This document shows, piece by piece, positions 1 to 64,000 of a stretch of 64,000 bases of DNA. Both the position numbers and the translations under genes were made by a program. The notes beneath the pieces were generated by a model. That model was given only the letters and a program-made list of their open reading frames with translations. It did no database searches and was not told the origin of the DNA. Source of the stretch: a virus (lineage: Duplodnaviria; Caudoviricetes). The stretch lies in the IMG/VR virus record IMGVR_UViG_2834917809_000007, positions 1-64,000 of that record; one strand, given 5' to 3'. Position 1 is the stretch's first letter; the number at the start of each line of letters is the position of its first letter.

Positions 1-1038
1 TTAAGTTGCTGCGACACTTTTGCGACATTTTAAAGGGTTGAGCTTTAACGCCTCCTCCAGGTGGTTCGGAGCAAAATGGGCATAACGCATGGTCATTTTT
101 ATGTCGGTGTGACCAAGGATTTTTTGCAGAACCAGTATGTTTCCCCCGTTCATCATAAAATGAGATGCAAAAGTGTGTCGGAGTACGTGCGTCAGCTGCC
201 CGGCCGGTAATTCAATTCCTGCCCTTTCGAGTGCCGATCTGAAAGCGTAATAACATGGGCTAAAAAGAGCGCCGTTTTTCTTTGGTAGTTCTGCAATGAG
301 TTCTGAATCTAGCGGGATGGTGCGGTTGCGCTTCCCTTTCGTTTTTATAAAGGTGATCTTACCTGCCGTGATCTGGCTGCGTTTGAGCTTTTCAGCTTCT
401 CCCCAGCGTGCGCCAGTAGATAGACAAACCCGCACTATCATTTCCAGGTCTTTTGCGGAACTACTGCGACATTCTTCTAAAAGCTTATCGATCTGCTCAC
501 CAGTCAGATAAGCCATCTCGCTTTCTTCGGTTCTGAACTGACGAACGTTTTCTAATGGGTTCGGTGCATCCCATTCACCAAGCCGCTTCAATTCATTAAA
601 AACCGCGAGAAAATAAGCGTGCTCAAGGTTCATGGTGCGGGGTGAAACCTTTGTGACGCGCTTAGTTCGGGCAAAATGACCATCCAGCCTTTTAGCCCTG
701 TAAGCTGTGAAAAGTTGGGCTGTAAATTCTGTTGCCAGGGGCGAACCCATGCACTCATTAGCCCAGAGCATGGTGCTTTTGCGCCTCTCTCCATCACGTA
801 AAGTTATCCCGTGACGTTCAAACCAGAGATGGATTAGATCCGAAAGGCGACGTTTGTCTTTACCTTGCCCAAGCCAGGGGGCGTCCTCCACTTTTTGAAG
901 GGTGTAGTTTTCAAACGCCAGCGCCTCGCCTTTGGTGGCGAATTTTTTGCGTACTCGTTTACCTTGTTTGCCATCGCTGCGGTTAACTGTGTAAAAATCA
1001 GCAATCCATTGGCCATTGGTTAGTTTTTTTACGGTCAT
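1..1038 (-). CDS. int: Tyrosine integrase (P2/HP1/186 family)
   Basis: TGARWGE and HVLRHTFASHF...LGHTDIKMTMRYAH catalytic motifs. Confidence 0.97.
   Translation of the reverse strand: MTVKKLTNGQWIADFYTVNRSDGKQGKRVRKKFATKGEALAFENYTLQKVEDAPWLGQGKDKRRLSDLIHLWFERHGITLRDGERRKSTMLWANECMGSPLATEFTAQLFTAYRAKRLDGHFARTKRVTKVSPRTMNLEHAYFLAVFNELKRLGEWDAPNPLENVRQFRTEESEMAYLTGEQIDKLLEECRSSSAKDLEMIVRVCLSTGARWGEAEKLKRSQITAGKITFIKTKGKRNRTIPLDSELIAELPKKNGALFSPCYYAFRSALERAGIELPAGQLTHVLRHTFASHFMMNGGNILVLQKILGHTDIKMTMRYAHFAPNHLEEALKLNPLKCRKSVAAT
9..27. repeat. Integrase arm-type site (tandem TGCGACA), identical copy at 30086-30104
   Basis: CTGCGACACTTTTGCGACA present inside both ends of prophage 1. Confidence 0.8.
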
Positions 1039-1538
1039 TGGCTTTCAGTAAAATCACCAGTATCAAGGAACTGCGAGAATTGTTCGGCGTTGAGAATGAT
1101 AATGCCCATTCCGCGTGCAGTTGCCATTTTTTTCGAACTGGCGTTATAGCCGTAGCAAAGGAGTTTCAGCCCTTTTGTTACTGATTTTCTGACTACCATT
1201 CCCGCTTTATTGGCTAAATCTTCAAGATTCGTTTTTTCGTCTTTCTTAAAGCCAGTGAAGTGAACATCGAAGGTTTCTGGTTTCGGTGCGCGAATTTCAA
1301 GTAAACCAGTATCAATCCCTTTGGAAACAAAGAGTTCTCCTTCTTCAAGTGAACCGCATTCAGAAAGTATGCGTGATTTCAGGAACGTTTTAAGTTTTCC
1401 TTCCTCTCCGGCCTTAAGACTCTCCCCTTGCAAATATTCTTCATTTTGCGAAATATTATTAATGATTTGAACGTTAACAATATTCTTACTATTGACATAA
1501 ACGAATATTAATATTTCTTCCATATTTAAATCATCCAT
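1035..1538 (-). CDS. WYL-like N-terminal domain + BRCT domain protein
   Basis: C-terminal HFTGF...LEDLA...VRKSVTKGLKLLCYG...KK..AR..GI.IL.AEQF is BRCT-like; N-terminal FVYVNSK...YLQG...KTFLKSRI is WYL-like; overlaps cI stop and int start. Confidence 0.65.
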   Translation of the reverse strand: MDDLNMEEILIFVYVNSKNIVNVQIINNISQNEEYLQGESLKAGEEGKLKTFLKSRILSECGSLEEGELFVSKGIDTGLLEIRAPKPETFDVHFTGFKKDEKTNLEDLANKAGMVVRKSVTKGLKLLCYGYNASSKKMATARGMGIIILNAEQFSQFLDTGDFTESQ

Positions 1539-2127
1539 TGATAATAGTTAAAACTACTCGCCCAATAATTTTTATATCGTCAATTGAGCAATCAAATGCC
1601 ATACCAATACCGCTAACTCTTATCTTTTTAATTGGAATTCGAGTAAGGGTTCTAATGCTGGTTTTTCCTTCAATTTCAACTAACCACTGATTGTCGTAGA
1701 CCTCTGTGAATGAGGTATCAACGATAAACTGATTGCTACCTTCTAAGACGCATATCGGAGATGTGGGCAATGGGCTGCCTGGCAAAAAAGTAACTTTGTC
1801 CATCATGAGAGTGCCAGCTTCATAAAGCTGACCATCAAGGATTTTTTTGCGCGGCATTTTTAGAATATCGACTTTCTCATCATCAAACTTCCTACCCTCA
1901 CCAGTTGCTATCCATTCAAGATTTGCACCTGTTTCTGCCACACATCTAATAGCGATATCTGAAGGAAAACCACCGCGTTTATAGCGGGAGGAAAGGCTAC
2001 TTGCTGCGATATCAAGATGTTGGGCGAGCATTAGCTTGGATGTGAACCCATAGGCCTCTATCACGCGATCCAGAACCGGCGCGCTATCGACATCAAAATC
2101 AAGTTTGAAAGTTGCCATGCTAATCAC
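1531..2127 (-). CDS. cI: CI immunity repressor (186/HP1 type)
   Basis: AYGFTSKLMLAQHL...GANLEWIATG HTH plus 186-type C-terminal domain; divergent from cox; start could be 2118. Confidence 0.92.
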   Translation of the reverse strand: MISMATFKLDFDVDSAPVLDRVIEAYGFTSKLMLAQHLDIAASSLSSRYKRGGFPSDIAIRCVAETGANLEWIATGEGRKFDDEKVDILKMPRKKILDGQLYEAGTLMMDKVTFLPGSPLPTSPICVLEGSNQFIVDTSFTEVYDNQWLVEIEGKTSIRTLTRIPIKKIRVSGIGMAFDCSIDDIKIIGRVVLTIING

Positions 2128-2257
2128 AAGATAATGCGCACATTTCTAATGTCAGTAATTGACACTTTGCATAATGCGAATTAATCAAGCTCCGTTGTTT
2201 GAATATTGCCTTATAAAGACCGATATTGGCGTATCGGCTAAAACAGGAGTTTGCCTT

Positions 2258-2479
2258 ATGCGACCTAACATTACAATCGTGATCCCAGAGCCATACCTCC
2301 CACTTGATGAGTATTGCCGTCGAACTGGCATGTCAAAAAGTACAGCTAATAATCTGATTTCATACGGAAAGCTCCCGATTAAGCCTAAAGGGGCGCAAAA
2401 AAAAGGTTTGGTTGAAGTGAACATGGCTGCTTTAACCGTGATGGCATTAAGCGAATGCAATATTTCGGTTAATGCGTAA
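2258..2479 (+). CDS. Apl/Cox-like excisionase and lytic repressor
   Basis: EPYLPLDEYCRRTG...G.LPI..K...LVEVNM; GGAG RBS before ATG 2258; homologous to 49876-50112. Confidence 0.88.
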   Translation: MRPNITIVIPEPYLPLDEYCRRTGMSKSTANNLISYGKLPIKPKGAQKKGLVEVNMAALTVMALSECNISVNA

Positions 2480-2509
2480 TCCAGGCTAGCAATTAGGAAT
2501 CCGCGAATC

Positions 2510-3013
2510 ATGTACGATTACAAGGTATCTATACACAATCACCTTGATAGCGCTTGCCGGGCTTTCGCTCAGTCTCATAACCTTGAGCAGCTGGCTAAAT
2601 CGGTAGGGATGCGCCCGGCAACCCTGCGTTGCAAGATGAATCCGGATCAGCCGCACCAGTTGACCCTTATCGAACTTATCGCCATCACAGATGCAACAGA
2701 AGACCCGCGCATTCTTGATGGCATGCTGCGCCAGCTGCACTGTCAGCCCTCCGTCCCGGTTAACAACGCCACTATGGGGAACATGCAATTTTGTGCGCTC
2801 ACTGCTGCTGCCAGCGTGGGCGCAATTGCCGGGGAAGCGGTTTCCACAGAACAGATGACCCAGGCGCGCCGAAACCAGATTCTTGATCGCGCCAGTGATG
2901 CCATTCGCAGCCTCTCCCTGATCGTCTATTCCGTTGAGGCTCGTTTTCAGTCTGCCCCTGTCTTTGCTGCTGCCGTGGATATCGTCACGACAAACGCAAC
3001 AGGGTTGATGTGA
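2510..3013 (+). CDS. cII: CII regulatory protein
   Basis: MYDYKVS.H.H.D.ACRAFA...LR.K.NPDQPHQLT motif; position after apl. Confidence 0.9.
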   Translation: MYDYKVSIHNHLDSACRAFAQSHNLEQLAKSVGMRPATLRCKMNPDQPHQLTLIELIAITDATEDPRILDGMLRQLHCQPSVPVNNATMGNMQFCALTAAASVGAIAGEAVSTEQMTQARRNQILDRASDAIRSLSLIVYSVEARFQSAPVFAAAVDIVTTNATGLM

Positions 3014-3016
3014 GGG

Positions 3017-3220
3017 ATGTCAATGAAAGCTTTCGTTACGTATCTGAAAGAACAATCACCGGCCATGCAGCTGGCCAGCGGGACTACTGGCTGGATTGAG
3101 TTACCAAACGGTCAACGCTGGAACCCTGGACACCAGTACAAATTCAATGGTCGCTTGCCTCGCCGCCCGTGGTGGAAGCGTCTTAGCCACCGTCTGACTG
3201 GGGGAAGTTATGGCCATTAA
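3017..3220 (+). CDS. Small early protein (DUF2724-like)
   Basis: QSPAMQL..GWI...NG.RW.P shared with 50664-50888; start may be 3023. Confidence 0.65.
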   Translation: MSMKAFVTYLKEQSPAMQLASGTTGWIELPNGQRWNPGHQYKFNGRLPRRPWWKRLSHRLTGGSYGH

Positions 3221-3638
3221 TACCGAGCAGCAAAAACGCGGGCTGGAGCAGTTGAGAAATATCCGCCGCAAATATTTCAGTAGCAGCAGTGAGGCTGCTG
3301 ATTGGTGGGACAAGCTGAACCCGGAATGGCGCGGCGTTGTTTTGCATGCGGCTGCAGTCGCTTCCGGTTTGGACGTTTTTAAAGCCCACTTGTGTAAGTG
3401 CAGCTGGCGGGAATTGTTCGAACGCCTCGACTACCGGGCAATGATCCAGTTGCGTCAGGGTATTTCCAGAGCGCGAATGACGTTTGAGGGTTTCGGCAGT
3501 TTGCGTGACAGCGATTTTTCATCACGAACAGCAAGCCGGCCAATCAAAAAAGCCCGTCCTGTCAGCAGTGGAAACGGGGTTCAGATGATTATCGCACCAC
3601 ACATCGTTCAGAAGATGCAGCAGCAGGGGAATCACTAA
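3210..3638 (+). CDS. Hypothetical early phage protein (P2 gpB-position)
   Basis: Overlaps upstream gene with RBS; early operon position. Confidence 0.65.
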   Translation: MAINTEQQKRGLEQLRNIRRKYFSSSSEAADWWDKLNPEWRGVVLHAAAVASGLDVFKAHLCKCSWRELFERLDYRAMIQLRQGISRARMTFEGFGSLRDSDFSSRTASRPIKKARPVSSGNGVQMIIAPHIVQKMQQQGNH

Positions 3639-4039
3639 TGCCAGTAATTTCAGTAGATAGCGGGATTTTTAACAAGGAGCTGAATGCCTGGGGAGTTCCG
3701 CATAATTACACCCAGCTTTTTTTATCTAAAAGCGTTGTTAAACATGGTCGTGTCGCACTACATCCGTTTTTCTTTAACGACACTGAGCACTTGACCATCC
3801 AGCGTCACTGGCTCGCTATCAATGCCGCGTTCTGGTGCAGCGTTTACCGTGAAGCCGAAAGCCAATATGCCCAGGTGGAGGCGTTAGCCAGTATCCGATC
3901 CGTTTTTTACATGGCGGGTGCTTTGGGAGTTGGTGAAGTTAAGGCGCTTATCCAGGAATGGTGGCGCAAAACCTACGAGCTGCATCATATTCCTGCGCCG
4001 AGCTATTCAGCCGCGCCCGTTACCGTTTCTTACCACTAA
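3638..4039 (+). CDS. Hypothetical early phage protein
   Basis: TAATG coupling to upstream ORF. Confidence 0.65.
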   Translation: MPVISVDSGIFNKELNAWGVPHNYTQLFLSKSVVKHGRVALHPFFFNDTEHLTIQRHWLAINAAFWCSVYREAESQYAQVEALASIRSVFYMAGALGVGEVKALIQEWWRKTYELHHIPAPSYSAAPVTVSYH

Positions 4040-4106
4040 ATAAACCTCTGAATTTTTTGGCCACCTTACCAGTGGCCGGGGATTCTTTTGCTCTAAGGAA
4101 ACCAAA

Positions 4107-4340
4107 ATGCACATGACACGTAATGATTCACCCGTAGCAAAGAGCAGTTCTGACCTGCTTTCCATGCTGGCAAAAGCCACGAAAGAAGGTAAGGCCGCAG
4201 CTGCTGATCTGTGTTCGACGCGTCTGGATAAGTTGGCCACACATGCCGCCAACGAAGGTTTGAGCGCGGCGGAGATTGTTGAGTTGTTGCGTGAAGAGGC
4301 CGCGGCCATTTGCAGCAAGGGTGGTGCAGCATGGCAGTAA
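4107..4340 (+). CDS. DUF2732-family protein
   Basis: RLDKLA......[14 protein letters not shown]; homologue at 51148-51381. Confidence 0.8.
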
Positions 4341-4639
4341 AAATTCATAGCCTAAAAATTGCGCCACAGTATATGGATGCCGTAGTTGCTGGCCAGAAAA
4401 AGGCGGAGCTACGTCGTAGTGATCGCGATTATAAAGTTGGCGATTTATTGGCGCTGTGTGAGTGGAAGCACGGGAAATATACAGGTCGAGAATGGGCGTC
4501 TGTAATCACCCATATTTTACCTGCTGGGGATGTCATTGCCGGGGCCGAGGGCTGGTCAGTCTTATCCATTCGATCCCTTTCGCCTACTGATGCGCTCGTT
4601 TATATCTTTGATCAGGGTGGGGTGGACTATGTCCGTTAA
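4331..4639 (+). CDS. ASCH/DUF3850-family protein
   Basis: [31 protein letters not shown] motif. Confidence 0.85.
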
Positions 4640-5486
4640 AACCCCTCTCAAATGGGTTGGCAGCAAAGTTCGCCTCATGCCGCAGCTGCGTCACCACCTC
4701 CCGGAAGGTAAGCGCTTGGTTGAACCATTCGCCGGTTCTTGCGCCGTCATGATGAACACGGACTATGACGAATATCTGATCGCTGATGTGAACCCGGATT
4801 TAGTCAACCTGTATAAGGTTATGGCTTTCGACACTGACGCGTTTCTTAGCGAGCTGGAGATCCTGTTTTCTGCCGGGGCGCTGGGTGATACAGAGAATCG
4901 TGCTGTTTATTACTACGCGGTTCGGGACGCTTTCAATATGTCTGGCCGGGCTTTTGGTGACGAAAGAGTGGAGGCTGCGGCGCGTTTCATGTTCCTGAAC
5001 CGCCACTGCTTCAATGGCCTGTGTCGTTACAATCGCCGCGGTCAGTTCAACGTGCCGTTTGGTAAGTACAAAAAGCCCTATTTCCCTGCTGATGAAGTGC
5101 GCGCGTTCGCTGAAAAGGCAAAGCGTGCAACGTTCGTTGCTGCTCACTATGCCGAAACGCTGGATATGGTGCGTGATGGTGATGTGGTCTATTGCGATCC
5201 CCCATACCTGACAGAGGCGGGAAATTTCACCGCTTACACTGAGGGCGGTTTTTCTCATATGGATCAGGGCAGGCTGGCGCGCAAGCTGCGTCGCCTGGCG
5301 CGGAAGGGTATCAGTGTCGTGGCATCCAACAGCGATGTGGAGACTGTGCATTATCTCTATGCCGGTTTTGAGGTTGTTCGCGTTAATGCCCCTCGCAGTG
5401 TTGGTGCAGCAGCTGCAAGCCAGAAAGTCGCGCCAGAGCTGATCCTCAAGTCACCGCTTGATTCTATTGCGAAGGCTTGCGCGTGA
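4629..5486 (+). CDS. dam: Dam-family DNA adenine methyltransferase
   Basis: [14 protein letters not shown] (motif I), YCDPPY (motif IV). Confidence 0.93.
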
Positions 5487-7498
5487 CGCTGGCAGTTAAT
5501 GGGCAACACCACGCCGTCGATGCCTGGCGGCGTGAAACCTTTGCGCCAGGCACGCCAGCGGATGCGACAATAACAGAACGTCGTCTGTGGGCTGTTAACC
5601 CTCATGATTACGATTTCCGGTCACAATACCTTCACGAAATACCCGACTGGCTGGCCGGGTATTTTGGCAACCGTTACGAAAAAATCTTTAATGGAAAAGA
5701 CGGCCGTCGCCGTGCCAATGCGTTTCTGCGCCGTACTATCGGACAGAACGTATTGCCACGCCTGCGGAAAGTTACCGCCAGGTACGCACTGGCCGGTGAT
5801 GCTCTCGATCTCCCCTTCGGAAAATCATTGTCACGTCTGCCGTCCCTTGACCGCCCGGAGCTGAAAAAGCTGGCCGGGCGTGTTTCTTCCTGGTTGTCTC
5901 AAGCATTCTGCGACTTTAGCGAAACGCTCGACGGTGCCACAAAGGATGATGTTGAGGTTGCGCGGCGTGTTGGCCGGGCGTTCGTTCACTTGGGCGAACT
6001 GGTGCAGACGATTAATTTCACCGCCCCTTATTGGGGATCATTCAAAGCCGATAAGCTGACAGAGCGCCAGGCTTATTCCGGCATCCTTCGAATGATGGCA
6101 CCAGAGTGGTGGTATCTGCGCCTCAAGCGCGCCCGTGATCTGCAGCGCGAACATCTGGCCATTGCCGTAGGGCAGGTACAGAAAACGGCAAGTGCGTATG
6201 TTTCACGTAAGACCCTGGGCGAATGGATAGACCAGAAAAAGCGTAATACAGAGTTCTTCAAAAAGTTCGACCTGATAAATGAGGAAGGGGATCGTGTTTC
6301 GCTCGCAGATATGGTTTACGGCAGCGTGGCCAATCCGGCCATTCGTCGCTGTGAACTGATGGTGCGGATGCGCGGCTTTGAAGATATCGCCAACGAGCAG
6401 GGGCTTGCCGGGGAGTTTTACACCATCACTGCGCCGTCCCGTTACCACGCGGTACACAGCAAGGGTGGCTTTGTCGGTCAGTGGAACGGCTGTAATCCGC
6501 AGGATACCCAGAAATATTTATGCGGGGTCTGGGCTAAATGCCGGGCAGCGATCTCCCGTGCTGGTATTCACGTTTTTGGTTTCCGGGTGGTAGAGCCTCA
6601 CCACGATGGAACACCACACTGGCACATGCTGCTGTTCATGCGCCCGCAGGACGTCGATGCCGTGCGCGATATTCTTTGCTATCACGCCCGTGCAGCTGAC
6701 TCCGAAGAACTGCAATCACTCAACGCGCTAAAGGCGCGTTTTCACGTTGAGCCTATCGATCCAGAGAAAGGCAGCGCCACGGGCTACATCGCCAAATACA
6801 TCAGCAAAAACATCGACGGTTTTGCGCTGGACGGCGAGCAGGATGAAGAAACCGGGGAGAGCCTGCGTGATATGGCTAAATCCGTTTCTGCGTGGGCGTC
6901 CCGCTGGCGTATCCGTCAGTTTCAGCAAATTGGTGGTGCCCCGGTGACTGTATGGCGTGAACTGCGCCGCCTGGGCGATCAGCGCCTGACTGACAGCCGG
7001 ATGGATGCCGTACTCGCTGCCGCTGATGTGGGTGACTGGGCTGCGTATACCCAGTTGCAGGGTGGTGCGCTGGTTGCCCGTCGTGATCTGGTTGTTCGCC
7101 TGGCATATGAGATCACCGAGCAGGGCAACGAGTACGGGGAAGATGTGCAGCGCGTCCAGGGTATCTATTCGCCTTTGATCCCTGAGTCTGAGGTGTGCAC
7201 GCGTCTGGTGAAGTGGCAGAAGGTTGCGAAGTTGGCCGAAGCGCCAGCGGAGGCTGGTTTTTCTGGCGGCAACGCCGCCCCTTGGAGTTCTGTCAATAAC
7301 TGTACGGAGGGTGGAACCCGGAGGCGATTAAAGCTGGAACTGAATCAGCGGGGTTTCGCTGGAAGTGATGAGGAAGTGGACATTCTGCTGCGCGGTAGTG
7401 GGTTAATTTTTGGTGCAACAGCACTGATTTACCGACACGGAAGGTTGCAGGAGAAGCGAAGTAAGCCAGAGGAAGAAATGTGGCCGGGCTGGGGTTAG
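5483..7498 (+). CDS. Rolling-circle replication initiator A
   Basis: EPHHDGTPHWH (HUH) and YIAKYISKNIDG (two Tyr); GTGA overlap with dam stop. Confidence 0.96.
   Translation: MTLAVNGQHHAVDAWRRETFAPGTPADATITERRLWAVNPHDYDFRSQYLHEIPDWLAGYFGNRYEKIFNGKDGRRRANAFLRRTIGQNVLPRLRKVTARYALAGDALDLPFGKSLSRLPSLDRPELKKLAGRVSSWLSQAFCDFSETLDGATKDDVEVARRVGRAFVHLGELVQTINFTAPYWGSFKADKLTERQAYSGILRMMAPEWWYLRLKRARDLQREHLAIAVGQVQKTASAYVSRKTLGEWIDQKKRNTEFFKKFDLINEEGDRVSLADMVYGSVANPAIRRCELMVRMRGFEDIANEQGLAGEFYTITAPSRYHAVHSKGGFVGQWNGCNPQDTQKYLCGVWAKCRAAISRAGIHVFGFRVVEPHHDGTPHWHMLLFMRPQDVDAVRDILCYHARAADSEELQSLNALKARFHVEPIDPEKGSATGYIAKYISKNIDGFALDGEQDEETGESLRDMAKSVSAWASRWRIRQFQQIGGAPVTVWRELRRLGDQRLTDSRMDAVLAAADVGDWAAYTQLQGGALVARRDLVVRLAYEITEQGNEYGEDVQRVQGIYSPLIPESEVCTRLVKWQKVAKLAEAPAEAGFSGGNAAPWSSVNNCTEGGTRRRLKLELNQRGFAGSDEEVDILLRGSGLIFGATALIYRHGRLQEKRSKPEEEMWPGWG
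7274..7306 (+). other. P2-type replication origin within gene A
   Basis: GCCGCCCCTTGGAGTTCTGTCAATAACTGTACG resembles the P2 ori; 32/33 identical to 54536-54568. Confidence 0.8.
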
Positions 7499-7578
7499 AA
7501 ATTGTAAGTCGTTGGTTAATAAAATTTAACTTTACAACGTGCCTAAAATTTTATTCACAAAAGATGCTTTAGAGTGTA

Positions 7579-7594
7579 CTGTATGTTTATACAG
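7579..7594. promoter_or_regulatory. LexA (SOS) box
   Basis: CTGT-ATGTTTAT-ACAG, 22 bp upstream of Tum-like ATG. Confidence 0.85.
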
Positions 7595-7616
7595 TTATTT
7601 CTACAGGGGTAAGCTG

Positions 7617-7805
7617 ATGGAGCTGGTAGAAGTTGCAGCACGTGCCGAATTTATAGAGTTATTATCGAAGGTTGCATTGATTGAGAATGTGACTCGTCGG
7701 GAGCAGCAAATTGCGTTGGTATTGATCGGTGAATGGGCTGGAGAAATTAGCAAAGAAATAAAAAAGCCCCACGTTGGGGGCTCAGTTGGAAGCGGTTTTC
7801 AGTAG
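7617..7805 (+). CDS. Tum-like SOS antirepressor
   Basis: E.I.L...VA.....RREQQIALVLIGEW resembles 186 Tum N-terminal half; LexA box; position after A. Confidence 0.7.
   Translation: MELVEVAARAEFIELLSKVALIENVTRREQQIALVLIGEWAGEISKEIKKPHVGGSVGSGFQ
7759..7782 (-). terminator. Rho-independent terminator after ogr
   Basis: AGCCCC/GGGGCT stem then T-run on the minus strand. Confidence 0.65.
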
Positions 7806-8048
7806 GTCCAGTGTCATTTGCTTTTGCTGTGGTGACAGTTTGCTAATCAGCTGCTGCAACATAGCATCACCCGATTTTGCGCTTGGGCTGAGCGTATGGG
7901 AGAACGTCAGGTTCATCACAAAAGTGTGGCCACACTCTACGTCAGCGCAAGCGCAATAAATATCAGCAATTTCCCTGTGTTTTCTATTCGTTTTTTTGAT
8001 TATTGCTTTAGAACCGCAGTCGGGGCATTCAATTTTCAATACGCGCAC
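7782..8048 (-). CDS. ogr: Ogr/Delta late-gene activator
   Basis: CPDCG...YCAC..VECGHTFV zinc finger; GTG start with GGAG RBS. Confidence 0.9.
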   Translation of the reverse strand: MRVLKIECPDCGSKAIIKKTNRKHREIADIYCACADVECGHTFVMNLTFSHTLSPSAKSGDAMLQQLISKLSPQQKQMTLDLLKTASN

Positions 8049-8098
8049 TTTCCATGCTCCAAACGATTTCGGATGCCTGGATTTTAAACTGTTTTTCC

Positions 8099-9130
8099 TC
8101 ATGCCGCACCGTTTCCCGTTCCGTTAGCAAAATTAAGTCGCAGATTTAGCGGGATTTCCTTATCGCTGTTGATCGCCTCCATAAAACGACGTTGCAGCGG
8201 GATAACCTCACTGCGTTTGTAAATCAGTTCGGCCTTTTCCGGGTCGCCCAGTCCTCCGGCGTTCTGCGCGATCTGCCCGGCCAGCCCGGCGGGGAAACGG
8301 TGGGCGTTGAGAATGTCCTGGGCGCTGATGTTCTTCACGCTGGCAAACTCATCCTTAGCAGAAATATCCCCCATCTGGATGAACTGCACGCCTTCTTTAT
8401 CACCGCCTGGAATGTTTACCAGGATGGTTGAGAAGTTCCCGATCCCTTTGCTGTCACGCAGCTGGCGCTCAATCTCTTCTTCCACTTCATCGGTCATGCT
8501 CGGGTCACGGGTATAGAGAATGCCGCCCGTATGTGCGCCGTTGTGGTAGTAGCGGCGGCGGAAGATGACCGCTTCGCTGTTGAGTAGTGCGGAGTGGATG
8601 CCGCCAATGTAGTCCGGTAGACCGTAGATGTGCTGCTGCGGATCGTACATCCGCATAAAAATGACGTCCTCCGGCTGATAAATCAGCGGTTCGCCCTGCT
8701 GCAGTACAGCAAATTCCCCTGTTTTGCGGCGGCGGGTATACAGACCTGGCATCGGTGCGATGGATTCAACTTCACCCCAGCCGTTGCGGATTTTCACAAA
8801 GCCAACGTCGCCAAACGTGATGAAGTCAAACACGGCAGCTTCCATTTCGTCGCGGCTAAGCCCGCCGCCCTGATAGTCGCTCATCACCAGATTCTTGCGC
8901 GCATGGATGATGCCGCCGTGCTGGCCATTCAAGTTAATCAGCTGCGCCAGCGCCAGGCGGTCAATGGGAAGCGTGTAATGGTTCGCCTCGTTGTCGTACC
9001 ACACATCGCTGTAGTCCGTGCCGGTAGTCAGTACCGGTTCAGGCTTGCCGAAGCGCAGAACGCTCATTTTTTTGGTGGGCTGCGGTGTGCTTTTGTCGTG
9101 TTGCCCGGCATATTTTTTCTTTCTGGTCAT
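8099..9130 (-). CDS. Portal protein (PBSX/P2 gpQ family)
   Basis: YGLPDY...FRRRYYHNGAH.G.I, NISAQDILNAHRFP. Confidence 0.94.
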   Translation of the reverse strand: MTRKKKYAGQHDKSTPQPTKKMSVLRFGKPEPVLTTGTDYSDVWYDNEANHYTLPIDRLALAQLINLNGQHGGIIHARKNLVMSDYQGGGLSRDEMEAAVFDFITFGDVGFVKIRNGWGEVESIAPMPGLYTRRRKTGEFAVLQQGEPLIYQPEDVIFMRMYDPQQHIYGLPDYIGGIHSALLNSEAVIFRRRYYHNGAHTGGILYTRDPSMTDEVEEEIERQLRDSKGIGNFSTILVNIPGGDKEGVQFIQMGDISAKDEFASVKNISAQDILNAHRFPAGLAGQIAQNAGGLGDPEKAELIYKRSEVIPLQRRFMEAINSDKEIPLNLRLNFANGTGNGAA

Positions 9131-10902
9131 GCTGCTTTCTTAAGCCCCCATTTGGATTTTGGCTTGTTCTCATAGTTGAGCGGTTCGTTATGCAGGGCGT
9201 GAGTGATCGCCCAGAACGCTTCGGCGTGTCCGGTTTCCTGCGTGCGGTCTGCGACAAACGTCATGGCATTGCCGCTCTGCGTACTGGTGCGGCGAATGGC
9301 CATAAAACTGGCCGGGATCTCTTTCTGGTCTTTGTCCCACTCAATACGGCTGCTCTCCACCACGTCGCAGGCTTTGAGTACCAGCTGGTCTTTGGTGTTA
9401 CGGTCATAGCGAATCGGTTTGGCCACGCGCAGGGCGAAGTGCTGGATATTTTCAAACACCCCTTGGCCTATCCCGGTAACGTCCACGCCGATATAGGTGA
9501 AGTTGTACTGCTGGAAGAGTTTCTCGATCTGCTTTGCCTGCCAGCGGAAGTTCATGCCTTTCCAGCTGAACACCCGCAGCACGCGGTATTTTTCCGGTGC
9601 TAGAATGGGTGGGGCAACGATGACGAAACACGACAGGTCGCCGCTGCGCGCAGGGTCGAATCCGCCCCATACCGGGCGATCACCAAATGGCCGGGCGGCG
9701 TCCGGGTTGTGATCCTGCCAGGTATCCGTTTCCACGGCGCAGGCCTCCAGGTCGGAGAACCTGAAAACGCTGTCTTTGCTGTCAACGAATACGCACATAT
9801 ACAGCATGCTGAACGTGGTTTCGTTGTACCGGTTGCGCAGGCGGTCAATGCTGGCCAGGTTAAACCCGCCGTTGATCGCATCTTCCAGCGTGATGACGTA
9901 GCGCCACTGGCCATCGGGGCAGGAGCGGCCACCGTCGCGCAGTTCGTCGAAAGTCGGGAACGGCACATGGGCGCGTTTCTTGCTGCCCTGTTTCCACTCT
10001 TCGCCCGTCCAGAACGGGTACGCCTGGTGCGTTTTGGCAGATGGCGTGGAAAAGTAGGTGGTGCGCCATTTGTCGTGGGTGGCCATTGCGGAAGCGACTT
10101 CGTTCAGCTTCGCAAAGTTGGGCACCCAGAAATATTCATCACAGTACAGGTGGCCGCTGTAGGACTGAGCGGTGTTTTTATTGGTGGAGAGGAAGCGCAG
10201 CTCTGCGCCGTTGCTCAGGCGGATCGGGTTGCCCGTCAGGGTGATGCCAAAATACTGCTGCGCAATGTTGACGATATAGCTGCGGAACACCTCGGCCTGC
10301 GGGCGTGACGCTGACAGGAAAATTTGCGGATCGCCCGTCATAACGGCATTTTCAAACGCCTCATACGCGAAATACCAGGTCGCCCCGATCTGGCGGCTTT
10401 TCAGGATATTACGGATTTGCTGGGCGATATTCAGGCGCAAATGCTTCTGATAGCCGAACAGGTTCTCTTCTGCAAAGGCGTCGAAATCTTCCTGCGTCAG
10501 CCCCGAAATATCATTCTTACGGTACTGGCGCTTTTTCCGTGGCTGGTCGTCGTCCTCATCGCCGCCGCCCTGGTCGCGGCGTTTACCCTGGCTTTCTGCC
10601 AGCTTCTCTTTGTGCTTATTACTCTGGGCGCGCAGCTTCGTGGCGTGAGCAATCAGCATGTCCATTTCTTTGAGTTCGAGATCGGTCTTTTCGTTTCGCC
10701 CGGCAAGCAGCTGGTAGCGGCGCTCAATCGCTTCCTCGGTGCTTTCATGGCTTAGCAGGTCAGCCCATTGGTATTTCTCCGCCCAGTAGTAAATGATCCG
10801 CGCATTCGGCAGATTTAAATCAGCAGCAATTTCTTTTGGGGTGGCACGGCGCAGATAAAGTGCGCGGGCAACGCCTTTTAATTCTTCGGAGTATTTAGCC
10901 AT
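9127..10902 (-). CDS. Terminase large (ATPase) subunit, gpP-like
   Basis: KSRQIGATWYFA, LYCDEYFW, GFDPARSGD. Confidence 0.96.
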   Translation of the reverse strand: MAKYSEELKGVARALYLRRATPKEIAADLNLPNARIIYYWAEKYQWADLLSHESTEEAIERRYQLLAGRNEKTDLELKEMDMLIAHATKLRAQSNKHKEKLAESQGKRRDQGGGDEDDDQPRKKRQYRKNDISGLTQEDFDAFAEENLFGYQKHLRLNIAQQIRNILKSRQIGATWYFAYEAFENAVMTGDPQIFLSASRPQAEVFRSYIVNIAQQYFGITLTGNPIRLSNGAELRFLSTNKNTAQSYSGHLYCDEYFWVPNFAKLNEVASAMATHDKWRTTYFSTPSAKTHQAYPFWTGEEWKQGSKKRAHVPFPTFDELRDGGRSCPDGQWRYVITLEDAINGGFNLASIDRLRNRYNETTFSMLYMCVFVDSKDSVFRFSDLEACAVETDTWQDHNPDAARPFGDRPVWGGFDPARSGDLSCFVIVAPPILAPEKYRVLRVFSWKGMNFRWQAKQIEKLFQQYNFTYIGVDVTGIGQGVFENIQHFALRVAKPIRYDRNTKDQLVLKACDVVESSRIEWDKDQKEIPASFMAIRRTSTQSGNAMTFVADRTQETGHAEAFWAITHALHNEPLNYENKPKSKWGLKKAA

Positions 10903-11059
10903 AGATTTAATTATGCCGTGGCTGATTATAAAAAACGGCGGCTTTAATTCGCAGGTGTTCGTTTATTACCGCTTATCCGAACTGACCAGAATTAATCTGG
11001 ATGATGCCCGGTTATTTATTCGTAATAATCATCTGGCAATTACGGCGAGGCGAGGGGAT

Positions 11060-11869
11060 ATGTCCCATTTAAAAACTGACTGGCTGTGTATTGCCACCGA
11101 AGGGGATACGGTCGATGAGCGGCAGATTTATCGCGAGTGGATCATTGATATGGGGGAAACCTATAACGCTGAACACTACGGCGCAATGATTTGGCCGGAG
11201 CATTCACGGGACTGGGGAAATTGTGGCGAAGTTGCAGCGGCCATGTGGCAGGACGGAGAGGACGGACTTGCCAGGTTATACGCAAAGCTCACCCCCAATC
11301 TGAACCTGATTCATGCGAACCGCGAAGGCCAGATGGTTTATTTCTCCATTGAACCGGAAGAGAACTGGCGCGGCAGCGGCCGGACGTATCTCAAGGGGCT
11401 GGCGGTGACTGACCGCCCGGCAAGTGTTGGCACTACACGTCTGCGTTTTTCAGAAAAACGCAAGTTAACGAAGCAGGGATATTACGCGTGCGCAATGTCC
11501 TCTGATGGAAAAATTACGCAGGAAAAGAAAATGAAAACTCCGTGGCAAAAGCTGTTCAATATTGAACCCAAGAAAAAATTTGAAGAAGTGCCGGGCGATG
11601 ACCCGACCAGTGACGACAAATTACAGGCTCTGGCAGAGGCGCTTAATGGTATTGAAGAGCGTCTGGCAAAAGTAGAAGAACAAATTGCAGCAGCGCAGGG
11701 CGATATTGAAACCATTGCGGAAGTGGTCGATACCGAAGAATTTGCCAGCCTGCGCGATAGCCTGCCAACCATTCTGGCAAATTTCAGCAAGCTGGATAAA
11801 AAAGTGACCACGCTGCCGCAGCGTCAGTTCGGCGATAAAAATAAAGGTAAAGGATTCAAGTTCCTTTAA
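11060..11869 (+). CDS. Capsid scaffold/protease, gpO-like
   Basis: IATEGDTVD.R, YL.GLAVTDRPASVGT; GAGGGG RBS before 11060. Confidence 0.9.
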   Translation: MSHLKTDWLCIATEGDTVDERQIYREWIIDMGETYNAEHYGAMIWPEHSRDWGNCGEVAAAMWQDGEDGLARLYAKLTPNLNLIHANREGQMVYFSIEPEENWRGSGRTYLKGLAVTDRPASVGTTRLRFSEKRKLTKQGYYACAMSSDGKITQEKKMKTPWQKLFNIEPKKKFEEVPGDDPTSDDKLQALAEALNGIEERLAKVEEQIAAAQGDIETIAEVVDTEEFASLRDSLPTILANFSKLDKKVTTLPQRQFGDKNKGKGFKFL

Positions 11870-11922
11870 TCGCTTTTAAATAAACCTTTTCATTATTAAT
11901 CGCGTCAACGCGGGGAATATCT

Positions 11923-12945
11923 ATGTATTTAAATGAACGTGCGCGCCAGTTGATGAATGCGTTTTGCGCGGGCATGGCGAAGGATTACGGCGTTGCTGAT
12001 ACCGAACGTTATTTCGCCATGACCGACCCGAAAGAAACTGCATTGCGCCTGGCTCTGCTGGAATCTGTTGAGCTTCTCAACATGATTACCTGCCTGGACG
12101 TGGATCAGCTTTCCGGCCAGGTGATTAACGTGGGTGCATCAGGTCTGTATACCGGGCGCAGTGAATCCGGGCGCTTTACCCGCCGTGTGGGTGTGGACGG
12201 TAACGACTATAAGCTGGTTGAAACCGACTCCTGTGCGGCGTTGCGCTGGGATCTGCTTTCTGTCTGGGCTAACTCCGGCAAGACCGAAGATGAGTTCTTC
12301 CAGCTGGTACAGACCTTCTCTAACCAGGCCTTTGCGCTGGATATGCTGCGTATCGGCTTTAACGGTAAGAGCGTCGAAAAAACCACGAATTACGAAACTA
12401 ACCCGAACGGTGAGGACGTAAACAAAGGCTGGCACGCCATCATGAAAGATTGGGATAGTGGCAAGCAAATCATCACCGATCCGGTCACGCTGGATGAGCA
12501 GGGTGATTACCGTTCCCTGGATGCGATGGCGTCCGATCTCATCAACACCAAAATTCCGCAGCAGTTCCGTACTGACCCGCGTCTGGTGGTGCTGGCTGGC
12601 GCTGACCTGGTGGCGGCTGAGCAGTTCCGTCTTTACCAGGGCGCTGACAAGCCAACGGAAAAAATCGCCGCGCAGATGCTGGGTAACACCATCGCCGGGC
12701 GTCCTGCAATGGTGCCGCCGTTTATGCCAGGTAAGCGTATGGTCGTGACCATGCTGCCTAACCTGCATATCTACACCCAGCGCAATACACGTCAGCGTAA
12801 AGCTGAGTTCGTGGATGACCGCAAGCAGTACGAAAACAAATACCTGCGAAACGAAGGTTACGCCGTCGAAGTACCGGAGCTGTATGCGGCCATTGACGAA
12901 AACGCCGTGACCATCGGTGAGCTGGCCGAGCCTTCGGAGGGCTGA
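11923..12945 (+). CDS. Major capsid protein (P2 family)
   Basis: ALDMLRIGFNG, VNKGW, NL.IYTQ...R.R. Confidence 0.95.
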   Translation: MYLNERARQLMNAFCAGMAKDYGVADTERYFAMTDPKETALRLALLESVELLNMITCLDVDQLSGQVINVGASGLYTGRSESGRFTRRVGVDGNDYKLVETDSCAALRWDLLSVWANSGKTEDEFFQLVQTFSNQAFALDMLRIGFNGKSVEKTTNYETNPNGEDVNKGWHAIMKDWDSGKQIITDPVTLDEQGDYRSLDAMASDLINTKIPQQFRTDPRLVVLAGADLVAAEQFRLYQGADKPTEKIAAQMLGNTIAGRPAMVPPFMPGKRMVVTMLPNLHIYTQRNTRQRKAEFVDDRKQYENKYLRNEGYAVEVPELYAAIDENAVTIGELAEPSEG

Positions 12946-12948
12946 TAA

Positions 12949-13653
12949 ATGGCACTGTCACCTGCGCAACGTCACAACCAGAAGATTGCCGTACAAAAGC
13001 AGCTGGAGCGCCGCCAGGCCGTCGAAAGTCTCGACAGTCTGCATGTGCAAATCCAGGCGCTGAATCAGGATGTGGCCTGGCTTCGTACCCTGCCGACGAT
13101 ATCCGACCGGGTTGCGTATAAGCGTGACGTGCTGCTGCCGAAGTGGATGCCGACAGTAACAGCGTATCTGGATAGCGGCAGCATATTTGCTCACCCGGTC
13201 TTTGCCTGGTGCGTGATCTGGCTTTTTGATGCCGGGGATCTGGATAAGGCGCTGGAGCTGGCAGATATCGCCATTGCGCAGCAGCAGCCGACGCCGGACA
13301 ACATCCGCAGCACCTTCCCGGCATTCGTGGCCGATACGGTGATGGCCTGGGCGGAAAGCACGGCGGCGGCGGGGGAAAGTATCGAGCCGTATTTCTCACG
13401 CACCTTTGAGAACGTCACCACGCGCTGGCGGCTGCATGAGGAAATCACAGCGAAGTGGTTCAAGTTCGCCGGGCTGCTGCTGCTGCGTGATGACAGTGGC
13501 CAGCCCCGCGCCACGGCGGTGGAGGACGCGGAAACGCTGGAAAAAGCCGCTGTGCTGCTGGCGACGGCAGAAAAACTTTATAAGCGGGTGGGTGTGGGGA
13601 CGATGCGAAACCAGATTGCGGCGCGCCTGCGCAGCCTGGCAAAAGAACAATAA
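12949..13653 (+). CDS. Terminase small (endonuclease) subunit, gpM-like
   Basis: MALSPAQRH, IW.FDAGD...AL; position after capsid. Confidence 0.9.
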   Translation: MALSPAQRHNQKIAVQKQLERRQAVESLDSLHVQIQALNQDVAWLRTLPTISDRVAYKRDVLLPKWMPTVTAYLDSGSIFAHPVFAWCVIWLFDAGDLDKALELADIAIAQQQPTPDNIRSTFPAFVADTVMAWAESTAAAGESIEPYFSRTFENVTTRWRLHEEITAKWFKFAGLLLLRDDSGQPRATAVEDAETLEKAAVLLATAEKLYKRVGVGTMRNQIAARLRSLAKEQ

Positions 13654-13746
13654 CGACTACCGCAAGCCGGGCGGGCGCGGATGAGGGCAACGCACGATGT
13701 GCTTTGTGCCGTGGACTCCGGTCAGCCCGCCTTTTTCGGGGGAGCC

Positions 13747-14199
13747 ATGTTTAGCGGGAATCCGATTAACTACAACGATGAGCCGTTGACCAATAACGGC
13801 TTCTGGCCAGACCTGAACCTTAAAGATTTTCAGGCGGCGCGCGCCATTCCGCCCGATATGGACGCGGGAACCGTTGGCCAGGCATTACTGGCGGCGGTAA
13901 CGGAGGTGAATGCGGGGCTGGCCTCTGTGGAAGAAAAGCACCGGGCGGCAGGTCATGCCACTGCGGCCAGTGTGCCGGGCGTCAGCCTCGGCGGGATTAA
14001 CGGGCTTTGTGCGCAGTACACCAAAGCGGTGTTTGCCCGCGCTAAGGCCGATTTGCTGGGAGAGTTCGCCACCATTGGGCGGCGTGACAGCCACCCGGGG
14101 CAGGAAAGCGAGGAAACCCGCGCCGGGTTACTGGCGGAGTCCTCTGTCACCATCCGGCTGATCAAAGGGCTGAAACGGGTAACGGTGAGCAAGGTATGA
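13747..14199 (+). CDS. Head completion protein, gpL-like
   Basis: NNGFWPDL...F, Y.KAVFARAKADL; GGAG RBS. Confidence 0.88.
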   Translation: MFSGNPINYNDEPLTNNGFWPDLNLKDFQAARAIPPDMDAGTVGQALLAAVTEVNAGLASVEEKHRAAGHATAASVPGVSLGGINGLCAQYTKAVFARAKADLLGEFATIGRRDSHPGQESEETRAGLLAESSVTIRLIKGLKRVTVSKV

Positions 14200-14699
14200 G
14201 TGAAACACAGCTGGAATCACTGACCGCCTTTTTCCGGGCAAATGTGCCTGAGCGCGCCATGCAGGGCTTTACCAGCCTGATTGATGAAATGCGCATTATT
14301 CCGGCCGCAAAAGATTTGGGGCTGGGGCAGTACCGCCAGGCGGTGATTCGCTACAGCGCGCAGCTGGCCTGGGAGCGTTTCCCGTACCGGCTTTGCCCGC
14401 CACAGCTGCTGGTTTCGCTGATGGAAGCCTGGCTGGATGACTACGGCAGCACCGTTATGGATGAGCTGGGTATCACGGATGCCGAACCGGACTGGGATGT
14501 ATCCCCGGAGGATGAGGAAACCGCCGTGGTGGTTCTGACCATGCCGCTGGTTGAAGAACTGGTGATCCGTCAGGACGAAAACGGTGCTATCCCGTGGCGC
14601 GGTGAACGCTGGTCACTCGTTGACCCGGAGGTGCTGACGGCATTCAGTGCGACGGTATTCAGTACCGATCCCGCTGGCGCACCTGCGGGTGACGCCTGA
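14196..14699 (+). CDS. Tail completion protein (gpR-like)
   Basis: Y.A...WERFPY motif; ATGA coupling. Confidence 0.75.
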   Translation: MSETQLESLTAFFRANVPERAMQGFTSLIDEMRIIPAAKDLGLGQYRQAVIRYSAQLAWERFPYRLCPPQLLVSLMEAWLDDYGSTVMDELGITDAEPDWDVSPEDEETAVVVLTMPLVEELVIRQDENGAIPWRGERWSLVDPEVLTAFSATVFSTDPAGAPAGDA

Positions 14700-15406
14700 T
14701 GTTTGCAGGCGGTGAGCTGAATAAAAAGCAGCTGGCCGAACTGCGGCAGGCGCTGGCCAGCCTGGAACTGCCACCCAAAAAACGCCAGCGGCTGCTGTGG
14801 CGCCTGGCGAAATACGGACTGATTGCCGCGGCTAAGCGCAACGTCCGTAACCAGCAGTCACCGGATGGCCAGCCGTGGCCGGGGCGCAGGACAAAGCGCA
14901 GGGGGGAGATGCTGCGCAACATGCCGAAGCTGCTGCACATCCGGGAAATGCCGGAAATCGCCGCCGTTAGGGTGTATCTGCAGGGGGGTGGATACCGCAA
15001 CGGTGAAACACCGGTTCCGGCCGGGGTGGTGGGTTACGCGCAGCAGAACGGCATGACGATGCGCGTAAACCGCAGCGGTAAGGCGAGGGGGAGTAACAGC
15101 GGCAAGATGGCCACGGTGTCGCAGGCCAAAAAACTGCGGTCACTGGGTTATCAGGTGAAGCGGGGCAAGCGGATGGTTAAGCCCACGTACAAGCAGCTGA
15201 TGGAAACCATGAGTTACGACCAGGCCGGATTGCTGATCCGCAAGCTGCTCGGCAAAACGGTGAAAAACAGCTGGACGATTGATCTGCCCGCCCGTGCCTT
15301 CCTCGGCATGAGCGATGAAGAATTTAACAAGGCGCTGGCGCGCCAGCTGCAGGCCATCGGCTTTGGCTGGGACGTGAACGCGCAGGACATAAGGGGTAAT
15401 TCATGA
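14699..15406 (+). CDS. Virion morphogenesis protein (gpS-like)
   Basis: RNQQSPDGQPW..R, LPARAFLG. Confidence 0.85.
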   Translation: MFAGGELNKKQLAELRQALASLELPPKKRQRLLWRLAKYGLIAAAKRNVRNQQSPDGQPWPGRRTKRRGEMLRNMPKLLHIREMPEIAAVRVYLQGGGYRNGETPVPAGVVGYAQQNGMTMRVNRSGKARGSNSGKMATVSQAKKLRSLGYQVKRGKRMVKPTYKQLMETMSYDQAGLLIRKLLGKTVKNSWTIDLPARAFLGMSDEEFNKALARQLQAIGFGWDVNAQDIRGNS

Positions 15407-16530
15407 CCTGGCCGTTAGTGGATGTGAACCAGGTAAATCAGTTGCTGGGCGAGGTGACGGAAGTCGAACGCGCGGCGCTGTTTATCGGTAAAGGTACGAC
15501 CAACACCGGGAAAACTATCGCGGTGAACGCGCAGACGGACTTTGATGCTGTGCTGGGTGACGGCGATTCGCCGCTGAAAAGCGATCTGATCGCAGCCCAG
15601 GCGAACGCCGGGCAGAACTGGTGGGCGTTTGTTCACGCCCTGCCGGCAGACGCGGCAGAAAAAGACTGGGTGGACGCCGTTATTGCGGCGCAGGTTTCCT
15701 GTTCGGTTGAAGGTGTCGTGCTCTGCGATGACGTCAGTACAAAGGCAACGATCAACGATGCCGCCACGCTGCGCTCAAACCTGATCGCGAAGTTTGGCCG
15801 CTGGGTGTGGTTCGCGCTGGCCGTCGAAGGATTCCAGCCTGATGAAGACCAGGCGGAATATCTGGTGCGACTCTCGGCACTTCAGGCAGGCATTGCAGAA
15901 AAGGCGGTGCAGCTGGTTCCCCGTATCTGGGGCAACGAGCCGGGTGTACTGGCAGGACGGCTGTGTAACCGTGCCGTCACTATTGCCGACAGCCCGGCGC
16001 GCGTCAAAACCGGGGCACTGCTGAGTCTGGGCAGTGACGATCTGCCGAAGGATGGCACGGGCAAAACGATTGAGATTGCGACGCTGCAGGCGCTGGAATC
16101 GCAGCGTTTCAGCGTGGCGATGTGGTATCCCGATTATGACGGCATCTACTGGTCTGACGGACGCACGCTGGACGTTGAAGGCGGTGATTACCAGTCGATT
16201 GAAACGGTACGTATTGCTGATAAAGCGGCGCGCCGGGTTCGTCTGCTGGCCATCGGCAAAATCGGGGATCGTTCGCTGAACAGCACGCCGGGCAGTATTG
16301 CCGCGCACCAGACGCTTTTTGCGCGCCCGCTGCGGGAAATGTCGAAAGCCGCTGAGATTAACGGGGTGTTGTTCCCTGGCGAAACGAAGCCACCGCAGGA
16401 CGGGGATGTGCAGATCGTCTGGAAAACGAAAAAGCACGTCGAGATTTACATCGTGGTTCGCACGTATGAAGTGCCGCTGCAAATCACGATCAGCCTGCTG
16501 CTTGACCAGAACACGGAGGCCAGCGCATGA
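15403..16530 (+). CDS. Tail sheath protein (HP1 type, DUF2586-like)
   Basis: MTWP.V.VNQVN, GRLCNRAVTIADSP.RV.TG. Confidence 0.85.
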   Translation: MTWPLVDVNQVNQLLGEVTEVERAALFIGKGTTNTGKTIAVNAQTDFDAVLGDGDSPLKSDLIAAQANAGQNWWAFVHALPADAAEKDWVDAVIAAQVSCSVEGVVLCDDVSTKATINDAATLRSNLIAKFGRWVWFALAVEGFQPDEDQAEYLVRLSALQAGIAEKAVQLVPRIWGNEPGVLAGRLCNRAVTIADSPARVKTGALLSLGSDDLPKDGTGKTIEIATLQALESQRFSVAMWYPDYDGIYWSDGRTLDVEGGDYQSIETVRIADKAARRVRLLAIGKIGDRSLNSTPGSIAAHQTLFARPLREMSKAAEINGVLFPGETKPPQDGDVQIVWKTKKHVEIYIVVRTYEVPLQITISLLLDQNTEASA

Positions 16531-16982
16531 GCAAGCGTATTTCAGGCATGTCGTTTGACGTCTATGTGGACGGCGATCTGGTACATGTCGAGGCGTGTAC
16601 CCTGGACATTACCGACAACACGACAGCGGCCACCACGCACGGCGTGCCGGATGGTTACGTTGATGGTGACGTGACGGCAGAGGGTGAGCTTGAGCTGGCA
16701 ACAAAGGCCGTTGCGGTGCTCAAGGCGCGGGCGCAGCAGAACGGATCATGGCGCGGTATCCCGCCGCTCGATCTCCTGTTCTACGCGAAAGCGGGCGATG
16801 AAGAAATCAAGGTTGAGGCGTTCGGCTGCAAACTGAATCTCTCCAGCCTGCTGAACATCGACCCCAAAGGAGGCGCGGTATCCACACGCAAATTCAAGTT
16901 TGTCGTGACTGACCCGCGTTTTATCAACATCGACGGCATCCCGTATCTGGAAGCGGAAGCCACGGAAAACCTGATCGGTTAA
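16527..16982 (+). CDS. Tail tube protein (HP1 type, DUF2597-like)
   Basis: RISGMSFD, GVPDGYVDGDV.AEGE. Confidence 0.85.
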   Translation: MSKRISGMSFDVYVDGDLVHVEACTLDITDNTTAATTHGVPDGYVDGDVTAEGELELATKAVAVLKARAQQNGSWRGIPPLDLLFYAKAGDEEIKVEAFGCKLNLSSLLNIDPKGGAVSTRKFKFVVTDPRFINIDGIPYLEAEATENLIG

Positions 16983-16990
16983 GGCGCAGT

Positions 16991-17284
16991 ATGCAGGAAC
17001 ATGAAAAAAGCCTTCTCTCATTGCTGTTAATCGGTGCCCTGATTGCCATTGGCAAGGTGCTGTCTGGCAATGCCCCTATCACGCTGCGCCATTTTGCAGG
17101 GCGCGTGATCCTGGGCAGCTTTGTGTCGGTGATGGCCGGGGCTGCGCTGATTCAAATCCCGAACGCCAATCCCCTGGCGATTCAGGGGCTGGGGGCGGCG
17201 CTGGGTATTGCCGGTTATCAGGCAGTTGAATTGTGGTTGCGCCGTCGCGCAGCCGGGAAAAAAGAACGGAGCGAAGCACAATGA
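16991..17284 (+). CDS. Holin (HP1 family)
   Basis: 97 aa, three hydrophobic segments, basic C-terminus, upstream of endolysin. Confidence 0.85.
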   Translation: MQEHEKSLLSLLLIGALIAIGKVLSGNAPITLRHFAGRVILGSFVSVMAGAALIQIPNANPLAIQGLGAALGIAGYQAVELWLRRRAAGKKERSEAQ

Positions 17285-17622
17285 CACTGAGCGAAAAGCA
17301 GCAGCTGTTCACCATCATGGTGGCCAATCTGGTGTTGTGGGCTGAAACCCACGGATACCGCCTGACGTATGGCGAAGCGTACCGCACGCCGGAACAGGCA
17401 GCACTGAACGCGAAAAAGGGCAGCGGGATCGCGAACAGCCTGCACACGCAGCGCCTGGCCGTGGACTTTAACCTGTTCATTAACGGCCAGTATCAGGACA
17501 AAAGCGAAGCGTATCTGCCGCTGGGTGAATACTGGGAGTCGCTGGGCGGCAGCTGGGGCGGGCGATTCAAGTCCAACCCGGACGGCAACCATTTCAGCCT
17601 GGAACACAACGGGGTGCGCTGA
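17281..17622 (+). CDS. Endolysin, M15 family peptidase
   Basis: SLHTQRLAVDF and DGNHF zinc-peptidase motifs. Confidence 0.88.
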   Translation: MTLSEKQQLFTIMVANLVLWAETHGYRLTYGEAYRTPEQAALNAKKGSGIANSLHTQRLAVDFNLFINGQYQDKSEAYLPLGEYWESLGGSWGGRFKSNPDGNHFSLEHNGVR

Positions 17623-17987
17623 TGACAACTGGCCAGTGGTTGATTGTGGTTGCGGTGGCGTTCGTCTGGGGCTGGCTGACCGCTGACTGGCGGCGCGACA
17701 GTCTGGAATTATCGATCTCCACGGCGGCAACGGCGGCGGCAAATAAAACCCGCGCCACCACGCAGACCATTGCCAGCGAGTCAGCGCGCAGTCTGGAAAA
17801 CAAACTGGAGGCGCTGGCCAATGCGCAACCGCGTGAAATTCGCACCGAAATGGTTAAGCCGGTTTTTACTAACGTGTGCGTGTCTGATGAGTTTGTCAGC
17901 ATGTTCAACGAAGCCGCAGCCAGAGCAGGGCGTGCCCTATCAGGAAAACCTCAAAACAAAGTGCCCGGAGGAACTGCCGCGCCTTGA
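17622..17987 (+). CDS. Inner-membrane spanin (Rz-like)
   Basis: N-terminal TM then helical periplasmic part, after endolysin. Confidence 0.7.
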   Translation: MTTGQWLIVVAVAFVWGWLTADWRRDSLELSISTAATAAANKTRATTQTIASESARSLENKLEALANAQPREIRTEMVKPVFTNVCVSDEFVSMFNEAAARAGRALSGKPQNKVPGGTAAP

Positions 17988-18120
17988 GGGAGTCACCGGG
18001 GCATTAGTCGCCGGGGCGTTACTTAATTATCAGGATTTATATTCCGTCTGCGCGGCGCGACATAACACGCTCGTGGATGAAATTAACCAGAGAGAAAGAT
18101 TAAATGAGCGAGAAAATTAA
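17821..18120 (+). CDS. Outer-membrane spanin lipoprotein (Rz1-like)
   Basis: LSAC lipobox; overlaps i-spanin in another frame; start uncertain. Confidence 0.7.
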   Translation: MRNRVKFAPKWLSRFLLTCACLMSLSACSTKPQPEQGVPYQENLKTKCPEELPRLEGVTGALVAGALLNYQDLYSVCAARHNTLVDEINQRERLNEREN

Positions 18121-18364
18121 ATTAGCTATTGCAGGTGTTGAGCTGTTATTTGAGCCAAACGTGACCGCCTATAACAAGTTCATTAATGATATGTCGATGG
18201 ATAACAAAGTCGCCCCGGCGGTCAGTTATTTAAAACGTATCGTGGCAACGGAAAGTAAAGCTGCGCTGGAAGACTTTATTACCCGTCCGGGTGTACCGCT
18301 GCAGCTGGTTGCGAAAGTGAATGAAATTTACGCGCCAGAGCTGGAAATCGAAGTAAAAAACTAA
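18104..18364 (+). CDS. Tail assembly chaperone (short form)
   Basis: Upstream of tape measure; ends GTA AAA AAC TAA. Confidence 0.8.
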   Translation: MSEKIKLAIAGVELLFEPNVTAYNKFINDMSMDNKVAPAVSYLKRIVATESKAALEDFITRPGVPLQLVAKVNEIYAPELEIEVKN

Positions 18365-18552
18365 CGGCGCGAGTCCATGCGATTGAATCAAATGGACTCA
18401 GCCAGTACGTAATATTACGCCGCCATTATCTCCCGCACGGGGACGATAATATTGATGATATCGCCGCTGCCGTCTGGCTGGATAACCGCTACTGGGAAAA
18501 TATGAAAGTAGCGGTAGCCAATGGAATAGGAACCGCGTTTAAAGGCTCATAA
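18355..18552 (+). CDS. -1 frameshift extension of tail chaperone (lambda G/GT-like)
   Basis: Slippery A AAA AAC at 18355-18361; -1 frame open (LTARVHAIES...KGS) to TAA 18550-18552, which overlaps the tape-measure ATG. Confidence 0.85.
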   Translation, partial: KKLTARVHAIESNGLSQYVILRRHYLPHGDDNIDDIAAAVWLDNRYWENMKVAVANGIGTAFKGS

Positions 18553-20519
18553 TGAAACAACTGGATTTTACATTAAGCCTTATCGACAAATTAACGCGCC
18601 CGTTAAAACAGGCGCAGACGTCGGTGACGGATTTTGCTGATAAATCAAAAGATGCGTTTAAACGTATTGGCGTGGGCGCGCTGGCCATGTGGGGCGTCGC
18701 GCAGACGGTGCGCGGCGCACTCTCTCCGGCTATTGAAATGTTTGATGCGCTTAACGAGGCCTCCGCGCGGGGTATCGACAGCACATCCCTGAAAACCGTC
18801 CAGCGTGATGCGCTGCTGTTCAGCGCCACTTACGGGGCAAGCGCCGTCGAGTTCGTCAACTCTACGGCGCAGATTAACGGGGCGATTGACGGTCTGACGG
18901 CGACAGAGCTGCCGAAGATGACCAAAGTCGCCAATACCCTGGCCTTTGCGATGAAAGCCACCTCTCAGGATACCTCTGAGTTTATGGGGCAAATGTTCGC
19001 CAACTTTAAAAGTGACGCTGACCGTCTGGGCAAGGTGCAGTTTGCCGAGCAGCTGGCAGGGAAAATGACGGTGATGCGCCAGCGGTTCGGTGTCGAAATG
19101 GGTGCTATCAAAGACCTGATGGAAGGGGCGCGCGGCGTCGGGAATAACTTCAACATCGGGATTGATGAGCAGCTTGCCGTGCTGGGGCAACTGAGCCGCA
19201 GTCTGGGATCGGAGGCCAGTGGTGCCTACGAGTCGTTTATGAACAGCGCGGTGGACGGCGCTAAAAAGCTGGGACTGTCCTTCCAGGATGCTCAGGGGAA
19301 TATGCTCTCGATGCCGGATATGCTCATCAAGTTACAGGGCAAATACGGAAAGAGCCTGGAGGGCAACCTTAAGGCACAAAAAGAACTGGATGACGCGTTC
19401 GGTGACAGTTCGGCGGTGGTGAAACAGCTGTACGGCAACATTGATTCGCTGCAGCGCAACATCACTGAGCTGGGCGGCTCTGACGGTCTGAAACGTACCC
19501 AGGAAATGGCCGCGAAGATGGTTAAGCCGTGGGACAGATTTGTGGCCATCCTGAATGCCGCGCAGACCGTGATCGGACTGACGCTACTGCCCGTGCTGTA
19601 TCCGCTGCTGAATAAGCTGGCCGATATGGGTGCCACCTTTGTGAAGTGGATGCAGATGTTTCCCAACATCGCCCGTGTCGTGGGATATGTGACGTTGGCC
19701 ATACTCAGCGTGGCCGCAGCCGGTGCGCTGGCAAATATCGTGATGGGTGTTTCGTTCTTTGTGATGACTGGACTCACGGGGATCTGGAAAGTATTCACAG
19801 CTGTAACAAAGATTAATACCGCCTGGTTATGGCTGAACACTAAAGCGAGTCTTGCCTGGGCAAGCGCAATGAAGTTTGCACGGGGAGTAATTTTAGCCCT
19901 GCGTATGGCGGCGATATCCGCCGGGATCGGCATCAATCTTATGAGCTGGCCAATATTGCTGATCGTAGGTGCGATTGCCCTGCTGGTTGCCGGGTGCTGG
20001 TTGCTGGTTAAGAACTGGGAAGCCATCAAAGCGGCGGTGATGAACACCGCGGCGTTTAAGGTGCTGGCCGAAGCGGTGAGCTGGGTGGCTGGAGTGTTCC
20101 AGAGTGCATGGCAGTCAATCACAGATGGCTGGAACAGTTTTGTGGCGTTGCTTACCGGCTTTTCTCCTCTGGATTCACTGGCGGGGATGGCAAGCGGCAT
20201 CGTGGGCTTATTCGATAATGTTTGGAATACCATCAAAGCCACGTTTTTAAATTCATGGAACTGGATTGTAGAAAAGCTGAATAAAATTCCGGGGGTGGAT
20301 ATATCACTTGCCGGGGGAAACGGTGAACAGCCCATAACGCAAAATACGTTATCCACGGGCGGGAAATTAACGGGCGTTGAAAAAGGCGGTATCAGCAAAA
20401 CCATAAATAGCAACGCCAAATCTGTTACCGACCAGAGTAAGCATTACGGACAGGTAAATATTTATCCGAAGGAAGCGATGACGCCGGGACAACTTGCGGA
20501 ATGGAGCGAGCTGCAATGA
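18552..20519 (+). CDS. Tail tape measure protein
   Basis: LDFTLSLIDKLT.PL start, long Ala/Gly-rich helix, W-spaced repeats. Confidence 0.92.
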   Translation: MKQLDFTLSLIDKLTRPLKQAQTSVTDFADKSKDAFKRIGVGALAMWGVAQTVRGALSPAIEMFDALNEASARGIDSTSLKTVQRDALLFSATYGASAVEFVNSTAQINGAIDGLTATELPKMTKVANTLAFAMKATSQDTSEFMGQMFANFKSDADRLGKVQFAEQLAGKMTVMRQRFGVEMGAIKDLMEGARGVGNNFNIGIDEQLAVLGQLSRSLGSEASGAYESFMNSAVDGAKKLGLSFQDAQGNMLSMPDMLIKLQGKYGKSLEGNLKAQKELDDAFGDSSAVVKQLYGNIDSLQRNITELGGSDGLKRTQEMAAKMVKPWDRFVAILNAAQTVIGLTLLPVLYPLLNKLADMGATFVKWMQMFPNIARVVGYVTLAILSVAAAGALANIVMGVSFFVMTGLTGIWKVFTAVTKINTAWLWLNTKASLAWASAMKFARGVILALRMAAISAGIGINLMSWPILLIVGAIALLVAGCWLLVKNWEAIKAAVMNTAAFKVLAEAVSWVAGVFQSAWQSITDGWNSFVALLTGFSPLDSLAGMASGIVGLFDNVWNTIKATFLNSWNWIVEKLNKIPGVDISLAGGNGEQPITQNTLSTGGKLTGVEKGGISKTINSNAKSVTDQSKHYGQVNIYPKEAMTPGQLAEWSELQ

Positions 20520-20845
20520 GTGAGCTTTTATATATCGATTTACTGATTGAGGGTCGGAATTTCGTTCTTAACTCCGGGAGTGAGCCTGTGCTTTGCAATA
20601 ACAAGCAAAGTATTGGACAGGATATTGTGCATTCAATTCTTGAAAGCGGTCTTGCTACTGAATTAATTGCCGAACGCAGTCCGACCATGCGTGGAGATAT
20701 TTTAACCCGGCTGGAATTACTTATTGAAAGTGATGAGCGAATAGAGCCGGGAACGGTGGTGATTACAGAGGAAAGCGTAAAGCGCCTGTGGATCACTGCG
20801 GGTACATGGGATTTTGGTTCGGTATCGGTTAGGGCGGAATTATGA
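20516..20845 (+). CDS. Baseplate wedge protein (DUF2590/gp25-like)
   Basis: YIDLLI, SIGQDI.H.ILESGL; ATGA coupling. Confidence 0.75.
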   Translation: MSELLYIDLLIEGRNFVLNSGSEPVLCNNKQSIGQDIVHSILESGLATELIAERSPTMRGDILTRLELLIESDERIEPGTVVITEESVKRLWITAGTWDFGSVSVRAEL

Positions 20846-22026
20846 CAACGAAGCCGGATGTTGATTTTAACGAAGTGGTGAAGAAAAGCGGAATGCCGAC
20901 CACGGCGGAGGAGCTGCGCACGCAGTTCAACGCCATCGCGGAAGAAGAGGGGCTGATTACCAATACCTCCCGTATGTCGCCCTTCTGGCGGCTGATCACG
21001 GCCATCGTGACCACGCCCGTTCTGTGGCTCAAAGACGTCCTGGTAACCACGGTGCTGGCGAATATGTTCGTGGCCACGGCATCCGGCCAGCTTCTGCGCC
21101 TGCTGGCGTGGGCGGTGAACGTGACGCCGAAACCCGCCGTTGCCGCCCAGGGCGTCATTCGTTTTTACAAAATGGATGCCCGCGCCGTGGTCACGGTGAA
21201 GGCGGGAACGCGTATCCAGACTGAGCGCATTAACGGGGTGGTGTACGAGCTGGACACCACGGCGGACTTTACCATTACCGCCGATATGGCCAGCGCCCTG
21301 ATCCCGGTAAAAGCTTCCGCCGCGGGCGGCGCATGGAACCTTGCGCCGGGCTATTACCGTATTTTGCCTGTGGCCGTGGCGGGCATCAGTCGCGTGGTCA
21401 ATGAGGATGACTGGTTGACCACGCCGGGCGCGGATGAGGAGAGCGATGACGAGCTGCGCGAACGCTGCCGAAACCAGTTTAACCTGGTGGGCAATTACCA
21501 CACTGACGCGGTGTACCGCTCAATGATCGCCAGCGTGGCCGGGCTGAGCATCGACCGCATTTATTTTGAGCATGACGCACCACGGGGGCCGGGTACGGCA
21601 AACGCCTATCTGCTGCTTGATACGGGAGTGATTTCTCAGCCGTTTATTGACGCAGTGAATGACCATATCACCGGGCAAGGAAACCACGGGCATGGCGATG
21701 ATATGCAGTGTTTCCCCATGCCAGAAACCCTGCATCAGCTGAATGTGACCGTGTATGTGGAGAACCTGGCGAATCTTGCTGTGGATGAATACACCGCCCT
21801 GCAATCCGGCGTTGAAAACCTGATTCGCAGCGCGTTCCGGGAAAACAGTGATTTTGACGTGAAGCGCACCAGGCCGTATGACCGGTTTTCATTTTCAAAC
21901 CTCGGGCGCGAGCTGCACAAAGCCTACGCGGTAATCGACTCTCTGGCGTTTTCGCTGACCGATATCGTCAGCGATCTGAATGTCCCGCGTTTGTCCGATC
22001 TGACCGTGGAGCTGAAGGATGCCTGA
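20842..22026 (+). CDS. Baseplate J-like protein
   Basis: GADEESDDELRER, PRGPGTANAY. Confidence 0.92.
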   Translation: MTTKPDVDFNEVVKKSGMPTTAEELRTQFNAIAEEEGLITNTSRMSPFWRLITAIVTTPVLWLKDVLVTTVLANMFVATASGQLLRLLAWAVNVTPKPAVAAQGVIRFYKMDARAVVTVKAGTRIQTERINGVVYELDTTADFTITADMASALIPVKASAAGGAWNLAPGYYRILPVAVAGISRVVNEDDWLTTPGADEESDDELRERCRNQFNLVGNYHTDAVYRSMIASVAGLSIDRIYFEHDAPRGPGTANAYLLLDTGVISQPFIDAVNDHITGQGNHGHGDDMQCFPMPETLHQLNVTVYVENLANLAVDEYTALQSGVENLIRSAFRENSDFDVKRTRPYDRFSFSNLGRELHKAYAVIDSLAFSLTDIVSDLNVPRLSDLTVELKDA

Positions 22027-22657
22027 TTTTCTGAAAAAGCTGGCGTCAATGGCGCTGCCGTTCTGGATGAACGAAGGGGAGCCGAAAAAGCTGCTTGCTG
22101 CCGCCCGGCGATTCTGGGCGCGGGTCTATGGCTGGATCACCTGGCCAGTTAACCAGTTTGATCCGCTGACTTGCAATGAGGCGTTGCTGAACCTGCTGGC
22201 CTGGGATCGGGACATTGCCCGATTCAAGAGCGAGCCCCTGAGCCTGTTCCGTAAGCGCGTGGCTTATGCCTTTGTCAATGCCCGGGATTCCGGGTCGGTT
22301 GCCGGGTTTATTGCCATTTTTGAGCGCCTGGGGATCGGCTATGTGGAGATGCTGGAGCGCCAGCCTGGCATTGACTGGGACATTATCACCGTGCGCGTCT
22401 CTGACAGTCAGTTAGCGGCCAACACGGAACTAATGATCCAGATTATTCGCCAGTACGGACGAACCTGCCGTCGTTACCAGTATGAGGTGATGACGACGCT
22501 GAAACTTTTTATCAATGCCGGCTGGGATGAGGGGGAGCTGATCTGTTACAGCGCCCGCGAGCCTGTAAGCGGCACTGACCGGGAATACGGGGAATACATG
22601 ACATTTCCCGCTGTATCACATAACGAAAATAACGCCGTGTTTGGCGCAAAATTATAG
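22019..22657 (+). CDS. Baseplate/tail protein I-like
   Basis: LNLLAWDRDI.RF..E...LFRKRV..A. Confidence 0.85.
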   Translation: MPDFLKKLASMALPFWMNEGEPKKLLAAARRFWARVYGWITWPVNQFDPLTCNEALLNLLAWDRDIARFKSEPLSLFRKRVAYAFVNARDSGSVAGFIAIFERLGIGYVEMLERQPGIDWDIITVRVSDSQLAANTELMIQIIRQYGRTCRRYQYEVMTTLKLFINAGWDEGELICYSAREPVSGTDREYGEYMTFPAVSHNENNAVFGAKL

Positions 22658-22665
22658 GTGCTTTT

Positions 22666-25600
22666 ATGAGTCAGACCGTTATCACCCAGGCCTTTGAGGC
22701 ACTGAAAGCGCAGGAAGCAGCCAACCACGGCGTGGTTACGCTGGATGAATTTGTTTTTGCCAGTGTGCCGAACCTGAACATTACCGATCCCATCAGCCGC
22801 ACCGAAACCCTGCCGCCCGCGGCGCAAATCGTGCACCGTCAGGCCGTCAGCAAGACGGGCATGGTGAACAGCAACGCCGTGGTGTATTCGGTAGTGCTGG
22901 GCGCGGACGTGGGCGATTTCGAATTTAACTGGGTAGGTCTGCTCAATAAAGCCAGCGGCGCGGTGGCCATGATTGTGCACGCACCGTCGCAGAAGAAAAT
23001 TAAGACCGCCTCCGGCCAGCAGGGAAACGTGTTAACCCGTTCCTTCCTGATGGAATACAACGGCGCGTCGACGCAGACGAATATCACCACGCCTGCTGAC
23101 ACCTGGCAGATTGATTTCACCGCGCGTCTGAATGGCGTGGATGAGCGTATCCGTCTTGAGAACATCGACACTTACGGCGCAGCCTCTTTCCTGAAAGACG
23201 GCTTTCTGGTGTCGGGTGCTAACGGTAACTATCAGGTTAAAAAGGGTGTTGCGTACATCGAAGGGTTGCGCGCTGAACTGCTGTTTGATCAGGCTGTGGC
23301 GGTTGCTAAAAGACCGTCAAAAATTTGGGTCGATGTTTGCTGGCGCGGAACGCTAACCAGCGTCTGGGCGACGGCTACTAAAATCACCGTGGCGGATACC
23401 CTGGCGAATTATGTTACCGGCGATGAGCAGCATTACGTTTTTGCTATCGCCAACATTCTCGCAGACGGTTCTGTTATTGATCTGCGTCAGGCGAGTGTGA
23501 TGGCTCAGGTTATGGGGTGGTCCGCAATGCCGGATACCGTTCCTTACTTTGACAAAGATTCGAAGCTCAAAACATCTGCGATAAGTGATTTTGGCCGCGA
23601 AATGCTCGCTGTTTCTGACGCTCAGGGTGCACTTTCAGGTCTTGGCCTTACTGACCCTGATCAGGGTGATACAGGAGTAAGCGTGCGGCAACCGTTTACT
23701 GGAGCCGTTGCGCGCACGCAGCATGATAAGAATGCTGAAGCAATTACTCCGCAGGATGCAGGTGCAAAAGGTGACGGTAAAGCTGATGACACTGCGGCAT
23801 TTGATGTGCTGGAAGCTGGCGTAACCGGTCAGTTAATTGATTTGGGTGGAAAAATTTATAACGTGGCGAAACCATATTATAAGAATCAATACACAAACGG
23901 TTCATTTGTCATTGACGGCTCACTGCACCCGGCCAGCTTCGATCTCAATGCGCTACGCTATAAGAAAATCTGCGCCACCTTCTACACTGGCGATGTCGAT
24001 ATCCCCGGGCAAACACCGATCTTCGACGGCGCTGCCGGGGTATTTCAGGCGTTCTGTCTCGTTCCGGCCAACGGGCAGGTGAAGATGTACGTCACCCAGC
24101 GCGCCACCGGCCCGCTGCCGTTTTTAGGTAACTTCCTCAAGAATGAGACTTACCGGATCGTCGAGTACACGTTCAAAGAAGATGGTTCGCAGATACTGTC
24201 CACGGCGTTCTCACAGCCACTGACCACATGCGGTCATGCGAACATGCTGGGGTATCGCTACGAAGGGAGTGAGCTGTATTTCTATACGGGCGCGCCTAAC
24301 GACTCGGAAACTGATACGACGCTTGGCGGCAAGGGCTTTACGCGCGTGCACTGGAAAGGTAGCGCCACAAGTGACTCTGACGTTACCCGCTATGAAATGT
24401 TTGATCAGCCGACCACTATAGGCGGCGTGTACAACACCCATTGCCGCACGAACGTTACCGTTTCCCCCGATGGCAAGTATCTGCTGCTGGTCACTGACGA
24501 TACCATGACCGGCGACCACGCGGCGCTGATTTACGACCTTGATACGGTGCTGGCATCAACGAATCTCAAATCGCTGGTTCCGTTACACGAATTCCGTGTG
24601 CCATCGTATTACAGCAGCCCACTGCAGGGCATTGCGATGAACGATAAGTACGTTTTCGTGTATTACGACTGGGAGGTAAACACATCCGCGCTAAAGATAT
24701 TCGACTTTGCGGGCAATCTGGTTTCGGACATCGACAACATCGATTTTCTGCGGACCGTTCATACCCGCGATGAGTATCTGGGTGGCTTCGGTGTGCTCAC
24801 GACTTTTGAGTCTGAGAACGTGACGCTGTTCGGTAATGATCTGTATGTCGGTTATCGGGAAATCTGGTACGAGATGGGCACCATCGTCAGCTACGATGGG
24901 AAATTCTATACCCCGCGCGCGGCCACCACAGGCAACCCACCGAACAACTCCGCATACTGGATGCCCGTTAATATCTCCACAGGTGCTGTGCCGTATTCTG
25001 CGACGGCGGCTTACACAGTTACCGGGGCGAAGAAAGCAAACCTGAAACGTGTAGTAAAGATTGGAGCACTGAAAGAAAGCAGCTCTGTGCCGATTCAAGG
25101 TCGGCCGGGCAATCCCACCGGGCCGAAGTTGCGAGATCCTAATCTACGTTACATCGCTAACTCAGGTTCATTTCAGTGGGAGCGCTGGGAAGAAAACACT
25201 AAACGGTTCCTGACTACGCTGCGCGTAAGTGAGGCCGGTAACTGGTATTTCCATGACTCATCTCCTGGTGCAGCAGTTACACCAGGAGTCATGCTGTCAT
25301 CACGAAGTAACGAAGTTGCTGGCGTGACCACTCGCTATGCACGTATTCGCGGTGGGGATAACTACGGCGGTAATACCTTCTGGTATGCCGCTGATGATTC
25401 AAATAAGCCGGGCTCGATTGTTGAATATGTAGGAGCAAATAACACCACGTCGCGCGAAACCAATCAGTATGGCGAGACGGTTATTAAATCGAATACTGAT
25501 GCCTCAAAGGTCCCGCTACGCGCTGATGTGCAAGGCACTGGGGACTTTATCCGCGGCTCACGCTATGACACGGTTTATTTCGGCATCCGCACATCGACCG

Positions 25601-26295
25601 TGAATACGATCATGACTTCGCGCAGCGGGAACTCGTTTATCTTAGGCGCGAGTTCATCAGTTGACGGGTTTACAAGCGACACCACTGCGCGCGTTAACAT
25701 CAATATCACCGACATGGCTTTCCGCCCAGACGCCGATAACAACCTCGACAACGGCAAGGTTAACTACCGATGGAAACAGCTTTTCGCGACTAACAGTTCC
25801 ATCGGTACGTCTGATGAAACCCACAAAACCAGACCGCGCAACATTGCCCTGGCGGAAGTTACAGCCTTCGCCGCCATCGCCCGCCTGCCGAGCGTGTGGC
25901 AATGGCTGAGTAAATACCAGGTTGAAGGTGATGATGCGCGACTCCACGCTGGGCCCACTGTACAGGCCGCTATCGCTATTATGGAAGCGAACGGACTAGA
26001 CTGGAGCCGTTACAGCGCGTTCTGCTATGACGAGTGGGAAAACCAGTACGAGCCGGTGCTGGCCCTGCGGAAGGTTGAAAAGGAGATCATGGTAGAGCGT
26101 GAGGGGTTCGAATACCCTGAATGGGTGGAAGTGGACGAAGAGTATGACACTGGCGAAAAAGTTCTGATTAAACCGGCCGGATCGGTCTATTCCTTCCGCA
26201 AGGAGGAATTGCTCTGGTGGTGTTTGCGAGCCATGGTAAGCCAGTTTGATGATCTGGACGCTCGTATGCTCCGTCTTGAAAGTGTGGCGGAGTAA
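22666..26295 (+). CDS. Tail fibre/spike receptor-binding protein with C-terminal intramolecular chaperone
   Basis: P2-type anchor (GDFEFNWVGL); GAKGDGKADDTAAF motif; beta-propeller-like core; TSDETHK...YSFRKEELL peptidase S74-like chaperone. Confidence 0.88.
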   Translation: MSQTVITQAFEALKAQEAANHGVVTLDEFVFASVPNLNITDPISRTETLPPAAQIVHRQAVSKTGMVNSNAVVYSVVLGADVGDFEFNWVGLLNKASGAVAMIVHAPSQKKIKTASGQQGNVLTRSFLMEYNGASTQTNITTPADTWQIDFTARLNGVDERIRLENIDTYGAASFLKDGFLVSGANGNYQVKKGVAYIEGLRAELLFDQAVAVAKRPSKIWVDVCWRGTLTSVWATATKITVADTLANYVTGDEQHYVFAIANILADGSVIDLRQASVMAQVMGWSAMPDTVPYFDKDSKLKTSAISDFGREMLAVSDAQGALSGLGLTDPDQGDTGVSVRQPFTGAVARTQHDKNAEAITPQDAGAKGDGKADDTAAFDVLEAGVTGQLIDLGGKIYNVAKPYYKNQYTNGSFVIDGSLHPASFDLNALRYKKICATFYTGDVDIPGQTPIFDGAAGVFQAFCLVPANGQVKMYVTQRATGPLPFLGNFLKNETYRIVEYTFKEDGSQILSTAFSQPLTTCGHANMLGYRYEGSELYFYTGAPNDSETDTTLGGKGFTRVHWKGSATSDSDVTRYEMFDQPTTIGGVYNTHCRTNVTVSPDGKYLLLVTDDTMTGDHAALIYDLDTVLASTNLKSLVPLHEFRVPSYYSSPLQGIAMNDKYVFVYYDWEVNTSALKIFDFAGNLVSDIDNIDFLRTVHTRDEYLGGFGVLTTFESENVTLFGNDLYVGYREIWYEMGTIVSYDGKFYTPRAATTGNPPNNSAYWMPVNISTGAVPYSATAAYTVTGAKKANLKRVVKIGALKESSSVPIQGRPGNPTGPKLRDPNLRYIANSGSFQWERWEENTKRFLTTLRVSEAGNWYFHDSSPGAAVTPGVMLSSRSNEVAGVTTRYARIRGGDNYGGNTFWYAADDSNKPGSIVEYVGANNTTSRETNQYGETVIKSNTDASKVPLRADVQGTGDFIRGSRYDTVYFGIRTSTVNTIMTSRSGNSFILGASSSVDGFTSDTTARVNINITDMAFRPDADNNLDNGKVNYRWKQLFATNSSIGTSDETHKTRPRNIALAEVTAFAAIARLPSVWQWLSKYQVEGDDARLHAGPTVQAAIAIMEANGLDWSRYSAFCYDEWENQYEPVLALRKVEKEIMVEREGFEYPEWVEVDEEYDTGEKVLIKPAGSVYSFRKEELLWWCLRAMVSQFDDLDARMLRLESVAE

Positions 26296-26299
26296 GGCT

Positions 26300-27013
26300 A
26301 TGTGGACGTTTAGTCAACTCAGGCTGAATGCGAACGCTTCCGGGATTTACCGCACCGCTGCCGCACATCCGTGGGTTTACGGGTTGGGGAAGATAACCGC
26401 AAACGGCGTTTATCTCAGCCCTGCGAACGCCGTGGCCTGGCTAGCTGAAAAGCTGGCCAGCCTGACAGACAGCGCGGATGTAGTAGTGTTCATGGTGACC
26501 GGGCAGAGCCACGATGAGTTTATGGCCAGTCTTGATCCGCTCACGGAGGTTTTCCCTGCACCGGCTTTTAAACAGGTTTCACGCCTTGCCCGTTCGGCGG
26601 CGGAGCTGGACGCGGTAAAAATGCAGAAACCTGCAAAAGCCTTGAATGGCCTGCCTGATCCTGTGCCGCTATCTGTACCGACGACGCGCACCATAGCAAG
26701 TGCAGCGGCGGTGGCCAGCGCAAGCGCACCGGGAGCGCTAAACCTTGCCGGGCTGAAAGCCAGCCTGGCAGATTTCACTGCGCACCGTGCCGGGCTGCTT
26801 TCCTGTATAGCGGATGTAGCGGGGGAGTTGGCGGCGAAACGTGCCCGCGCCTGGGTATTCACGTCAACCGGAGACGGCGCAACGCTGGCGCGGGAGCTGC
26901 TTAAAGATATTCCGGCAGTGTCGTCGATATACAGTGCGGCCATCATGCTGGTCGGTTCCGATCTCAGCGATATCAGGGGGATGATCCATGACAGCGATCA
27001 CGCTGGCGCTTAA
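26300..27013 (+). CDS. Hypothetical tail/baseplate protein
   Basis: AAGG RBS; overlaps next gene; late operon position. Confidence 0.65.
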   Translation: MWTFSQLRLNANASGIYRTAAAHPWVYGLGKITANGVYLSPANAVAWLAEKLASLTDSADVVVFMVTGQSHDEFMASLDPLTEVFPAPAFKQVSRLARSAAELDAVKMQKPAKALNGLPDPVPLSVPTTRTIASAAAVASASAPGALNLAGLKASLADFTAHRAGLLSCIADVAGELAAKRARAWVFTSTGDGATLARELLKDIPAVSSIYSAAIMLVGSDLSDIRGMIHDSDHAGA

Positions 27014-27533
27014 CGGCGAAGCCATCCGGCTTAAAAATATGCGCGTCACAGTTTCCCAGCAGTTCCCGGATAAAGACCAGTCGGGCGGTACATCCTCCAC
27101 GGCGAAATCCGAAGAGGGGGCGAAAGGGAAAGAGCTACGTGTGTCCGGTGAAATTCCGTTCAAGGATATCGCTATTCTCACCCGCCTGTTCCAGCTGGCC
27201 AACGCCACGGGATCAGGTGGCGCGCGTACAGTATACCGGGTGGCAAATAACGTTGCCCGAGCAGTCAATCTGCGTGAAGCCTCGTTTTCCGGGACGATTG
27301 ATGCACCGCAGCAGGAAGGGCGCATGTCCTGGCTTGTAACGTTTACCCTGACAGAGTTCCTGAGCGTGGCAGAGAAAAAAGAAGCCGCTGCAACCTCCCG
27401 CGCAACCAGTAAAGCGCAGGGTGCTGGCGCTGCCGTTGGCGGCTCTGGAGCCGCAAACGCGGGTGAATCAGACGAAAAAATGACGTGGTTTGAACGCAAG
27501 GTGCTGAAACCCGTAAACGATGCCCTGGAGTGA
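26988..27533 (+). CDS. Baseplate-associated protein (HP1 type)
   Basis: LALNGE.I.LKNM.V.V, DQSG.TSST..SE.G.KGKEL.V.G. Confidence 0.7.
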   Translation: MTAITLALNGEAIRLKNMRVTVSQQFPDKDQSGGTSSTAKSEEGAKGKELRVSGEIPFKDIAILTRLFQLANATGSGGARTVYRVANNVARAVNLREASFSGTIDAPQQEGRMSWLVTFTLTEFLSVAEKKEAAATSRATSKAQGAGAAVGGSGAANAGESDEKMTWFERKVLKPVNDALE

Positions 27534-27536
27534 TAA

Positions 27537-29234
27537 GTGAAACCAGTTAAACGCCTGTATTTATCCACTGATGAAACCCATGTGGCCGATGTGAATCTTG
27601 TGCTGGAGCTGAACAGCTGCGGCCGGGGCTTTATTACTGCCCGGACCGATCAGGACTATACCGGAAAGATGGTGCGCCTTGATGTGGGCTATTCTGGTCA
27701 GCTGCTGCGCTGGTTTACCGGATACGTAGAGCGTGCGCAGCCAGCAGAAAAAGGGTTTATGCGTCTGTTCGTGCGGGAGCTGGCTGGCGTTTTTGACAGG
27801 GCGTGGCCATGTTCCTTTCAGCATCCGACGCTGCGCGACGTCGCTGCCTGGCTGACGGAAAACAGCGGCATCACTGTGTCCGTCCCTGATGCCAGCTACA
27901 GCAGCACCCCGATCCCGCATTTCACCCATTCAGGTACGGGCTTCCAGCTGCTGAGCAATCTGGGTAAGGCCTTTGGTATTAACGATTACGTCTGGTATCA
28001 GTTGCCTGACGGATCGATGTACGCAGGCGGTGCAGAGGCGGCGCTGTTCGCCGGGCGTCCGGTTGAAATCCCGCACGAGTTCAGCCAGGGCGCCGCGGGC
28101 GGCAATACGATGACGCTGCCGCTGATCCAGTCCCTGCGCCCAGGTGTGGAGGTGAACGGTGAACGCCTGACACGGGTTGCGCTGACCAATGACACAATGG
28201 CGATCACCTGGACGCCGCGCAACAAGGCTACGGGGAAACCACTGCAAAAAACACCAATGCAGCGACAGATTGAAAGCCATTACCCTGAGCTGGCCAGCGG
28301 CCTGCATGTGCCGAAGATGGCGCGGGTGATCGCAGCCAGTGAGTATGTTTCCAGCGGAAACTTTGCCGATCCATTCCGCCCGCGTTATGCAGTGGACGTG
28401 CAGCTGCTTGATGCAGACGGCAACCCGGACAGTACAACCCCGGTTTACTCTGCCGTACCGCTGCCGGTTCCGATGGCCGGGAATGATTCGGGGATGTTTC
28501 AGTTTCCGCCCGCTGGCACGCTGGTTGAAGTCGGTTTTACGGGCGGGCGCCCGGATAAGCCGTTTGTACGCCAGAGCATGCCGGAGGGGACGAGCCTGCC
28601 GGATGTGAAGCCGGGCGAGCAGTTGCAACAGCAACGTGATGGTGTATCGCAGCGCGTTACCCAGGGCGGCGACTGGGAGCGGCAGACCGATCAGGCTATC
28701 CGTGAAACGTCGATGACGCGTACCGTCACCGCCGATACGGAAACCCGTGAACTGGTGACGCGGGAAACGACAATCAAAGCCACGGATAAAACAACGGTGA
28801 TCGGCACGGCCACGCTGATGGCCGGAGTGATCCAGCGTATCACCACGGGCGATTATGCGATGGCTGCAGGAGGTAACTATCTGGCCAGCATCAAAGGCGA
28901 TGCTGAAACGGATGTTGAAGGCCGGCAGTCAAGCAAGGTGGCCGGGAATATTGATATTGAGTCGGGCGGCGCGCTGACAGAGAAGATTGCCGCCCTGCGT
29001 AAGAGCGTGGCCGCAGGTCAGCAGATTATTGGCGATACGGTGCATATTGGAACCGGGAGCACCAACACCCTCACCATGCTGCTGGATACCATCGATCTGC
29101 TGGCAGAACTGGCGCAGCAGTGCGCCGGACATACGCACCCGGGAACAGGCGCGCCAAACCAGGCCAGCGCCTTTACGGAAACGGCCAGCAAGGCAGGCGT
29201 AACGCGACGAAAGTATGAACAGATAATTGCCTGA
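27537..29234 (+). CDS. Baseplate hub/spike protein (gpD + gpV-like)
   Basis: Hub-like N-terminus; PRYAVDVQ...VPLPVP.AG OB region; C-terminal HTH.G (His-x-His) spike tip. Confidence 0.75.
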   Translation: MKPVKRLYLSTDETHVADVNLVLELNSCGRGFITARTDQDYTGKMVRLDVGYSGQLLRWFTGYVERAQPAEKGFMRLFVRELAGVFDRAWPCSFQHPTLRDVAAWLTENSGITVSVPDASYSSTPIPHFTHSGTGFQLLSNLGKAFGINDYVWYQLPDGSMYAGGAEAALFAGRPVEIPHEFSQGAAGGNTMTLPLIQSLRPGVEVNGERLTRVALTNDTMAITWTPRNKATGKPLQKTPMQRQIESHYPELASGLHVPKMARVIAASEYVSSGNFADPFRPRYAVDVQLLDADGNPDSTTPVYSAVPLPVPMAGNDSGMFQFPPAGTLVEVGFTGGRPDKPFVRQSMPEGTSLPDVKPGEQLQQQRDGVSQRVTQGGDWERQTDQAIRETSMTRTVTADTETRELVTRETTIKATDKTTVIGTATLMAGVIQRITTGDYAMAAGGNYLASIKGDAETDVEGRQSSKVAGNIDIESGGALTEKIAALRKSVAAGQQIIGDTVHIGTGSTNTLTMLLDTIDLLAELAQQCAGHTHPGTGAPNQASAFTETASKAGVTRRKYEQIIA

Positions 29235-29249
29235 ATGAATGCACCTTTT

Positions 29250-29273
29250 GCCCGCCAATGCGCGGGCTTTTTT
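29250..29273 (+). terminator. Rho-independent terminator of tail operon
   Basis: GCCCGC-CAATGC-GCGGGC-TTTTTT. Confidence 0.8.
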
Positions 29274-29399
29274 ACGTCCTCTTACCAGACACACCAGAAC
29301 GCGCCCTGAGCGCATCAGCAGACAACCCGCCCGCACGTAACACCCCGAAACGATCAGAGGCACGCTGTAGCGCTGGCGCAGCGGCGCAGCCACAAAATA

Positions 29400-29760
29400 A
29401 ACGTGTCGCAGACAAAAACGGCACTACACCGCACCCGCCTGCGGTTTTTGGATCGTATAAATTTTTCAGTTTTATTTTTCTACAAACCAGACCGCCAGCC
29501 CGCGCCACGACTGGCGGCTTGCCGGAAAACCGAAACTGAAAACATTGAAAAGAATTTCACTTTTTTTCAGTAAAAAGGATCTGCGGAGGATCGGTTAAAT
29601 TTCATAACCGTCAGAAAAATAGAGGAAAAATAAATTTTACGTGGCTATGGGTAGATCGTTTGTGTGATAAGCGCCGGAGCAACGTTTACAGGCAAGGCCA
29701 GAGCTGGCGCGGCTTAGAGAGTTTCAGGTTAAAAACAGAGAACTGAAAAAGCCGCTTTAG
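29400..29760. other. Candidate cos/packaging region of prophage 1
   Basis: Non-coding between tail genes and attR, as I recall for HP1; GGATC repeats and a GCCAG..CTGGC dyad like those near the prophage 2 cos; cut site not identified. Confidence 0.45.
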
Positions 29761-29766
29761 AATATA

Positions 29767-29782
29767 CTGTGAAAATATACAG
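29767..29782. promoter_or_regulatory. LexA (SOS) box
   Basis: CTGT-GAAAATAT-ACAG, 16 bp upstream of ATG 29799. Confidence 0.75.
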
Positions 29783-29798
29783 CATCAAAGGAGGGTGC

Positions 29799-30122
29799 AT
29801 GCGGTACATATCCATCAACGGGGCGGTTTTCATTTTCCTGCAGCGGGGCGAAAAGTTGAAAGAGAACGAAGGGCTACCGCTGAACGGCTTTCCCGATCGT
29901 CGCTATGTTTTATGGCCACGCGGCGATTACTGGGACGTTCGGGAGAAAGTGTTTCAGTTCGGGGGAATGAGCTGGGAGCCTATTGCGAATGAACCCTTTC
30001 CCGATGAAAGTGCAGCCTGGCTAACAGCCTATGCTCACTGGATGGGAATTTCAGGAGTACAGCCATCGCATAAATCAAAATATGCCTGCGACACTTTTGC
30101 GACACTCACGACGGTTAAATAA
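29799..30122 (+). CDS. Hypothetical protein, probably SOS-inducible
   Basis: GGAGGG RBS; 107 aa, Trp-rich; no family recognised. Confidence 0.65.
   Translation: MRYISINGAVFIFLQRGEKLKENEGLPLNGFPDRRYVLWPRGDYWDVREKVFQFGGMSWEPIANEPFPDESAAWLTAYAHWMGISGVQPSHKSKYACDTFATLTTVK
30086..30104. repeat. Integrase arm-type site of prophage 1 (right arm)
   Basis: Identical to 9-27. Confidence 0.8.
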
Positions 30123-30148
30123 AAAAGCCACCCCGCGGAAGGTGGCTT
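30119..30148 (-). terminator. Terminator supplied by prophage 1 downstream of the tRNA 3' end
   Basis: GCCACC/GGTGGC stem then T-run on the minus strand. Confidence 0.8.
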
Positions 30149-30174
30149 AATTGATTGATTCTATTGTGAAAATT

Positions 30175-30221
30175 TGGTGGCCCCTGCTGGACTTGAACCA
30201 GCGACCAAGCGATTATGAGTC
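30175..30221 (-). repeat. att site: 3' 47 nt of tRNA-Ile2(CAU), ileX type (fragment)
   Basis: Reverse complement GACTCATAATCGCTTGGTCGCTGGTTCAAGTCCAGCAGGGGCCACCA; no D arm or 5' acceptor strand upstream. Confidence 0.93.
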
Positions 30222-30347
30222 ATGGAATTGCCATGTTTCCACATGTTCTCCATTGTCGCTATTTGTATTATTTATTAATTAAAATCAGTGTGTTGCGATG
30301 TTTGTTTTGTTTCTGTTTGGCTACGGAGGTTCACCGTTGTACTATCC

Positions 30348-30393
30348 TTACCTGACCCATTACCTGACCCGAAATTGGCATTGGGTCAGGTAA
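30348..30393. repeat. Island integrase arm sites: two direct TTACCTGACCC plus one inverted copy
   Basis: 30348-58 and 30360-70 direct, 30383-93 inverted; same tandem at 47890-47912. Confidence 0.85.
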
Positions 30394-30418
30394 CACTTAC
30401 CCTCAGAAAGGAAGATGT

Positions 30419-31735
30419 ATGGCCGCTAATCTTACCGAGACCGCTATACGTGGTTTGAAGACAAAGGACACTTCGTACTACGTATGGAGCAACAGTGCTC
30501 AACGTGGTACGGGCAGACTTGGCGTTAAGGTTCAGCCTTCTGGCAGCAAGGTGTTTTACTTCCGCTATTACGTTGATAAAGGAAAGAAAGAGAAATTCAT
30601 CCAGTTAGGCATCTGGCCTGAGATGAAGCTGGTGACAGCCAACGAGCTGGCGAAAAAGTATGGAGCCTGGCTTGTTGAAGGAAAAAATCCTCAGCAAGAG
30701 CTTGAGCAACAACGGCTGGCCGAACAACACCTCATGCAGCTCCATCGGTCTCAGGGATCGTTTGAAGAACTGGTGCATGGCTACGTTAACAAGATGAAGC
30801 TCGACAGCAAGCGAACCTGGGCTGATGTACTGAAGCGTCTTGAAAAAGAGTGTTACTCGATAATCCCTCGCGAAACTAAAGCGAAGGATGTGACGCCACT
30901 GCAGATCAAGACCATCCTCTCAGGTATTATCCAACGTGATGCGGTGGTCCATGCGAACCGAATTCGTTCATACCTGATGGCGGCATTTAACTACGGTCTG
31001 AAAGCCGATAACGATCCGATGAATACCAGCGTGGGTATTACGTTCGGTCTTGAGGTTAACCCAGTATCGGCCATACCGAAGCAGTCTTCGGCGGAAAAAG
31101 TGGGTGATACATGGTTAACGCTGGAACAGCTTCGTTTTGTCATGGAGCATTTCGCAGAGGCAACCAACGTTGGTCCGCTGATGCAACATTTAATCCGTTT
31201 CTGCGTGTATGCTGGTGGGCAGCGTCCGTTCGAAATGATTGCCAGCCGGTGGAGTGCGATTGACTGGCAGCAAAAAACACTGCTGGTTATTGCTGATGTA
31301 TCGAAAAACAAGCGTGAGCATCTGGTCCCACTTACGGAATCGGCGCTAGCAGAGTTGACCTTTGTAAAAGAGTTAATGAAGGAAAGTAGTAGTCCCTATA
31401 TCTTCCCACTCTCGACAGACGGAGAGCGGCCAGTACGTACTGATAGCCTGGCGCGGTCCATCATGTATTTCCGCGCGTTCAATCCGGAGTTTAAGGGTTT
31501 CACCGCTCGCGATTTGCGGCGCACCTGTAAGACTTTGATGGGGGAAGCAGGAATCAGCAAAGAGGTCCGTGACCGTATCCAGAATCATGCTTTGAATGAT
31601 GTCAGCTCGAAACACTATGATCGCTATGATTATCTGACTGAAAAGCGTAGAGCGCTTGAGATCTGGGAAGACATGATTAACAACTATCAGCGGCAGCAAG
31701 AAAACAACGTTGTGAACCTGTTTGGGCGGAAGTAG
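30419..31735 (+). CDS. int: Tyrosine integrase with N-terminal arm-binding domain (P4/island type)
   Basis: GRLGVKVQPSGSKVF.FRY; GQRPFE; RDLRRT..T.M...IQNH...HYDRYDY. Confidence 0.95.
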   Translation: MAANLTETAIRGLKTKDTSYYVWSNSAQRGTGRLGVKVQPSGSKVFYFRYYVDKGKKEKFIQLGIWPEMKLVTANELAKKYGAWLVEGKNPQQELEQQRLAEQHLMQLHRSQGSFEELVHGYVNKMKLDSKRTWADVLKRLEKECYSIIPRETKAKDVTPLQIKTILSGIIQRDAVVHANRIRSYLMAAFNYGLKADNDPMNTSVGITFGLEVNPVSAIPKQSSAEKVGDTWLTLEQLRFVMEHFAEATNVGPLMQHLIRFCVYAGGQRPFEMIASRWSAIDWQQKTLLVIADVSKNKREHLVPLTESALAELTFVKELMKESSSPYIFPLSTDGERPVRTDSLARSIMYFRAFNPEFKGFTARDLRRTCKTLMGEAGISKEVRDRIQNHALNDVSSKHYDRYDYLTEKRRALEIWEDMINNYQRQQENNVVNLFGRK

Positions 31736-31901
31736 CATTTAGCTGCTAGGTAAGAAAGTGGTGAGGCTGGCGTTCCCAGCGGCATCAAAAAATAGACGAT
31801 GCCGCCTGAGCTGTCACGTCTAACAAATGGCAGAAAACTGAATGGGGCACCGGCTCTTACTTTTTGCGCAGGCACCCCGATTAATATCACGCCAGGTAAT
31901 A

Positions 31902-32543
31902 CTATTTTTCTGGTAGCACGAACCGAACCTCAATGCGCCGCTGACGTGCATCTTCTGGCGCAACACCGGGAATAGGCTGTGAGTCACCGTATCCGGCAAC
32001 AATTACCCGACGTGCAAAAGCCGGAGCAAGATCGCCAACGATAAATTTACGCGCCTCTCTTGCACGAGCTGCCGATAAGGTAAAATTATCGTCATAGACA
32101 GTGCAGAAAACTTCAAAGTTCGTCACTGGACGGGTAACAGGAAGATTATCCGTATACCCTTCGATATAAACTTGTCCGCTTGTAAATTCGCTCAAAAATC
32201 TGACAACCTGTGTTTCAATCGTCGCTAATGCCTGACTTGCCTGAGATGCAATACATGCACTGCCACGGTTGAAAACCCCATCGCGCAACGTAATTTTTTG
32301 CGAGTTGACATCCAGCGCCACTAAGCCTTCATTCGCTGTCCCATCAAGGGTGTTTTTAATACTTCCCAACATCTCACCCACCCTGGCCCGCTGGGTATTG
32401 ATTCCCTGCTCCATTTCCTGCTTATGCTTAATATCCGACCATGTTTTCTGTAGTACCGACATCACCAGCAGCAACATTACTACAGCCATCACTCCTGACA
32501 TCAAGTCGGAGATCGAGACCCACTCATTAGGTTTATCTTTCAT
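31902..32543 (-). CDS. ZorB-like protein (TM helix + OmpA/MotB peptidoglycan-binding domain)
   Basis: WVSISDLMSGVMAVVMLLLV with membrane Asp; IEGYTD, N.TLSAARA, GYGDSQP, RRIEVRF. Confidence 0.85.
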   Translation of the reverse strand: MKDKPNEWVSISDLMSGVMAVVMLLLVMSVLQKTWSDIKHKQEMEQGINTQRARVGEMLGSIKNTLDGTANEGLVALDVNSQKITLRDGVFNRGSACIASQASQALATIETQVVRFLSEFTSGQVYIEGYTDNLPVTRPVTNFEVFCTVYDDNFTLSAARAREARKFIVGDLAPAFARRVIVAGYGDSQPIPGVAPEDARQRRIEVRFVLPEK

Positions 32544-32554
32544 AAGTGAGAGCC

Positions 32555-34507
32555 TCAGGCTGCATCATTAACAATGTTCATTGCCGATAGCGTTTGATCG
32601 ATATGTTTCAATGTCACAGTAAGTGGTGTCAGGCTTTGTTCAATTTGCTGAACGACCAGGTTCCGTTCCGGTGATGACAGCGTTGTACGAATCCCCTCCA
32701 GCTCTTTCAGAGAACGGTTCAATCTGTCATCGAGCGAAGAAAGTGCGGTTGATGCATCTGCATTACTCAGCATTTCATTACGCAATGATTCAATACTGTG
32801 CACCAGTTTACCAACGCCCGCAGTGATAATGTCCATTTTTGGTTGAAGAGGGCTCTCCTTCTGCATGAGCTGAAGTTGATTCACTAGCGCTTCAATAGCA
32901 TCTGCATTTCTTTCGCCTGATGTCGTCATTTCTGCATAACGGTTATTCAGACTAGCAACCTGTCGATTGCTGCTGGACACAGCGGTTAGACCGTTAACGA
33001 TTTGCTCGCGCAGGTCATCCACCAGTCTCGTCATAGCGATAACTTTTTCGTTCAAGGTTTCACTGGTGATCATAAATTCACGCTGTGCATCACGCTGAGT
33101 TTTCATCGATTGATCGATAGAAACTCGTACTTCACTCATTGTCGTGCCAACATTTTTAGACAGGTCGGTAACCGCGCTGGAAATGCCGTCCGTAGCGTTT
33201 GCCATACTTGCGGAAATCGATTCCATATTCTGGCTAAAACTTTCGCCCATCTGGGAGATGGTGGAACCAAGATCGGTTTTAACTGTGCCTAGCATGTCGG
33301 TAATGCCCGTACGGAAATCACCAATAACCTGTTGCAAATCACCTGCGGAATCACCCATTTCTTGTGCCGCCGATGACATTTTTTCGGCTGAATGTTGAAT
33401 GGCGGACAGGTTGCTACTGTTGGTATCAATAAAGTGTTGTAACGATTCTCGGGTGGTCGTTAACTCTGCTACCTGTTGTTGCCCTTGCACTGACTGATCT
33501 TCGGCTGCCTTAGCAATATCGTTTTGAATTTCATGTAAGAGATCTTGCAGTTTTACCAACTGCTTATTTTGGATAATACGCTGTTGTTCAGCGTCATCAC
33601 CCTGATCAGCAATCTTCATATAGAATGCGGCTATCTCTACATGCTGCGAATGGTTAGCCTGCCGGGAGTTTTCGCTTTCCTCACGAATATTGCTGCTTAG
33701 GTGTTGCAATCCCTCCATCTGTTGCTGTTGAGTGCTGCGGGATATATCAGCCAATTGCACCAGATGTGCTTCATGTAACTTGCTCTGCTGAGCAGCGGTT
33801 TTACCCTGATCAATCAAAGTTTGTAAAAACGACTCCATACCTGAAGAGAACTTGCTAAGTAACTGCCGTGTGGCTTCGCTTTCCACCTGCATTCTATCGT
33901 TCAAACCCTGTAATGCTGTCAGATACTGCAATTGGGTCTCTTCATGTTCAGCACGCTTTTGCTCTCGTGACTGGTCGAACACTTGTTTCATCTGCTGTGC
34001 GCACCAGCGCAAGCGCTTTTCGTCATATCCTAACCCAGCAGAACAGGCTTTAAGGATCAGATACGCCATGATCCCCCATGTGGACGTTTTAAATTTCGTC
34101 CCCAGCCCTTCCATCATCCCCATCAGATTCGACATGGCGTTATCCATGCCTGCTGAGTTAGCATCAATCAAAATATCCGATGCTTTATTAAGCGCAATTC
34201 CCAGACCGAGAAAGGTGCCTAGCAACCCTAAAATTAACAAAATGCCCGGCATAATGTCGGCCATTTTTTCTGCTGGACTGGCAACTGCTGCGCTGATTTC
34301 GTTGACTGAACCATGTTCAACATCGAGATGGTCTGCCCCATTATTCAGTGCATCACCTTGCCATTTTTTGTCCCAAAAGCGCTGATTTGCCTGCCAGAGC
34401 AATAAACCAATCGTCAGTAGAACCAAAAAAAGCATTGTGCCGCCAAACAGCATCTGTATGACGTCGAATTCCGGCAGTATAAAGGCAAAAAACTCGTGAA
34501 ACGTCAT
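32555..34507 (-). CDS. ZorA-like protein (MotA-like 3-TM channel + about 480-aa coiled-coil tail)
   Basis: PGILLILGLLGTFLGL and KFKTSTWGI motifs; heptad-rich tail; adjacent to ZorB-like gene. Confidence 0.82.
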   Translation of the reverse strand: MTFHEFFAFILPEFDVIQMLFGGTMLFLVLLTIGLLLWQANQRFWDKKWQGDALNNGADHLDVEHGSVNEISAAVASPAEKMADIMPGILLILGLLGTFLGLGIALNKASDILIDANSAGMDNAMSNLMGMMEGLGTKFKTSTWGIMAYLILKACSAGLGYDEKRLRWCAQQMKQVFDQSREQKRAEHEETQLQYLTALQGLNDRMQVESEATRQLLSKFSSGMESFLQTLIDQGKTAAQQSKLHEAHLVQLADISRSTQQQQMEGLQHLSSNIREESENSRQANHSQHVEIAAFYMKIADQGDDAEQQRIIQNKQLVKLQDLLHEIQNDIAKAAEDQSVQGQQQVAELTTTRESLQHFIDTNSSNLSAIQHSAEKMSSAAQEMGDSAGDLQQVIGDFRTGITDMLGTVKTDLGSTISQMGESFSQNMESISASMANATDGISSAVTDLSKNVGTTMSEVRVSIDQSMKTQRDAQREFMITSETLNEKVIAMTRLVDDLREQIVNGLTAVSSSNRQVASLNNRYAEMTTSGERNADAIEALVNQLQLMQKESPLQPKMDIITAGVGKLVHSIESLRNEMLSNADASTALSSLDDRLNRSLKELEGIRTTLSSPERNLVVQQIEQSLTPLTVTLKHIDQTLSAMNIVNDAA

Positions 34508-35775
34508 GCTGCCACCTCGACAAGCTGGCTTGCACGCGCGCGACTGGCTTTTTCAAAGATATTGGCAAAATCGATAATTAAACTTTGTTGCTCGGAATTA
34601 AGTTCTTCCCAATGCTTACCAAACTGAGCACACTCAATAATAATCATTCCAACCGCATTGCTGTCTTCCATCAAATATTCCTGACCTGCAAACGCCTCTG
34701 GTTCCTTTTCCAGCATTTGCAGAAACCCTTCAGCGGCAAAAACATAGTTACGCATTTCATTGGTGCGTTTGCGTTTTGCTTCCATCTCAGCCTGCTGCAC
34801 TGGTAAACGAGCTTCTAACTCATTGAGCATTGGTACTTCATCTTCCTGAAGATCACCAAGGCGCTGGCCAATCTGTAGACGTCGCAGGAGTACTTGCTCT
34901 TTGGACAGACCGTCATTCAGCGATTTCCATTCATTTTCCATATCCTGCAGGTTATACCCCCAGGCCATTATCATTTCTTCGAACACGAAGGGGATGAGTT
35001 TCTTACCAAAACGCGCCATCACAACGCGATCCAGGCGTTGCGTTGCGTCATCGCTCAACTGAGGGTTGGGCTTTAGCAATTCGTTCCCGGTTTCAATAAG
35101 AAACAGGTCGTCATCGGTGATCGTATCAATGTCCTGCGCACGCGTAAGATGTTGCTCAGTATCTTTTAATAACTTCTGCGACGCGCGTAACCGCAGATAA
35201 TGTTCGAAATCATTGATCTGAATATTATCCAGAACGTCCTTAATACGCGTTGAGAGTTGGGCATATAAGGTAATCAGACTCGCCAGGTCAACAGCACTCG
35301 CTGCTTCTCCGCGCATCTGATTACGTGCTTCGCGTAGTACTTGCTCATGCTCTTTGGCTTCATCCATTTCTTCTGGGGTAAGAAACAACTCTTTAAGTTG
35401 TTTGGCTTTATTAATTGCCCACTCAATGGCCTTACCAATACGTTTCGCCAGGTCACTCTTATCCCATTCGACCAGCAGCCCCAACGCTTTATCCAGCGCT
35501 TTCAAAGCACCACCCACCCACGGGAATTGTGGCAACATCTTTTCAGCTAATTTTGCTGCGTTTTGCACAATAGGGCGAATCACATTACTGATAAATGGCT
35601 TCACCTTTTCCCAGACGCTCTTTACGCTTCCAACAAAGGTCTCCGCTTTCTCTGCCATCCAGGAAACAGTTTTAGCTGCTGTTTCTTTAACACCGTCCCA
35701 TACCCGGCTGACTGTGCTTGTCACTGCACTTGCTACGCTGCTGCAAAAACTGCCGACACTTGACCAGAAACCCAT
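34504..35775 (-). CDS. Uncharacterised all-helical protein with N-terminal amphipathic segment
   Basis: MGFWSSVGSFCSSVAS...VWDGVKE..VSWMAE..VWEKVKPFI; stop overlaps ZorA-like start (ATGA). Confidence 0.85.
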   Translation of the reverse strand: MGFWSSVGSFCSSVASAVTSTVSRVWDGVKETAAKTVSWMAEKAETFVGSVKSVWEKVKPFISNVIRPIVQNAAKLAEKMLPQFPWVGGALKALDKALGLLVEWDKSDLAKRIGKAIEWAINKAKQLKELFLTPEEMDEAKEHEQVLREARNQMRGEAASAVDLASLITLYAQLSTRIKDVLDNIQINDFEHYLRLRASQKLLKDTEQHLTRAQDIDTITDDDLFLIETGNELLKPNPQLSDDATQRLDRVVMARFGKKLIPFVFEEMIMAWGYNLQDMENEWKSLNDGLSKEQVLLRRLQIGQRLGDLQEDEVPMLNELEARLPVQQAEMEAKRKRTNEMRNYVFAAEGFLQMLEKEPEAFAGQEYLMEDSNAVGMIIIECAQFGKHWEELNSEQQSLIIDFANIFEKASRARASQLVEVAA

Positions 35776-35793
35776 AATCTTCTCCTGTTGTTT

Positions 35794-36756
35794 TTATTGG
35801 ATACCTAATAATTTTTTTGCTGTGTTGACTTCACTGGCTGTACGTCCCGAATGATTGGCTACTGCTTGATGGGAGGCTAATACCTGTTCTATCGCACTCC
35901 GTAAGTGAGCGACGTTAAGTTGTGCAGCCTCTCCGGTGCGTTCCGCTTCTAGCAGCACTTTAGGCAGTGCCAGACGCATACAGGTACGGATCTCTCGTCC
36001 TGCCAGCCCTTCGGATAGTTCGCTTGCGGCGGTGAGAAGACTTTCTCTTTCTTCTGCGAGCGGTATTTCAGGGACCAGAAATTTGTTCCAGAGTTGGTAG
36101 CGTGCAGTCAGGTCAGGAAGCGTAAATTCAACGTGATAGCCAATGCGGCTGCGGAACGCCTCATCATAGTTACGTGCGAAATTAGTCGCGAAAACCACAA
36201 TGCCGTCAAAACGCTCCAACTCGATCAGTAACGTAGAGCGCATCGCATTAACTTCATTATCAACGCCTTGTGTGACAGAGGAGAGTCGTTTCCCCAGTAA
36301 CGTGTCAGCTTCATCGAAAAAGAGCAGTGCTCCGGTATCCTTAGCCTGCGCGAAAGCAGCCTGGATATTTTTTGCCGTTTCTCCCATAAACTTGCTTTCT
36401 AGTTCTGCAATACCAAGAGCAATAAAGGGCATCCGTAACTGTCCAGCCAGTGCCTCGGCGCAAAGCGTTTTCCCGGTGCCGGGGGGGCCATAAAAATTCA
36501 ATATCGCTGTCGATCCCATAGGGTCAACAACTGAAAAATTCCATTCCTGATAGATAGTTTTATGAAAACGCAGACGAGCCATACATTCATCAAGAGATGA
36601 TCGGGTGCTCTTGGACAAAATGACATCGTTATCGAGAGTAAATCTTGGATCTTTCAGTATATTTTTTTTTCCATCCTCGTCGCCATCTGACTGAGATAAC
36701 GACGGTCTTATCGGTGCCGAACCATTACTGTGTGTTGACATAAAATCGTCATCCAT
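35794..36756 (-). CDS. Single-domain classic-clade AAA+ ATPase
   Basis: GPPGTGKT, pore loop SKFMGET, LLFFDEAD, FATN, DEAFRSRI. Confidence 0.93.
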   Translation of the reverse strand: MDDDFMSTHSNGSAPIRPSLSQSDGDEDGKKNILKDPRFTLDNDVILSKSTRSSLDECMARLRFHKTIYQEWNFSVVDPMGSTAILNFYGPPGTGKTLCAEALAGQLRMPFIALGIAELESKFMGETAKNIQAAFAQAKDTGALLFFDEADTLLGKRLSSVTQGVDNEVNAMRSTLLIELERFDGIVVFATNFARNYDEAFRSRIGYHVEFTLPDLTARYQLWNKFLVPEIPLAEERESLLTAASELSEGLAGREIRTCMRLALPKVLLEAERTGEAAQLNVAHLRSAIEQVLASHQAVANHSGRTASEVNTAKKLLGIQ

Positions 36757-36807
36757 ATGGAGATATAAAATATCCGTTACAACCAGGGATAGTTTATCTC
36801 TGAAAAA

Positions 36808-36824
36808 ATTATCATATTGATAAT
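36808..36824. promoter_or_regulatory. Perfect 7-3-7 palindrome (Fur-box-like) upstream of the AAA-Zor operon
   Basis: ATTATCA-TAT-TGATAAT; AT-rich context weakens it. Confidence 0.35.
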
Positions 36825-37269
36825 CATTTAAAATATTCCTTTACGTGTTATCGGCCAGCGGGTTGGTCACTTGAGTAAAAATTTAAGAAAATGTAAAACT
36901 GCAGCGCTTAGACCAGTACGGCCTGCTAAGTTACGCTGGGAACGATAAGTTGGACGTAAAGACCAGACCTAGCAGCGCTGGTTTTGAGCTCATGAGTGCG
37001 TGGTAGCAGGGCATCATCAATGGCTGGGAGTAATGCCCCTTAGGGAGTCAACAGTTGGGGGCTGACTAATACAATCGCCCAGATCATTCGCAAAAAAATG
37101 CAACCGGTCGCGTCTTTCACATCCGGTGAAACGTGATCACTACGGCTAAAGCCAGTCACAGCAAGGGCTGGCAGGTGGGGATCATTTTTTGTATTGGTTT
37201 TTCAGTGGGTTTTGATGATCATTTTGGCAAATGATCCGCTTGTTTTCGCTCAGTAATTTACTTTCAACC

Positions 37270-37719
37270 CTATGATTTATTGGGCTTAAACATGGTTGCA
37301 GTAAGGCGTGACAGTGAGCGTTTATCCACTTTGATCTGCAGTAATTCGTAATCATTTTGCATTTTCAACCAGTGCTCGGGCGTTCCGCCTAATACATAGC
37401 TGAGCCGGACGGCGGTTTCTGCTGTGATCCGCGAGCTGCCGTACACCAGATAATGACAGGCTGAAAGGCTCATGTTCATCGCTCTGGCGAAAGTGGTCAG
37501 TGTGATTTCATTCAGGGCAAGAATTCCTCTGATTCTTTCTGCCGGGACAGGGCTTTGCAGATTTTCATAGCCTTGCATCCAGCGAGAGCAGGAGCGTAGT
37601 GCTCTGCGCTTAGCCTGGCGGGCCCGTTCGTAGGCATAATCAGTTGGCATGAAGAGGGTTCCATTTACAAGCGTGTTCTGGTGCCCAGCCTGGTCATCAG
37701 AAATGAGGTTTTGCGCCAT
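37270..37719 (-). CDS. HigA-like XRE HTH protein (orphan)
   Basis: ITLTTFARAM...ITAETAVRLS..LG.TPEHWLKMQNDYEL; start may be 37650. Confidence 0.75.
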   Translation of the reverse strand: MAQNLISDDQAGHQNTLVNGTLFMPTDYAYERARQAKRRALRSCSRWMQGYENLQSPVPAERIRGILALNEITLTTFARAMNMSLSACHYLVYGSSRITAETAVRLSYVLGGTPEHWLKMQNDYELLQIKVDKRSLSRLTATMFKPNKS

Positions 37720-37902
37720 TCTAACCTATAATCGAGGCGTACAGGGTGTGGGTAAAGCGCTCATTCAGCCCACCGTTCATTTCTTTGTCCTGTATCGTTT
37801 GCGATAGACCTCTTAGCGGGTATTATTTTGCGCACTGCATTCCAAAATTGAATTTTTGCCTCTGCACATTTGCAGTATGGCTGCGATCTCCCCGAGGGTT
37901 TC

Positions 37903-40263
37903 ATGACTAACACTAACTTTTCTCAAACGGCTGCGTTTATCTGGTCGGTGGCTGATTTGCTGCGCGGTGATTTCAGACAGTCTCAGTACGGGCGCGTGAT
38001 CCTGCCCTTTACGCTGCTGCGTCGTCTTGAGTGCGTGTTGGCGGAGACCAAAGATGCGGTGGTGGCGAAATACGATGAATTAAAAACCAGCCCGCTGCCG
38101 GAAGATGCGAAAGAGAAGTTTCTGCTTCGCGCCAGCACATTTTCCTTCTTCAATACCTCGAAGATGGATCTGGGCAAGATGGGGCAGAACGACATCAAAG
38201 CCAACCTGGAAAGCTACGTACAGGCGTTTTCCCCGGACGCGCGTGAAATCTTCGAGCACTTCAAATTCAGCGAGTTTGTCGGCCTGCTGGAAGATGCCAA
38301 CCTGCTGTTCAAAGTGGTGAAGAAATTCGCCACCACCGATTTAAGCCCAAAAGCGATTTCCAACCATGATATGGGCCTGGTGTTTGAAGAGCTTATCCGT
38401 CGTTTTGCGGAAAGCTCCAACGATACTGCCGGTGAACACTTCACCCCACGTGATATCGTGCGCCTGACCACCTCGCTGGTGTTTATGGAAGATGATGAAG
38501 CCCTGACGCAGGACGGTATCATCCGCACCATTTATGATCCAACTGCCGGGACCGGCGGCTTCCTCTCTTCGGGCATGGAATATGTGCACGAGCTGAACCC
38601 TAACGCGGTCATGCGTGCCTTTGGCCAGGAGCTGAACCCGGAATCCTACGCTATCTGTAAAGCCGATATGCTGATCAAAGGTCAGGACGTCAGCCGCATT
38701 AAGCTGGGTAACACCCTCTCTAACGACCAGCTGCCACAGGACCAGTTCGACTACATGCTCTCTAACCCGCCGTTTGGCGTGGACTGGAAGAAGATTGAGG
38801 GCGAGATTAACGACGAACATACGCAGAAAGGCTTTAACGGTCGCTTTGGCCCGGGCCTGCCGCGTGTATCCGACGGCTCGCTGCTGTTCCTGATGCACTT
38901 GATCAGCAAAATGCGCGACAACCACAATGTGGATGGCAGCGTGAGCAACGGCGGGCGTATCGGGATTATCCTTAACGGTTCCCCACTGTTTACCGGTGGC
39001 GCTGGTAGCGGTGAGAGCGAAATCCGTCGCTACATTCTGGAAGCCGATTTGCTGGAAGGCATTGTCGCGCTGCCAACGGACATGTTCTACAACACCGGCA
39101 TTGCCACCTACGTCTGGATCCTCTCCAACAAGAAAGCGCCTGAGCGTAAAGGCAAAGTACAGCTGATTGATGGCACCAATCTGTGTGGAAAAATGCGTAA
39201 ATCGCTGGGTTCGAAGCGTAACCTGATGGGCGAAGACGATATCAAACTGATCACGCAGACCTTCGGTGACTTTGAGGTTGTGGATGCCACAACCCTCGAA
39301 GAACTGGGTCTGGAAAAAGCCGCCGAGCAAAAATCCAGCCGTGGCCGTCAGCCTGCAACCGCCAAAGCCGAAGCGCCGAAAACCTTCGCCAGTAAAATCT
39401 TTAACAGCACTGATTTTGGCTATCGCCGCCTGACCATTGAACGCCCACTGCGTTTATCTGCTCAAGTGACGGATGAGGCGATTGCGACTCTGCGCTTTGC
39501 GCCGAAGCCGTTTAATGTGCCGATGGAACGTCTGTATGAAGAGTTCGCAGCCCAATGGCAGGCGGGTAACTACGGTGATTTCTCCGAGCTGGATGCCGAT
39601 GCGCGCGCCATCATTAAAGCTGAATTTGCCGAGCTGAAAGAGAAGCAGATTAAAGATCTGCTCGACAGCAAACTGTGGCTGGCGCAGCGCGGATTGATGG
39701 AAAAGGCACAGCAGATTCAGACGGCTCTGGGTACGCAGACTGGTGGTAAAACGCGGGTAAGCAATGACTTCAATCAGTTCCAGCTGACCCTGAAAGGGGC
39801 CATCAAAACCGCTGGTGTGAAGCTGGATGCGAAAGAGAACAAGCAGTTTATCGATGCCATCACCACCAAAAACCCGGATGCCGAACCGGTGGTGAAGAAA
39901 GTGCTGAAAGAAGCCGCTCAGCCGCTGTACGGTGCGTTTGAATATAAAGGCAAGGTTGTTGAGTTTGAGCAGGACGGTGAGCTGCGTGATAACGAAAACG
40001 TACCGCTGAACCCAGCAGTCTCCACCAGCGACCTGATTGAAAACTATTTCGAGTCTGAAGTACTACCGCATGTGAATGACGCGTGGATCAACGCCGATAA
40101 GCGCGATGCGAAAGATGGCGAAGTAGGGATTGTCGGTTATGAGATCCCGTTTAACCGCCATTTCTATGTCTATCAGCCGCCGCGCCCGCTGGAAGAAATT
40201 GATGCAGATCTGGATGCGGTCAGCGCCGAGATTATGAAGCTGCTGCAGGAGGTTCATTCCTGA
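37903..40263 (+). CDS. hsdM: Type I R-M methyltransferase subunit
   Basis: [37 protein letters not shown]. Confidence 0.97.
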
Positions 40264-41645
40264 TGGCTAAGTATAAGGCGTATCCGGAGTATAAGGATTC
40301 TGGAGTTGAGTGGTTGGGGGAACTTCCAGCTCATTGGACAACGCTAGCAATAAAACATGTTGCTCAATTAAATCCTTCTAAATCATGCATTAGCATAGAA
40401 AAAATGAAAGGGATGTGTAGCTTTATTCCGATGGAAAAGCTCAAATTCAATTCCTTATGTTTAGATGAAATAAAAGATGTTACCGATGTATATAATGGAT
40501 ATACATATTTTGAAAATGAAGACATCCTAATTGCAAAAGTCACACCATGCTTCGAAAATAAAAACATGGTCGTTGCGCGTGATTTGAACAATGGCGTAGG
40601 ATTTGGTTCTTCTGAAATTTATGTTTTACGTTGCAATGATATTATAAACAATGATTTTTTATTTTATCGTCTTCAGGAAGATAGCTTCATGTTCATAGCT
40701 GAAGGTGCTATGACCGGTGCCGGTGGATTGAAGAGGGTACCTTCAGAAGTTCTAAATAATTTTAAATTTGGGCTTCCAAGTAAAAAAGAGCAATCAATAA
40801 TAGTAGATTTCCTCAAGCACGAAACCGCAAAAATCGACAACCTGATCGAGAAACAACAGCAACTGATTGAACTGCTGAAAGAAAAACGTCAGTCAGTGAT
40901 TAGCCATGCCGTCACCAAAGGGCTAAACCCTGATGTGCCGATGAAAGATTCCGGTGTTGAGTGGTTAGGGGAAGTGCCGGATCATTGGGAACTCGTACCA
41001 CTTAAATACTTGTGCAATTTTAGTGGGGGTGGGACTCCGACAAAAGATAACTTATCTTATTGGCAAGGGGGGACTGTTCCATGGGTTTCTCCGAAAGATA
41101 TGAAGTCTTTTTGGATTTCAGAAACTCAAGATTATGTTACACCAAAAGCAGTAAGTGAATCTTCAACAAACTATATTGAAGAAGGTTCATTGCTCATGGT
41201 AGTTCGTTCTGGAATTCTTCAGCGAAATATTCCTGTGGCTATAAATATCGTAAAGGTTACGATGAATCAGGATATGAAAGCGTTAAGATTTAATGAAAGA
41301 ATGAAGGCCCATTATGCAGCGTATTTTATCAACGGGAATGTCAATTCTTTGTTGTTAGAATGGACAAAAGAAGGGGCTACTGTCGAAAGCATTGAGCATG
41401 AGTATCTTGCAAATGGATTGATCCCTGTTCCACCGATAGATGAGCAACATTCGATAATTAAGAGCATCTCAGGCCAAATGATACGCTTTGAGTTATTGGA
41501 AGAAAAAGCATTAACAGGTATCCTACTTCTCCAGGAACGCCGCACCGCCCTTATCTCAGCCGCCGTCACCGGAAAAATCGACGTCCGCGACTGGGTTGCC
41601 CCTGACGCGCAGGATGTTGAGGCATCACAGGAGGCTACCGCATGA
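40263..41645 (+). CDS. hsdS: Type I R-M specificity subunit
   Basis: Repeated KDSGVEWLGE.P.HW conserved segments flanking two AT-rich TRDs. Confidence 0.96.
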   Translation: MAKYKAYPEYKDSGVEWLGELPAHWTTLAIKHVAQLNPSKSCISIEKMKGMCSFIPMEKLKFNSLCLDEIKDVTDVYNGYTYFENEDILIAKVTPCFENKNMVVARDLNNGVGFGSSEIYVLRCNDIINNDFLFYRLQEDSFMFIAEGAMTGAGGLKRVPSEVLNNFKFGLPSKKEQSIIVDFLKHETAKIDNLIEKQQQLIELLKEKRQSVISHAVTKGLNPDVPMKDSGVEWLGEVPDHWELVPLKYLCNFSGGGTPTKDNLSYWQGGTVPWVSPKDMKSFWISETQDYVTPKAVSESSTNYIEEGSLLMVVRSGILQRNIPVAINIVKVTMNQDMKALRFNERMKAHYAAYFINGNVNSLLLEWTKEGATVESIEHEYLANGLIPVPPIDEQHSIIKSISGQMIRFELLEEKALTGILLLQERRTALISAAVTGKIDVRDWVAPDAQDVEASQEATA

Positions 41646-44600
41646 GCATGGACAGCACCAAAGAGCTGATCTTCCAGAATGAGATGATTGCTCAGATGAT
41701 CGACCGAGGCTGGATTCTCGGCAAAACTGACGGCTACGATCGCGAACGTGCGCTGTACTCGCAGGATACGCTGACCTTTGTGCAGACCACGCAGCCGCAG
41801 GAGTGGGAGAAGTTTGCCAAAGTTTATCCTTCCAATACCGAGCGTCATTTCCTCGATGCGCTGGTGGCGCAGCTGAAAAAAGCGGATATCAATGCCACCG
41901 ATGTTTTGTCTCGCACTTACGGCACGCTCGGCGTACTGCGTCATGGCATAAAAAGCCATAATGCGCGTTTTTCGCTGTGTCAGTTTAAGCCGGAACATAG
42001 CCTCAACCCGGAAACCCTGACGCGCTACAAACAGAATATCTGCCGCATCGTGCCGGAGCTGGTTTACAGCCCGCATGCGTCGAACGCCGCATTTGAAGAA
42101 ACGGGCGTGAAGGCAAAGAAATGGCGTATCGACCTGGTGTTGTTCGTCAATGGCCTGCCGATAGCAACCCTCGAACTGAAGTCTGAATTTAAGCAGACGG
42201 TGCAAAACGCCATTACGCAATATAAGAAAACGCGTTTGCCGAAGGACCCTGGTACCAATAAACCCGAGCCGCTGCTGACCTTTAAACGCGGCACGCTGGT
42301 GCACTTTGCCGTCAGTCAGTACGAAGTGTTTATGGCGACCAAACTCGAGGGAGATAAAACCTTCTTCCTGCCGTTTAACAAAGGCACTCATGACGGTGGC
42401 GCAGGGAACGATATCCCGGAAGATGCCAACGACTACGCTACCAGCTACCTGTGGAATGAGGTGCTGCTGCCGGACAACCTGCTGAAAATTCTCGCCAGCT
42501 TCGTGCATCTGCAAATCGTCGAAAAAGAAAATGCCATTGGCCTGAAGTACAAAAGCGAGAGCCTGATTTTTCCGCGCTATCACCAGTGGGACGTGGTGAA
42601 CAAACTGATCACTGCCGCTACGATGGAAGGGACTGGCAATAAATACCTGATTCAGCATAGCGCCGGATCGGGCAAATCGAACTCTATCGCCTGGACGGCC
42701 CATCAGCTTTCCCGCCTGTATGATGAAAATGGCGAGAAGCAGTTCCATTCGGTAATTGTGGTGACGGACCGCACCGTGCTTGACGATCAGCTGCAGGACA
42801 CCATCTATCAGTTTGAACATCAGGATGGTGTGGTCGGGCGTATTAATAACAAAGAAGGAGAAGGTTCTAAATCGGACAAGCTGGCCTTCGCGCTGGAAAA
42901 TTCGCAGCCGATTATCATCGTCACCATCCAGACATTCCCGTTTGTCCTGAAGGCGATTGAAAACAGCGTCAGCCTCAAGCAGCGCAAATACGCGGTTATT
43001 GCCGATGAAGCGCACTCCTCCCAGAGCGGCTCTACGGCGCGTCAGCTGAAAGAAGTGCTGATGACCGAAGAGGTGGATGACGATGTGGAGATGTCTTCAG
43101 AAGATATTCTGGATGCCACCGTCGCCGCGCGTAAAGGCAGCAACAACCTGAACTATTACGCCTTTACCGCTACGCCGAAAGCCAAAACGCTGGAGCTGTT
43201 TGGCCGTCGTCCTAATCCGCAGGAACCCGCATCGAAAACGAACAAACCGGAAGCGTTCCACGTTTACTCCATGCGTCAGGCCATCGAAGAGGGCTTTATT
43301 CTTGATGTGCTGAAGAACTACACCAATTACAAGGTGGCGTATAAGCTGCTGCAAAAGCTGGACGATCCTGATCGGGAAGTGGACAGCAAGAAAGCGAAGA
43401 TCAAACTGAACCAGTGGGTCTCGCTGCACGATCATAATGTGTCGCAGAAAGTGAAGGTGATTGTTGAGCACTTCCGTAAGCATGTGATGCATTTACTGGC
43501 CGGCCAGGCGAAAGCGATGGTGGTGACCAGTTCGCGTAAAGCGGCGGTGCGCTACAAGCTGGCGTTCGATAAATACATCGCCGAGCACAAGTACGACAAG
43601 ATAAGTGCAATGGTGGCGTTCTCCGGGGAAGTGGAATTCAATGAAGATGACCACAACAGCCTTGCGCTGCTTCACCAGAAGTTCACCGAAATCAATATGA
43701 ACCCAGGCCTCAAAGGCCGGGATATGCGCAAAGCGTTTGATACCGACGACTACCAGGTGATGCTGGTGGCTAACAAATTCCAGACCGGCTTTGACCAGCC
43801 TAAGCTCTGTGCCATGTATGTGGATAAAAAGCTCGGCGGCGTGGAGTGCGTACAGACGTTGTCGCGCCTGAACCGGACATATCCTGGGAAGGCCCAGTCC
43901 GGCACCTTTGTGCTCGATTTCTACAACGAACCCGATGAGATTTTGGGTGCTTTCCAGCCGTACTACCAAACAGCAGAACTGACGGATGTTAGCGATCCGC
44001 AACAGGTCTTTGAACTGTTTGAAAAGCTGCGCACCAGCGGCATTTTCCTGTGGAACGAAGTGGAGCAGTTCTGCGAGGCGTTCTTCAGCAAAAACAAATC
44101 CAATGCGGCGATTAGCAATATCTGCAAACCTGCAGTGGAGCGCTGGAAGCATCGCTACACCTCAGCGATTGATGCCTATGTGCTGGCCAAAGAGATGTTT
44201 GAACGCACCAAAAAGACCGGCGATGTTGTGCTGATCACTAATGCGGAAAACACCTTCAAAGAGTGCGAAAAAGAAAAAAGTAAGCTGGATATCTTCAAGA
44301 AGGATCTCGGCAGCTTTGTCCGCTTTTACGAGTTCATGTCGCAAATCGTCGATTATGATGACAAGAACCTGGAAAAGCTGAGCCTGTTTGCTCGTCACTT
44401 GCGTCCGCTGCTGCATGAACAGCGTATCGAAGAAGACGAGATTGACTTAAGCAACGTCGAGATGAGCCATTACCGCTTGTCGAAGCTCCACGAGCAGCAT
44501 CTGAAGCTACAAGAAGATGCTGAAGACTACAAAATCAAACCGGGGAATGATGTTGGTACGGCAAAGCCGAAGGACAAGAAAGAAGAGTTTCTGTCGAATA

Positions 44601-44890
44601 TCCTGGCGCGTCTTAACGAGCTGTTCGTTACCGATAATCTGACCGATAAAGACATGATCAACTATGCCTTCGCGGTGCGTGACAAGCTGTCAGAAAACCA
44701 GGCGGTGATGACCCAGATTGCCAACAATACGCGTGAACAGGCGATGCTGGGCGATTTTCCGAAAGCCATTGATGATGCCGTGATGGACAGCAACGACGCC
44801 CAGCAGGAGATGATGGTGCAATACCTCTCTAACCCTGAACTGGCGAAGGGCTTTGCTCGTGTAGTGTTTGATATGTTGAAAGGGGCTTAA
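41642..44890 (+). CDS. hsdR: Type I R-M restriction subunit
   Basis: IDLVLFVNG...LELK nuclease; QHSAGSGKS, IADEAHSSQ, AFTATP, QTGFDQP. Confidence 0.97.
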   Translation: MSMDSTKELIFQNEMIAQMIDRGWILGKTDGYDRERALYSQDTLTFVQTTQPQEWEKFAKVYPSNTERHFLDALVAQLKKADINATDVLSRTYGTLGVLRHGIKSHNARFSLCQFKPEHSLNPETLTRYKQNICRIVPELVYSPHASNAAFEETGVKAKKWRIDLVLFVNGLPIATLELKSEFKQTVQNAITQYKKTRLPKDPGTNKPEPLLTFKRGTLVHFAVSQYEVFMATKLEGDKTFFLPFNKGTHDGGAGNDIPEDANDYATSYLWNEVLLPDNLLKILASFVHLQIVEKENAIGLKYKSESLIFPRYHQWDVVNKLITAATMEGTGNKYLIQHSAGSGKSNSIAWTAHQLSRLYDENGEKQFHSVIVVTDRTVLDDQLQDTIYQFEHQDGVVGRINNKEGEGSKSDKLAFALENSQPIIIVTIQTFPFVLKAIENSVSLKQRKYAVIADEAHSSQSGSTARQLKEVLMTEEVDDDVEMSSEDILDATVAARKGSNNLNYYAFTATPKAKTLELFGRRPNPQEPASKTNKPEAFHVYSMRQAIEEGFILDVLKNYTNYKVAYKLLQKLDDPDREVDSKKAKIKLNQWVSLHDHNVSQKVKVIVEHFRKHVMHLLAGQAKAMVVTSSRKAAVRYKLAFDKYIAEHKYDKISAMVAFSGEVEFNEDDHNSLALLHQKFTEINMNPGLKGRDMRKAFDTDDYQVMLVANKFQTGFDQPKLCAMYVDKKLGGVECVQTLSRLNRTYPGKAQSGTFVLDFYNEPDEILGAFQPYYQTAELTDVSDPQQVFELFEKLRTSGIFLWNEVEQFCEAFFSKNKSNAAISNICKPAVERWKHRYTSAIDAYVLAKEMFERTKKTGDVVLITNAENTFKECEKEKSKLDIFKKDLGSFVRFYEFMSQIVDYDDKNLEKLSLFARHLRPLLHEQRIEEDEIDLSNVEMSHYRLSKLHEQHLKLQEDAEDYKIKPGNDVGTAKPKDKKEEFLSNILARLNELFVTDNLTDKDMINYAFAVRDKLSENQAVMTQIANNTREQAMLGDFPKAIDDAVMDSNDAQQEMMVQYLSNPELAKGFARVVFDMLKGA

Positions 44891-45112
44891 GATTTATTAG
44901 CCAAGGTATGTATATCATCAAAATGATGAGTATTCTGTTCAATAACACAAGCGGGTTTTGTGAAGTGTTAAAACCTTTTAAGGCTTTTTTAGGGAACCTT
45001 TTCCCCATAAGAAAAGCTAAATCACACTGTTAATGCTTGATTAAGCATAGAGGTATTTAGGTTCAAAAATGTGAGCTAAAAAATTTACTGGCCGCAAATG
45101 CGGCCATGTCTA

Positions 45113-45580
45113 TCAAAAAAGAATTTTTTTATCTCTTTTATATAATGTTCTCAAATCTGCGCATGTATTAAATATCTCTGTAATACGATTATCGCTATGA
45201 GGTAATTCTCGTTGTAAAAAATCCACATTGTCCTGATGGTATTTTTCAGTCGTGACTGAGCGCCTTAATTGTATAAATAAATGTTTAGGATAGTTAGGTC
45301 CACCATAGTCCTTGATTTCCAAGGCTAACGTGGTAATTTCCTTGACTTTTCTTCTTAGTTTTTTTAATTCTAATAACTCGCTATCGTCGTTAGCACTCAT
45401 CCAAAAAATCAAGGCAGAATCTTCTAATTCGGTAAGTGCCTTTTTAAGATCTCCCGCCCAAGTATTTCTAGCATTTTTCCGCAGAACAACCCAAGCAACG
45501 AACATGGTTATACCCCAACCAACTACTGTAATGCTCCAAGTGATATATAGAGCACAAGATATTCCATTTTCAGCAGTCAT
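45113..45580 (-). CDS. Hypothetical protein with N-terminal TM helix
   Basis: ALYITWSITVVGWGITMFVAWVVL; low GC; follows STAS gene. Confidence 0.75.
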   Translation of the reverse strand: MTAENGISCALYITWSITVVGWGITMFVAWVVLRKNARNTWAGDLKKALTELEDSALIFWMSANDDSELLELKKLRRKVKEITTLALEIKDYGGPNYPKHLFIQLRRSVTTEKYHQDNVDFLQRELPHSDNRITEIFNTCADLRTLYKRDKKILF

Positions 45581-45590
45581 AATTGCCCCG

Positions 45591-45932
45591 TTATTTTAAT
45601 TTCAAATATTCATCATATATATATTCTTTTATTTCATCTGCTAGCTCAGGCTCTTCGTCTGTTTTTATCTTTAACGATTTAAGTAATTCGTAAGGAACGC
45701 CTTCGCGTATTAACCCACCAAAGCCTTCTTCTAAGAAAGAAGATCCGTACCCTGGCGTGCCATCTAAATCAATCATGATGGTTATGTTATTGTTTTTTTT
45801 GTAATCAAGTCCATATGTATCTTTGAGGATTTTAAGCATATAACTTTTAAATTCCTCTCCAGACTGGGGCCCAAGACGTTTGAATCTTGGGCCAGGATAG
45901 GGAAAACGCTCAGATATTTTTACAATTTTCAT
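45591..45932 (-). CDS. STAS-like (DUF4325) protein
   Basis: PGPR...G..SGEEF, IDLDGT.GYGSSFLEEGFGGL. Confidence 0.85.
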   Translation of the reverse strand: MKIVKISERFPYPGPRFKRLGPQSGEEFKSYMLKILKDTYGLDYKKNNNITIMIDLDGTPGYGSSFLEEGFGGLIREGVPYELLKSLKIKTDEEPELADEIKEYIYDEYLKLK

Positions 45933-45944
45933 TTGTTAACTCTC

Positions 45945-46084
45945 CTACTCATCTGCCGTTAACGGGATAGCCCATTCAACAATTGTACCACAAACACTTG
46001 ATTTTTGATCTTTTCTGAAATCATCAAGTTTTTTGTTATTTCTAAAATATCTATAATAGCCTTTATTACTATATATAGTTAGAT
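45945..46084 (-). pseudogene. 3' remnant of a probable GHKL/histidine-kinase-like ATPase gene, cut by IS
   Basis: My translation: LTIYSNKGYYRY...VCGTIVEWAIPLTADE*, directly upstream of the STAS RBS. Confidence 0.55.
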
Positions 46085-46113
46085 TGACCTGCCCCCACGA
46101 TTAGATACAACAC

Positions 46114-46947
46114 TCAGTTAGTAACGTCGGAATCTTCATTCTCAGAATGACCCTTTCTCCAGCCCGCTGCAAATTCAGACGGTGTCTGATAATTCAGCGT
46201 GGAGTGCGGGCGGCATTCGTTATAATCCTGCCGCCAGTCATTAATAATTTTCCTAGCATGAACGATATCGCTGAACCAGTGCTCATTCAAACATTCATCG
46301 CGAAATCGTCCGTTAAAGCTCTCAATAAATCCGTTCTGCGTTGGCTTGCCCGGCTGGATTAAGCGCAACTCAACACCATGCTCAAAGGCCCATTGATCCA
46401 GTGCACGGCAAGTGAACTCCGGCCCCTGGTCAGTTCTTATCGTCGCCGGATAGCCTCGAAACAGTGCAATGCTGTCCAGAATACGCGTGACCTGAACGCC
46501 TGAAATCCCAAAGGCAACAGTGACCGTCAGGCATTCCTTTGTGAAATCATCGACGCAGGTAAGACACTTGATCCTGCGACCGGTGGAAAGTGCGTCCATG
46601 ACGAAATCCATCGACCAGGTCAGATTGGGCGCCGCCGGACGGAGCAGCGGCAGACGTTCTGTTGCCAGCCCTTTACGACGTCTTCTGCGTTTTACGCCCA
46701 GGCCACTGAGGTGATAAAGCCGGTACACGCGCTTATGATTAACATGAAGCCCTTCACGGCGCAGCAACTGCCAAATACGACGGTAGCCAAAACGCCTGCG
46801 CTCCAGTGCCAGCTCAGTGATGCGCCCTGATAAATGCGCATCAGCAGCCGGACGGTGAGCCTCATAGCGGCAGGTCGACAGGGATAAACCTGTAAGCCTG
46901 CAGGCACGACGTTGCGACAGACCGGTCGCATCACACATCAACATCAC
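46114..46947 (-). CDS. IS3 OrfB (DDE transposase domain)
   Basis: [27 protein letters not shown]. Confidence 0.95.
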
Positions 46948-46970
46948 GGCTTCCCGCTTCTGGTCTGTCG

Positions 46971-47234
46971 TCAGTACTTTCGCCCAAGAGCCACCTGAAG
47001 CGCCTCTTTATCCAGCATGGCTTCGGCAAGCAGCTTCTTGAGTCTGGCGTTCTCTTCCTCAAGCGACTTCAGGCGCTTAACTTCAGGCACCTCCATACCG
47101 CCATACTTCTTACGCCAGGTGTAAAACGTGGCATCGGAAATGGCATGCTTGCGGCAGAGTTCACGGGCGGGTACCCCAGCTTCGGCTTCGCGGAGAATAC
47201 TGATGATCTGTTCGTCGGAAAAACGCTTCTTCAT
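46971..47234 (-). CDS. IS3 OrfA (HTH)
   Basis: [23 protein letters not shown]. Confidence 0.95.
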
Positions 47235-47305
47235 GGGGATGTCCTCATGTGGCTTATGAAGACATTACTAACATCGGGGTGTACTAATCAACGGGGAGCA
47301 GGTCA

Positions 47306-47850
47306 CACTTATCTGCTGCGGATTTAACCAATTCATACCCTCTTTTAACTTGTTTACGAATTTCTCGCGTTATCAGAGCTAAAAAAGGCATATATATTGT
47401 TTTATCATGAGCACCGAAAGTGCTTTCGTCGCCATAAATTGCCTGATTTTCCCTCACTTCCGAGGCGAAATCGTCATGTATCTCATACGCGACCTCTGTA
47501 GCAGGAAGCTTAATTTCTAATGGTTGCCGATAAAGAACTTCACGAACCAAACGGCAGATTAGGCTTAAGCGAAATTTTGCTCGGTTTTTTGAGGCAAGCC
47601 CACCTCGGCTGCCAGCTTCAGCGAAAAACCTAAAATGAGAATTCTTGTTTTTGAGCGGATCATGAGCATCGCTCCTCATAGAAGTCCTGTTTAGGTAGTC
47701 ATGACCTACATAATCTCCTAATAACAAATCATAGGCGTTATGACGCTGGAGGGATAGGGAGTCAGAATCAACCAGAACAAAATGGTCAAAAGACATTGAG
47801 TTTCCTCGATTATTCATTGATAGCCATAGATAGAATTTGGCTAAGTTCAT
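47306..47850 (-). pseudogene. Hypothetical gene truncated at its 3' end by the IS
   Basis: ORF reads into the IS terminal repeat (..ADKC|DLLPVD); start may be 47796. Confidence 0.6.
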
Positions 47851-47889
47851 AGGGTTATCAAGAGGGCATCTATAACGATGTTAGAATCG

Positions 47890-47912
47890 TTACCTGACCC
47901 ATTACCTGACCC
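47890..47912. repeat. Island integrase arm sites (right arm)
   Basis: TTACCTGACCCATTACCTGACCC, identical to 30348-30370. Confidence 0.85.
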
Positions 47913-47923
47913 AAATTCGACGC

Positions 47924-47962
47924 AAAGAAAAAGGAGTCAGACGATTTCTCATCTAACTCCTT
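47924..47962 (-). terminator. Terminator supplied by the island downstream of the tRNA 3' end
   Basis: AAGGAGTTAGAT/GTCTGACTCCTT stem then T-run on the minus strand. Confidence 0.75.
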
Positions 47963-47970
47963 GTTTTATT

Positions 47971-48017
47971 TGGTGGCCCCTGCTGGGCTTGAACCAGCGA
48001 CCAAGCGATTATGAGTC
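47971..48017 (-). repeat. att site: 3' 47 nt of tRNA-Ile2(CAU), second copy
   Basis: 46/47 identical to 30175-30221; difference at 47987 in the T-loop. Confidence 0.93.
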
Positions 48018-48056
48018 CGAACCGTATTTCATTAAAAACAATGATTTACAGTAAAT

Positions 48057-49142
48057 TCAAGCGCATAGGATTTCGTATATTGTCGAAAAGTATTGCATAG
48101 TGCTGCGCTGTGCTGCCATTTTGCTGCCACCAATTAGGTTTAAGGGGTTAAGTTGAACCGCTTCTGTTAGATGGTCGGGGGCAAAGTGAGCATACCGCAT
48201 TGTAACTTTAATATCCGTATGTCCAAGGATGCGTTGTAAGACCAGAATATTGCCGCCGCCCATCATGAAATGGCTGGCAAAAGTATGTCGTAGAACGTGC
48301 GACAGCTGGCCGTCTGGTAACTCTATTCCCGCGCGCTTTATCGCGCTCCTGAATGCAGAATAACATCCGGTAAAGAGTGGCTTTGAGGTTCGGCTTTTGG
48401 GTAGCAATTCGTAAAGCTCATCACTGATTGGAACTGCACGGTTTTTCTTACCTTTCGTTTTGATAAAGGTTATTTTGCCGGGGCTTATCTGCTTGCCGGT
48501 TAAGCTTTCAGCCTCTCCCCATCTTGCGCCGGTCGCAAGGCAGATTTTGACAATCGTGGTTAAATCACCTGCTTTGCTTTTCTCGCATTCCTCAAGCAAG
48601 CGCGTCGCTTCCTCAACCGTAAGCCAAGCTAGCTCAACTTCTGCAATCTTAAACTCTCTGACGTTTTCGAGAGGGTTTGGTGCTGTCCAATCATCAAGTC
48701 TTTTCAGCTCATTGAACATAGCCCGAAAGTAAGCCAGTTCAAGGTTTACCGTGCGAGGAGTTACGGACTTAACGCGATCCGAGCGGGTTATTTTCCCGCT
48801 TAAACGCTGCTCTCTATACGTTGAGAATAATTTTGCGTTGAATTCAGTTGCGAGGGGATCGCCCATAGCGAGACAGGCAAACTCCATTGCGCCTTTACGC
48901 TTCTCGCCATCAGCGAGTGTTACACCATGTGCGTTATACCAAGCTGTAACCAAATCACGAACGCGGCGTTTATCTGTTTTCTCACCCAGCCATGGCTTAT
49001 CTTGGGCTTGTTCCTTTACATGACGCTCGAATGCCAGGGCCTCTCCCTTAGTGGCAAACTGTCGCCGGATGCGTTTACCATCGCGCCCGTTTGGGAATAC
49101 CTGGGCTTGCCATTTACCGTTAGGTAATTTTGATACGGCCAT
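48057..49142 (-). CDS. int: Tyrosine integrase (P2/186 family)
   Basis: HVLRHTFASHF...LGHTDIKVTMRYAH; related to 1-1038. Confidence 0.97.
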   Translation of the reverse strand: MAVSKLPNGKWQAQVFPNGRDGKRIRRQFATKGEALAFERHVKEQAQDKPWLGEKTDKRRVRDLVTAWYNAHGVTLADGEKRKGAMEFACLAMGDPLATEFNAKLFSTYREQRLSGKITRSDRVKSVTPRTVNLELAYFRAMFNELKRLDDWTAPNPLENVREFKIAEVELAWLTVEEATRLLEECEKSKAGDLTTIVKICLATGARWGEAESLTGKQISPGKITFIKTKGKKNRAVPISDELYELLPKSRTSKPLFTGCYSAFRSAIKRAGIELPDGQLSHVLRHTFASHFMMGGGNILVLQRILGHTDIKVTMRYAHFAPDHLTEAVQLNPLNLIGGSKMAAQRSTMQYFSTIYEILCA

Positions 49143-49143
49143 A

Positions 49144-49791
49144 TCAAATTTGCTCAGTTCGGGTAAGGGCTTTACCTATAACCTTTACGTCCTGTGCCAT
49201 GCACTCAAATGAATGTTTACCATTTTCAACTTTGATACGTCCCCCCGGCAGGCGGTAAAGCTCACGAATCATTGCCACGCCATCCATTTCTATCAACCAG
49301 AAACCATCAACAAGCTCTCCAGCAAACTCATCAACTATCCAAAACAGACCTTCTGTTGCTATTAGCTGCGGGGAAGAAGCATCAGCAGGAATCATGTCTG
49401 AGGCAATGAATACCTGTTTTTGAGATTTCACAATCCCATTTTGGATGTTTAGGTAATCAATTTGTGTTGATAAGGGCTGTTTGATTTCCATTGCGGGCTT
49501 TTCTTTTATCTCAGGCTGAGCCGGTGCTTCCCCGTGTCCATAGACAAGCCATTCAAGAGAGGCGCCCGTTTCCATTGCACAAATCAACACCCAATCTGCA
49601 GGGAAGTTACCACGTGAAACCCTATTGGCCATGGTGCTCTGTGAAATGTTCAGGTGGCGGCAAAGTGCTTGTCTCGATGTGAAACCGTAAGCAATGCAAA
49701 TCCGCTCTATAGGGTCTTTCCCCCCAACAGGTAGCTCTAGGCTTTTACGATTCGTAAAATCTTTTTGTTGACCGTTCCAATTTTGGATCAT
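49144..49791 (-). CDS. cI: CI immunity repressor (186 type)
   Basis: AYGFTSRQALCRHL...GASLEWL; start uncertain. Confidence 0.9.
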   Translation of the reverse strand: MIQNWNGQQKDFTNRKSLELPVGGKDPIERICIAYGFTSRQALCRHLNISQSTMANRVSRGNFPADWVLICAMETGASLEWLVYGHGEAPAQPEIKEKPAMEIKQPLSTQIDYLNIQNGIVKSQKQVFIASDMIPADASSPQLIATEGLFWIVDEFAGELVDGFWLIEMDGVAMIRELYRLPGGRIKVENGKHSFECMAQDVKVIGKALTRTEQI

Positions 49792-49802
49792 AGTATTTAC
49801 GC

Positions 49803-49843
49803 ATAGTGAGTTGTTGAATAGTGTTAAACAGTGCCGAATAGTG
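49803..49843. promoter_or_regulatory. Direct AYAGTG repeats in the cI-apl switch region (candidate Apl/CI operators)
   Basis: Copies at 49803, 49818, 49828, 49838; last three at 10-bp spacing. Confidence 0.55.
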
Positions 49844-49875
49844 AGTTTGGCGCTCCAACTGAGGAATAGTGCATC

Positions 49876-50112
49876 ATGAAACGACAATTATCAATGCGTC
49901 CCAGCATCAACCTCGTGGTGTCGGAACCGTACATCACTCTCGATGAGTTCTGCCGCCGCACTGGTTACAAGCTTAGCTATGCCCGCCAGATGGTCCGTGA
50001 GGGCCGCCTTCCTATCCGCAAAAAAGAAGGTGCGAACAGCCTGGTAGAAGTGAACATGTTCGCGTTGACGATGGAAGCCGCCCAGGGCTGCGAAATCGCA
50101 ATGCAAGCCTGA
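49876..50112 (+). CDS. Apl/Cox-like excisionase
   Basis: EPYITLDEFCRRTG...LPIRKK...LVEVNM. Confidence 0.9.
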   Translation: MKRQLSMRPSINLVVSEPYITLDEFCRRTGYKLSYARQMVREGRLPIRKKEGANSLVEVNMFALTMEAAQGCEIAMQA

Positions 50113-50146
50113 TAGTTCCATTTTGGGATAGAAAAGGACTCACAGC

Positions 50147-50656
50147 ATGTTTGATTATCGCGTTTCCAAACATCCTCACTTTGATGAAGCTTGCCGCGTT
50201 TTCGCACTGCGTCACAACATGGCGAAGCTGGCAGACCGCGCAGGAATAAAGGTCCAGACGCTGCGCAACAAGCTTAACCCTGAGCAGCCCCATCAGCTCA
50301 CGCCGCCGGAAATCTGGTTACTGACGGATATCACTGAGGACTCCACGCTGGTTGATGGTTTCTTGGCTCAAATTCATTGCCTGCCGTGCGTTCCTACGAA
50401 CGAAGTGGCAAAAGAAAAACTTCCGCATTACGTCATGAGCGCGACAGCTGAAATTGGTCGTGTGGCTGCAGGTGCTGTTTCCGGTGAAGTAGGGACTACA
50501 GCTGGCCGCCGTGATGTGATCAGCAGCATCAACTCTGTCACCCGCCTTATGGCGTTGGCTGCGATCTCCATGCAGGCACGTCTGCAGGCTAACCCAGCTA
50601 TGGCTAGCACTATTGATACGGTTACAGGTATCAGTGCGACTTTCGGGTTTATGTGA
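50147..50656 (+). CDS. cII: CII regulatory protein
   Basis: MFDYRVSKHPHFDEACR, LRNKLNPEQPHQLT. Confidence 0.93.
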   Translation: MFDYRVSKHPHFDEACRVFALRHNMAKLADRAGIKVQTLRNKLNPEQPHQLTPPEIWLLTDITEDSTLVDGFLAQIHCLPCVPTNEVAKEKLPHYVMSATAEIGRVAAGAVSGEVGTTAGRRDVISSINSVTRLMALAAISMQARLQANPAMASTIDTVTGISATFGFM

Positions 50657-50663
50657 GGTGGTC

Positions 50664-50888
50664 ATGCTGAAAAATGAACCTTCTTTTGCCTCGCTGCTGA
50701 AAAAGCAAAGTCCGGCAATGCACTACGGCCACGGCTGGATTGCAGGAGATAACGGCAAGCGCTGGCACCCATGCCGCGATCAGTCCGAATTATTAAACGG
50801 GCTGAAAACAAAAACGGCGAAGCCGTTAGCTTTTTTAATTATTCGCATTTTTCGCTTGGTTATGAAAGGAGTGAAACATGTCTCGTAA
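50664..50888 (+). CDS. DUF2724-like early protein
   Basis: SFASLLKKQSPAMHYGHGWI.G.NGKRWHP. Confidence 0.8.
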   Translation: MLKNEPSFASLLKKQSPAMHYGHGWIAGDNGKRWHPCRDQSELLNGLKTKTAKPLAFLIIRIFRLVMKGVKHVS

Positions 50889-51078
50889 TGACCTGAGAAT
50901 TATTCTAGGCGTAATCATCCCAAATATGGCTGATGGTTTTGAAATTAAAACCCGTGACGGTGCTGTTTTGCGTGTCGATCCTGAATGGGATTGCTGCAAG
51001 GCATTTAAAGAAGGGTTGCAGACTGAAATCATTAACCAGCTTAAAAGTATGCCGGTCCCTGTTTCTGGATATATCTAA
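50878..51078 (+). CDS. Hypothetical early protein
   Basis: GGAG RBS; overlaps upstream gene. Confidence 0.6.
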   Translation: MSRNDLRIILGVIIPNMADGFEIKTRDGAVLRVDPEWDCCKAFKEGLQTEIINQLKSMPVPVSGYI

Positions 51079-51147
51079 GTAATTAATCCGTTTTTTATGG
51101 CGTAAACCCGCCGGGCATTTTTTTGCCCGAATTCTGAGGAAATAAAT

Positions 51148-51381
51148 ATGAAAAATACCAAAACCCACTCAACGAAAACAGGCCCAGACGATGCTGGCCT
51201 GTTCGCTTTATTGAATGAAACGCGCCTGGATGAGCGCCGTTGCCGCGCTGATGCAATGGCGGCTCGTCTGGATAGTCTGGCCGTGCGCATCGTTTCCCGT
51301 CAGTTGAGCCATATCGAGGCGGCCGAACTGCTTCGTGTTGAAGCGGTACGCATCCAGAACGAAGCGCAGGAGCTGCATTAA
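51148..51381 (+). CDS. DUF2732-family protein
   Basis: AARLDSLA...LSHIEAAELLRVEA. Confidence 0.82.
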   Translation: MKNTKTHSTKTGPDDAGLFALLNETRLDERRCRADAMAARLDSLAVRIVSRQLSHIEAAELLRVEAVRIQNEAQELH

Positions 51382-51608
51382 TGGCTGATTCAATGGACCT
51401 CGCCCAGTTGCGCGAACAGGAAGATCGTGAGCGCCATATCAACAATGCCCGCGCCAAAGCGCCGGGCGTTTCCCGTGTTCTCTGTGCGGAGTGTGATGCT
51501 CCGATCCCGCCAGCTCGCCGCCGCGCTATTCCGGGCGTGCAGTGCTGTGTGACCTGTCAGGAAATCGCAGAGCTAAAAAGCAAACATTACAACGGAGGTG
51601 CGTTATGA
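51381..51608 (+). CDS. TraR/DksA C4 zinc-finger protein
   Basis: [21 protein letters not shown]...CCVTCQ. Confidence 0.92.
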
Positions 51609-51919
51609 CCACGCGCGTTCACCAGGTAAAAATCGCTCCGGCTTATTTCAATGCCGTTGTTACGGGCGAAAAACGTGCAGAGCTTAGGAAGGATGACCGG
51701 GGCTATAAAGTCGGTGACGTTCTTTCTTTGTGCGAATGGGACCACGACGGCAAATATACCGGCAGAGAATGCGCCGCGATTATTACCCATATTCTGCCAG
51801 TAAATGACGTTCTTCCTATGCCGGGAAACTGGATTCCGGGTAGTTGGGTGATGCTTTCAATTCGCCCGTTCACAACCGTAGAGGCGCTGGTTCACTTATT
51901 CACAGGGAGTCTCAAATGA
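51605..51919 (+). CDS. ASCH/DUF3850-family protein
   Basis: [33 protein letters not shown]. Confidence 0.85.
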
Positions 51920-52713
51920 GCACTATCCTGAAATGGGCGGGAAACAAAACCGCCATCATGTCCGAACTGAAAAAACACCTCCCAGCTGGCCCGCGATTGG
52001 TTGAACCTTTCGCGGGTTCCTGTGCTGTGATGATGGCAACAGACTATCCTCATTATCTTGTCGCGGATATTAACCCTGATTTAATAAATCTATATCGGGA
52101 TATAGCAACAGACGCATCTGCTTTTATTGAGCGGGCCAAACATCTGTTTAAAATCTTTAATAGTGAAGATGGTTATTATGATAGCCGTGATTCATTCAAT
52201 AACGATAAAGAACCTGAATGGCGCGCGCCGCTTTTTTTATTCTTAAATCGTCACTGTTACCGAGGGCTTTGCCGTTATAACAAAAAGGGGGAGTTTAACG
52301 TCCCATATGGTAATTATAAAAAACCTTATTTCCCGGAAAGCGAAATCCGCGCTTTTGCAGAGAAAGCCATTCGTGCAACGTTCATTTGTGCCAGCTATAA
52401 CGAAACGTTGGGTTTATTGGTGCCTGGCGATGTTGTTTATTGCGATCCGCCTTATGACGAAACATTTAATGACTATCACACGGAGGGTTTCACCGAATGT
52501 GACCAGTATCGTCTGGCCTCAATTCTTGAGCGTCGGTCATCAGAAGGTTATCAGGTGGTGGTTTCGAACAGCAGCACGTTGCTGACTCGTTCTCTTTATC
52601 GTGATTTTAAGCACCACAAAATCACAGCTCCGCGCAACATGGGAGTTAAGGGAGGTGCAGGAAAGTCTGCGCCAGAAATTATCGCTGTATCGAAGCCGTC
52701 CAGAAATGTCTGA
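51916..52713 (+). CDS. dam: Dam-family DNA adenine methyltransferase
   Basis: LKWAGNK, VEPFAGS, YCDPPY; ATGA coupling. Confidence 0.93.
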
Positions 52714-55009
52714 TACAGTTTTCCCCTACGCATGGAATGCCCCGCGTCCTGCAATTGGCGGTTTTAAGCAAGCCGATGCGGCGCCAGGGATCATGTATCT
52801 GACGCCGGACGGCAATCGCAAGCATTTGTCGATTGCGGAACTGGCAGAAGCGGATGAAGCACCAGATCGGGGCCGGGCGGTTCGTCGTCGCCTGGCTTCG
52901 CTGCCTCATTTTGTCCGCCGTATGTATGCTCAAAAGCTTGAACAGGTAGACCGTAAAGGCAAACAAGCGGCTGATGCCTGGCTTATCAATACCTTTGAGC
53001 GATTCGTTCTGAGTCGTATAGATCAGGTCAATGAGCAGTATCTGCCGCAGGGGGTGATGCCTGCGGCTTTGTTGCCTTTGCGTGAACAATTCTGGCGCCT
53101 GCTTTGGGCTGGAAAAAAAGAGCTGAAACGGCTGGCGCATAATCTTGCTGACCTGTTGGGTAGCGAGTTTAACCGCGAGTTTGATTTCCAGATGGCCCGC
53201 ACGTCCGATCCTCATTTCGCCACCCTGTCAGGTTATGGCCGCATGGGGTTTCTTGCCAATCACCTTAAAACACCGGTTCCGTGCTGGACGGCCTACTGCA
53301 AAGAAGAGCTGGAGGCGGAAGACGCACTGAAAGCAGTGGCCCGCCTGCAGTCTCCGCAGTGGTGGCTTAATCGTCTGCGCCGTATGCATGCTCGCTGGCG
53401 TGAGCATCTGATGGTTGCCGCCGGGTATGTACACAAAAAATCCGCACCGTACTGCAGTGATCCATGCTTGCAGGAATGGACGGCGCAAAAGAAAGCCAAC
53501 CGCGAATTTCTGAAAGCGATGGAGCTGGAAGATGAGGACACCGGAGAGCGCGTATCGCTGATTGATAAAGTGGCCGGCAGCGTTGCCAACCCAGCTAACC
53601 GTCGTCGTGAGCTGATGGCGCGCATGCGTGGGTTCGAAGATTTAGCGAATGAGGCCGGGCTGGCCGGGGCGTTCTTCACGCTTACCGCTCCATCCAGATA
53701 TCACTCAATGCAGTACGACGGGCGCCGGAACAACAAATACAGCGGCGCGTCACCGCGTGAAACGCAGAAATATCTTTGCAAAGTATGGGCGCGCACGCGT
53801 GCGGCCTGGCTGCGCAATGGTATTCGCGTGTTTGGCTTTCGCGTTGTTGAGCCTCACCACGACGAAACCCCGCATTGGCACCTCCTGCTTTTCATGCTCC
53901 CGGAGCATATCGAACCGGCAACAGCAATCTTTCGCAAGCACGCCATGCGTGAGGATGGGAATGAGCCTGGCGCCGCTGAAAACCGTTTCGAAATGAAACC
54001 CATCGAGAAAGAGAAGGGCAGCGCAACGGGCTATATCGCCAAATACATTTCAAAAAATATTGATGGCTATCAGCTTGATGACGATCTGGATGATGAAACC
54101 GGCAAGCCTCTGAAAGAAATGGCCCGCCGCGTAAGTGCTTGGGCGTCTCGCTGGGCGATCCGTCAGTTCCAGCAAATAGGCGGCGCACCGGTAACTGTGT
54201 GGCGTGAATTACGTCGCCTCGGTGATCGTGAGCTGGTCCTGCACCCCGAAATTGAGCCAGTGCGTCAGGCCGCCGACAGCAGTGCTTGGGATTTGTACGT
54301 GAGTGCACAGGGTGGCCCGCTGGTTCCCCGTGATCTCCTGCGCGTGCGCCTCAGCTATGAAGTCACCGAAAACGGCAACCTTTACGGGGATGACGTCTCC
54401 AAAATTTCCGGCGTTTACTCCCCGAGCCGTGGGCCGGAATCGCTGATTCATACGCGCACTACCAAATACAAAATTGTGCCGAAACGTCAGGCCGACGGCG
54501 TTTCAGGTTTTGACCTTGATTTTTCAGGCGGCCCCGCCGCCCCTCGGAGTTCTGTCAATAACTGTACGCGGGAGCCGCGGGAGGTTGAAAAATGCGCCGA
54601 TCCTGGCGGCACGGTCATGAATGACTGTGCCAGCTGGGCGGATATTGGCTCTTTATCCCGAAAAGAAAAACGGGTGATAGCGCAGCGGCTGAGCGAAGCG
54701 GCAAGGGTAACTAACAAGCGCATAAAAGTGAGGCCAAAGACCAGCTCCATGACAGAGCAGGAAAAGCAAATTATTGAGCTGCTGGCTCTGCGTGGAGTGG
54801 ATGCCAGCGCCGGAATGGTCCGTTCGTTGATTTCCGGCGCGGTGGTTGCCTTTGGCGATCAGGTGTTAACGGTTGATGAAGGGCGCCTTACTGTCCGTAA
54901 CCGTACTGCGGCAGGTGTTCAGCGTCTGCCGTCCCAGATTGTGGAGATTAAACAGCAGGCGGATGAACTTTTGAACCGAATGAAGCGTGCATTTACAGCG
55001 CGGAAATAG
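52706..55009 (+). CDS. Rolling-circle replication initiator A
   Basis: EPHHDETPHWH; YIAKYISKNIDG. Confidence 0.96.
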   Translation: MSDTVFPYAWNAPRPAIGGFKQADAAPGIMYLTPDGNRKHLSIAELAEADEAPDRGRAVRRRLASLPHFVRRMYAQKLEQVDRKGKQAADAWLINTFERFVLSRIDQVNEQYLPQGVMPAALLPLREQFWRLLWAGKKELKRLAHNLADLLGSEFNREFDFQMARTSDPHFATLSGYGRMGFLANHLKTPVPCWTAYCKEELEAEDALKAVARLQSPQWWLNRLRRMHARWREHLMVAAGYVHKKSAPYCSDPCLQEWTAQKKANREFLKAMELEDEDTGERVSLIDKVAGSVANPANRRRELMARMRGFEDLANEAGLAGAFFTLTAPSRYHSMQYDGRRNNKYSGASPRETQKYLCKVWARTRAAWLRNGIRVFGFRVVEPHHDETPHWHLLLFMLPEHIEPATAIFRKHAMREDGNEPGAAENRFEMKPIEKEKGSATGYIAKYISKNIDGYQLDDDLDDETGKPLKEMARRVSAWASRWAIRQFQQIGGAPVTVWRELRRLGDRELVLHPEIEPVRQAADSSAWDLYVSAQGGPLVPRDLLRVRLSYEVTENGNLYGDDVSKISGVYSPSRGPESLIHTRTTKYKIVPKRQADGVSGFDLDFSGGPAAPRSSVNNCTREPREVEKCADPGGTVMNDCASWADIGSLSRKEKRVIAQRLSEAARVTNKRIKVRPKTSSMTEQEKQIIELLALRGVDASAGMVRSLISGAVVAFGDQVLTVDEGRLTVRNRTAAGVQRLPSQIVEIKQQADELLNRMKRAFTARK
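54536..54568 (+). other. P2-type replication origin within gene A
   Basis: GCCGCCCCTCGGAGTTCTGTCAATAACTGTACG. Confidence 0.82.
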
Positions 55010-55160
55010 CCCGTGATCAACATGGTCAGGTCTGACGGTGTGGTACCGAATTGAGCGCTTCACCGTCAGAAATGACAGTACTGGCCATTCATCGAGTAAC
55101 GTCATTTTCGACTGTGCTGCAGGTGAATTAAAACGAAATCATGAGTTGAGGAAAACAGAA

Positions 55161-55856
55161 ATGACCTATCTGGGAAGCAAGGCCGCAAGCGGTGTTTTTC
55201 AAAAGATTATTGCGGAAATGCCGCCGCATGATACCTACATTGAGACGCACCTGGGCGGTGGCGCTGTCATGTTACGTAAGCCACCGGCCCGCCGCAATTG
55301 GGGCATTGATATTGATCCCCTGACGGTTGAGGCGTTCTGCCAGGGTAATGCTGATTTCCTTGATACCGTGGGCGATAGCCTTTTTATCGATGTTGCCGAT
55401 GCGGTGCAATTTTTAAGGGGCTTCGATTTTGCCTCCGCCGGTCGTGTGCTGATTTACGCAGACCCCCCCTATTTGCATGAAACGCGCACAAGTGCCGCGC
55501 GTTATCGCAATGAATATACCGTTGCCGATCATGAGCGGTTGCTGGCCTGCCTTAAAAGCCTGCCAAAAAATGCCAGTGTGATTTTGTCCGGCTATCCATC
55601 AGCGCTTTATGACGAACTATTAACGGGCTGGCGCCAGAAAGAATTTCAGGCCATGACGCGTGGCGGTGTGCGCACTGAGAAAATCTGGATGAATTACCCG
55701 GAGGGGAGAGCCTACTCGCACACTTTTGCGGGTAAGGATTACAACGACAGGGAGCGCATCAAACGTAAGGCGAAGCGCTGGCGCGAAAAGTTCGCAGCTT
55801 TGCCCCCCGCTGAGCGACTGGCAATAATGACGGCGCTGAGCGAAGTTAATGATTAG
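55161..55856 (+). CDS. Second DNA N6-adenine methyltransferase (Dam/D12-like, divergent)
   Basis: YLGSK, IETHLGGGAV (motif I variant), YADPPY; GAGG RBS. Confidence 0.85.
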   Translation: MTYLGSKAASGVFQKIIAEMPPHDTYIETHLGGGAVMLRKPPARRNWGIDIDPLTVEAFCQGNADFLDTVGDSLFIDVADAVQFLRGFDFASAGRVLIYADPPYLHETRTSAARYRNEYTVADHERLLACLKSLPKNASVILSGYPSALYDELLTGWRQKEFQAMTRGGVRTEKIWMNYPEGRAYSHTFAGKDYNDRERIKRKAKRWREKFAALPPAERLAIMTALSEVND

Positions 55857-55922
55857 CCTCAGCAAACAGACTCATCTGATTGATTGACAGAAAGTATTTT
55901 ACAACCTCAATATCATCCTATA

Positions 55923-55953
55923 CTGTATATATAAACAGTGGATATATATACAG
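55923..55953. promoter_or_regulatory. LexA box plus overlapping degenerate second box
   Basis: CTGTATATATAAACAG at 55923-38; GTGGATATATATACAG at 55938-53. Confidence 0.88.
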
Positions 55954-56016
55954 CGCGTCAATATCCCTTCCTGGGGATATTGGCTGGTTTATCCCGTAGT
56001 GAGGATAGGAGGGAAA

Positions 56017-56205
56017 ATGCAGGACTATCTTTTGGAGTCGTTGAAGCTCCAGCGTATTGATTTCTTTATCAAGCTTGTAGCGGCTAGTGATTGCAGCGAA
56101 GAAGAGAAACGGCTTGCAATTCAGTGGGTGTCGGAATTGACAGACGAACTGATGGCAAAAATTCGTAACCACGAATACAGCCGGACGATGGACGTTATCA
56201 ATTAA
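56017..56205 (+). CDS. Tum-like antirepressor (N-terminal-half homologue)
   Basis: LQRIDFFIKLVA...EEEKRLAIQWVSEL; downstream of LexA box. Confidence 0.75.
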   Translation: MQDYLLESLKLQRIDFFIKLVAASDCSEEEKRLAIQWVSELTDELMAKIRNHEYSRTMDVIN

Positions 56206-56217
56206 AAGGGGGTCTCT

Positions 56218-56451
56218 ATGCGCATTGAAATAATGATCGATAAAGAGCAAAAGATAAGCCAGACTACACTGGAGGCCCTTGAATCCGAACTGTACCGAAA
56301 TTTGCGCCCTCTTTATCCAAAAACGGCAATCCGCATACGTAAGGGAAGCGCTAATGGCCTGGAGCTGAGCGGCTTAAAACTGGACGAAGATAAGAAGCAA
56401 GTAATGGAGATTTTGCAGCAGGTTTGGGAAGACGACAGCTGGCTGCATTAA
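56218..56451 (+). CDS. DinI-like protein
   Basis: MRIEIMIDK...ALESEL.R...V.ILQQVWEDDSW. Confidence 0.88.
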   Translation: MRIEIMIDKEQKISQTTLEALESELYRNLRPLYPKTAIRIRKGSANGLELSGLKLDEDKKQVMEILQQVWEDDSWLH

Positions 56452-56457
56452 GGAACG

Positions 56458-56492
56458 TTGCTGGCGTCAGGGCCTGAGTCTGACGTCAGCAA
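56458..56492. terminator. Hairpin between convergent DinI-like and DUF2971 genes
   Basis: TTGCTGGCGTCAG / CTGACGTCAGCAA imperfect stem. Confidence 0.45.
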
Positions 56493-56581
56493 GGTTTAAC
56501 AACGAGCAGGGCGAGGCGTTAGCCAATGGCTAGTGAGGCATTAATCAACAATAGAGTGGAAATGGCTTCAAGTTTTAAATA

Positions 56582-57313
56582 CTAACTTAGGAGAGAGAAA
56601 TCTAAAGAGTATTTAGCAGTGGATTTTTCTGCTTTATACCATTTAACATGCGACCATTCTTTTCCTGAAAGTAAAGAACGTATTTCTTCTTTGCTTTCTT
56701 CGCTTGTTCTCAAGCCAAAAGCGATAGAGTTTATTGCTTTTGGTTCAAATTTTAATGCCCCGGATTCTAACTTTATAAGGCGTCGCTCACGCTCATATTT
56801 CCAGCCGGAATATTTGGTTCCTAAGATTGAGTGGATTATATCACCAGCAATCTTTTGTAAGCTATTTTCGCTTGGATGGCTTTCAAAGAATTCAAGTCTA
56901 TCAATAATACCTTGATAAGGGTAGTTGCTTTGATATTTAATGTTTATGGCATGTATTCTTGAGCCTTCACCTCTTAATTCCTTTTCTTTAAACCCAATGC
57001 AGAACCCTCTATGTTCATCAGCATAATGAGACCACATTAATTGGTTCTTACGTGCTCGGCTTAAAGCACAAACACCATATGTGCTAATTGACTCTTTTAG
57101 GGCTTTCTGAAATTTCAACTTCAAATTCAGCGGTAGTTCTTTCCGGGCCCATACTGCAGCTAAAACATCAGGAAAGGAGGTTTCAGCTTCGAAGGGGTCA
57201 TTAAACGTATTCGCAGTGGCGAACCATAATTCACGCTCGCGAAGAACACGTAATCCATCATCTTTGCAGTTTCGATATTTAAATAAAACTCTATTGTTTG
57301 CCATGCTATTCAT
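56582..57313 (-). CDS. DUF2971-family protein (hotspot cargo)
   Basis: LFKYR, FNDPFE, LMWSHYADEHRGFCIGF, K...W.YE.E.R; low GC. Confidence 0.85.
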   Translation of the reverse strand: MNSMANNRVLFKYRNCKDDGLRVLRERELWFATANTFNDPFEAETSFPDVLAAVWARKELPLNLKLKFQKALKESISTYGVCALSRARKNQLMWSHYADEHRGFCIGFKEKELRGEGSRIHAINIKYQSNYPYQGIIDRLEFFESHPSENSLQKIAGDIIHSILGTKYSGWKYERERRLIKLESGALKFEPKAINSIAFGLRTSEESKEEIRSLLSGKEWSHVKWYKAEKSTAKYSLDFSLLS

Positions 57314-57368
57314 TTTGATTTAGCACCCTTTTCAAACTGAATGAATGTACTTTCTCATGTCTAAAGAT

Positions 57369-57901
57369 CTATACTCAAGTAACTTCAAGATGCAGGATGT
57401 GAGCACATAAACAAGTTAGTGCAACTGGGTTCTGGGTTCATGCTCCTGCAACTTGAAGTATGATGGGTATAAATGTTCAGGGCTTACATTCATAAATCAC
57501 CCCATCTTCATAGTCATTGTTACCAGTTTTTCTTGTGACAAATATTTCCGCGTCTCTGTCTCTTAGCGTCAGAAAAAGCACGCGACTTTCCTTCTGCCTC
57601 TCTTCTTGTTGAGTAGAAAACAAGGTTTTCAAATTCCCAGATTCTATTTTTGACTCCACCTTCGTAAAAATGGCGCTGTCAAACTCGAGCAATCCTTTAT
57701 TTGACGGGCTGCTGAAAACATACGCCACTCTTACCGTGCCATCCTTTCGGCTGACACACTCCAGCTTTGGTGGTTGTGCTGCGGCAGAAAATGACAGAAA
57801 AAGTATTACTGAAAAAATTTTTTTGAATATCATATATGCGGCCTAAAAAATACAGTTGTTGGAATTCAATCATCCAGCATCTTGAAGTTACTTGGGTATA
57901 G
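57369..57901. repeat. 31-bp inverted repeats (57369-57399 / 57871-57901, 29/31) plus partial third copy (57444-57459)
   Basis: CATCC(T/A)GCATCTTGAAGTTACTTG(A/G)GTATAG read directly from sequence. Confidence 0.9.
57477..57833 (-). CDS. Secreted/periplasmic protein of unknown function
   Basis: Sec signal MIFKKIFSVILFLSFSAAA; Cys near each end of the mature part; low GC. Confidence 0.75.
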   Translation of the reverse strand: MIFKKIFSVILFLSFSAAAQPPKLECVSRKDGTVRVAYVFSSPSNKGLLEFDSAIFTKVESKIESGNLKTLFSTQQEERQKESRVLFLTLRDRDAEIFVTRKTGNNDYEDGVIYECKP

Positions 57902-58174
57902 TACGGCATTTATACACCAAATGTGCAGCGATGGCACTATTCCAGTATAACAATCCTTCTATAACCAATTTTAAAGAGGTCCAAAAAGTAAACACAACAT
58001 TGATTGCTTTAAATGCTTGGACGTAAGGCGTTTTTTGTTTTGGAGAGTACTGCATGTCTATGCTGCATGAATTTGCATGATCGTTTAAGGATCGTTCTAG
58101 TCGAGGCCCACCAGTTCTGGCGGGCTTTTGCTTATATCGTGCAGGTGCATGAAAACCACTGCGTAAAGCAGGCA

Positions 58175-58193
58175 GGCGTGGCGGGGCTACGAG
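58175..58193 (+). other. cos site (P2/186 type)
   Basis: GGCGTGGCGGGGCTACGAG; first 12 nt match the 186 cohesive end as I recall it; located just downstream of portal. Confidence 0.7.
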
Positions 58194-58388
58194 CGCGCGG
58201 TTTTGGTGTTAATCGTGGTTTTGGCGCCTCAATGTTTGGCGGGCATGGTCATTTTTTGGGGGCTGGTCGTGCGCGCCTGCGCCGTGGTGAGGCGCTGCGT
58301 TTAATCGTGAGGCGTCATGTGAGTGAAGGGCAAGAGCGCGCAGCGAGGCGCTGAGACGCTCTGGTGGTGTGAGTGTATGTAAGGGAAT

Positions 58389-58414
58389 AAAAAACCGCCC
58401 GGAGAAGGGCGGTT
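58389..58414 (-). terminator. Rho-independent terminator after portal
   Basis: AACCGCCC/GGGCGGTT stem then T-run on the minus strand. Confidence 0.75.
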
Positions 58415-58440
58415 GTTATCAAAGGTTGACCAGCTGAGCG

Positions 58441-59490
58441 TCAGTCTTCATCGGTCAGGTATGGATTAAAGCGTATCACTTCATCACCCAGCCACTCGTT
58501 AACTTCTGTAATGCGGCCCTGCAATGGTGTCAGCTCGTTGCGTACGAAAACGCGCGCCGCTTTTTCAACATCGCCGAACCCGCCGGTATTCGTTGGTATA
58601 ATCCCCATCAGCTGCGGCGGCACGCGGTGAGCTGCCAGCATGTCATCACGGCTCACATTCTTGATGTTTAAAAACTCATCTTTCGCGGCGACCTCTGACA
58701 GTGGGATGATCTGAATGCCGTCTTTCTTGCCGTTCGGGCTGTACATAAACAGGTTGCGGAAGTTGCCCGGTCCTTTCGATTTTTTAAGTGCTTCGCGTAT
58801 GTTGTCCACGTCTTTCTGATCGGCGGCGGGGTCGCTCATGTACATGATGAAACCAGCATGGCTACCGTTGAGGTAATACTTACGGCGAAACAGCGTGGCC
58901 GATTCATTCAGCAGGGCGGAAGGAATGGCGGAGAGGTATTCCGGCATTCCGTAAAGCTCCTGGTTAACGTCAGGTTCCATCAGATGGAACACGCTTCCCT
59001 CATCGAACTGATAGGGCTGTGAGTTGTGACCATACTGCGCAAACCAGTATGTGTCCGGGTCGATGCCACGGCGGGTATATTTGGCAAGCGAGGCGCGCAA
59101 CTCCATGATCTGGCCTAACCGATTTAATCGTTTTTCAAGGTAGGCGTTACCAAATACCAGAAAGTCCTGGGCGAACCGGGAAAAGGCTTGTTTAGACAGC
59201 CAGCGGTGAGGGATGAAGGTACTGGTAAGAATATTGCGTTTTACCTGAATGGCGCTGGAGTGATGCACGGCGGCGCGGTAAGTTCGCGCCAGGCCATCCA
59301 TGCTGATCGGTGGTTCGTACCAGCGGTCCACCTGCACGCACTCCAGGTAATCAAACAACTCCCGGCGGTCCATGACGGGGATCGGATCGCCAAACGTAAA
59401 CGCCTCCGCATGTGCATTACTGACCATATTGGTCGTATCGGCGGCGGTCTTGCCGCGCGGTGCCTTGCTGCGTTTTTTGCGGTTAGCCAT
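58441..59490 (-). CDS. Portal protein gpQ
   Basis: FTFGDP.PV.DRRE, YGMPEYLSA, FRRKYYLNGSHAGFI. Confidence 0.96.
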   Translation of the reverse strand: MANRKKRSKAPRGKTAADTTNMVSNAHAEAFTFGDPIPVMDRRELFDYLECVQVDRWYEPPISMDGLARTYRAAVHHSSAIQVKRNILTSTFIPHRWLSKQAFSRFAQDFLVFGNAYLEKRLNRLGQIMELRASLAKYTRRGIDPDTYWFAQYGHNSQPYQFDEGSVFHLMEPDVNQELYGMPEYLSAIPSALLNESATLFRRKYYLNGSHAGFIMYMSDPAADQKDVDNIREALKKSKGPGNFRNLFMYSPNGKKDGIQIIPLSEVAAKDEFLNIKNVSRDDMLAAHRVPPQLMGIIPTNTGGFGDVEKAARVFVRNELTPLQGRITEVNEWLGDEVIRFNPYLTDED

Positions 59491-61253
59491 TAAAAAATCT
59501 CCACGATGTTGCTGGTACTGGCGGAAGCTCCTGCCAGTGGTTCGTTATAAAGTGCGTGCATGGTTGCCCAGGCTAAATCCGCGTGGCTGGCTTCCTCTGT
59601 GCGGGCTGCTTCGTAGGTTGGCCGGTTACCGCTGGCGGTGGTTGAGCGGCGAATGGACATAAAGGACTGCGCGATATCCAGCATCCCCGCGTCAAACTCC
59701 AGACGGCGGCCGCTGATGATGTCGTAGGCTTTAAGCACCAGGGCATTTTTAACGGTCGGGTTGTAGACAAACTCACGCGCGGCAGGGAAGAACTGCTTAA
59801 CCGTTTTGTAAACGCCATCGCCAACGCCGGTCGAGTCAATGCCGATGTAGGTCACGTTGTAGCGTCTGGTTATTTCCTCAATCGCTGAGGCCTGGGCGCG
59901 AAAGTCCATCCCGCGCCACTGGTGACGCTCAAGGATGCGGAATTTACCGCCGGGGACGACGGGAGGCGCAATGACAACGCAACCGGCGCTGTCACCGTTC
60001 TGCGTTCCTTTTGCCGGGTCATAGCCGATCCAGACCGGGTGGTATGCAAACGGACGCAGTAAAAGCGGTTCGAAATCGTCCCACACATCCCAGCTGTCAA
60101 CCATGCAGGACTGCAGCAACGCCAGCGGGAACACGGACGCTAGGTCGTCAACAAACTGACACATCAGCAGGTTGTTGTATTCGTCCGGGCTGTACTCCAG
60201 GCGCAGCTGGTCCAGGTCGAAAAGGTTACAACCGCCGTTTACTGCGTCTTCGATGGTGACTATCTGGCGGTACTGGCCGTCAGGACATAAAACGCCGTGC
60301 GCCAGGCTACTGTGAGAAAGGTCAAATTCTACCCTGTCGGCTTTCGGGCGCCCTTTATTGAATAGGGCACCAGACCAGAACGGGTAGGCGCTGTGCGTCA
60401 GGCTGGAAGGTGTTGAGAAATAGGTCTGGCGCCATTTTTTGTGCAGCGCCATACCGGAGGCCACCTTGCGCAGCTCCTGGAATTTCGGTATCCAGAAATA
60501 CTCATCAAGATACAGATTGCCGTGATAGCTCTGCGCGGTACGGGCATTTGTACCGAGGAAGTAAAGACACGCGCCGTTAGGCAGCACCATCGGATCGCCT
60601 TTCAGTTCAACGTCCACCTCTTTTGCGAAGTCGATGATGTACTGTTTAAAAACGTGCGCCTGCGCTTTACTCGCTGACAGAAATATTTGATTTCGCCCCG
60701 TGGTGAGCGCGTCTATCAACGCTTCGCGGGCGAAATAGTAGGTTGCACCGATCTGGCGTGACTTTAAGAGGTTGCGAATACGGTGCTTGATGCCAGCGTC
60801 CCACCAGTGGCGCTGGTACTCGAACATACCGGCGCGGAAAATCTCTTCCAGCTTTTCGATCTGCTCGTCGGTAAACAGGTTTTTTTCCGGCGGCTTGCGC
60901 GGACCTTTATTGCGGTTCGCCACGTTCGGATTCAGGTCTGCTTCATTCCCGCCATTGTTAAATTTGCCGATTCTGGCCTGTCGTTCGGACTGACGCGCCA
61001 GCAGGTCAATTTCTTTAAAGTCCTTTCCTTCCTTCTGCTCCTTCATGACGAGCTGGCAGTAACGTGCGGCGGTGGTGAGCTGCATCTGATCCAGTGGGCC
61101 ATATTCGCCCCACTTATCGCGTTTTTTCCAGCTGTGAACGGTTGCAACTTTTTCGCCCAGCATTTCAGCAATGCGGGCTACGCGGTATCCCTGAAAGTAC
61201 ATCAGCATTGCCTGACGACGGGGATCGAGGTCTGCGGGGGTCAGTGTTGTCAT
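59490..61253 (-). CDS. Terminase ATPase subunit gpP
   Basis: KSRQIGATYYFA, YLDEYFW, GYDPAK. Confidence 0.96.
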   Translation of the reverse strand: MTTLTPADLDPRRQAMLMYFQGYRVARIAEMLGEKVATVHSWKKRDKWGEYGPLDQMQLTTAARYCQLVMKEQKEGKDFKEIDLLARQSERQARIGKFNNGGNEADLNPNVANRNKGPRKPPEKNLFTDEQIEKLEEIFRAGMFEYQRHWWDAGIKHRIRNLLKSRQIGATYYFAREALIDALTTGRNQIFLSASKAQAHVFKQYIIDFAKEVDVELKGDPMVLPNGACLYFLGTNARTAQSYHGNLYLDEYFWIPKFQELRKVASGMALHKKWRQTYFSTPSSLTHSAYPFWSGALFNKGRPKADRVEFDLSHSSLAHGVLCPDGQYRQIVTIEDAVNGGCNLFDLDQLRLEYSPDEYNNLLMCQFVDDLASVFPLALLQSCMVDSWDVWDDFEPLLLRPFAYHPVWIGYDPAKGTQNGDSAGCVVIAPPVVPGGKFRILERHQWRGMDFRAQASAIEEITRRYNVTYIGIDSTGVGDGVYKTVKQFFPAAREFVYNPTVKNALVLKAYDIISGRRLEFDAGMLDIAQSFMSIRRSTTASGNRPTYEAARTEEASHADLAWATMHALYNEPLAGASASTSNIVEIF

Positions 61254-61299
61254 GGCACAAACATACGGCCTCAAATCAGCACTTTCCCCGGCTTCGCAT

Positions 61300-61317
61300 T
61301 GTGTGGGAGTTCGCACA
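61300..61317. promoter_or_regulatory. Ogr-binding site of divergent late promoters
   Basis: TGT-GTGGGAGTTCGC-ACA (TGT-N12-ACA) between P and O. Confidence 0.8.
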
Positions 61318-61402
61318 AGCCCAACGCGTTGTTTACACGCGCCCATCACCGCAAACATAAGGCTCTGAACGTGTTACGAACTAACTAACCGGAGCCGGAC
61401 CG

Positions 61403-62230
61403 ATGGCAAAAAAATCTAAGCGTTTTCGCATTGGGGTCGAAGGGGCCACCACTGACGGGCGCGTTATTGAGCGTGAATGGCTCACCCAGATGGCAGCGAG
61501 CTATAACCCGCAGGTATACACCGCGCTGATCAATATGGAACACATCAAGGGCTTCACCCCTGATGGGCCTTTCCGTCGTTTTGGCATGGTGGAAAAGCTT
61601 GAAGCGGAAGAAATCACCGAGGGGGCATTGTCCGGGAAAATGGCGCTGTATGGCTGGATTGCCCCGACTGACGATTTGGTCACGATGACAAGCAACTGGC
61701 AGAAGCTTTTCACCTCAATGGAAGTTAACACCAGTTTTGCCGATACCGGCTCCGCTTATCTGGTTGGCCTGGCGATTACTGACGATCCGGCAAGCCTCGG
61801 CACTGAAATGCTGCAGTTCAGCGCCAGCGCAGAACATAACCCCCTGGCGCGCCGCAAGCTGGACAAAGAAAACCTGTTTACCGCTGCTGTTGAAACACTG
61901 ATCGAGTTTGAGGACGTGCCGGAAAAAACCAGCCTGTTTACCCTCGTAAAAGAGCTGCTGTCCCGCAAAGGCGCCGATGATAACGCCCGCTTTGCTGATG
62001 TGAATCAGGCTGTTGAAACCATCGCGCGTGAGCATCAGACGCTGGCGGAGCAGGTCAGCACCTATCAAATCGATTTCAGCAACAAGCTGAGCGATTTGCA
62101 AAAGGTTGTTGATGAGACAACCAGCGCACTCTCCACCCTGCGTGAGCAGCTTTCCACTCAGGACAGCCGCAGCGAGCGCCGCCCTAATGCGACCGGTAAT
62201 AACGGCGCAGAACAAACCACCGATTGCTGA
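61403..62230 (+). CDS. Capsid scaffold gpO
   Basis: FRIGVEGATTDGR, YLVGLAITDDPASLGTE. Confidence 0.96.
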   Translation: MAKKSKRFRIGVEGATTDGRVIEREWLTQMAASYNPQVYTALINMEHIKGFTPDGPFRRFGMVEKLEAEEITEGALSGKMALYGWIAPTDDLVTMTSNWQKLFTSMEVNTSFADTGSAYLVGLAITDDPASLGTEMLQFSASAEHNPLARRKLDKENLFTAAVETLIEFEDVPEKTSLFTLVKELLSRKGADDNARFADVNQAVETIAREHQTLAEQVSTYQIDFSNKLSDLQKVVDETTSALSTLREQLSTQDSRSERRPNATGNNGAEQTTDC

Positions 62231-62245
62231 CGGAGCAAAAGCACA

Positions 62246-63394
62246 ATGAAAAAAGAGACTCGCTTTAAATTTAACGGCTATCTGACGCAGCTCGCCAAAC
62301 TCAACGGCGTATCTGTGAGCGATATCGCCTCGAAATATACGGCTGAGCCGTCAGTGGCGCAGACGCTGGAAACGAAAATACAGGAGTCGTCCTCGTTCCT
62401 GCAGAAAATCAACATTGTCCCGGTTGATGAGCAGTCCGGCGAGCGTCTGGGGCTGGGTATTGGTTCCAGTATTGCCGGAAATACTGATACCACCCAGAAA
62501 GACCGTGAACCCGTTGATCCGACTTACATCGACGGTGAAGGGTACAAGTGTACCCAGACTAACTCTGATACGGCGTTGCCTTACGCGAAGCTGGATTTAT
62601 GGGCTAAATTCCAGGACTTTCAGACGCGCATCCGTGACGCCATCATTACCCGCCAGGCGCTTGACCGCATCATGATCGGCTTCAACGGCGTGAAGCGTGA
62701 GAAAACGTCAGACCGCAAGACCTATCCGCTGTTGCAGGATGTGAATATCGGCTGGCTGGAAAAAATCCGCCAGGAGAAGCCCATTCAGGTTATGGACAAA
62801 ATCGTGTCCGAAGGCGAGGTGATTTCTCAGACTATCCGTGTCGGCAAAGGCGGCGATTTCCTGAATCTGGACGCGCTGGTTATGGGCGCCGTGAATGAGA
62901 AAATTGCGCCGTGGTATCAGGAAGACACGGAGCTTGTTGTAATCGTCGGGCGCCAGTTACTGGCGGATAAATATTTCCCGATAATCAACCGTGACCAGCC
63001 AAACAGCGAAGCGCTGGCGGCAGATCTGATCATCAGCCAGAAGCGTATCGGCAACCTCCCGGCCGTTCGCGCGCCTTTCTTCCCGGCGAATGCCATGCTG
63101 ATCACCCGTCTGGATAACCTGTCTATTTACTGGCAGGCCGGTACCCGTCGTCGTTCAGTTATCGACAATCCGAAGCGTGACCGCGTGGAGAACTACGAAT
63201 CCGTTAACGAGGCGTATGTTGTTGAAGATTACGACGGCGCTTGCCTGGTTGAGAACATCGAGTTGTTACCAGAGCAGGCAGACGGCAATCCGGGCGCTGC
63301 GCTTACGGCTGAAAATATTCAGACCATCGTTGCTGCAGCAGTGCAGGGCGCGCTTGATGCTCAGAATGCGGGCGGCACTGGCGCCGGGGCGTGA
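62246..63394 (+). CDS. Major capsid protein gpN
   Basis: ETRFKFN.YL.Q.A.LNG, ALDRIMIGFNG, NLSIYWQ. Confidence 0.97.
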   Translation: MKKETRFKFNGYLTQLAKLNGVSVSDIASKYTAEPSVAQTLETKIQESSSFLQKINIVPVDEQSGERLGLGIGSSIAGNTDTTQKDREPVDPTYIDGEGYKCTQTNSDTALPYAKLDLWAKFQDFQTRIRDAIITRQALDRIMIGFNGVKREKTSDRKTYPLLQDVNIGWLEKIRQEKPIQVMDKIVSEGEVISQTIRVGKGGDFLNLDALVMGAVNEKIAPWYQEDTELVVIVGRQLLADKYFPIINRDQPNSEALAADLIISQKRIGNLPAVRAPFFPANAMLITRLDNLSIYWQAGTRRRSVIDNPKRDRVENYESVNEAYVVEDYDGACLVENIELLPEQADGNPGAALTAENIQTIVAAAVQGALDAQNAGGTGAGA

Positions 63395-63397
63395 TAA

Positions 63398-64000
63398 ATG
63401 AATCCGTTCCGTGCTCACACTCAGTATGTACAGGCACAGGATGCCGCCCGGCAGGGCGGCAGTCATGCCAGTATGACGGGTTACAACCAGATGCTGTTAC
63501 AGCTGACTGAACACCGCAGGCGCCTTAAAACCGTCCAGTCAAATGAGCGCAAGGCTCAGCTCAAACGTGAGTTTCTTCCCGCTTATGCCTCATGGATTGC
63601 AGGTTTACTGGATGCTGACGCGTCAGGCCAGGACGACGTGGCGATGTACGTCATGATCTGGCGCATTGATGCCGGAGACTATACCGGCGCGCTGGACATT
63701 GCCCGCCATGCCATTAAACACGGCTGGGTCCTGCCGCAGCGATTCAACCGGACCTGCGGGACCGCAGTTGCGGAAGAGTTTGCCGACGCGGCAATGCGTG
63801 CTTTTTCGGCGGGTGAATCATTCAGTGCCGCCATTCTTACCCAGGTGCTCGATATCGTTGAGAGTCAGGATATGCCGGATCAGTCCCGCGCCCGACTCCA
63901 TAAGGCAATGGGCTATGCGCTGCGGGATAACGATCAGGCAGTGGCAGCACTTAACCATCTGAAGCGTGCCCTGCAACTGGATAACAGTTCTGGCGTCAAA
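63398..64000 (+). CDS. Terminase small subunit gpM (runs off window)
   Basis: My translation MNPFRAHTQY...YVMIWRIDAGDY..AL; open to the window edge. Confidence 0.9.
   Translation, partial: MNPFRAHTQYVQAQDAARQGGSHASMTGYNQMLLQLTEHRRRLKTVQSNERKAQLKREFLPAYASWIAGLLDADASGQDDVAMYVMIWRIDAGDYTGALDIARHAIKHGWVLPQRFNRTCGTAVAEEFADAAMRAFSAGESFSAAILTQVLDIVESQDMPDQSRARLHKAMGYALRDNDQAVAALNHLKRALQLDNSSGVK

Follow-up and report, generated by a model that had tools for sequence, protein, structure and literature searches.

Zorya is, to our knowledge, the only defence system known to employ a rotary motor resembling the flagellar stator. Type I consists of ZorA, ZorB, ZorC and ZorD, and type II of ZorA, ZorB and ZorE. 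In type III, ZorA and ZorB are accompanied by ZorF (DUF3348) and ZorG (DUF2894) (PMC8565338), and not by ZorC, ZorF and ZorG as stated in an initial annotation of the locus described here. An aspartate in the transmembrane (TM) segment and an N/L/R peptidoglycan-binding motif have been defined as features of ZorB (PMC11946911). A second system of relevance, IetAS, first described as a plasmid-stabilising toxin-antitoxin system, includes an antitoxin-like ATPase, IetA (PMC13069673).

The present locus lies in a window of 64,000 nucleotides, the stretch analysed here, from an 85-kb IMG/VR provirus record. It consists of four co-oriented genes on the minus strand (31902-36756), forming a 4.9-kb cassette. 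Gene 1 (35794-36756) encodes an IetA-like AAA+ ATPase of the classic clade (320 aa); gene 2 (34504-35775) an all-helical protein of 423 aa belonging to no known family; gene 3 (32555-34507) a ZorA-like A subunit (650 aa); and gene 4 (31902-32543) a ZorB-like B subunit (213 aa). The spacings reported initially agree with the coordinates of the open reading frames: 18 bp between genes 1 and 2, a 4-bp overlap of genes 2 and 3, and 11 bp between genes 3 and 4. At the overlap (ATGA), the start codon of gene 3 is joined to the stop codon of gene 2, suggesting that the two genes are translationally coupled. A promoter scan yielded nothing above chance.

Genes 3 and 4 resemble Zorya in forming an adjacent A-then-B pair, and ZorA and ZorB are the sole motor families that they match in PADLOC and NCBIfam. 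The gene 3 product matches PADLOC ZorA1 (1.1e-11), mainly over profile positions 121-200 of 699 (TM2-TM3), and more weakly NCBIfam ZorA_2 (3e-8; 33.1 bits, cut-off 100) and ZorA_1 (8e-6; 24.5 bits, cut-off 190), passing neither cut-off. No MotA, TolQ or ExbB model is matched in PADLOC or NCBIfam, nor is Pfam MotA_ExbB. In the AF2 model, three TM helices (TM1, approximately 16-39; TM2, 78-116; TM3, 121-159) precede a helical tail spanning residues 161-650 (about 490 aa, close to the 480 or so estimated at the outset); the motifs on which that first description relied, GLLGTFLGL and FKTS, are both present, the latter as KFKTS. A hydropathy scan agrees with the model for TM1 (13-41) and TM2 (82-109) and leaves TM3 below threshold. 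Three TM helices and a helical cytoplasmic tail of about 500 residues are likewise features of the Zorya A subunit. Tails vary among the homologues, whose total length ranges from 512 to 746 aa. The membrane-proximal cytoplasmic domain, which links TM1 to TM2, has some 40 residues, about half the length of the corresponding domain in E. coli ZorA (approximately 80 residues). Structural comparison did not separate ZorA from TolQ and ExbB, the top Foldseek matches being TolQ, ZorA and ExbB. When a family-core HMM of the A subunit was run on control loci, genuine ZorA1 reached 17-32 bits and a ZorA2-like protein 16 bits, compared with 4.7 bits (E 0.1) for MotA and no score at all for TolQ or ExbB. 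Judged by these profiles, the gene 3 product groups with ZorA within the MotA/ExbB-type proteins.

The gene 4 product matches PADLOC ZorB1 at 1.3e-17 (4.8e-17 at full length). Its single TM segment (residues 8-36) contains the aspartate previously spotted in SISDLM, Asp13, which is invariant in 10 homologues. The OmpA-type peptidoglycan-binding domain, also recognised from the start (Pfam OmpA, 9.7e-9), carries GYTD and the residues N153, L156 and R160, and two cysteines are kept in all 10 aligned homologues. The TM aspartate, the OmpA-type domain, the N/L/R motif and the conserved cysteines are all shared with the Zorya B subunit. The B-subunit family HMM aligns positions 3-216 to ZorB, TM segment included, with 47-63 bits, whereas it matches MotB over the OmpA part only and finds no TolR or ExbD among the control loci. 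The alignments indicate a protein that is ZorB-like rather than MotB-like.

Two other motor families were considered and rejected. Identity with the flagellar stator MotAB is contradicted by the absence of a Pfam MotA_ExbB match, by the marginal MotA score given above and by the modelling of three TM helices in the A subunit, as opposed to the four of the MotA type. TolQR-TolA and ExbBD-TonB share with the cassette a three-TM A subunit with a GLLGT-type TM2, and Foldseek ranks TolQ and ExbB beside ZorA. However, the cassette B subunit carries an OmpA-type domain in place of the TolR/ExbD fold, the A subunit bears the 490-aa tail, there is no TolA/TonB-like partner gene, and the family HMMs miss TolQ, ExbB, TolR and ExbD.

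Gene 1 codes for an AAA+ ATPase, as proposed initially (Pfam AAA, 3e-26), whose best relatives of solved structure are VCP/Cdc48 (1e-34). The Walker A (GPPGTGKT), Walker B (FFDEAD) and pore-loop (KFMG) motifs, along with ATNF and FRSR, show little or no variation in the 12 homologues compared, and TAKKLLGI constitutes a conserved C-terminal motif. With both Walker motifs, an aromatic pore loop 1, sensor 1 and arginine fingers, the protein qualifies as a classic-clade AAA+ unfoldase. Its closest defence relative is IetA (PADLOC, 9.6e-30), and a score of 98.1 bits against NCBIfam IteA_antiphage (cut-off 510) makes it a relative of IetA and not an equivalog. The cassette resembles IetAS in combining a single-ring classic AAA ATPase with an adjacent, possibly toxic partner, but differs in lacking the subtilisin-like serine protease IetS (no protease domain in PADLOC, Pfam or NCBIfam) and in having its ATPase inside a motor-containing four-gene operon.

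The 423-aa product of gene 2 has no match in Pfam, PADLOC, NCBIfam or PDB sequences, and its family amounts to 153 representative clusters among 1.84 billion proteins. The AF2 model is all-helical (pLDDT 75), with an amphipathic N-terminal portion of about 105 residues modelled at low confidence and a strongly conserved, globular helical C-terminal domain. Fold searches with the whole-protein model (Foldseek PDB, VIA-align wide PDB, ESM Atlas and BFVD) returned only generic helical-hairpin or coiled-coil matches and members of its own family, and for this reason no claim of a new fold is made; an ESM Atlas feature search gave no usable match. HEPN (Rx4-6H), HExxH and HD motifs were not seen by eye, and neither a catalytic motif nor a known effector fold was found. 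A relationship to ZorF or ZorG was ruled out at sequence level with PADLOC and by searching for DUF3348 and DUF2894, which gave no match in 23 family members with the threshold relaxed to E 5. The idea of a TolA/TonB-like TM anchor at the N-terminus was also discarded, the hydropathy scan showing no TM segment. In a distant relative (P0245), an N-terminal TIR domain precedes, in one polypeptide, the C-terminal domain seen here (residues 167-416 of the 423-aa protein; hhalign probability 96.6%, E 5.7e-10); the fusion, found on one 4.4-kb metagenomic contig, adjoins another TIR protein.

None of the four proteins matches ZorC (EH domain), ZorD (helicase-nuclease), ZorE (HNH), ZorF or ZorG in PADLOC or Pfam, and the flanks of the cassette are occupied by an integrase gene and restriction-modification (R-M) genes. 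The placement of the cluster outside the described subtypes is upheld by PADLOC, Pfam and NCBIfam, which give weak ZorA/ZorB and IetA matches only, both motor subunits falling far below the curated Zorya family cut-offs. Like Zorya, the cassette is rare and patchy, occurs in mobile defence islands and adds soluble partner genes to the motor; unlike in Zorya, these genes lie upstream rather than downstream of the zorAB-like pair and specify an AAA+ unfoldase together with a helical protein of a new kind; DNA-targeting domains are lacking.

Surveys of relatives were centred on a cassette-carrying Citrobacter genome, the window itself being part of a provirus record. The same four genes were found in the same order in E. 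coli, Citrobacter, Erwinia, Rahnella, Buttiauxella, Dickeya, Pseudomonas, Stutzerimonas and metagenomes, as well as on one phage scaffold (unverified as phage). Every relative with a long enough contig preserves the order AAA, unknown, ZorA-like, ZorB-like, and the association persists down to a profile E-value of 1e-8 (about 25% identity). This obligate linkage bears out the expectation that the two upstream genes would accompany the zorAB-like pair elsewhere, as they do in every relative examined. All four genes are under purifying selection (dN/dS 0.04-0.16). Conservation is highest in the AAA protein, with 51-59% identity where the other three drop to 20-30%. The cassette occurs in one of 5426 complete E. 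coli genomes and in 6 of the 401 genomes sampled from the family, was absent from the 399 other genomes of a class-wide sample, and hardly ever occurs on plasmids (1 of 72,556 records). Canonical ZorA1 is comparably rare (4 of the 151 Enterobacterales genomes sampled) when probed with PADLOC ZorA1, which was used in place of NCBIfam ZorA_1, the latter giving weak matches only.

The cassette forms part of an integrative island. A tyrosine integrase gene (30419-31735, plus strand; Pfam Arm-DNA-bind_3, Phage_int_M and Phage_integrase) is convergent with gene 4. A direct-repeat search identified a 50-nt left att repeat (30172-30221), a right copy 98% identical to it (47968-48017), which doubles as the left boundary of the following prophage, and a third copy at about position 82,704 of the record. 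Alignment to the intact tRNA(CAT) gene that ends the homologous island in L008 identified the repeats as the 3′ part of such a gene. No intact tRNA gene was found in the window (ARAGORN, Rfam) or in the rest of the 85-kb record; hence, the "tRNA island" of the initial annotation holds for the tRNA-derived repeats and not for a tRNA gene proper. As first noted, a type I R-M system adjoins the cassette, without being part of it: hsdM, hsdS and hsdR occupy 37870-44890 on the plus strand (Pfam N6_Mtase/HsdM_N, Methylase_S and HSDR_N/ResIII/T1R_D3). GC content is 46%, lower than the 57-60% of the adjoining prophage. In E. coli, Citrobacter, Erwinia and Rahnella, too, the cassette has this integrase (92-95% identity) as its neighbour. 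Neighbours in relatives include GmrSD and TOTE modules, WYL regulators, a second AAA/WYL system, RecD/UvrD-PDDEXK genes and, in another relative, DarT/Macro (DarTG) with CbtA. This defence-island context and the TIR fusion of the gene 2 C-terminal domain together support an immune role, as far as one can be predicted from gene content.

We conclude, with moderate confidence, that the four genes make up a self-contained system that moves horizontally, and that this system is most likely a Zorya-type defence against phages, as yet undescribed, with a non-nuclease output in the cytoplasm. That it is a distinct Zorya-related system, as suggested at the outset, is supported by its non-assignment by the tools and by the conserved linkage; "anti-phage" is an inference, because phage protection has no experimental data. 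In the mechanism that we propose, the products of genes 3 and 4 would assemble, in the manner of ZorA5B2, into an ion-driven motor with an anchor in the peptidoglycan and a helical tail of about 70 nm that projects into the cytoplasm. If Zorya I is a guide, damage to the envelope where a phage enters would cause the B subunit to engage the cell wall; ion flow through the Asp13 site would then turn the A ring and its tail, and the tail would hand a signal to the two soluble proteins. The 423-aa protein may be the effector-adaptor, its conserved C-terminal domain receiving the signal and its amphipathic N-terminal 105 or so residues acting on the membrane. The IetA-like AAA+ unfoldase would restrain or reset it in an antitoxin-like manner until the motor fires, the presumed outcome being that the infected cell is arrested or its membrane damaged locally. 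Computation supports the genes with their homologies, the obligate linkage, the purifying selection, the mobile defence-island setting and the TIR fusion; the 5:2 assembly, the ion-driven rotation, the sensing step, the signalling from tail to effector and the parts played by ATPase and helical protein are all inferred. The absence of a predicted TM segment in the 423-aa protein and the only moderate amphipathicity of its N-terminus count against this reading, as do the lack of a catalytic motif or known fold in that protein, the sub-threshold and mainly TM2-TM3 matches of the ZorA-like protein, its short domain between TM1 and TM2, its non-separation from TolQ and ExbB by Foldseek, and the dependence of the TIR fusion on a single contig.

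The same defence system could operate with the soluble roles reversed, a scheme that we consider unlikely. Here the AAA+ unfoldase would be the effector and the 423-aa protein merely an adaptor coupling it to the tail; once recruited to the activated tail, the unfoldase would act where the phage enters, unfolding or extracting its proteins (those ejected, or factors for replication or assembly). The greater conservation of the AAA protein and its intact substrate-threading pore loop fit such a scheme, as do the lack of a catalytic motif or known effector fold in the 423-aa protein and the translational coupling of its gene to that of the ZorA-like protein. Nonetheless, in the sole fusion found, it is the C-terminal domain of the 423-aa protein that is joined to TIR, a classic effector, as would suit a protein that carries the effector, and IetA-type ATPases have been described as antitoxin-like, not as effectors (PMC13069673). 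Neither point is decisive, and the choice of effector between the two soluble proteins cannot be made from sequence.

A function outside defence seems more doubtful still. The cassette would then be a maintenance or addiction module of a mobile element, or an envelope-energising device serving the island or a satellite, built from a Zorya/Tol-like motor and a toxin-antitoxin-like ATPase/helical pair. The plasmid-stabilising role first ascribed to IetAS (PMC13069673) lends this some credit; moreover, Enterobacterales cassettes always reside on integrase islands, some with P4-like AlpA/DUF3987 genes, and no phage-sensing domain is recognisable in the cassette. Yet the Pseudomonas cassette has no adjacent integrase, plasmid carriage is limited to the single record mentioned above, the neighbours are typical defence genes, with a WYL regulator directly upstream of the cassette in Stutzerimonas, and the TIR fusion points to immunity.

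That the cassette is an already named Zorya subtype or other catalogued defence system, missed by older libraries (the PADLOC-DB version used dates from 2023) or published in a subscription paper beyond the reach of our literature search, is very improbable, as the 423-aa protein is unmatched in both PADLOC and NCBIfam release 20 (June 2026), RefSeq of September 2026 labels the E. coli copies as hypothetical, ATP-binding and OmpA/MotB proteins, and Zorya papers up to 2025 give three subtypes only. No description of the four-gene operon was found in the open-access full-text literature, and neither the domain-centric discovery study of IetAS variants (PMC13069673) nor its preprint mentions Zorya or such an operon.

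Returning to the Zorya-type defence reading, the cassette might represent a fourth architectural class of Zorya, a proposal that we regard as quite possible though short of probable. In this class, motor and tail would control protein remodelling instead of DNA cleavage, the output being a threading AAA+ ATPase with a new helical adaptor-effector; the adaptor C-terminal domain would be an unrecognised immune module, able to carry TIR, and tail length would be tuned by 14-residue repeat units. The cassette is small and present in E. coli and close relatives and, therefore, directly clonable and testable in laboratory strains. It bears on the question of how cytoplasmic effectors read the rotation of Zorya's 70-nm tail: a natural variant with the same chassis, but with an unfoldase and a new helical protein where Zorya has DNA-binding and nuclease partners, allows the "motor senses, tail signals" model to be tested independently, and may bring to light an output other than a nuclease, for instance protein remodelling or an attack on the membrane. 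An orphan family of some 150 clusters, that of the 423-aa protein, gains a context and a link to a TIR fusion. Should the fourth-class proposal prove true, ZorAB-type motors would be a general sensor of envelope breach that can be wired to unrelated effectors.

The cassette consists of four genes read in the same direction from the minus strand, encoding an AAA+ ATPase (gene 1, 320 aa, 35794-36756), a helical protein of unknown kind (gene 2, 423 aa, 34504-35775), a ZorA-like protein (gene 3, 650 aa, 32555-34507) and a ZorB-like protein (gene 4, 213 aa, 31902-32543). The open reading frames are spaced exactly as the initial annotation had claimed: 18 bp between the first two, a 4-bp ATGA overlap, then 11 bp. 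Comparison with the copies from four other genera (protein identity 85-97%) yielded dN/dS values of 0.04-0.16 for the four cassette genes, indicating that all four are real genes.

The strongest result of the analysis is the linkage of these genes. The same order (AAA, unknown, ZorA-like, ZorB-like) is present in one E. coli chromosome and in Citrobacter, [Erwinia] mediterraneensis, Escherichia sp., Rahnella, Buttiauxella, Dickeya, Pseudomonas and Stutzerimonas, as well as in several metagenomic contigs where the gene 2 homologue is only 25-31% identical or recognized by profile (1e-8 to 1e-19), and in one unverified phage scaffold. The copy in E. coli NZ_LR536430 is 91% identical to that of the window. 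Across this range the ATPase remains 51-59% identical, and the other three proteins fall to 20-30%. Apart from a single TIR fusion (see below), no gene 2 relative was found in any other arrangement. By this computational survey, the four-gene linkage is obligate, and the association of the two upstream genes with the zorAB-like pair holds in every genus and metagenome listed.

Genes 3 and 4 are a ZorA/ZorB-like pair, as originally proposed. Gene 3 matches ZorA models only (PADLOC ZorA1, 1.1e-11; NCBIfam ZorA_2, 3e-8) and is not detected by Pfam MotA_ExbB. Its ZorA_2 score of 33 bits falls short of the cut-off of 100, the alignment lying mostly in TM2-TM3. The structural model contains three TM helices followed by a single long helix (approximately residues 161-650), and its top Foldseek group brings together TolQ, ZorA (8vvn, 8qyd) and ExbB. 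To separate ZorA, MotA, TolQ and ExbB, an HMM built from the first 175 residues of the gene 3 family was scored on control proteins from genomes. It gave 17-32 bits with ZorA1, 16 bits with one ZorA2-like protein, 4.7 bits with MotA (E 0.1) and no score with the TolQ and ExbB controls. A difference from ZorA is the cytoplasmic domain between TM1 and TM2, only about 40 residues long. Gene 4 matches ZorB1 models over its full length (approximately 1e-17, PADLOC) and also Pfam OmpA. Against ZorB proteins whose genes neighbour ZorA1, the gene 4 family HMM yields a full-length alignment that includes the TM helix (47-63 bits), whereas only the OmpA part aligns with MotB and nothing aligns with TolR or ExbD. 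Conserved in the family are the TM Asp13, a GYTD motif, two cysteines and the triad N153/L156/R160, whose spacing equals that of the peptidoglycan-binding residues N152/L155/R159 of E. coli ZorB. These features of genes 3 and 4 are those that define ZorAB in the structural study (PMC11946911). Computationally, the pair has all the sequence features that a peptidoglycan-anchored, ion-driven motor would need.

In the gene 3 protein, the TM core and the mid-tail (approximately 352-515) are conserved, and residues 180-350 and 530-650 evolve fast. Total length varies from 512 to 746 aa among homologues. The four Pseudomonas proteins of 621, 635, 649 and 677 aa (P0331, P0313, P0316 and P0343) owe their length differences to how many tandem copies of a 14-residue unit, resembling xxLQxLxQEQQAGN, they carry at one place in the proximal tail, which corresponds approximately to residues 280-350 of the window protein. 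The repeats could be a natural ruler of tail length.

Gene 1 encodes an AAA+ ATPase of the classic clade with a single domain (Pfam AAA, 3e-26), its closest solved relatives being VCP/Cdc48 (1e-34). The Walker A (GPPGTGKT) and Walker B (FFDEAD) motifs, the KFMG pore loop, sensor 1 and the arginines show little or no variation among 12 homologues. The protein is an intact threading ATPase by these computational measures, and the assignment made at the outset agrees with both the Pfam match and the intact Walker motifs. The nearest defence protein is IetA (PADLOC, 9.6e-30); the score against the NCBIfam IetA equivalog model, 98 bits, falls far short of the cut-off of 510. A C-terminal TAKKLLGI motif (window 35794-35820) is largely conserved in the 12 homologues. 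In proteasomal ATPases, C-terminal motifs act in docking; by analogy, TAKKLLGI might serve to dock a partner. AAA homologues with as little as 48% identity still carry the motif, with some residues substituted in the most remote ones.

The gene 2 protein has no match in Pfam, PADLOC, NCBIfam or PDB sequences and no TM segment. A permissive scan of 23 family members produced nothing consistent and neither DUF3348 nor DUF2894, the domains of ZorF and ZorG. An AlphaFold model made from the 23-sequence alignment is all-helical (pLDDT 75), poorly defined over the N-terminal 50 residues or so and confident in a domain spanning approximately 130-420; residues 10-125 are moderately amphipathic. When searched against four structure libraries, the model retrieved only generic helical matches or its own family. 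When 1.84 billion representatives were searched exhaustively by profile, 153 clusters of the family emerged, nearly all of about 420 aa and standalone. The exception to the conserved arrangement is P0245, a distant relative of 558 aa on a 4.4-kb metagenomic contig (Logan ERR4592245). An N-terminal TIR domain (7e-15) is followed there by a region homologous to gene 2 residues 167-416 (hmmsearch over the full library, 1.7e-9; hhalign, 96.6% probability and E 5.7e-10) that retains motifs of the family, RFGK and AAEG among them. A second TIR protein adjoins P0245; this short contig shows neither an AAA gene nor a motor gene. On the strength of this one fusion, the C-terminal domain of gene 2 is tied to immunity, and the protein may be modular, with its N-terminal part a swappable effector; a single instance must be weighted accordingly.

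The window derives from an 85-kb IMG/VR "provirus" record in which two prophages, the first of them P2/HP1-like, stand in tandem with an integrase island of 17.8 kb between them. A 1209-aa prophage tail fibre (22666-26295, plus strand) unites a tail-collar N-terminus and an N-terminal extension of endosialidase type with a receptor-binding platform formed by a 5-bladed beta-propeller and, at the C-terminus, an S74 intramolecular chaperone. GC content is about 46% in the island, compared with 57-60% in the prophage. A 50-nt direct repeat flanks the island on either side, at 30172-30221 and at 47968-48017, and corresponds to the 3′ portion of a tRNA(CAT) gene. The "tRNA island" description is a slight slip, since only these tRNA-derived repeats, and no intact tRNA gene, occur in the 85-kb record. 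The repeat recurs in the rest of the record, at about position 82,704 (L057:18704-18728). Together, the three copies of this tRNA(CAT) 3′ segment (~48 nt) delimit prophage, defence island and prophage, all at one att site. Close to the att copies there is another pair of repeats, 30344-30373 and 47886-47915, but arranged in a different order. Besides the integrase and the cassette, the island carries the type I R-M system noted initially, an IS3-family transposase near its right end (46114-47004, minus strand; IS1222-type programmed frameshift element, Rfam RF00383, 157 bits) and, between cassette and hsdM, a gene for a HigA-family HTH protein (149 aa, 37270-37719, minus strand), beside which no HigB-like partner was seen. 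Since the Buttiauxella copy lacks the HigA-like gene, hsdM abutting the cassette there, this gene falls outside the conserved module.

Elsewhere, the cassette is found on P4-like islands together with adjacent GmrSD and TOTE modules, beside DarT/Macro and CbtA in Dickeya, and next to dynamin-like GTPases in a metagenomic relative. In Stutzerimonas (L028-L030, locus coordinates approximately 600-5100 and 7885-8952), the AAA gene is preceded at a distance of 28 bp by a WYL/WCX regulator, with a second AAA/WYL system and RecD/UvrD-PDDEXK genes nearby. A few kb off, a double-AAA protein of 700 aa (Cdc48-like) is paired with another WYL protein; this separate pair may be a further candidate defence system. 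Only 1 of 5426 complete E. coli genomes carries the cassette; in the family around Citrobacter, 6 of 401 sampled genomes do. A class-wide sample of 399 other genomes had none, and there is one occurrence each among 72,556 plasmids and 50,697 phage records. Such rarity is of the same order as that of canonical ZorA1, present in 4 of 151 sampled Enterobacterales genomes.

Failure to meet curated ZorA family thresholds and absence of the subtype-defining accessory proteins place the cassette outside Zorya types I-III (PMC8565338, PMC11890865). Lack of a protease and an ATPase score under the cut-off likewise indicate that it is not IetAS. No paper or library entry describing the four-gene cassette was found; in RefSeq the E. 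coli copies are still labelled as hypothetical, ATP-binding and OmpA/MotB proteins.

Extrapolating from the Zorya I model (PMC11946911), genes 3 and 4 would form an A5B2 motor, activated by envelope perturbation at phage entry, whose rotating tail would signal to the soluble proteins. The 423-aa protein is inferred to be an effector-adaptor that the ATPase restrains or resets, an assignment resting on the TIR fusion, the amphipathic N-terminus and the resemblance to IetA, which is described as an antitoxin-like ATPase (PMC13069673). The reverse, with the ATPase as effector and the helical protein as adaptor, remains a live rival to roles so inferred. A non-defence role in addiction is a less likely reading. 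Computation places the cassette in a mobile defence-island context. The four-gene observation itself is confirmed, and the evidence supports its interpretation as a distinct, so far undescribed Zorya-related and putatively anti-phage cassette which, sharing the motor chassis, would work like Zorya; what it does, and how its two soluble proteins act, is inferred.

Follow-up and report, generated by a model that had tools for sequence, protein, structure and literature searches.

A candidate four-gene relative of Zorya with an AAA+ ATPase and a helical protein carrying a long amphipathic arm

Background

Few anti-phage systems are as common as Zorya and, to our knowledge, the final partners in all three of its described types bind or cut DNA. 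The types are I (ZorABCD), II (ZorABE) and III (ZorABFG), and both structure and mechanism have been reported (PMC11946911, PMC11890865), including a 5:2 motor and the ZorB residue Asp26 (PMC11946911). Here we describe an operon in a 64,000-nucleotide stretch of viral DNA (positions 1 to 64,000 of IMG/VR record IMGVR_UViG_2834917809_000007; the window), in which ZorA-like and ZorB-like genes are preceded by genes for an AAA+ ATPase and for a protein designated here as X. In common with Zorya, the operon encodes a ZorA-like protein with three membrane helices and a very long helical tail and a ZorB-like protein with a membrane Asp and an OmpA-type domain, it includes the cytoplasmic partners, and it is found on defence islands. 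There are also clear differences. Here X and an AAA+ ATPase stand in place of ZorC/D, ZorE or ZorF/G, and there is no nuclease; the partner genes precede the zorA-like gene, whereas in Zorya they follow it; and the similarity to ZorA and ZorB is weak, under the NCBIfam cut-offs. In the papers covered, none of the three subtypes has an ATPase of this kind, and neither a ZorAB-plus-AAA+ system nor a fourth Zorya type was found in the part of the journal literature that was covered.

Two other immune systems invite comparison. IetA is the best defence-library match of the ATPase (PADLOC, 1e-29), and IetAS likewise combines a stand-alone classic AAA+ protein with one partner. However, the ATPase scores 98 bits against the NCBIfam IteA model, whose cut-off is 510, IetAS has no ZorAB-type motor, and X has no IetS or peptidase match in Pfam or PADLOC. 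In the immune operons of CBASS, too, an AAA+ remodeller, TRIP13/Cap6, is encoded next to a small partner that is not an enzyme, a HORMA protein, which it resets, but X is all-helical and not a HORMA protein, and there is no cyclase or nucleotide signal.

Results and discussion

The operon and its family

Gene X lies at 34504..35775 on the (-) strand. Its open reading frame has exactly these bounds, and its translation is a family-specific protein of 423 aa. The ribosome site is strong: the Shine-Dalgarno sequence AGGAG (35782..35786, (-)) is read directly in the 18 nt that separate X from the ATPase gene, 6 nt ahead of the ATG. At the other end, the stop of X overlaps the start of the ZorA-like gene in an ATGA, again read directly (34504..34507, (-)). 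The two genes are therefore translationally coupled, as had been proposed from the DNA sequence, and the junction is equally tight in most related loci. A scan for promoters and terminators found no more sites in the operon than in shuffles. Signs of transcription are sparse. One metatranscriptome contig of 6.9 kb (n=1) covers the whole operon of a ~92% identical relative, and parts of X are covered by short contigs of two runs that may be RNA; in both cases the signal could be DNA carry-over.

Homologues of X number 320 at the 90% level and fall into about 130 clusters at 50% identity, all of them unnamed. Among 66 fetched loci, from Proteobacteria and Cloacimonadota, every locus whose contig reaches far enough has the order AAA+ ATPase, X, ZorA-like, ZorB-like on one strand. 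Remote relatives keep the same order, and the ATPase always adjoins X in sufficiently long loci, which agrees with the AAA+ partner named in the original prediction. Its occurrence is scattered: of 400 genomes from other species of the order one carries it, as does one of 5426 E. coli genomes. Judged by these sequence comparisons, X is a signature part of an apparently undescribed four-gene relative of Zorya.

The ATPase is encoded by the first gene of the operon (35794..36756, (-), 320 aa; PF00004, 3e-26) and belongs to the classic clade. Its nearest solved relatives are the VCP/Cdc48 D-domains (1e-34). PADLOC models for ZorC and ZorD, ZorE, or ZorF and ZorG found none of these partners in the operon, and in this library the ATPase matches IetA and TRIP13 (7e-15) only. 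Its two Walker motifs, A and B, and the K-F-M-G pore loop show no variation across 58 copies.

The ZorA-like protein (32555..34507, (-), 650 aa) has three membrane helices followed by an acidic helical tail of 485 residues with a net charge of -23. It matches PADLOC ZorA1 (1.1e-11) and other ZorA1-3 models, and NCBIfam ZorA_2 at 3e-8. Because the latter score is under the NCBIfam cut-off, the protein is regarded as a distant relative of ZorA. In its family, the TM2 and TM3 motifs are conserved while the length varies from 482 to 865 aa. The ZorB-like protein (31902..32543, (-), 213 aa; PADLOC ZorB1 1.3e-17, Pfam OmpA 9.7e-9) consists of a membrane helix with an Asp and an OmpA-type wall-binding domain. 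This residue, D13, is kept in at least 90% of 55 copies and is the counterpart of Asp26 of Zorya ZorB (PMC11946911). The conservation of Asp13 and of the ZorA TM motifs indicates that the motor is likely to be active.

The N-terminal arm of X

The first 125 codons of X (35401..35775, (-)) encode a basic amphipathic arm, defined by its hydrophobic moment, period, charge and face composition. It begins with an S/A/V/G-rich stretch, contains a conserved block at residues 33-60, and has a P85-W86 turn between its most hydrophobic segments. A long amphipathic N-terminus of ~90 aa had been predicted, and residues 1-82 indeed form a single uninterrupted amphipathic stripe. Their mean hydrophobic moment in 18-residue windows is 0.445, compared with 0.203±0.040 in 2000 shuffles, none of which attained the observed value (z 6.1; 0/2000), and no other part of X has a moment as high. 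Ladders of 11 residues starting from positions 4, 7, 11 and 14 (W4/V7/C11/V14) persist for seven repeats. The helical period is 3.63 residues per turn, with the summed power peaking at 99.0 degrees, and the power at 11/3 (98.2 degrees) is 7.9 times that at 7/2 (102.9 degrees). Across the family, the period of the arm is 99.0-99.5 degrees; the body helices of X peak at 104-105.5 degrees. When one phase of 99.3 degrees was applied over the whole arm of 58 homologues, with a face of ±60 degrees, the apolar face contained 89% hydrophobic residues (V 30%, A 26%) and the opposite face S (23%) and K (16%), plus A and G. Indels in the arm measure 4, 7 and 11 residues. Among 81 representatives, almost every arm has a net positive charge, and the body is net negative in all 81.

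Amphipathic helices with 11-residue repeats that bind lipid are found in exchangeable apolipoproteins, alpha-synuclein and perilipins. The arm resembles them in its straight uninterrupted stripe, its 11-residue ladder, its V/A apolar face, its richness in Lys, Ser, Gly and Thr, and its predicted disorder off a surface. It differs from them in lacking sequence kinship (the Pfam Apolipoprotein model has no hit on X) and in its context, as one end of a folded protein from bacteria that is linked to both a motor and an ATPase. By its periodicity, the arm belongs to the 11/3 class of amphipathic helices, a class defined by function and not by homology, and lipid binding is its putative property. 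An arm of this lipid-seeking type suggests that the X version of Zorya may act at the cell membrane, and not by cutting DNA.

The family-mean hydropathy of X peaks at residues 1-19 and 86-104 with a maximum of 1.0, a level at which no true transmembrane helix is present in X. Individual arms can be more hydrophobic: in 20 of the 81 representatives the arm contains a transmembrane-grade segment (19-residue Kyte-Doolittle mean of 1.6 or more), whereas the body does so in 1 of 81. E45, K52 and K59 are conserved polar residues of the arm, and the arm as a whole is as conserved as the body. Together, these two observations suggest protein contacts. The 12-residue N-terminal motif MGFWSSVGSFCS (codons 1-12; 35740..35775, (-)) is near-invariant and is identical in a relative with only 26% overall identity. 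Its family pattern, a start of M-G-F/W/L-W/F/L-S, is found in 64 of the 81 representatives and in nearly all of the 63 locus copies.

Body and fold of X

The remainder of the protein, codons 127-423 (34507..35397, (-)), is an acidic all-helical body that behaves as an autonomous domain: modelled alone, it folds with a pLDDT of 89.3 and a pTM of 0.80. In the AlphaFold2 model of X, residues 1-37 are disordered. The independence of the body, together with this disorder, is consistent with an arm that takes up its fold only on contact with a surface. The model is all-helical, and a helical body had been predicted to follow the arm. A five-helix bundle (134-256, ~130 residues) precedes a long antiparallel hairpin of ~100 residues (codons 260-356; 34708..34998, (-)), whose helices, 260-306 and 311-356, have a pLDDT of 90-98. 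Conserved blocks of the body are 189-203, 257-273, 344-357 and 399-415, the first showing 84% identity among distant pairs. X ends in the tail VEVAA (codons 419-423; 34507..34521, (-)), with the family pattern hydrophobic-E-V/I-x-x-COOH. [VILT]E[VI] lies within the last 10 residues in 45 of 58 copies, in 35 of which exactly two residues come after it; the motif is retained in a remote clade and missing from a TIR fusion described below.

Sequence profile searches of Pfam, NCBIfam, PADLOC and the PDB returned chance rows only for X, with no family and no catalytic motif, in line with the original prediction; at E up to 0.1, PADLOC gave nothing but one chance LmuB row. A profile search of a 5.8-billion-sequence set returned unnamed relatives only, and in the ESM Atlas, whether searched by shape or by features, the only matches were to X's own unnamed family and none was to a named cluster. 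Longer fused forms of X (717-2045 aa) were sought and none was found, which is weak evidence. Fold comparison, which had been suggested as a check, assigned no fold: in the PDB, Foldseek found no match with E under 0.08 for either the full model or the body alone. The best VIA-align Z-scores, 8.5-8.7, always concern the hairpin and are within the noise for helical models. The fold matches were rejected as family assignments, all being generic hairpins. The suggested likeness to helical toxins is not supported, the matches being generic hairpin matches at noise level (AhlC, Foldseek E 0.1-0.3 and TM 0.15-0.25; ClyA, E 1.2; YaxA, Z 7.6 at rmsd 21.8). Overall, the data support the view of X as a helical protein that is not an enzyme and whose N-terminus is amphipathic to a truly exceptional degree.

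A loose likeness to PspA and ESCRT-III had also been suggested. If it were real, X could be a membrane coat of the PspA/Vipp1/ESCRT-III kind that mends phage lesions, with the ATPase as a Vps4-like disassembler. Like PspA, Vipp1 and ESCRT-III with their Vps4-type ATPases, X combines an amphipathic N-terminal helix and a long helical hairpin beside a classic AAA+ protein. Vipp1 (7o3x; Z 7.5, rmsd 4.7, 107 residues) and PspA (4whe; Z 7.4, rmsd 4.1, 118 residues) align on the hairpin only, with Z about 7.3-7.5 for their chains, and the archaeal CdvC (Vps4) model matches the ATPase at 6e-20. However, these Z-scores are under the noise level of helical models and are equalled by HlyD, the dynein stalk, Smac and many other unrelated hairpins. 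The order of elements also differs, the hairpin of X coming after the ~130-residue bundle and not straight after the amphipathic helix. There is no profile kinship: X has no match to the Pfam profiles PspA_IM30 and Snf7 at E up to 0.1, and in hhalign the 65-sequence X family profile reaches a probability of 0.14% (E 0.42) against Citrobacter PspA. Moreover, the ATPase has no MIT domain, with only ~40 disordered residues ahead of its AAA core. The PspA/ESCRT-III likeness is thus not supported, and a role of X in membrane repair seems very improbable to us.

Arm variants and a possible mechanism

The arm is replaced or altered in some relatives. One remote clade has GxxxGxxxG glycine zippers in the arm, one relative has a TM helix in its place, and another has a TIR domain there. 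In the latter, the C-terminal 244 columns are homologous to the body of X (hhalign probability 98.5%, E 3.6e-15). The TM-helix and TIR variants each come from one short metagenome contig; no ZorAB was seen near the TIR fusion on its contig, and a search of metagenome contigs for further TIR-body fusions gave TIR-domain matches only. The zippers and the TM and TIR replacements favour an effector-like, membrane-directed arm. Consequently, the membrane-active effector of the original prediction stands in part: the basic arm, its transmembrane-grade segments and these variants speak for it, and its proposed PspA or toxin likeness finds no support.

The reading that we prefer, if tentatively, and that could well be right while falling short of probable, is that X is the output subunit or effector of this Zorya relative and the ATPase its switch or reset, the output being at the membrane and not a nuclease as in Zorya I-III. 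Under this scheme, X would wait at the inner membrane beside a wall-anchored proton motor of the ZorA5B2 type, with its arm at the membrane and at the membrane-near part of ZorA and its body on the ZorA tail. A phage attack on the envelope would switch the motor on. The unfoldase-type ATPase might then grip X by one of its conserved ends (which one is a guess) and remodel the acidic body, and this remodelling would free or concentrate the arm. The freed arm could disturb the membrane locally, causing a leak, depolarisation or a block of DNA entry. Against this reading stand the lack of a true transmembrane helix, the conserved polar residues of the arm and its conservation equal to that of the body, its divergence with ZorA and not with the ATPase, the similar helical period of the ZorA tail, and the derivation of the TM-helix and TIR variants from single contigs. 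In its most specific form, this would be a fourth kind of Zorya, in which an ion-driven rotary sensor in the envelope hands a peptide-antibiotic-like arm, held in check by the acidic body, to an unfoldase that releases it onto the membrane where the phage enters; in this detailed form we regard the proposal as doubtful.

How X might be connected with its partners was addressed by a co-divergence test. The arm tracks ZorA and not the ATPase, with a partial r of 0.38 with ZorA residues 1-165 and of 0.21 with the tail, and the body seems to go with the ZorA tail and the ATPase, in partial Mantel tests that are prone to false positives among related sequences. This pattern hints at the wiring to the ZorA tail and the ATPase proposed earlier, and equally at a non-toxic adaptor. 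Since the divergence of the arm follows ZorA, there is room for an adaptor role, in which a harmless X docks its arm on the membrane-near part and tail of ZorA and holds the AAA+ ring with its body. The motor would in this way position or activate the unfoldase, itself the effector, which would pull apart phage proteins or a host protein at the entry site. Several features suit such an adaptor. First, the helical period of the acidic ZorA tail (median 100.5 degrees) nearly equals that of the arm. With a shared period of ~3.6 and opposite charge, the arm could therefore bundle with ZorA and not with lipid. Second, the conservation of the short motifs at the two termini of X goes far past the needs of lipid binding, and X has no TM helix. 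Third, the ATPase is the best-conserved protein of the four and has an intact pore loop, with no substrate-binding N-domain of its own. On the other hand, hydrophobic or glycine-zipper arms, and replacement by a TM helix or TIR domain, are expected of an effector position and not of a docking peptide, and the ease with which partial Mantel tests give false positives also weighs against it. We consider the adaptor unlikely.

The same data bear on a further alternative, in which X would be an antitoxin-like brake that plugs or clamps the ZorA5B2 motor until the ATPase strips it off upon infection, leaving uncontrolled proton flow through the motor, or rotation of the tail, to cause the damage. 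It is with the membrane part of ZorA that the arm co-diverges most strongly, and the close ATGA junction suggests that X and ZorA are made in matched amounts. In addition, the C-terminal tail of X often ends in -AA, thereby resembling unfoldase-read tags such as those of ClpX. However, the exchange of the arm for a TIR domain fits a brake poorly, and known Zorya motors need no such brake (PMC11946911). A brake is improbable, in our opinion.

Returning to X as an effector, the operon would join a ZorAB-type motor to an unfoldase and to a single small helical protein whose membrane arm looks detachable. Such a relay from motor to unfoldase to membrane, if true, would have no described precedent in bacterial immunity. 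If the arm is a weapon, ZorAB-type motors could drive membrane-based immunity too, and the catalogue of immune modules would gain a new protein family, whose conserved body is also found fused to TIR. As four clonable genes, the operon offers a simple test bed for the action of ZorAB-type tails on their partners.

Genomic setting

MotAB/ExbBD-type motors drive many unrelated tasks. It could thus be argued that the operon has an accessory envelope function, such as stress response, transport or surface motility, and merely travels on islands. This appears highly unlikely given the following observations. The closest profile matches of the motor proteins are ZorA and ZorB, and a TIR fusion of the X body exists. 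The operon is found in scattered species, on integrative defence islands, and the neighbours of X operons include RM, JukAB, NERD-UvrD and dynamin-like genes. A WYL/WCX (BrxR-type) regulator lies directly upstream of the operon in 8 of 10 loci checked, and, of 131 flanking ORFs, 13 encode WYL; regulators of the BrxR type are markers of defence loci (PMC9122601). In the window, a HigA-type HTH protein (37270..37719, (-); TIGR02607, 4.6e-16), a possible regulator, is encoded upstream on the same strand, followed by the type I restriction-modification genes hsdM, hsdS and hsdR (37870..44890, (+); Pfam N6_Mtase, Methylase_S, HSDR_N/ResIII). On the other side of the operon lies the tyrosine integrase of its island (30419..31735, (+); Arm-DNA-bind_3 and Phage_integrase), and the identical pairing of integrase and operon is found in E. 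coli NZ_LR536430.1.

Organization of the operon

The operon consists of four closely packed genes (31902-36756) on the minus strand of the window, encoding an AAA+ ATPase (320 aa, 35794-36756), the 423-aa protein under study (X, 34504-35775), a ZorA-like protein (650 aa, 32555-34507) and a ZorB-like protein (213 aa, 31902-32543). An AGGAG is located six bases 5' of the ATG of X, and the stop codon of X overlaps the start of the ZorA-like gene (ATGA), which bears out the coupling of these two genes suggested in the original prediction.

The ZorA-like and ZorB-like proteins match the Zorya models of PADLOC weakly but specifically (1e-11 and 1e-17, respectively), and the membrane Asp (D13) and TM2/TM3 motifs are retained in the ZorB-like and ZorA-like proteins. 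The counterpart features in Zorya I are the hallmarks of a proton-driven 5:2 motor, whose pentameric tail measures ~70 nm (PMC11946911). The ATPase belongs to the classic AAA clade (PF00004, 3e-26), with VCP/Cdc48 as its closest solved relatives, and the 58 copies compared show no variation in Walker A, the K-F-M-G pore loop (with F123) or Walker B (with E149). It resembles IetA models (1e-29), but scores far under the NCBIfam IteA cut-off. Three types of Zorya are given in structural papers (PMC11946911, PMC11890865), and our literature search found neither a ZorAB-type motor with an AAA+ ATPase nor a fourth Zorya type. The system is a Zorya-like motor with new partners. Across the loci L001-L066, the length of the ZorA-like protein ranges between 482 and 865 residues, with all of the variation in its tail; X stays at 407-454. 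The ZorA-like gene appears broken in locus L024 and begins 1.6 kb after X in locus L053.

Distribution of the operon

Relatives of X number 320 at the 90% clustering level and form 130 clusters at 50% identity. Nearly all have 410-450 residues, and all are unnamed and lack a Pfam domain. A scan of species genomes yielded 66 fetched loci carrying such relatives, spanning Enterobacterales, Pseudomonas, Burkholderiales, Vibrio, Shewanella, Moraxellaceae, Haemophilus, Sphingomonas and Cloacimonadota. All loci whose contig extends far enough share the arrangement ATPase, X, ZorA-like, ZorB-like on one strand, and so do those of remote relatives of X (~25% identity). The operon is rare and scattered: among 400 other species genomes from the taxonomic order, one carries it, as does a single complete E. 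coli genome out of 5426, in which PGAP labels X as 'hypothetical protein'. In E. coli VREC0761 (NZ_LR536430.1) the four genes occupy 1802308-1807162. Further carriers are one megaplasmid, one additional IMG/VR contig and one unverified metagenomic 'phage' scaffold. This 47.5-kb 'Bacteriophage sp.' scaffold from faecal metagenomes (MT835507.1, 589-15770) contains all four genes of the operon in unchanged order, with X 39% identical.

Among the 131 flanking ORFs, the top domains are WYL (13) and WCX (8), and of the 10 genes checked immediately upstream of the operon on the same strand, 8 are WYL/WCX regulators. These regulators are of the BrxR/CapW type, often with HTH and WCX domains (L010:3960-4982, L016:3826-4893, L017:3558-4475, L024:4081-4980, L026:4107-5087, L029:4045-5031, L032:3951-4952 and L050:3979-4983). 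BrxR-type WYL regulators precede diverse defence systems (PMC9122601). Other genes near related operons include type I RM, JukAB, NERD-UvrD, Fic and dynamin-like genes. Taken together, the gene order, the scattered occurrence and the flanking genes indicate that the operon is a conserved, mobile module travelling with defence genes; that it serves a function outside defence is highly improbable. Two large dynamin-like GTPase genes adjoin a remote operon copy (L070:6691-10652, minus strand), and Dynamin_N/MMR_HSR1 proteins turn up again in three or four further operon neighbourhoods; these genes are probably a separate Eleos-type system.

Fold and conservation of X

X is built of two parts, a basic, amphipathic arm (residues 1-125) and an acidic, all-helical body (residues 127-423). 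This charge split is family-wide: the net charge of the first 130 residues is positive in nearly all of 81 representatives, and the body is net negative in 81 of 81. The AlphaFold2 model, from a 65-sequence alignment, is all-helical (pLDDT 82, pTM 0.69), with pLDDT <50 for residues 1-37, then a long helix up to residue 80, and pLDDT >90 for the hairpin 260-356. Modelled alone, the body folds better still than full X (pLDDT 89.3, pTM 0.80), which makes it an autonomous domain.

Conservation is patchy. Over pairs <50% identical overall, identity is 50% at residues 1-12 and again at 33-60, 84% at 189-203 (consensus DFEHYLRLRATQKLL), 64% at 257-273 (including PFVFEEM), 75% at 344-357 (AAEGFLQxLEK) and 53% at 399-415 (DFANIF ... 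R414). The N-terminus, M-G-F/W-W/F-S, is near-invariant, and a relative with only 26% overall identity shares all of the first 12 residues. At the C-terminus, 45 of 58 copies end in hydrophobic-E-V/I-x-x; in 35, the motif is followed by exactly two residues. These short motifs at the two free ends point to putative specific partners. In a 273-aa relative (P0224, L067:212-1033), the last ~80 body residues (AAEGFLQ...DFANIF) are fused behind a DUF6575 domain; this part of the body may be a separable module.

Searches of Pfam, NCBIfam, PADLOC (including the ZorC, D, E, F and G models) and PDB profiles with X returned nothing, and Foldseek gave no match below E 0.08 for either the whole model or the body. 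VIA-align reached Z 8.5-8.7, under the tool's own meaningful level for helical models, and on the hairpin only, which matches IpaB, YscO, HlyD, dynein stalk, Smac, Vipp1 and PspA alike. Since neither profile nor fold searches gave an identity, we do not claim a new fold, only that none is assignable; X is a member of no described family. The original prediction had likened X loosely to PspA/ESCRT-III or to a helical toxin, and neither likeness is supported. Matches to AhlC, ClyA, XaxA and YaxA are at noise level only. PspA is not recognised by the X family profile (probability 0.14%), and in PspA/ESCRT-III the hairpin comes directly after the amphipathic helix, whereas that of X is placed otherwise. 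Both points speak against X being a PspA-like repair polymer, which we consider very unlikely.

The amphipathic arm and its variants

The amphipathic N-terminus, already noticed in the original prediction, is confirmed: the mean hydrophobic moment of residues 1-82 is 0.445, compared with 0.203±0.040 for shuffled sequences (z 6.1, 0/2000), and is unapproached by any other stretch of X. The hydrophobic positions form 11-residue ladders (4, 7, 11, 14 + 11k) over seven repeats. Across 58 homologues, the arm has its periodicity maximum at 99.0-99.5 degrees (3.63 residues per turn), and its power at 11/3 is 7.9 times that at 7/2. In the hairpin and the body helices, the maximum lies at 104-105.5 degrees, a period typical of packed coiled helices. 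Indels in the arm are sized 4, 7 or 11 residues, preserving the phase. With a single phase for the whole arm, one 120-degree face is 89% hydrophobic (V 30%, A 26%), and the opposite face carries S, K, A and G.

In 20 of 81 representatives the arm contains a 19-residue stretch with transmembrane-grade hydropathy, mostly at 65-105 around the conserved P85-W86; the body has one in only 1 of 81, although it is more than twice as long. A remote clade with ATPase and ZorA/ZorB-like genes has GxxxGxxxG runs in the arm, the pattern of membrane-inserting glycine zippers, and in one relative (a single 1.5-kb contig) a plain TM helix replaces the arm. Finally, a 558-aa protein (P0229, Logan contig, run ERR4592245) carries a TIR domain ahead of an X-type body (hhalign against the X family profile: probability 98.5%, E 3.6e-15, 244 columns). 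Its single 4.4-kb contig encodes a second TIR protein (629 aa) just upstream, with no ATPase or ZorAB seen there. The arm is the part with which the family experiments. Bacterial immune proteins usually draw their interchangeable weapons from modules of the TIR and membrane-spanning kinds, which makes these variants the strongest argument that the arm may occupy an effector slot.

Several observations argue against an effector arm. No true TM helix was found in X, polar residues are conserved within the arm (E45, K52, K59), and the arm evolves no faster than the body. Moreover, every copy of the ZorA-like tail is acidic, and the tail's helical period (median 100.5 degrees) is almost that of the arm, so the basic arm could lie along ZorA rather than lipid. 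Another reading, that X is a brake restraining the motor until the ATPase takes it off, we consider improbable. The divergence of each part of X was also compared with that of its partners in a partial Mantel test over 55 loci; because significance is inflated among related sequences, only the contrast between partners is used. Arm divergence tracks ZorA residues 1-165 (r 0.38, p 0.001) and the tail (r 0.21, p 0.005) but neither the ATPase nor ZorB, and body divergence tracks the tail (0.35), the ATPase (0.20) and ZorB (0.22). By this measure, the arm would sit close to the motor's membrane portion and the body close to both the tail and the ATPase. The contrast fits a pure adaptor, with X presenting an ATPase that is the real effector, and equally an effector parked at the motor; the pure adaptor seems to us rather unlikely.

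Tentatively, we favour X as the output subunit. X would wait at the motor, its arm positioned at the membrane. Upon activation by a presumed trigger, the ATPase, acting as an unfoldase, would grip one conserved end of X and remodel the acidic body; the arm, freed or concentrated, would then bind and disturb the membrane, with presumed toxicity to the cell.

Surroundings in the window

The neighbours of the operon in the window are a tyrosine integrase, a HigA-type HTH gene and a type I restriction-modification system. The HTH gene (37270-37719, minus strand) lies upstream of the ATPase gene in place of the WYL regulator, separated from it by a 513-bp non-coding stretch. Its antitoxin-like product has a 60-residue N-terminal extension, and the gene has no adjoining HigB-like partner. 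The type I methylase subunit (37870-40263, plus strand) has 797 aa, far above the usual length; its Pfam HsdM_N and N6_Mtase matches stop near residue 472, leaving ~320 C-terminal residues without a match. The window comes from an IMG/VR 'provirus' record of 85 kb (85359 bases), classed as one complete provirus. The window shows a P2-like prophage end up to ~29.5 kb and, past it, a separate defence island bearing an integrase. A transposase of the IS3 family (46114-46947) and another integrase (48057-49142) are present as well, so that the 'provirus' amounts to several elements in a row.
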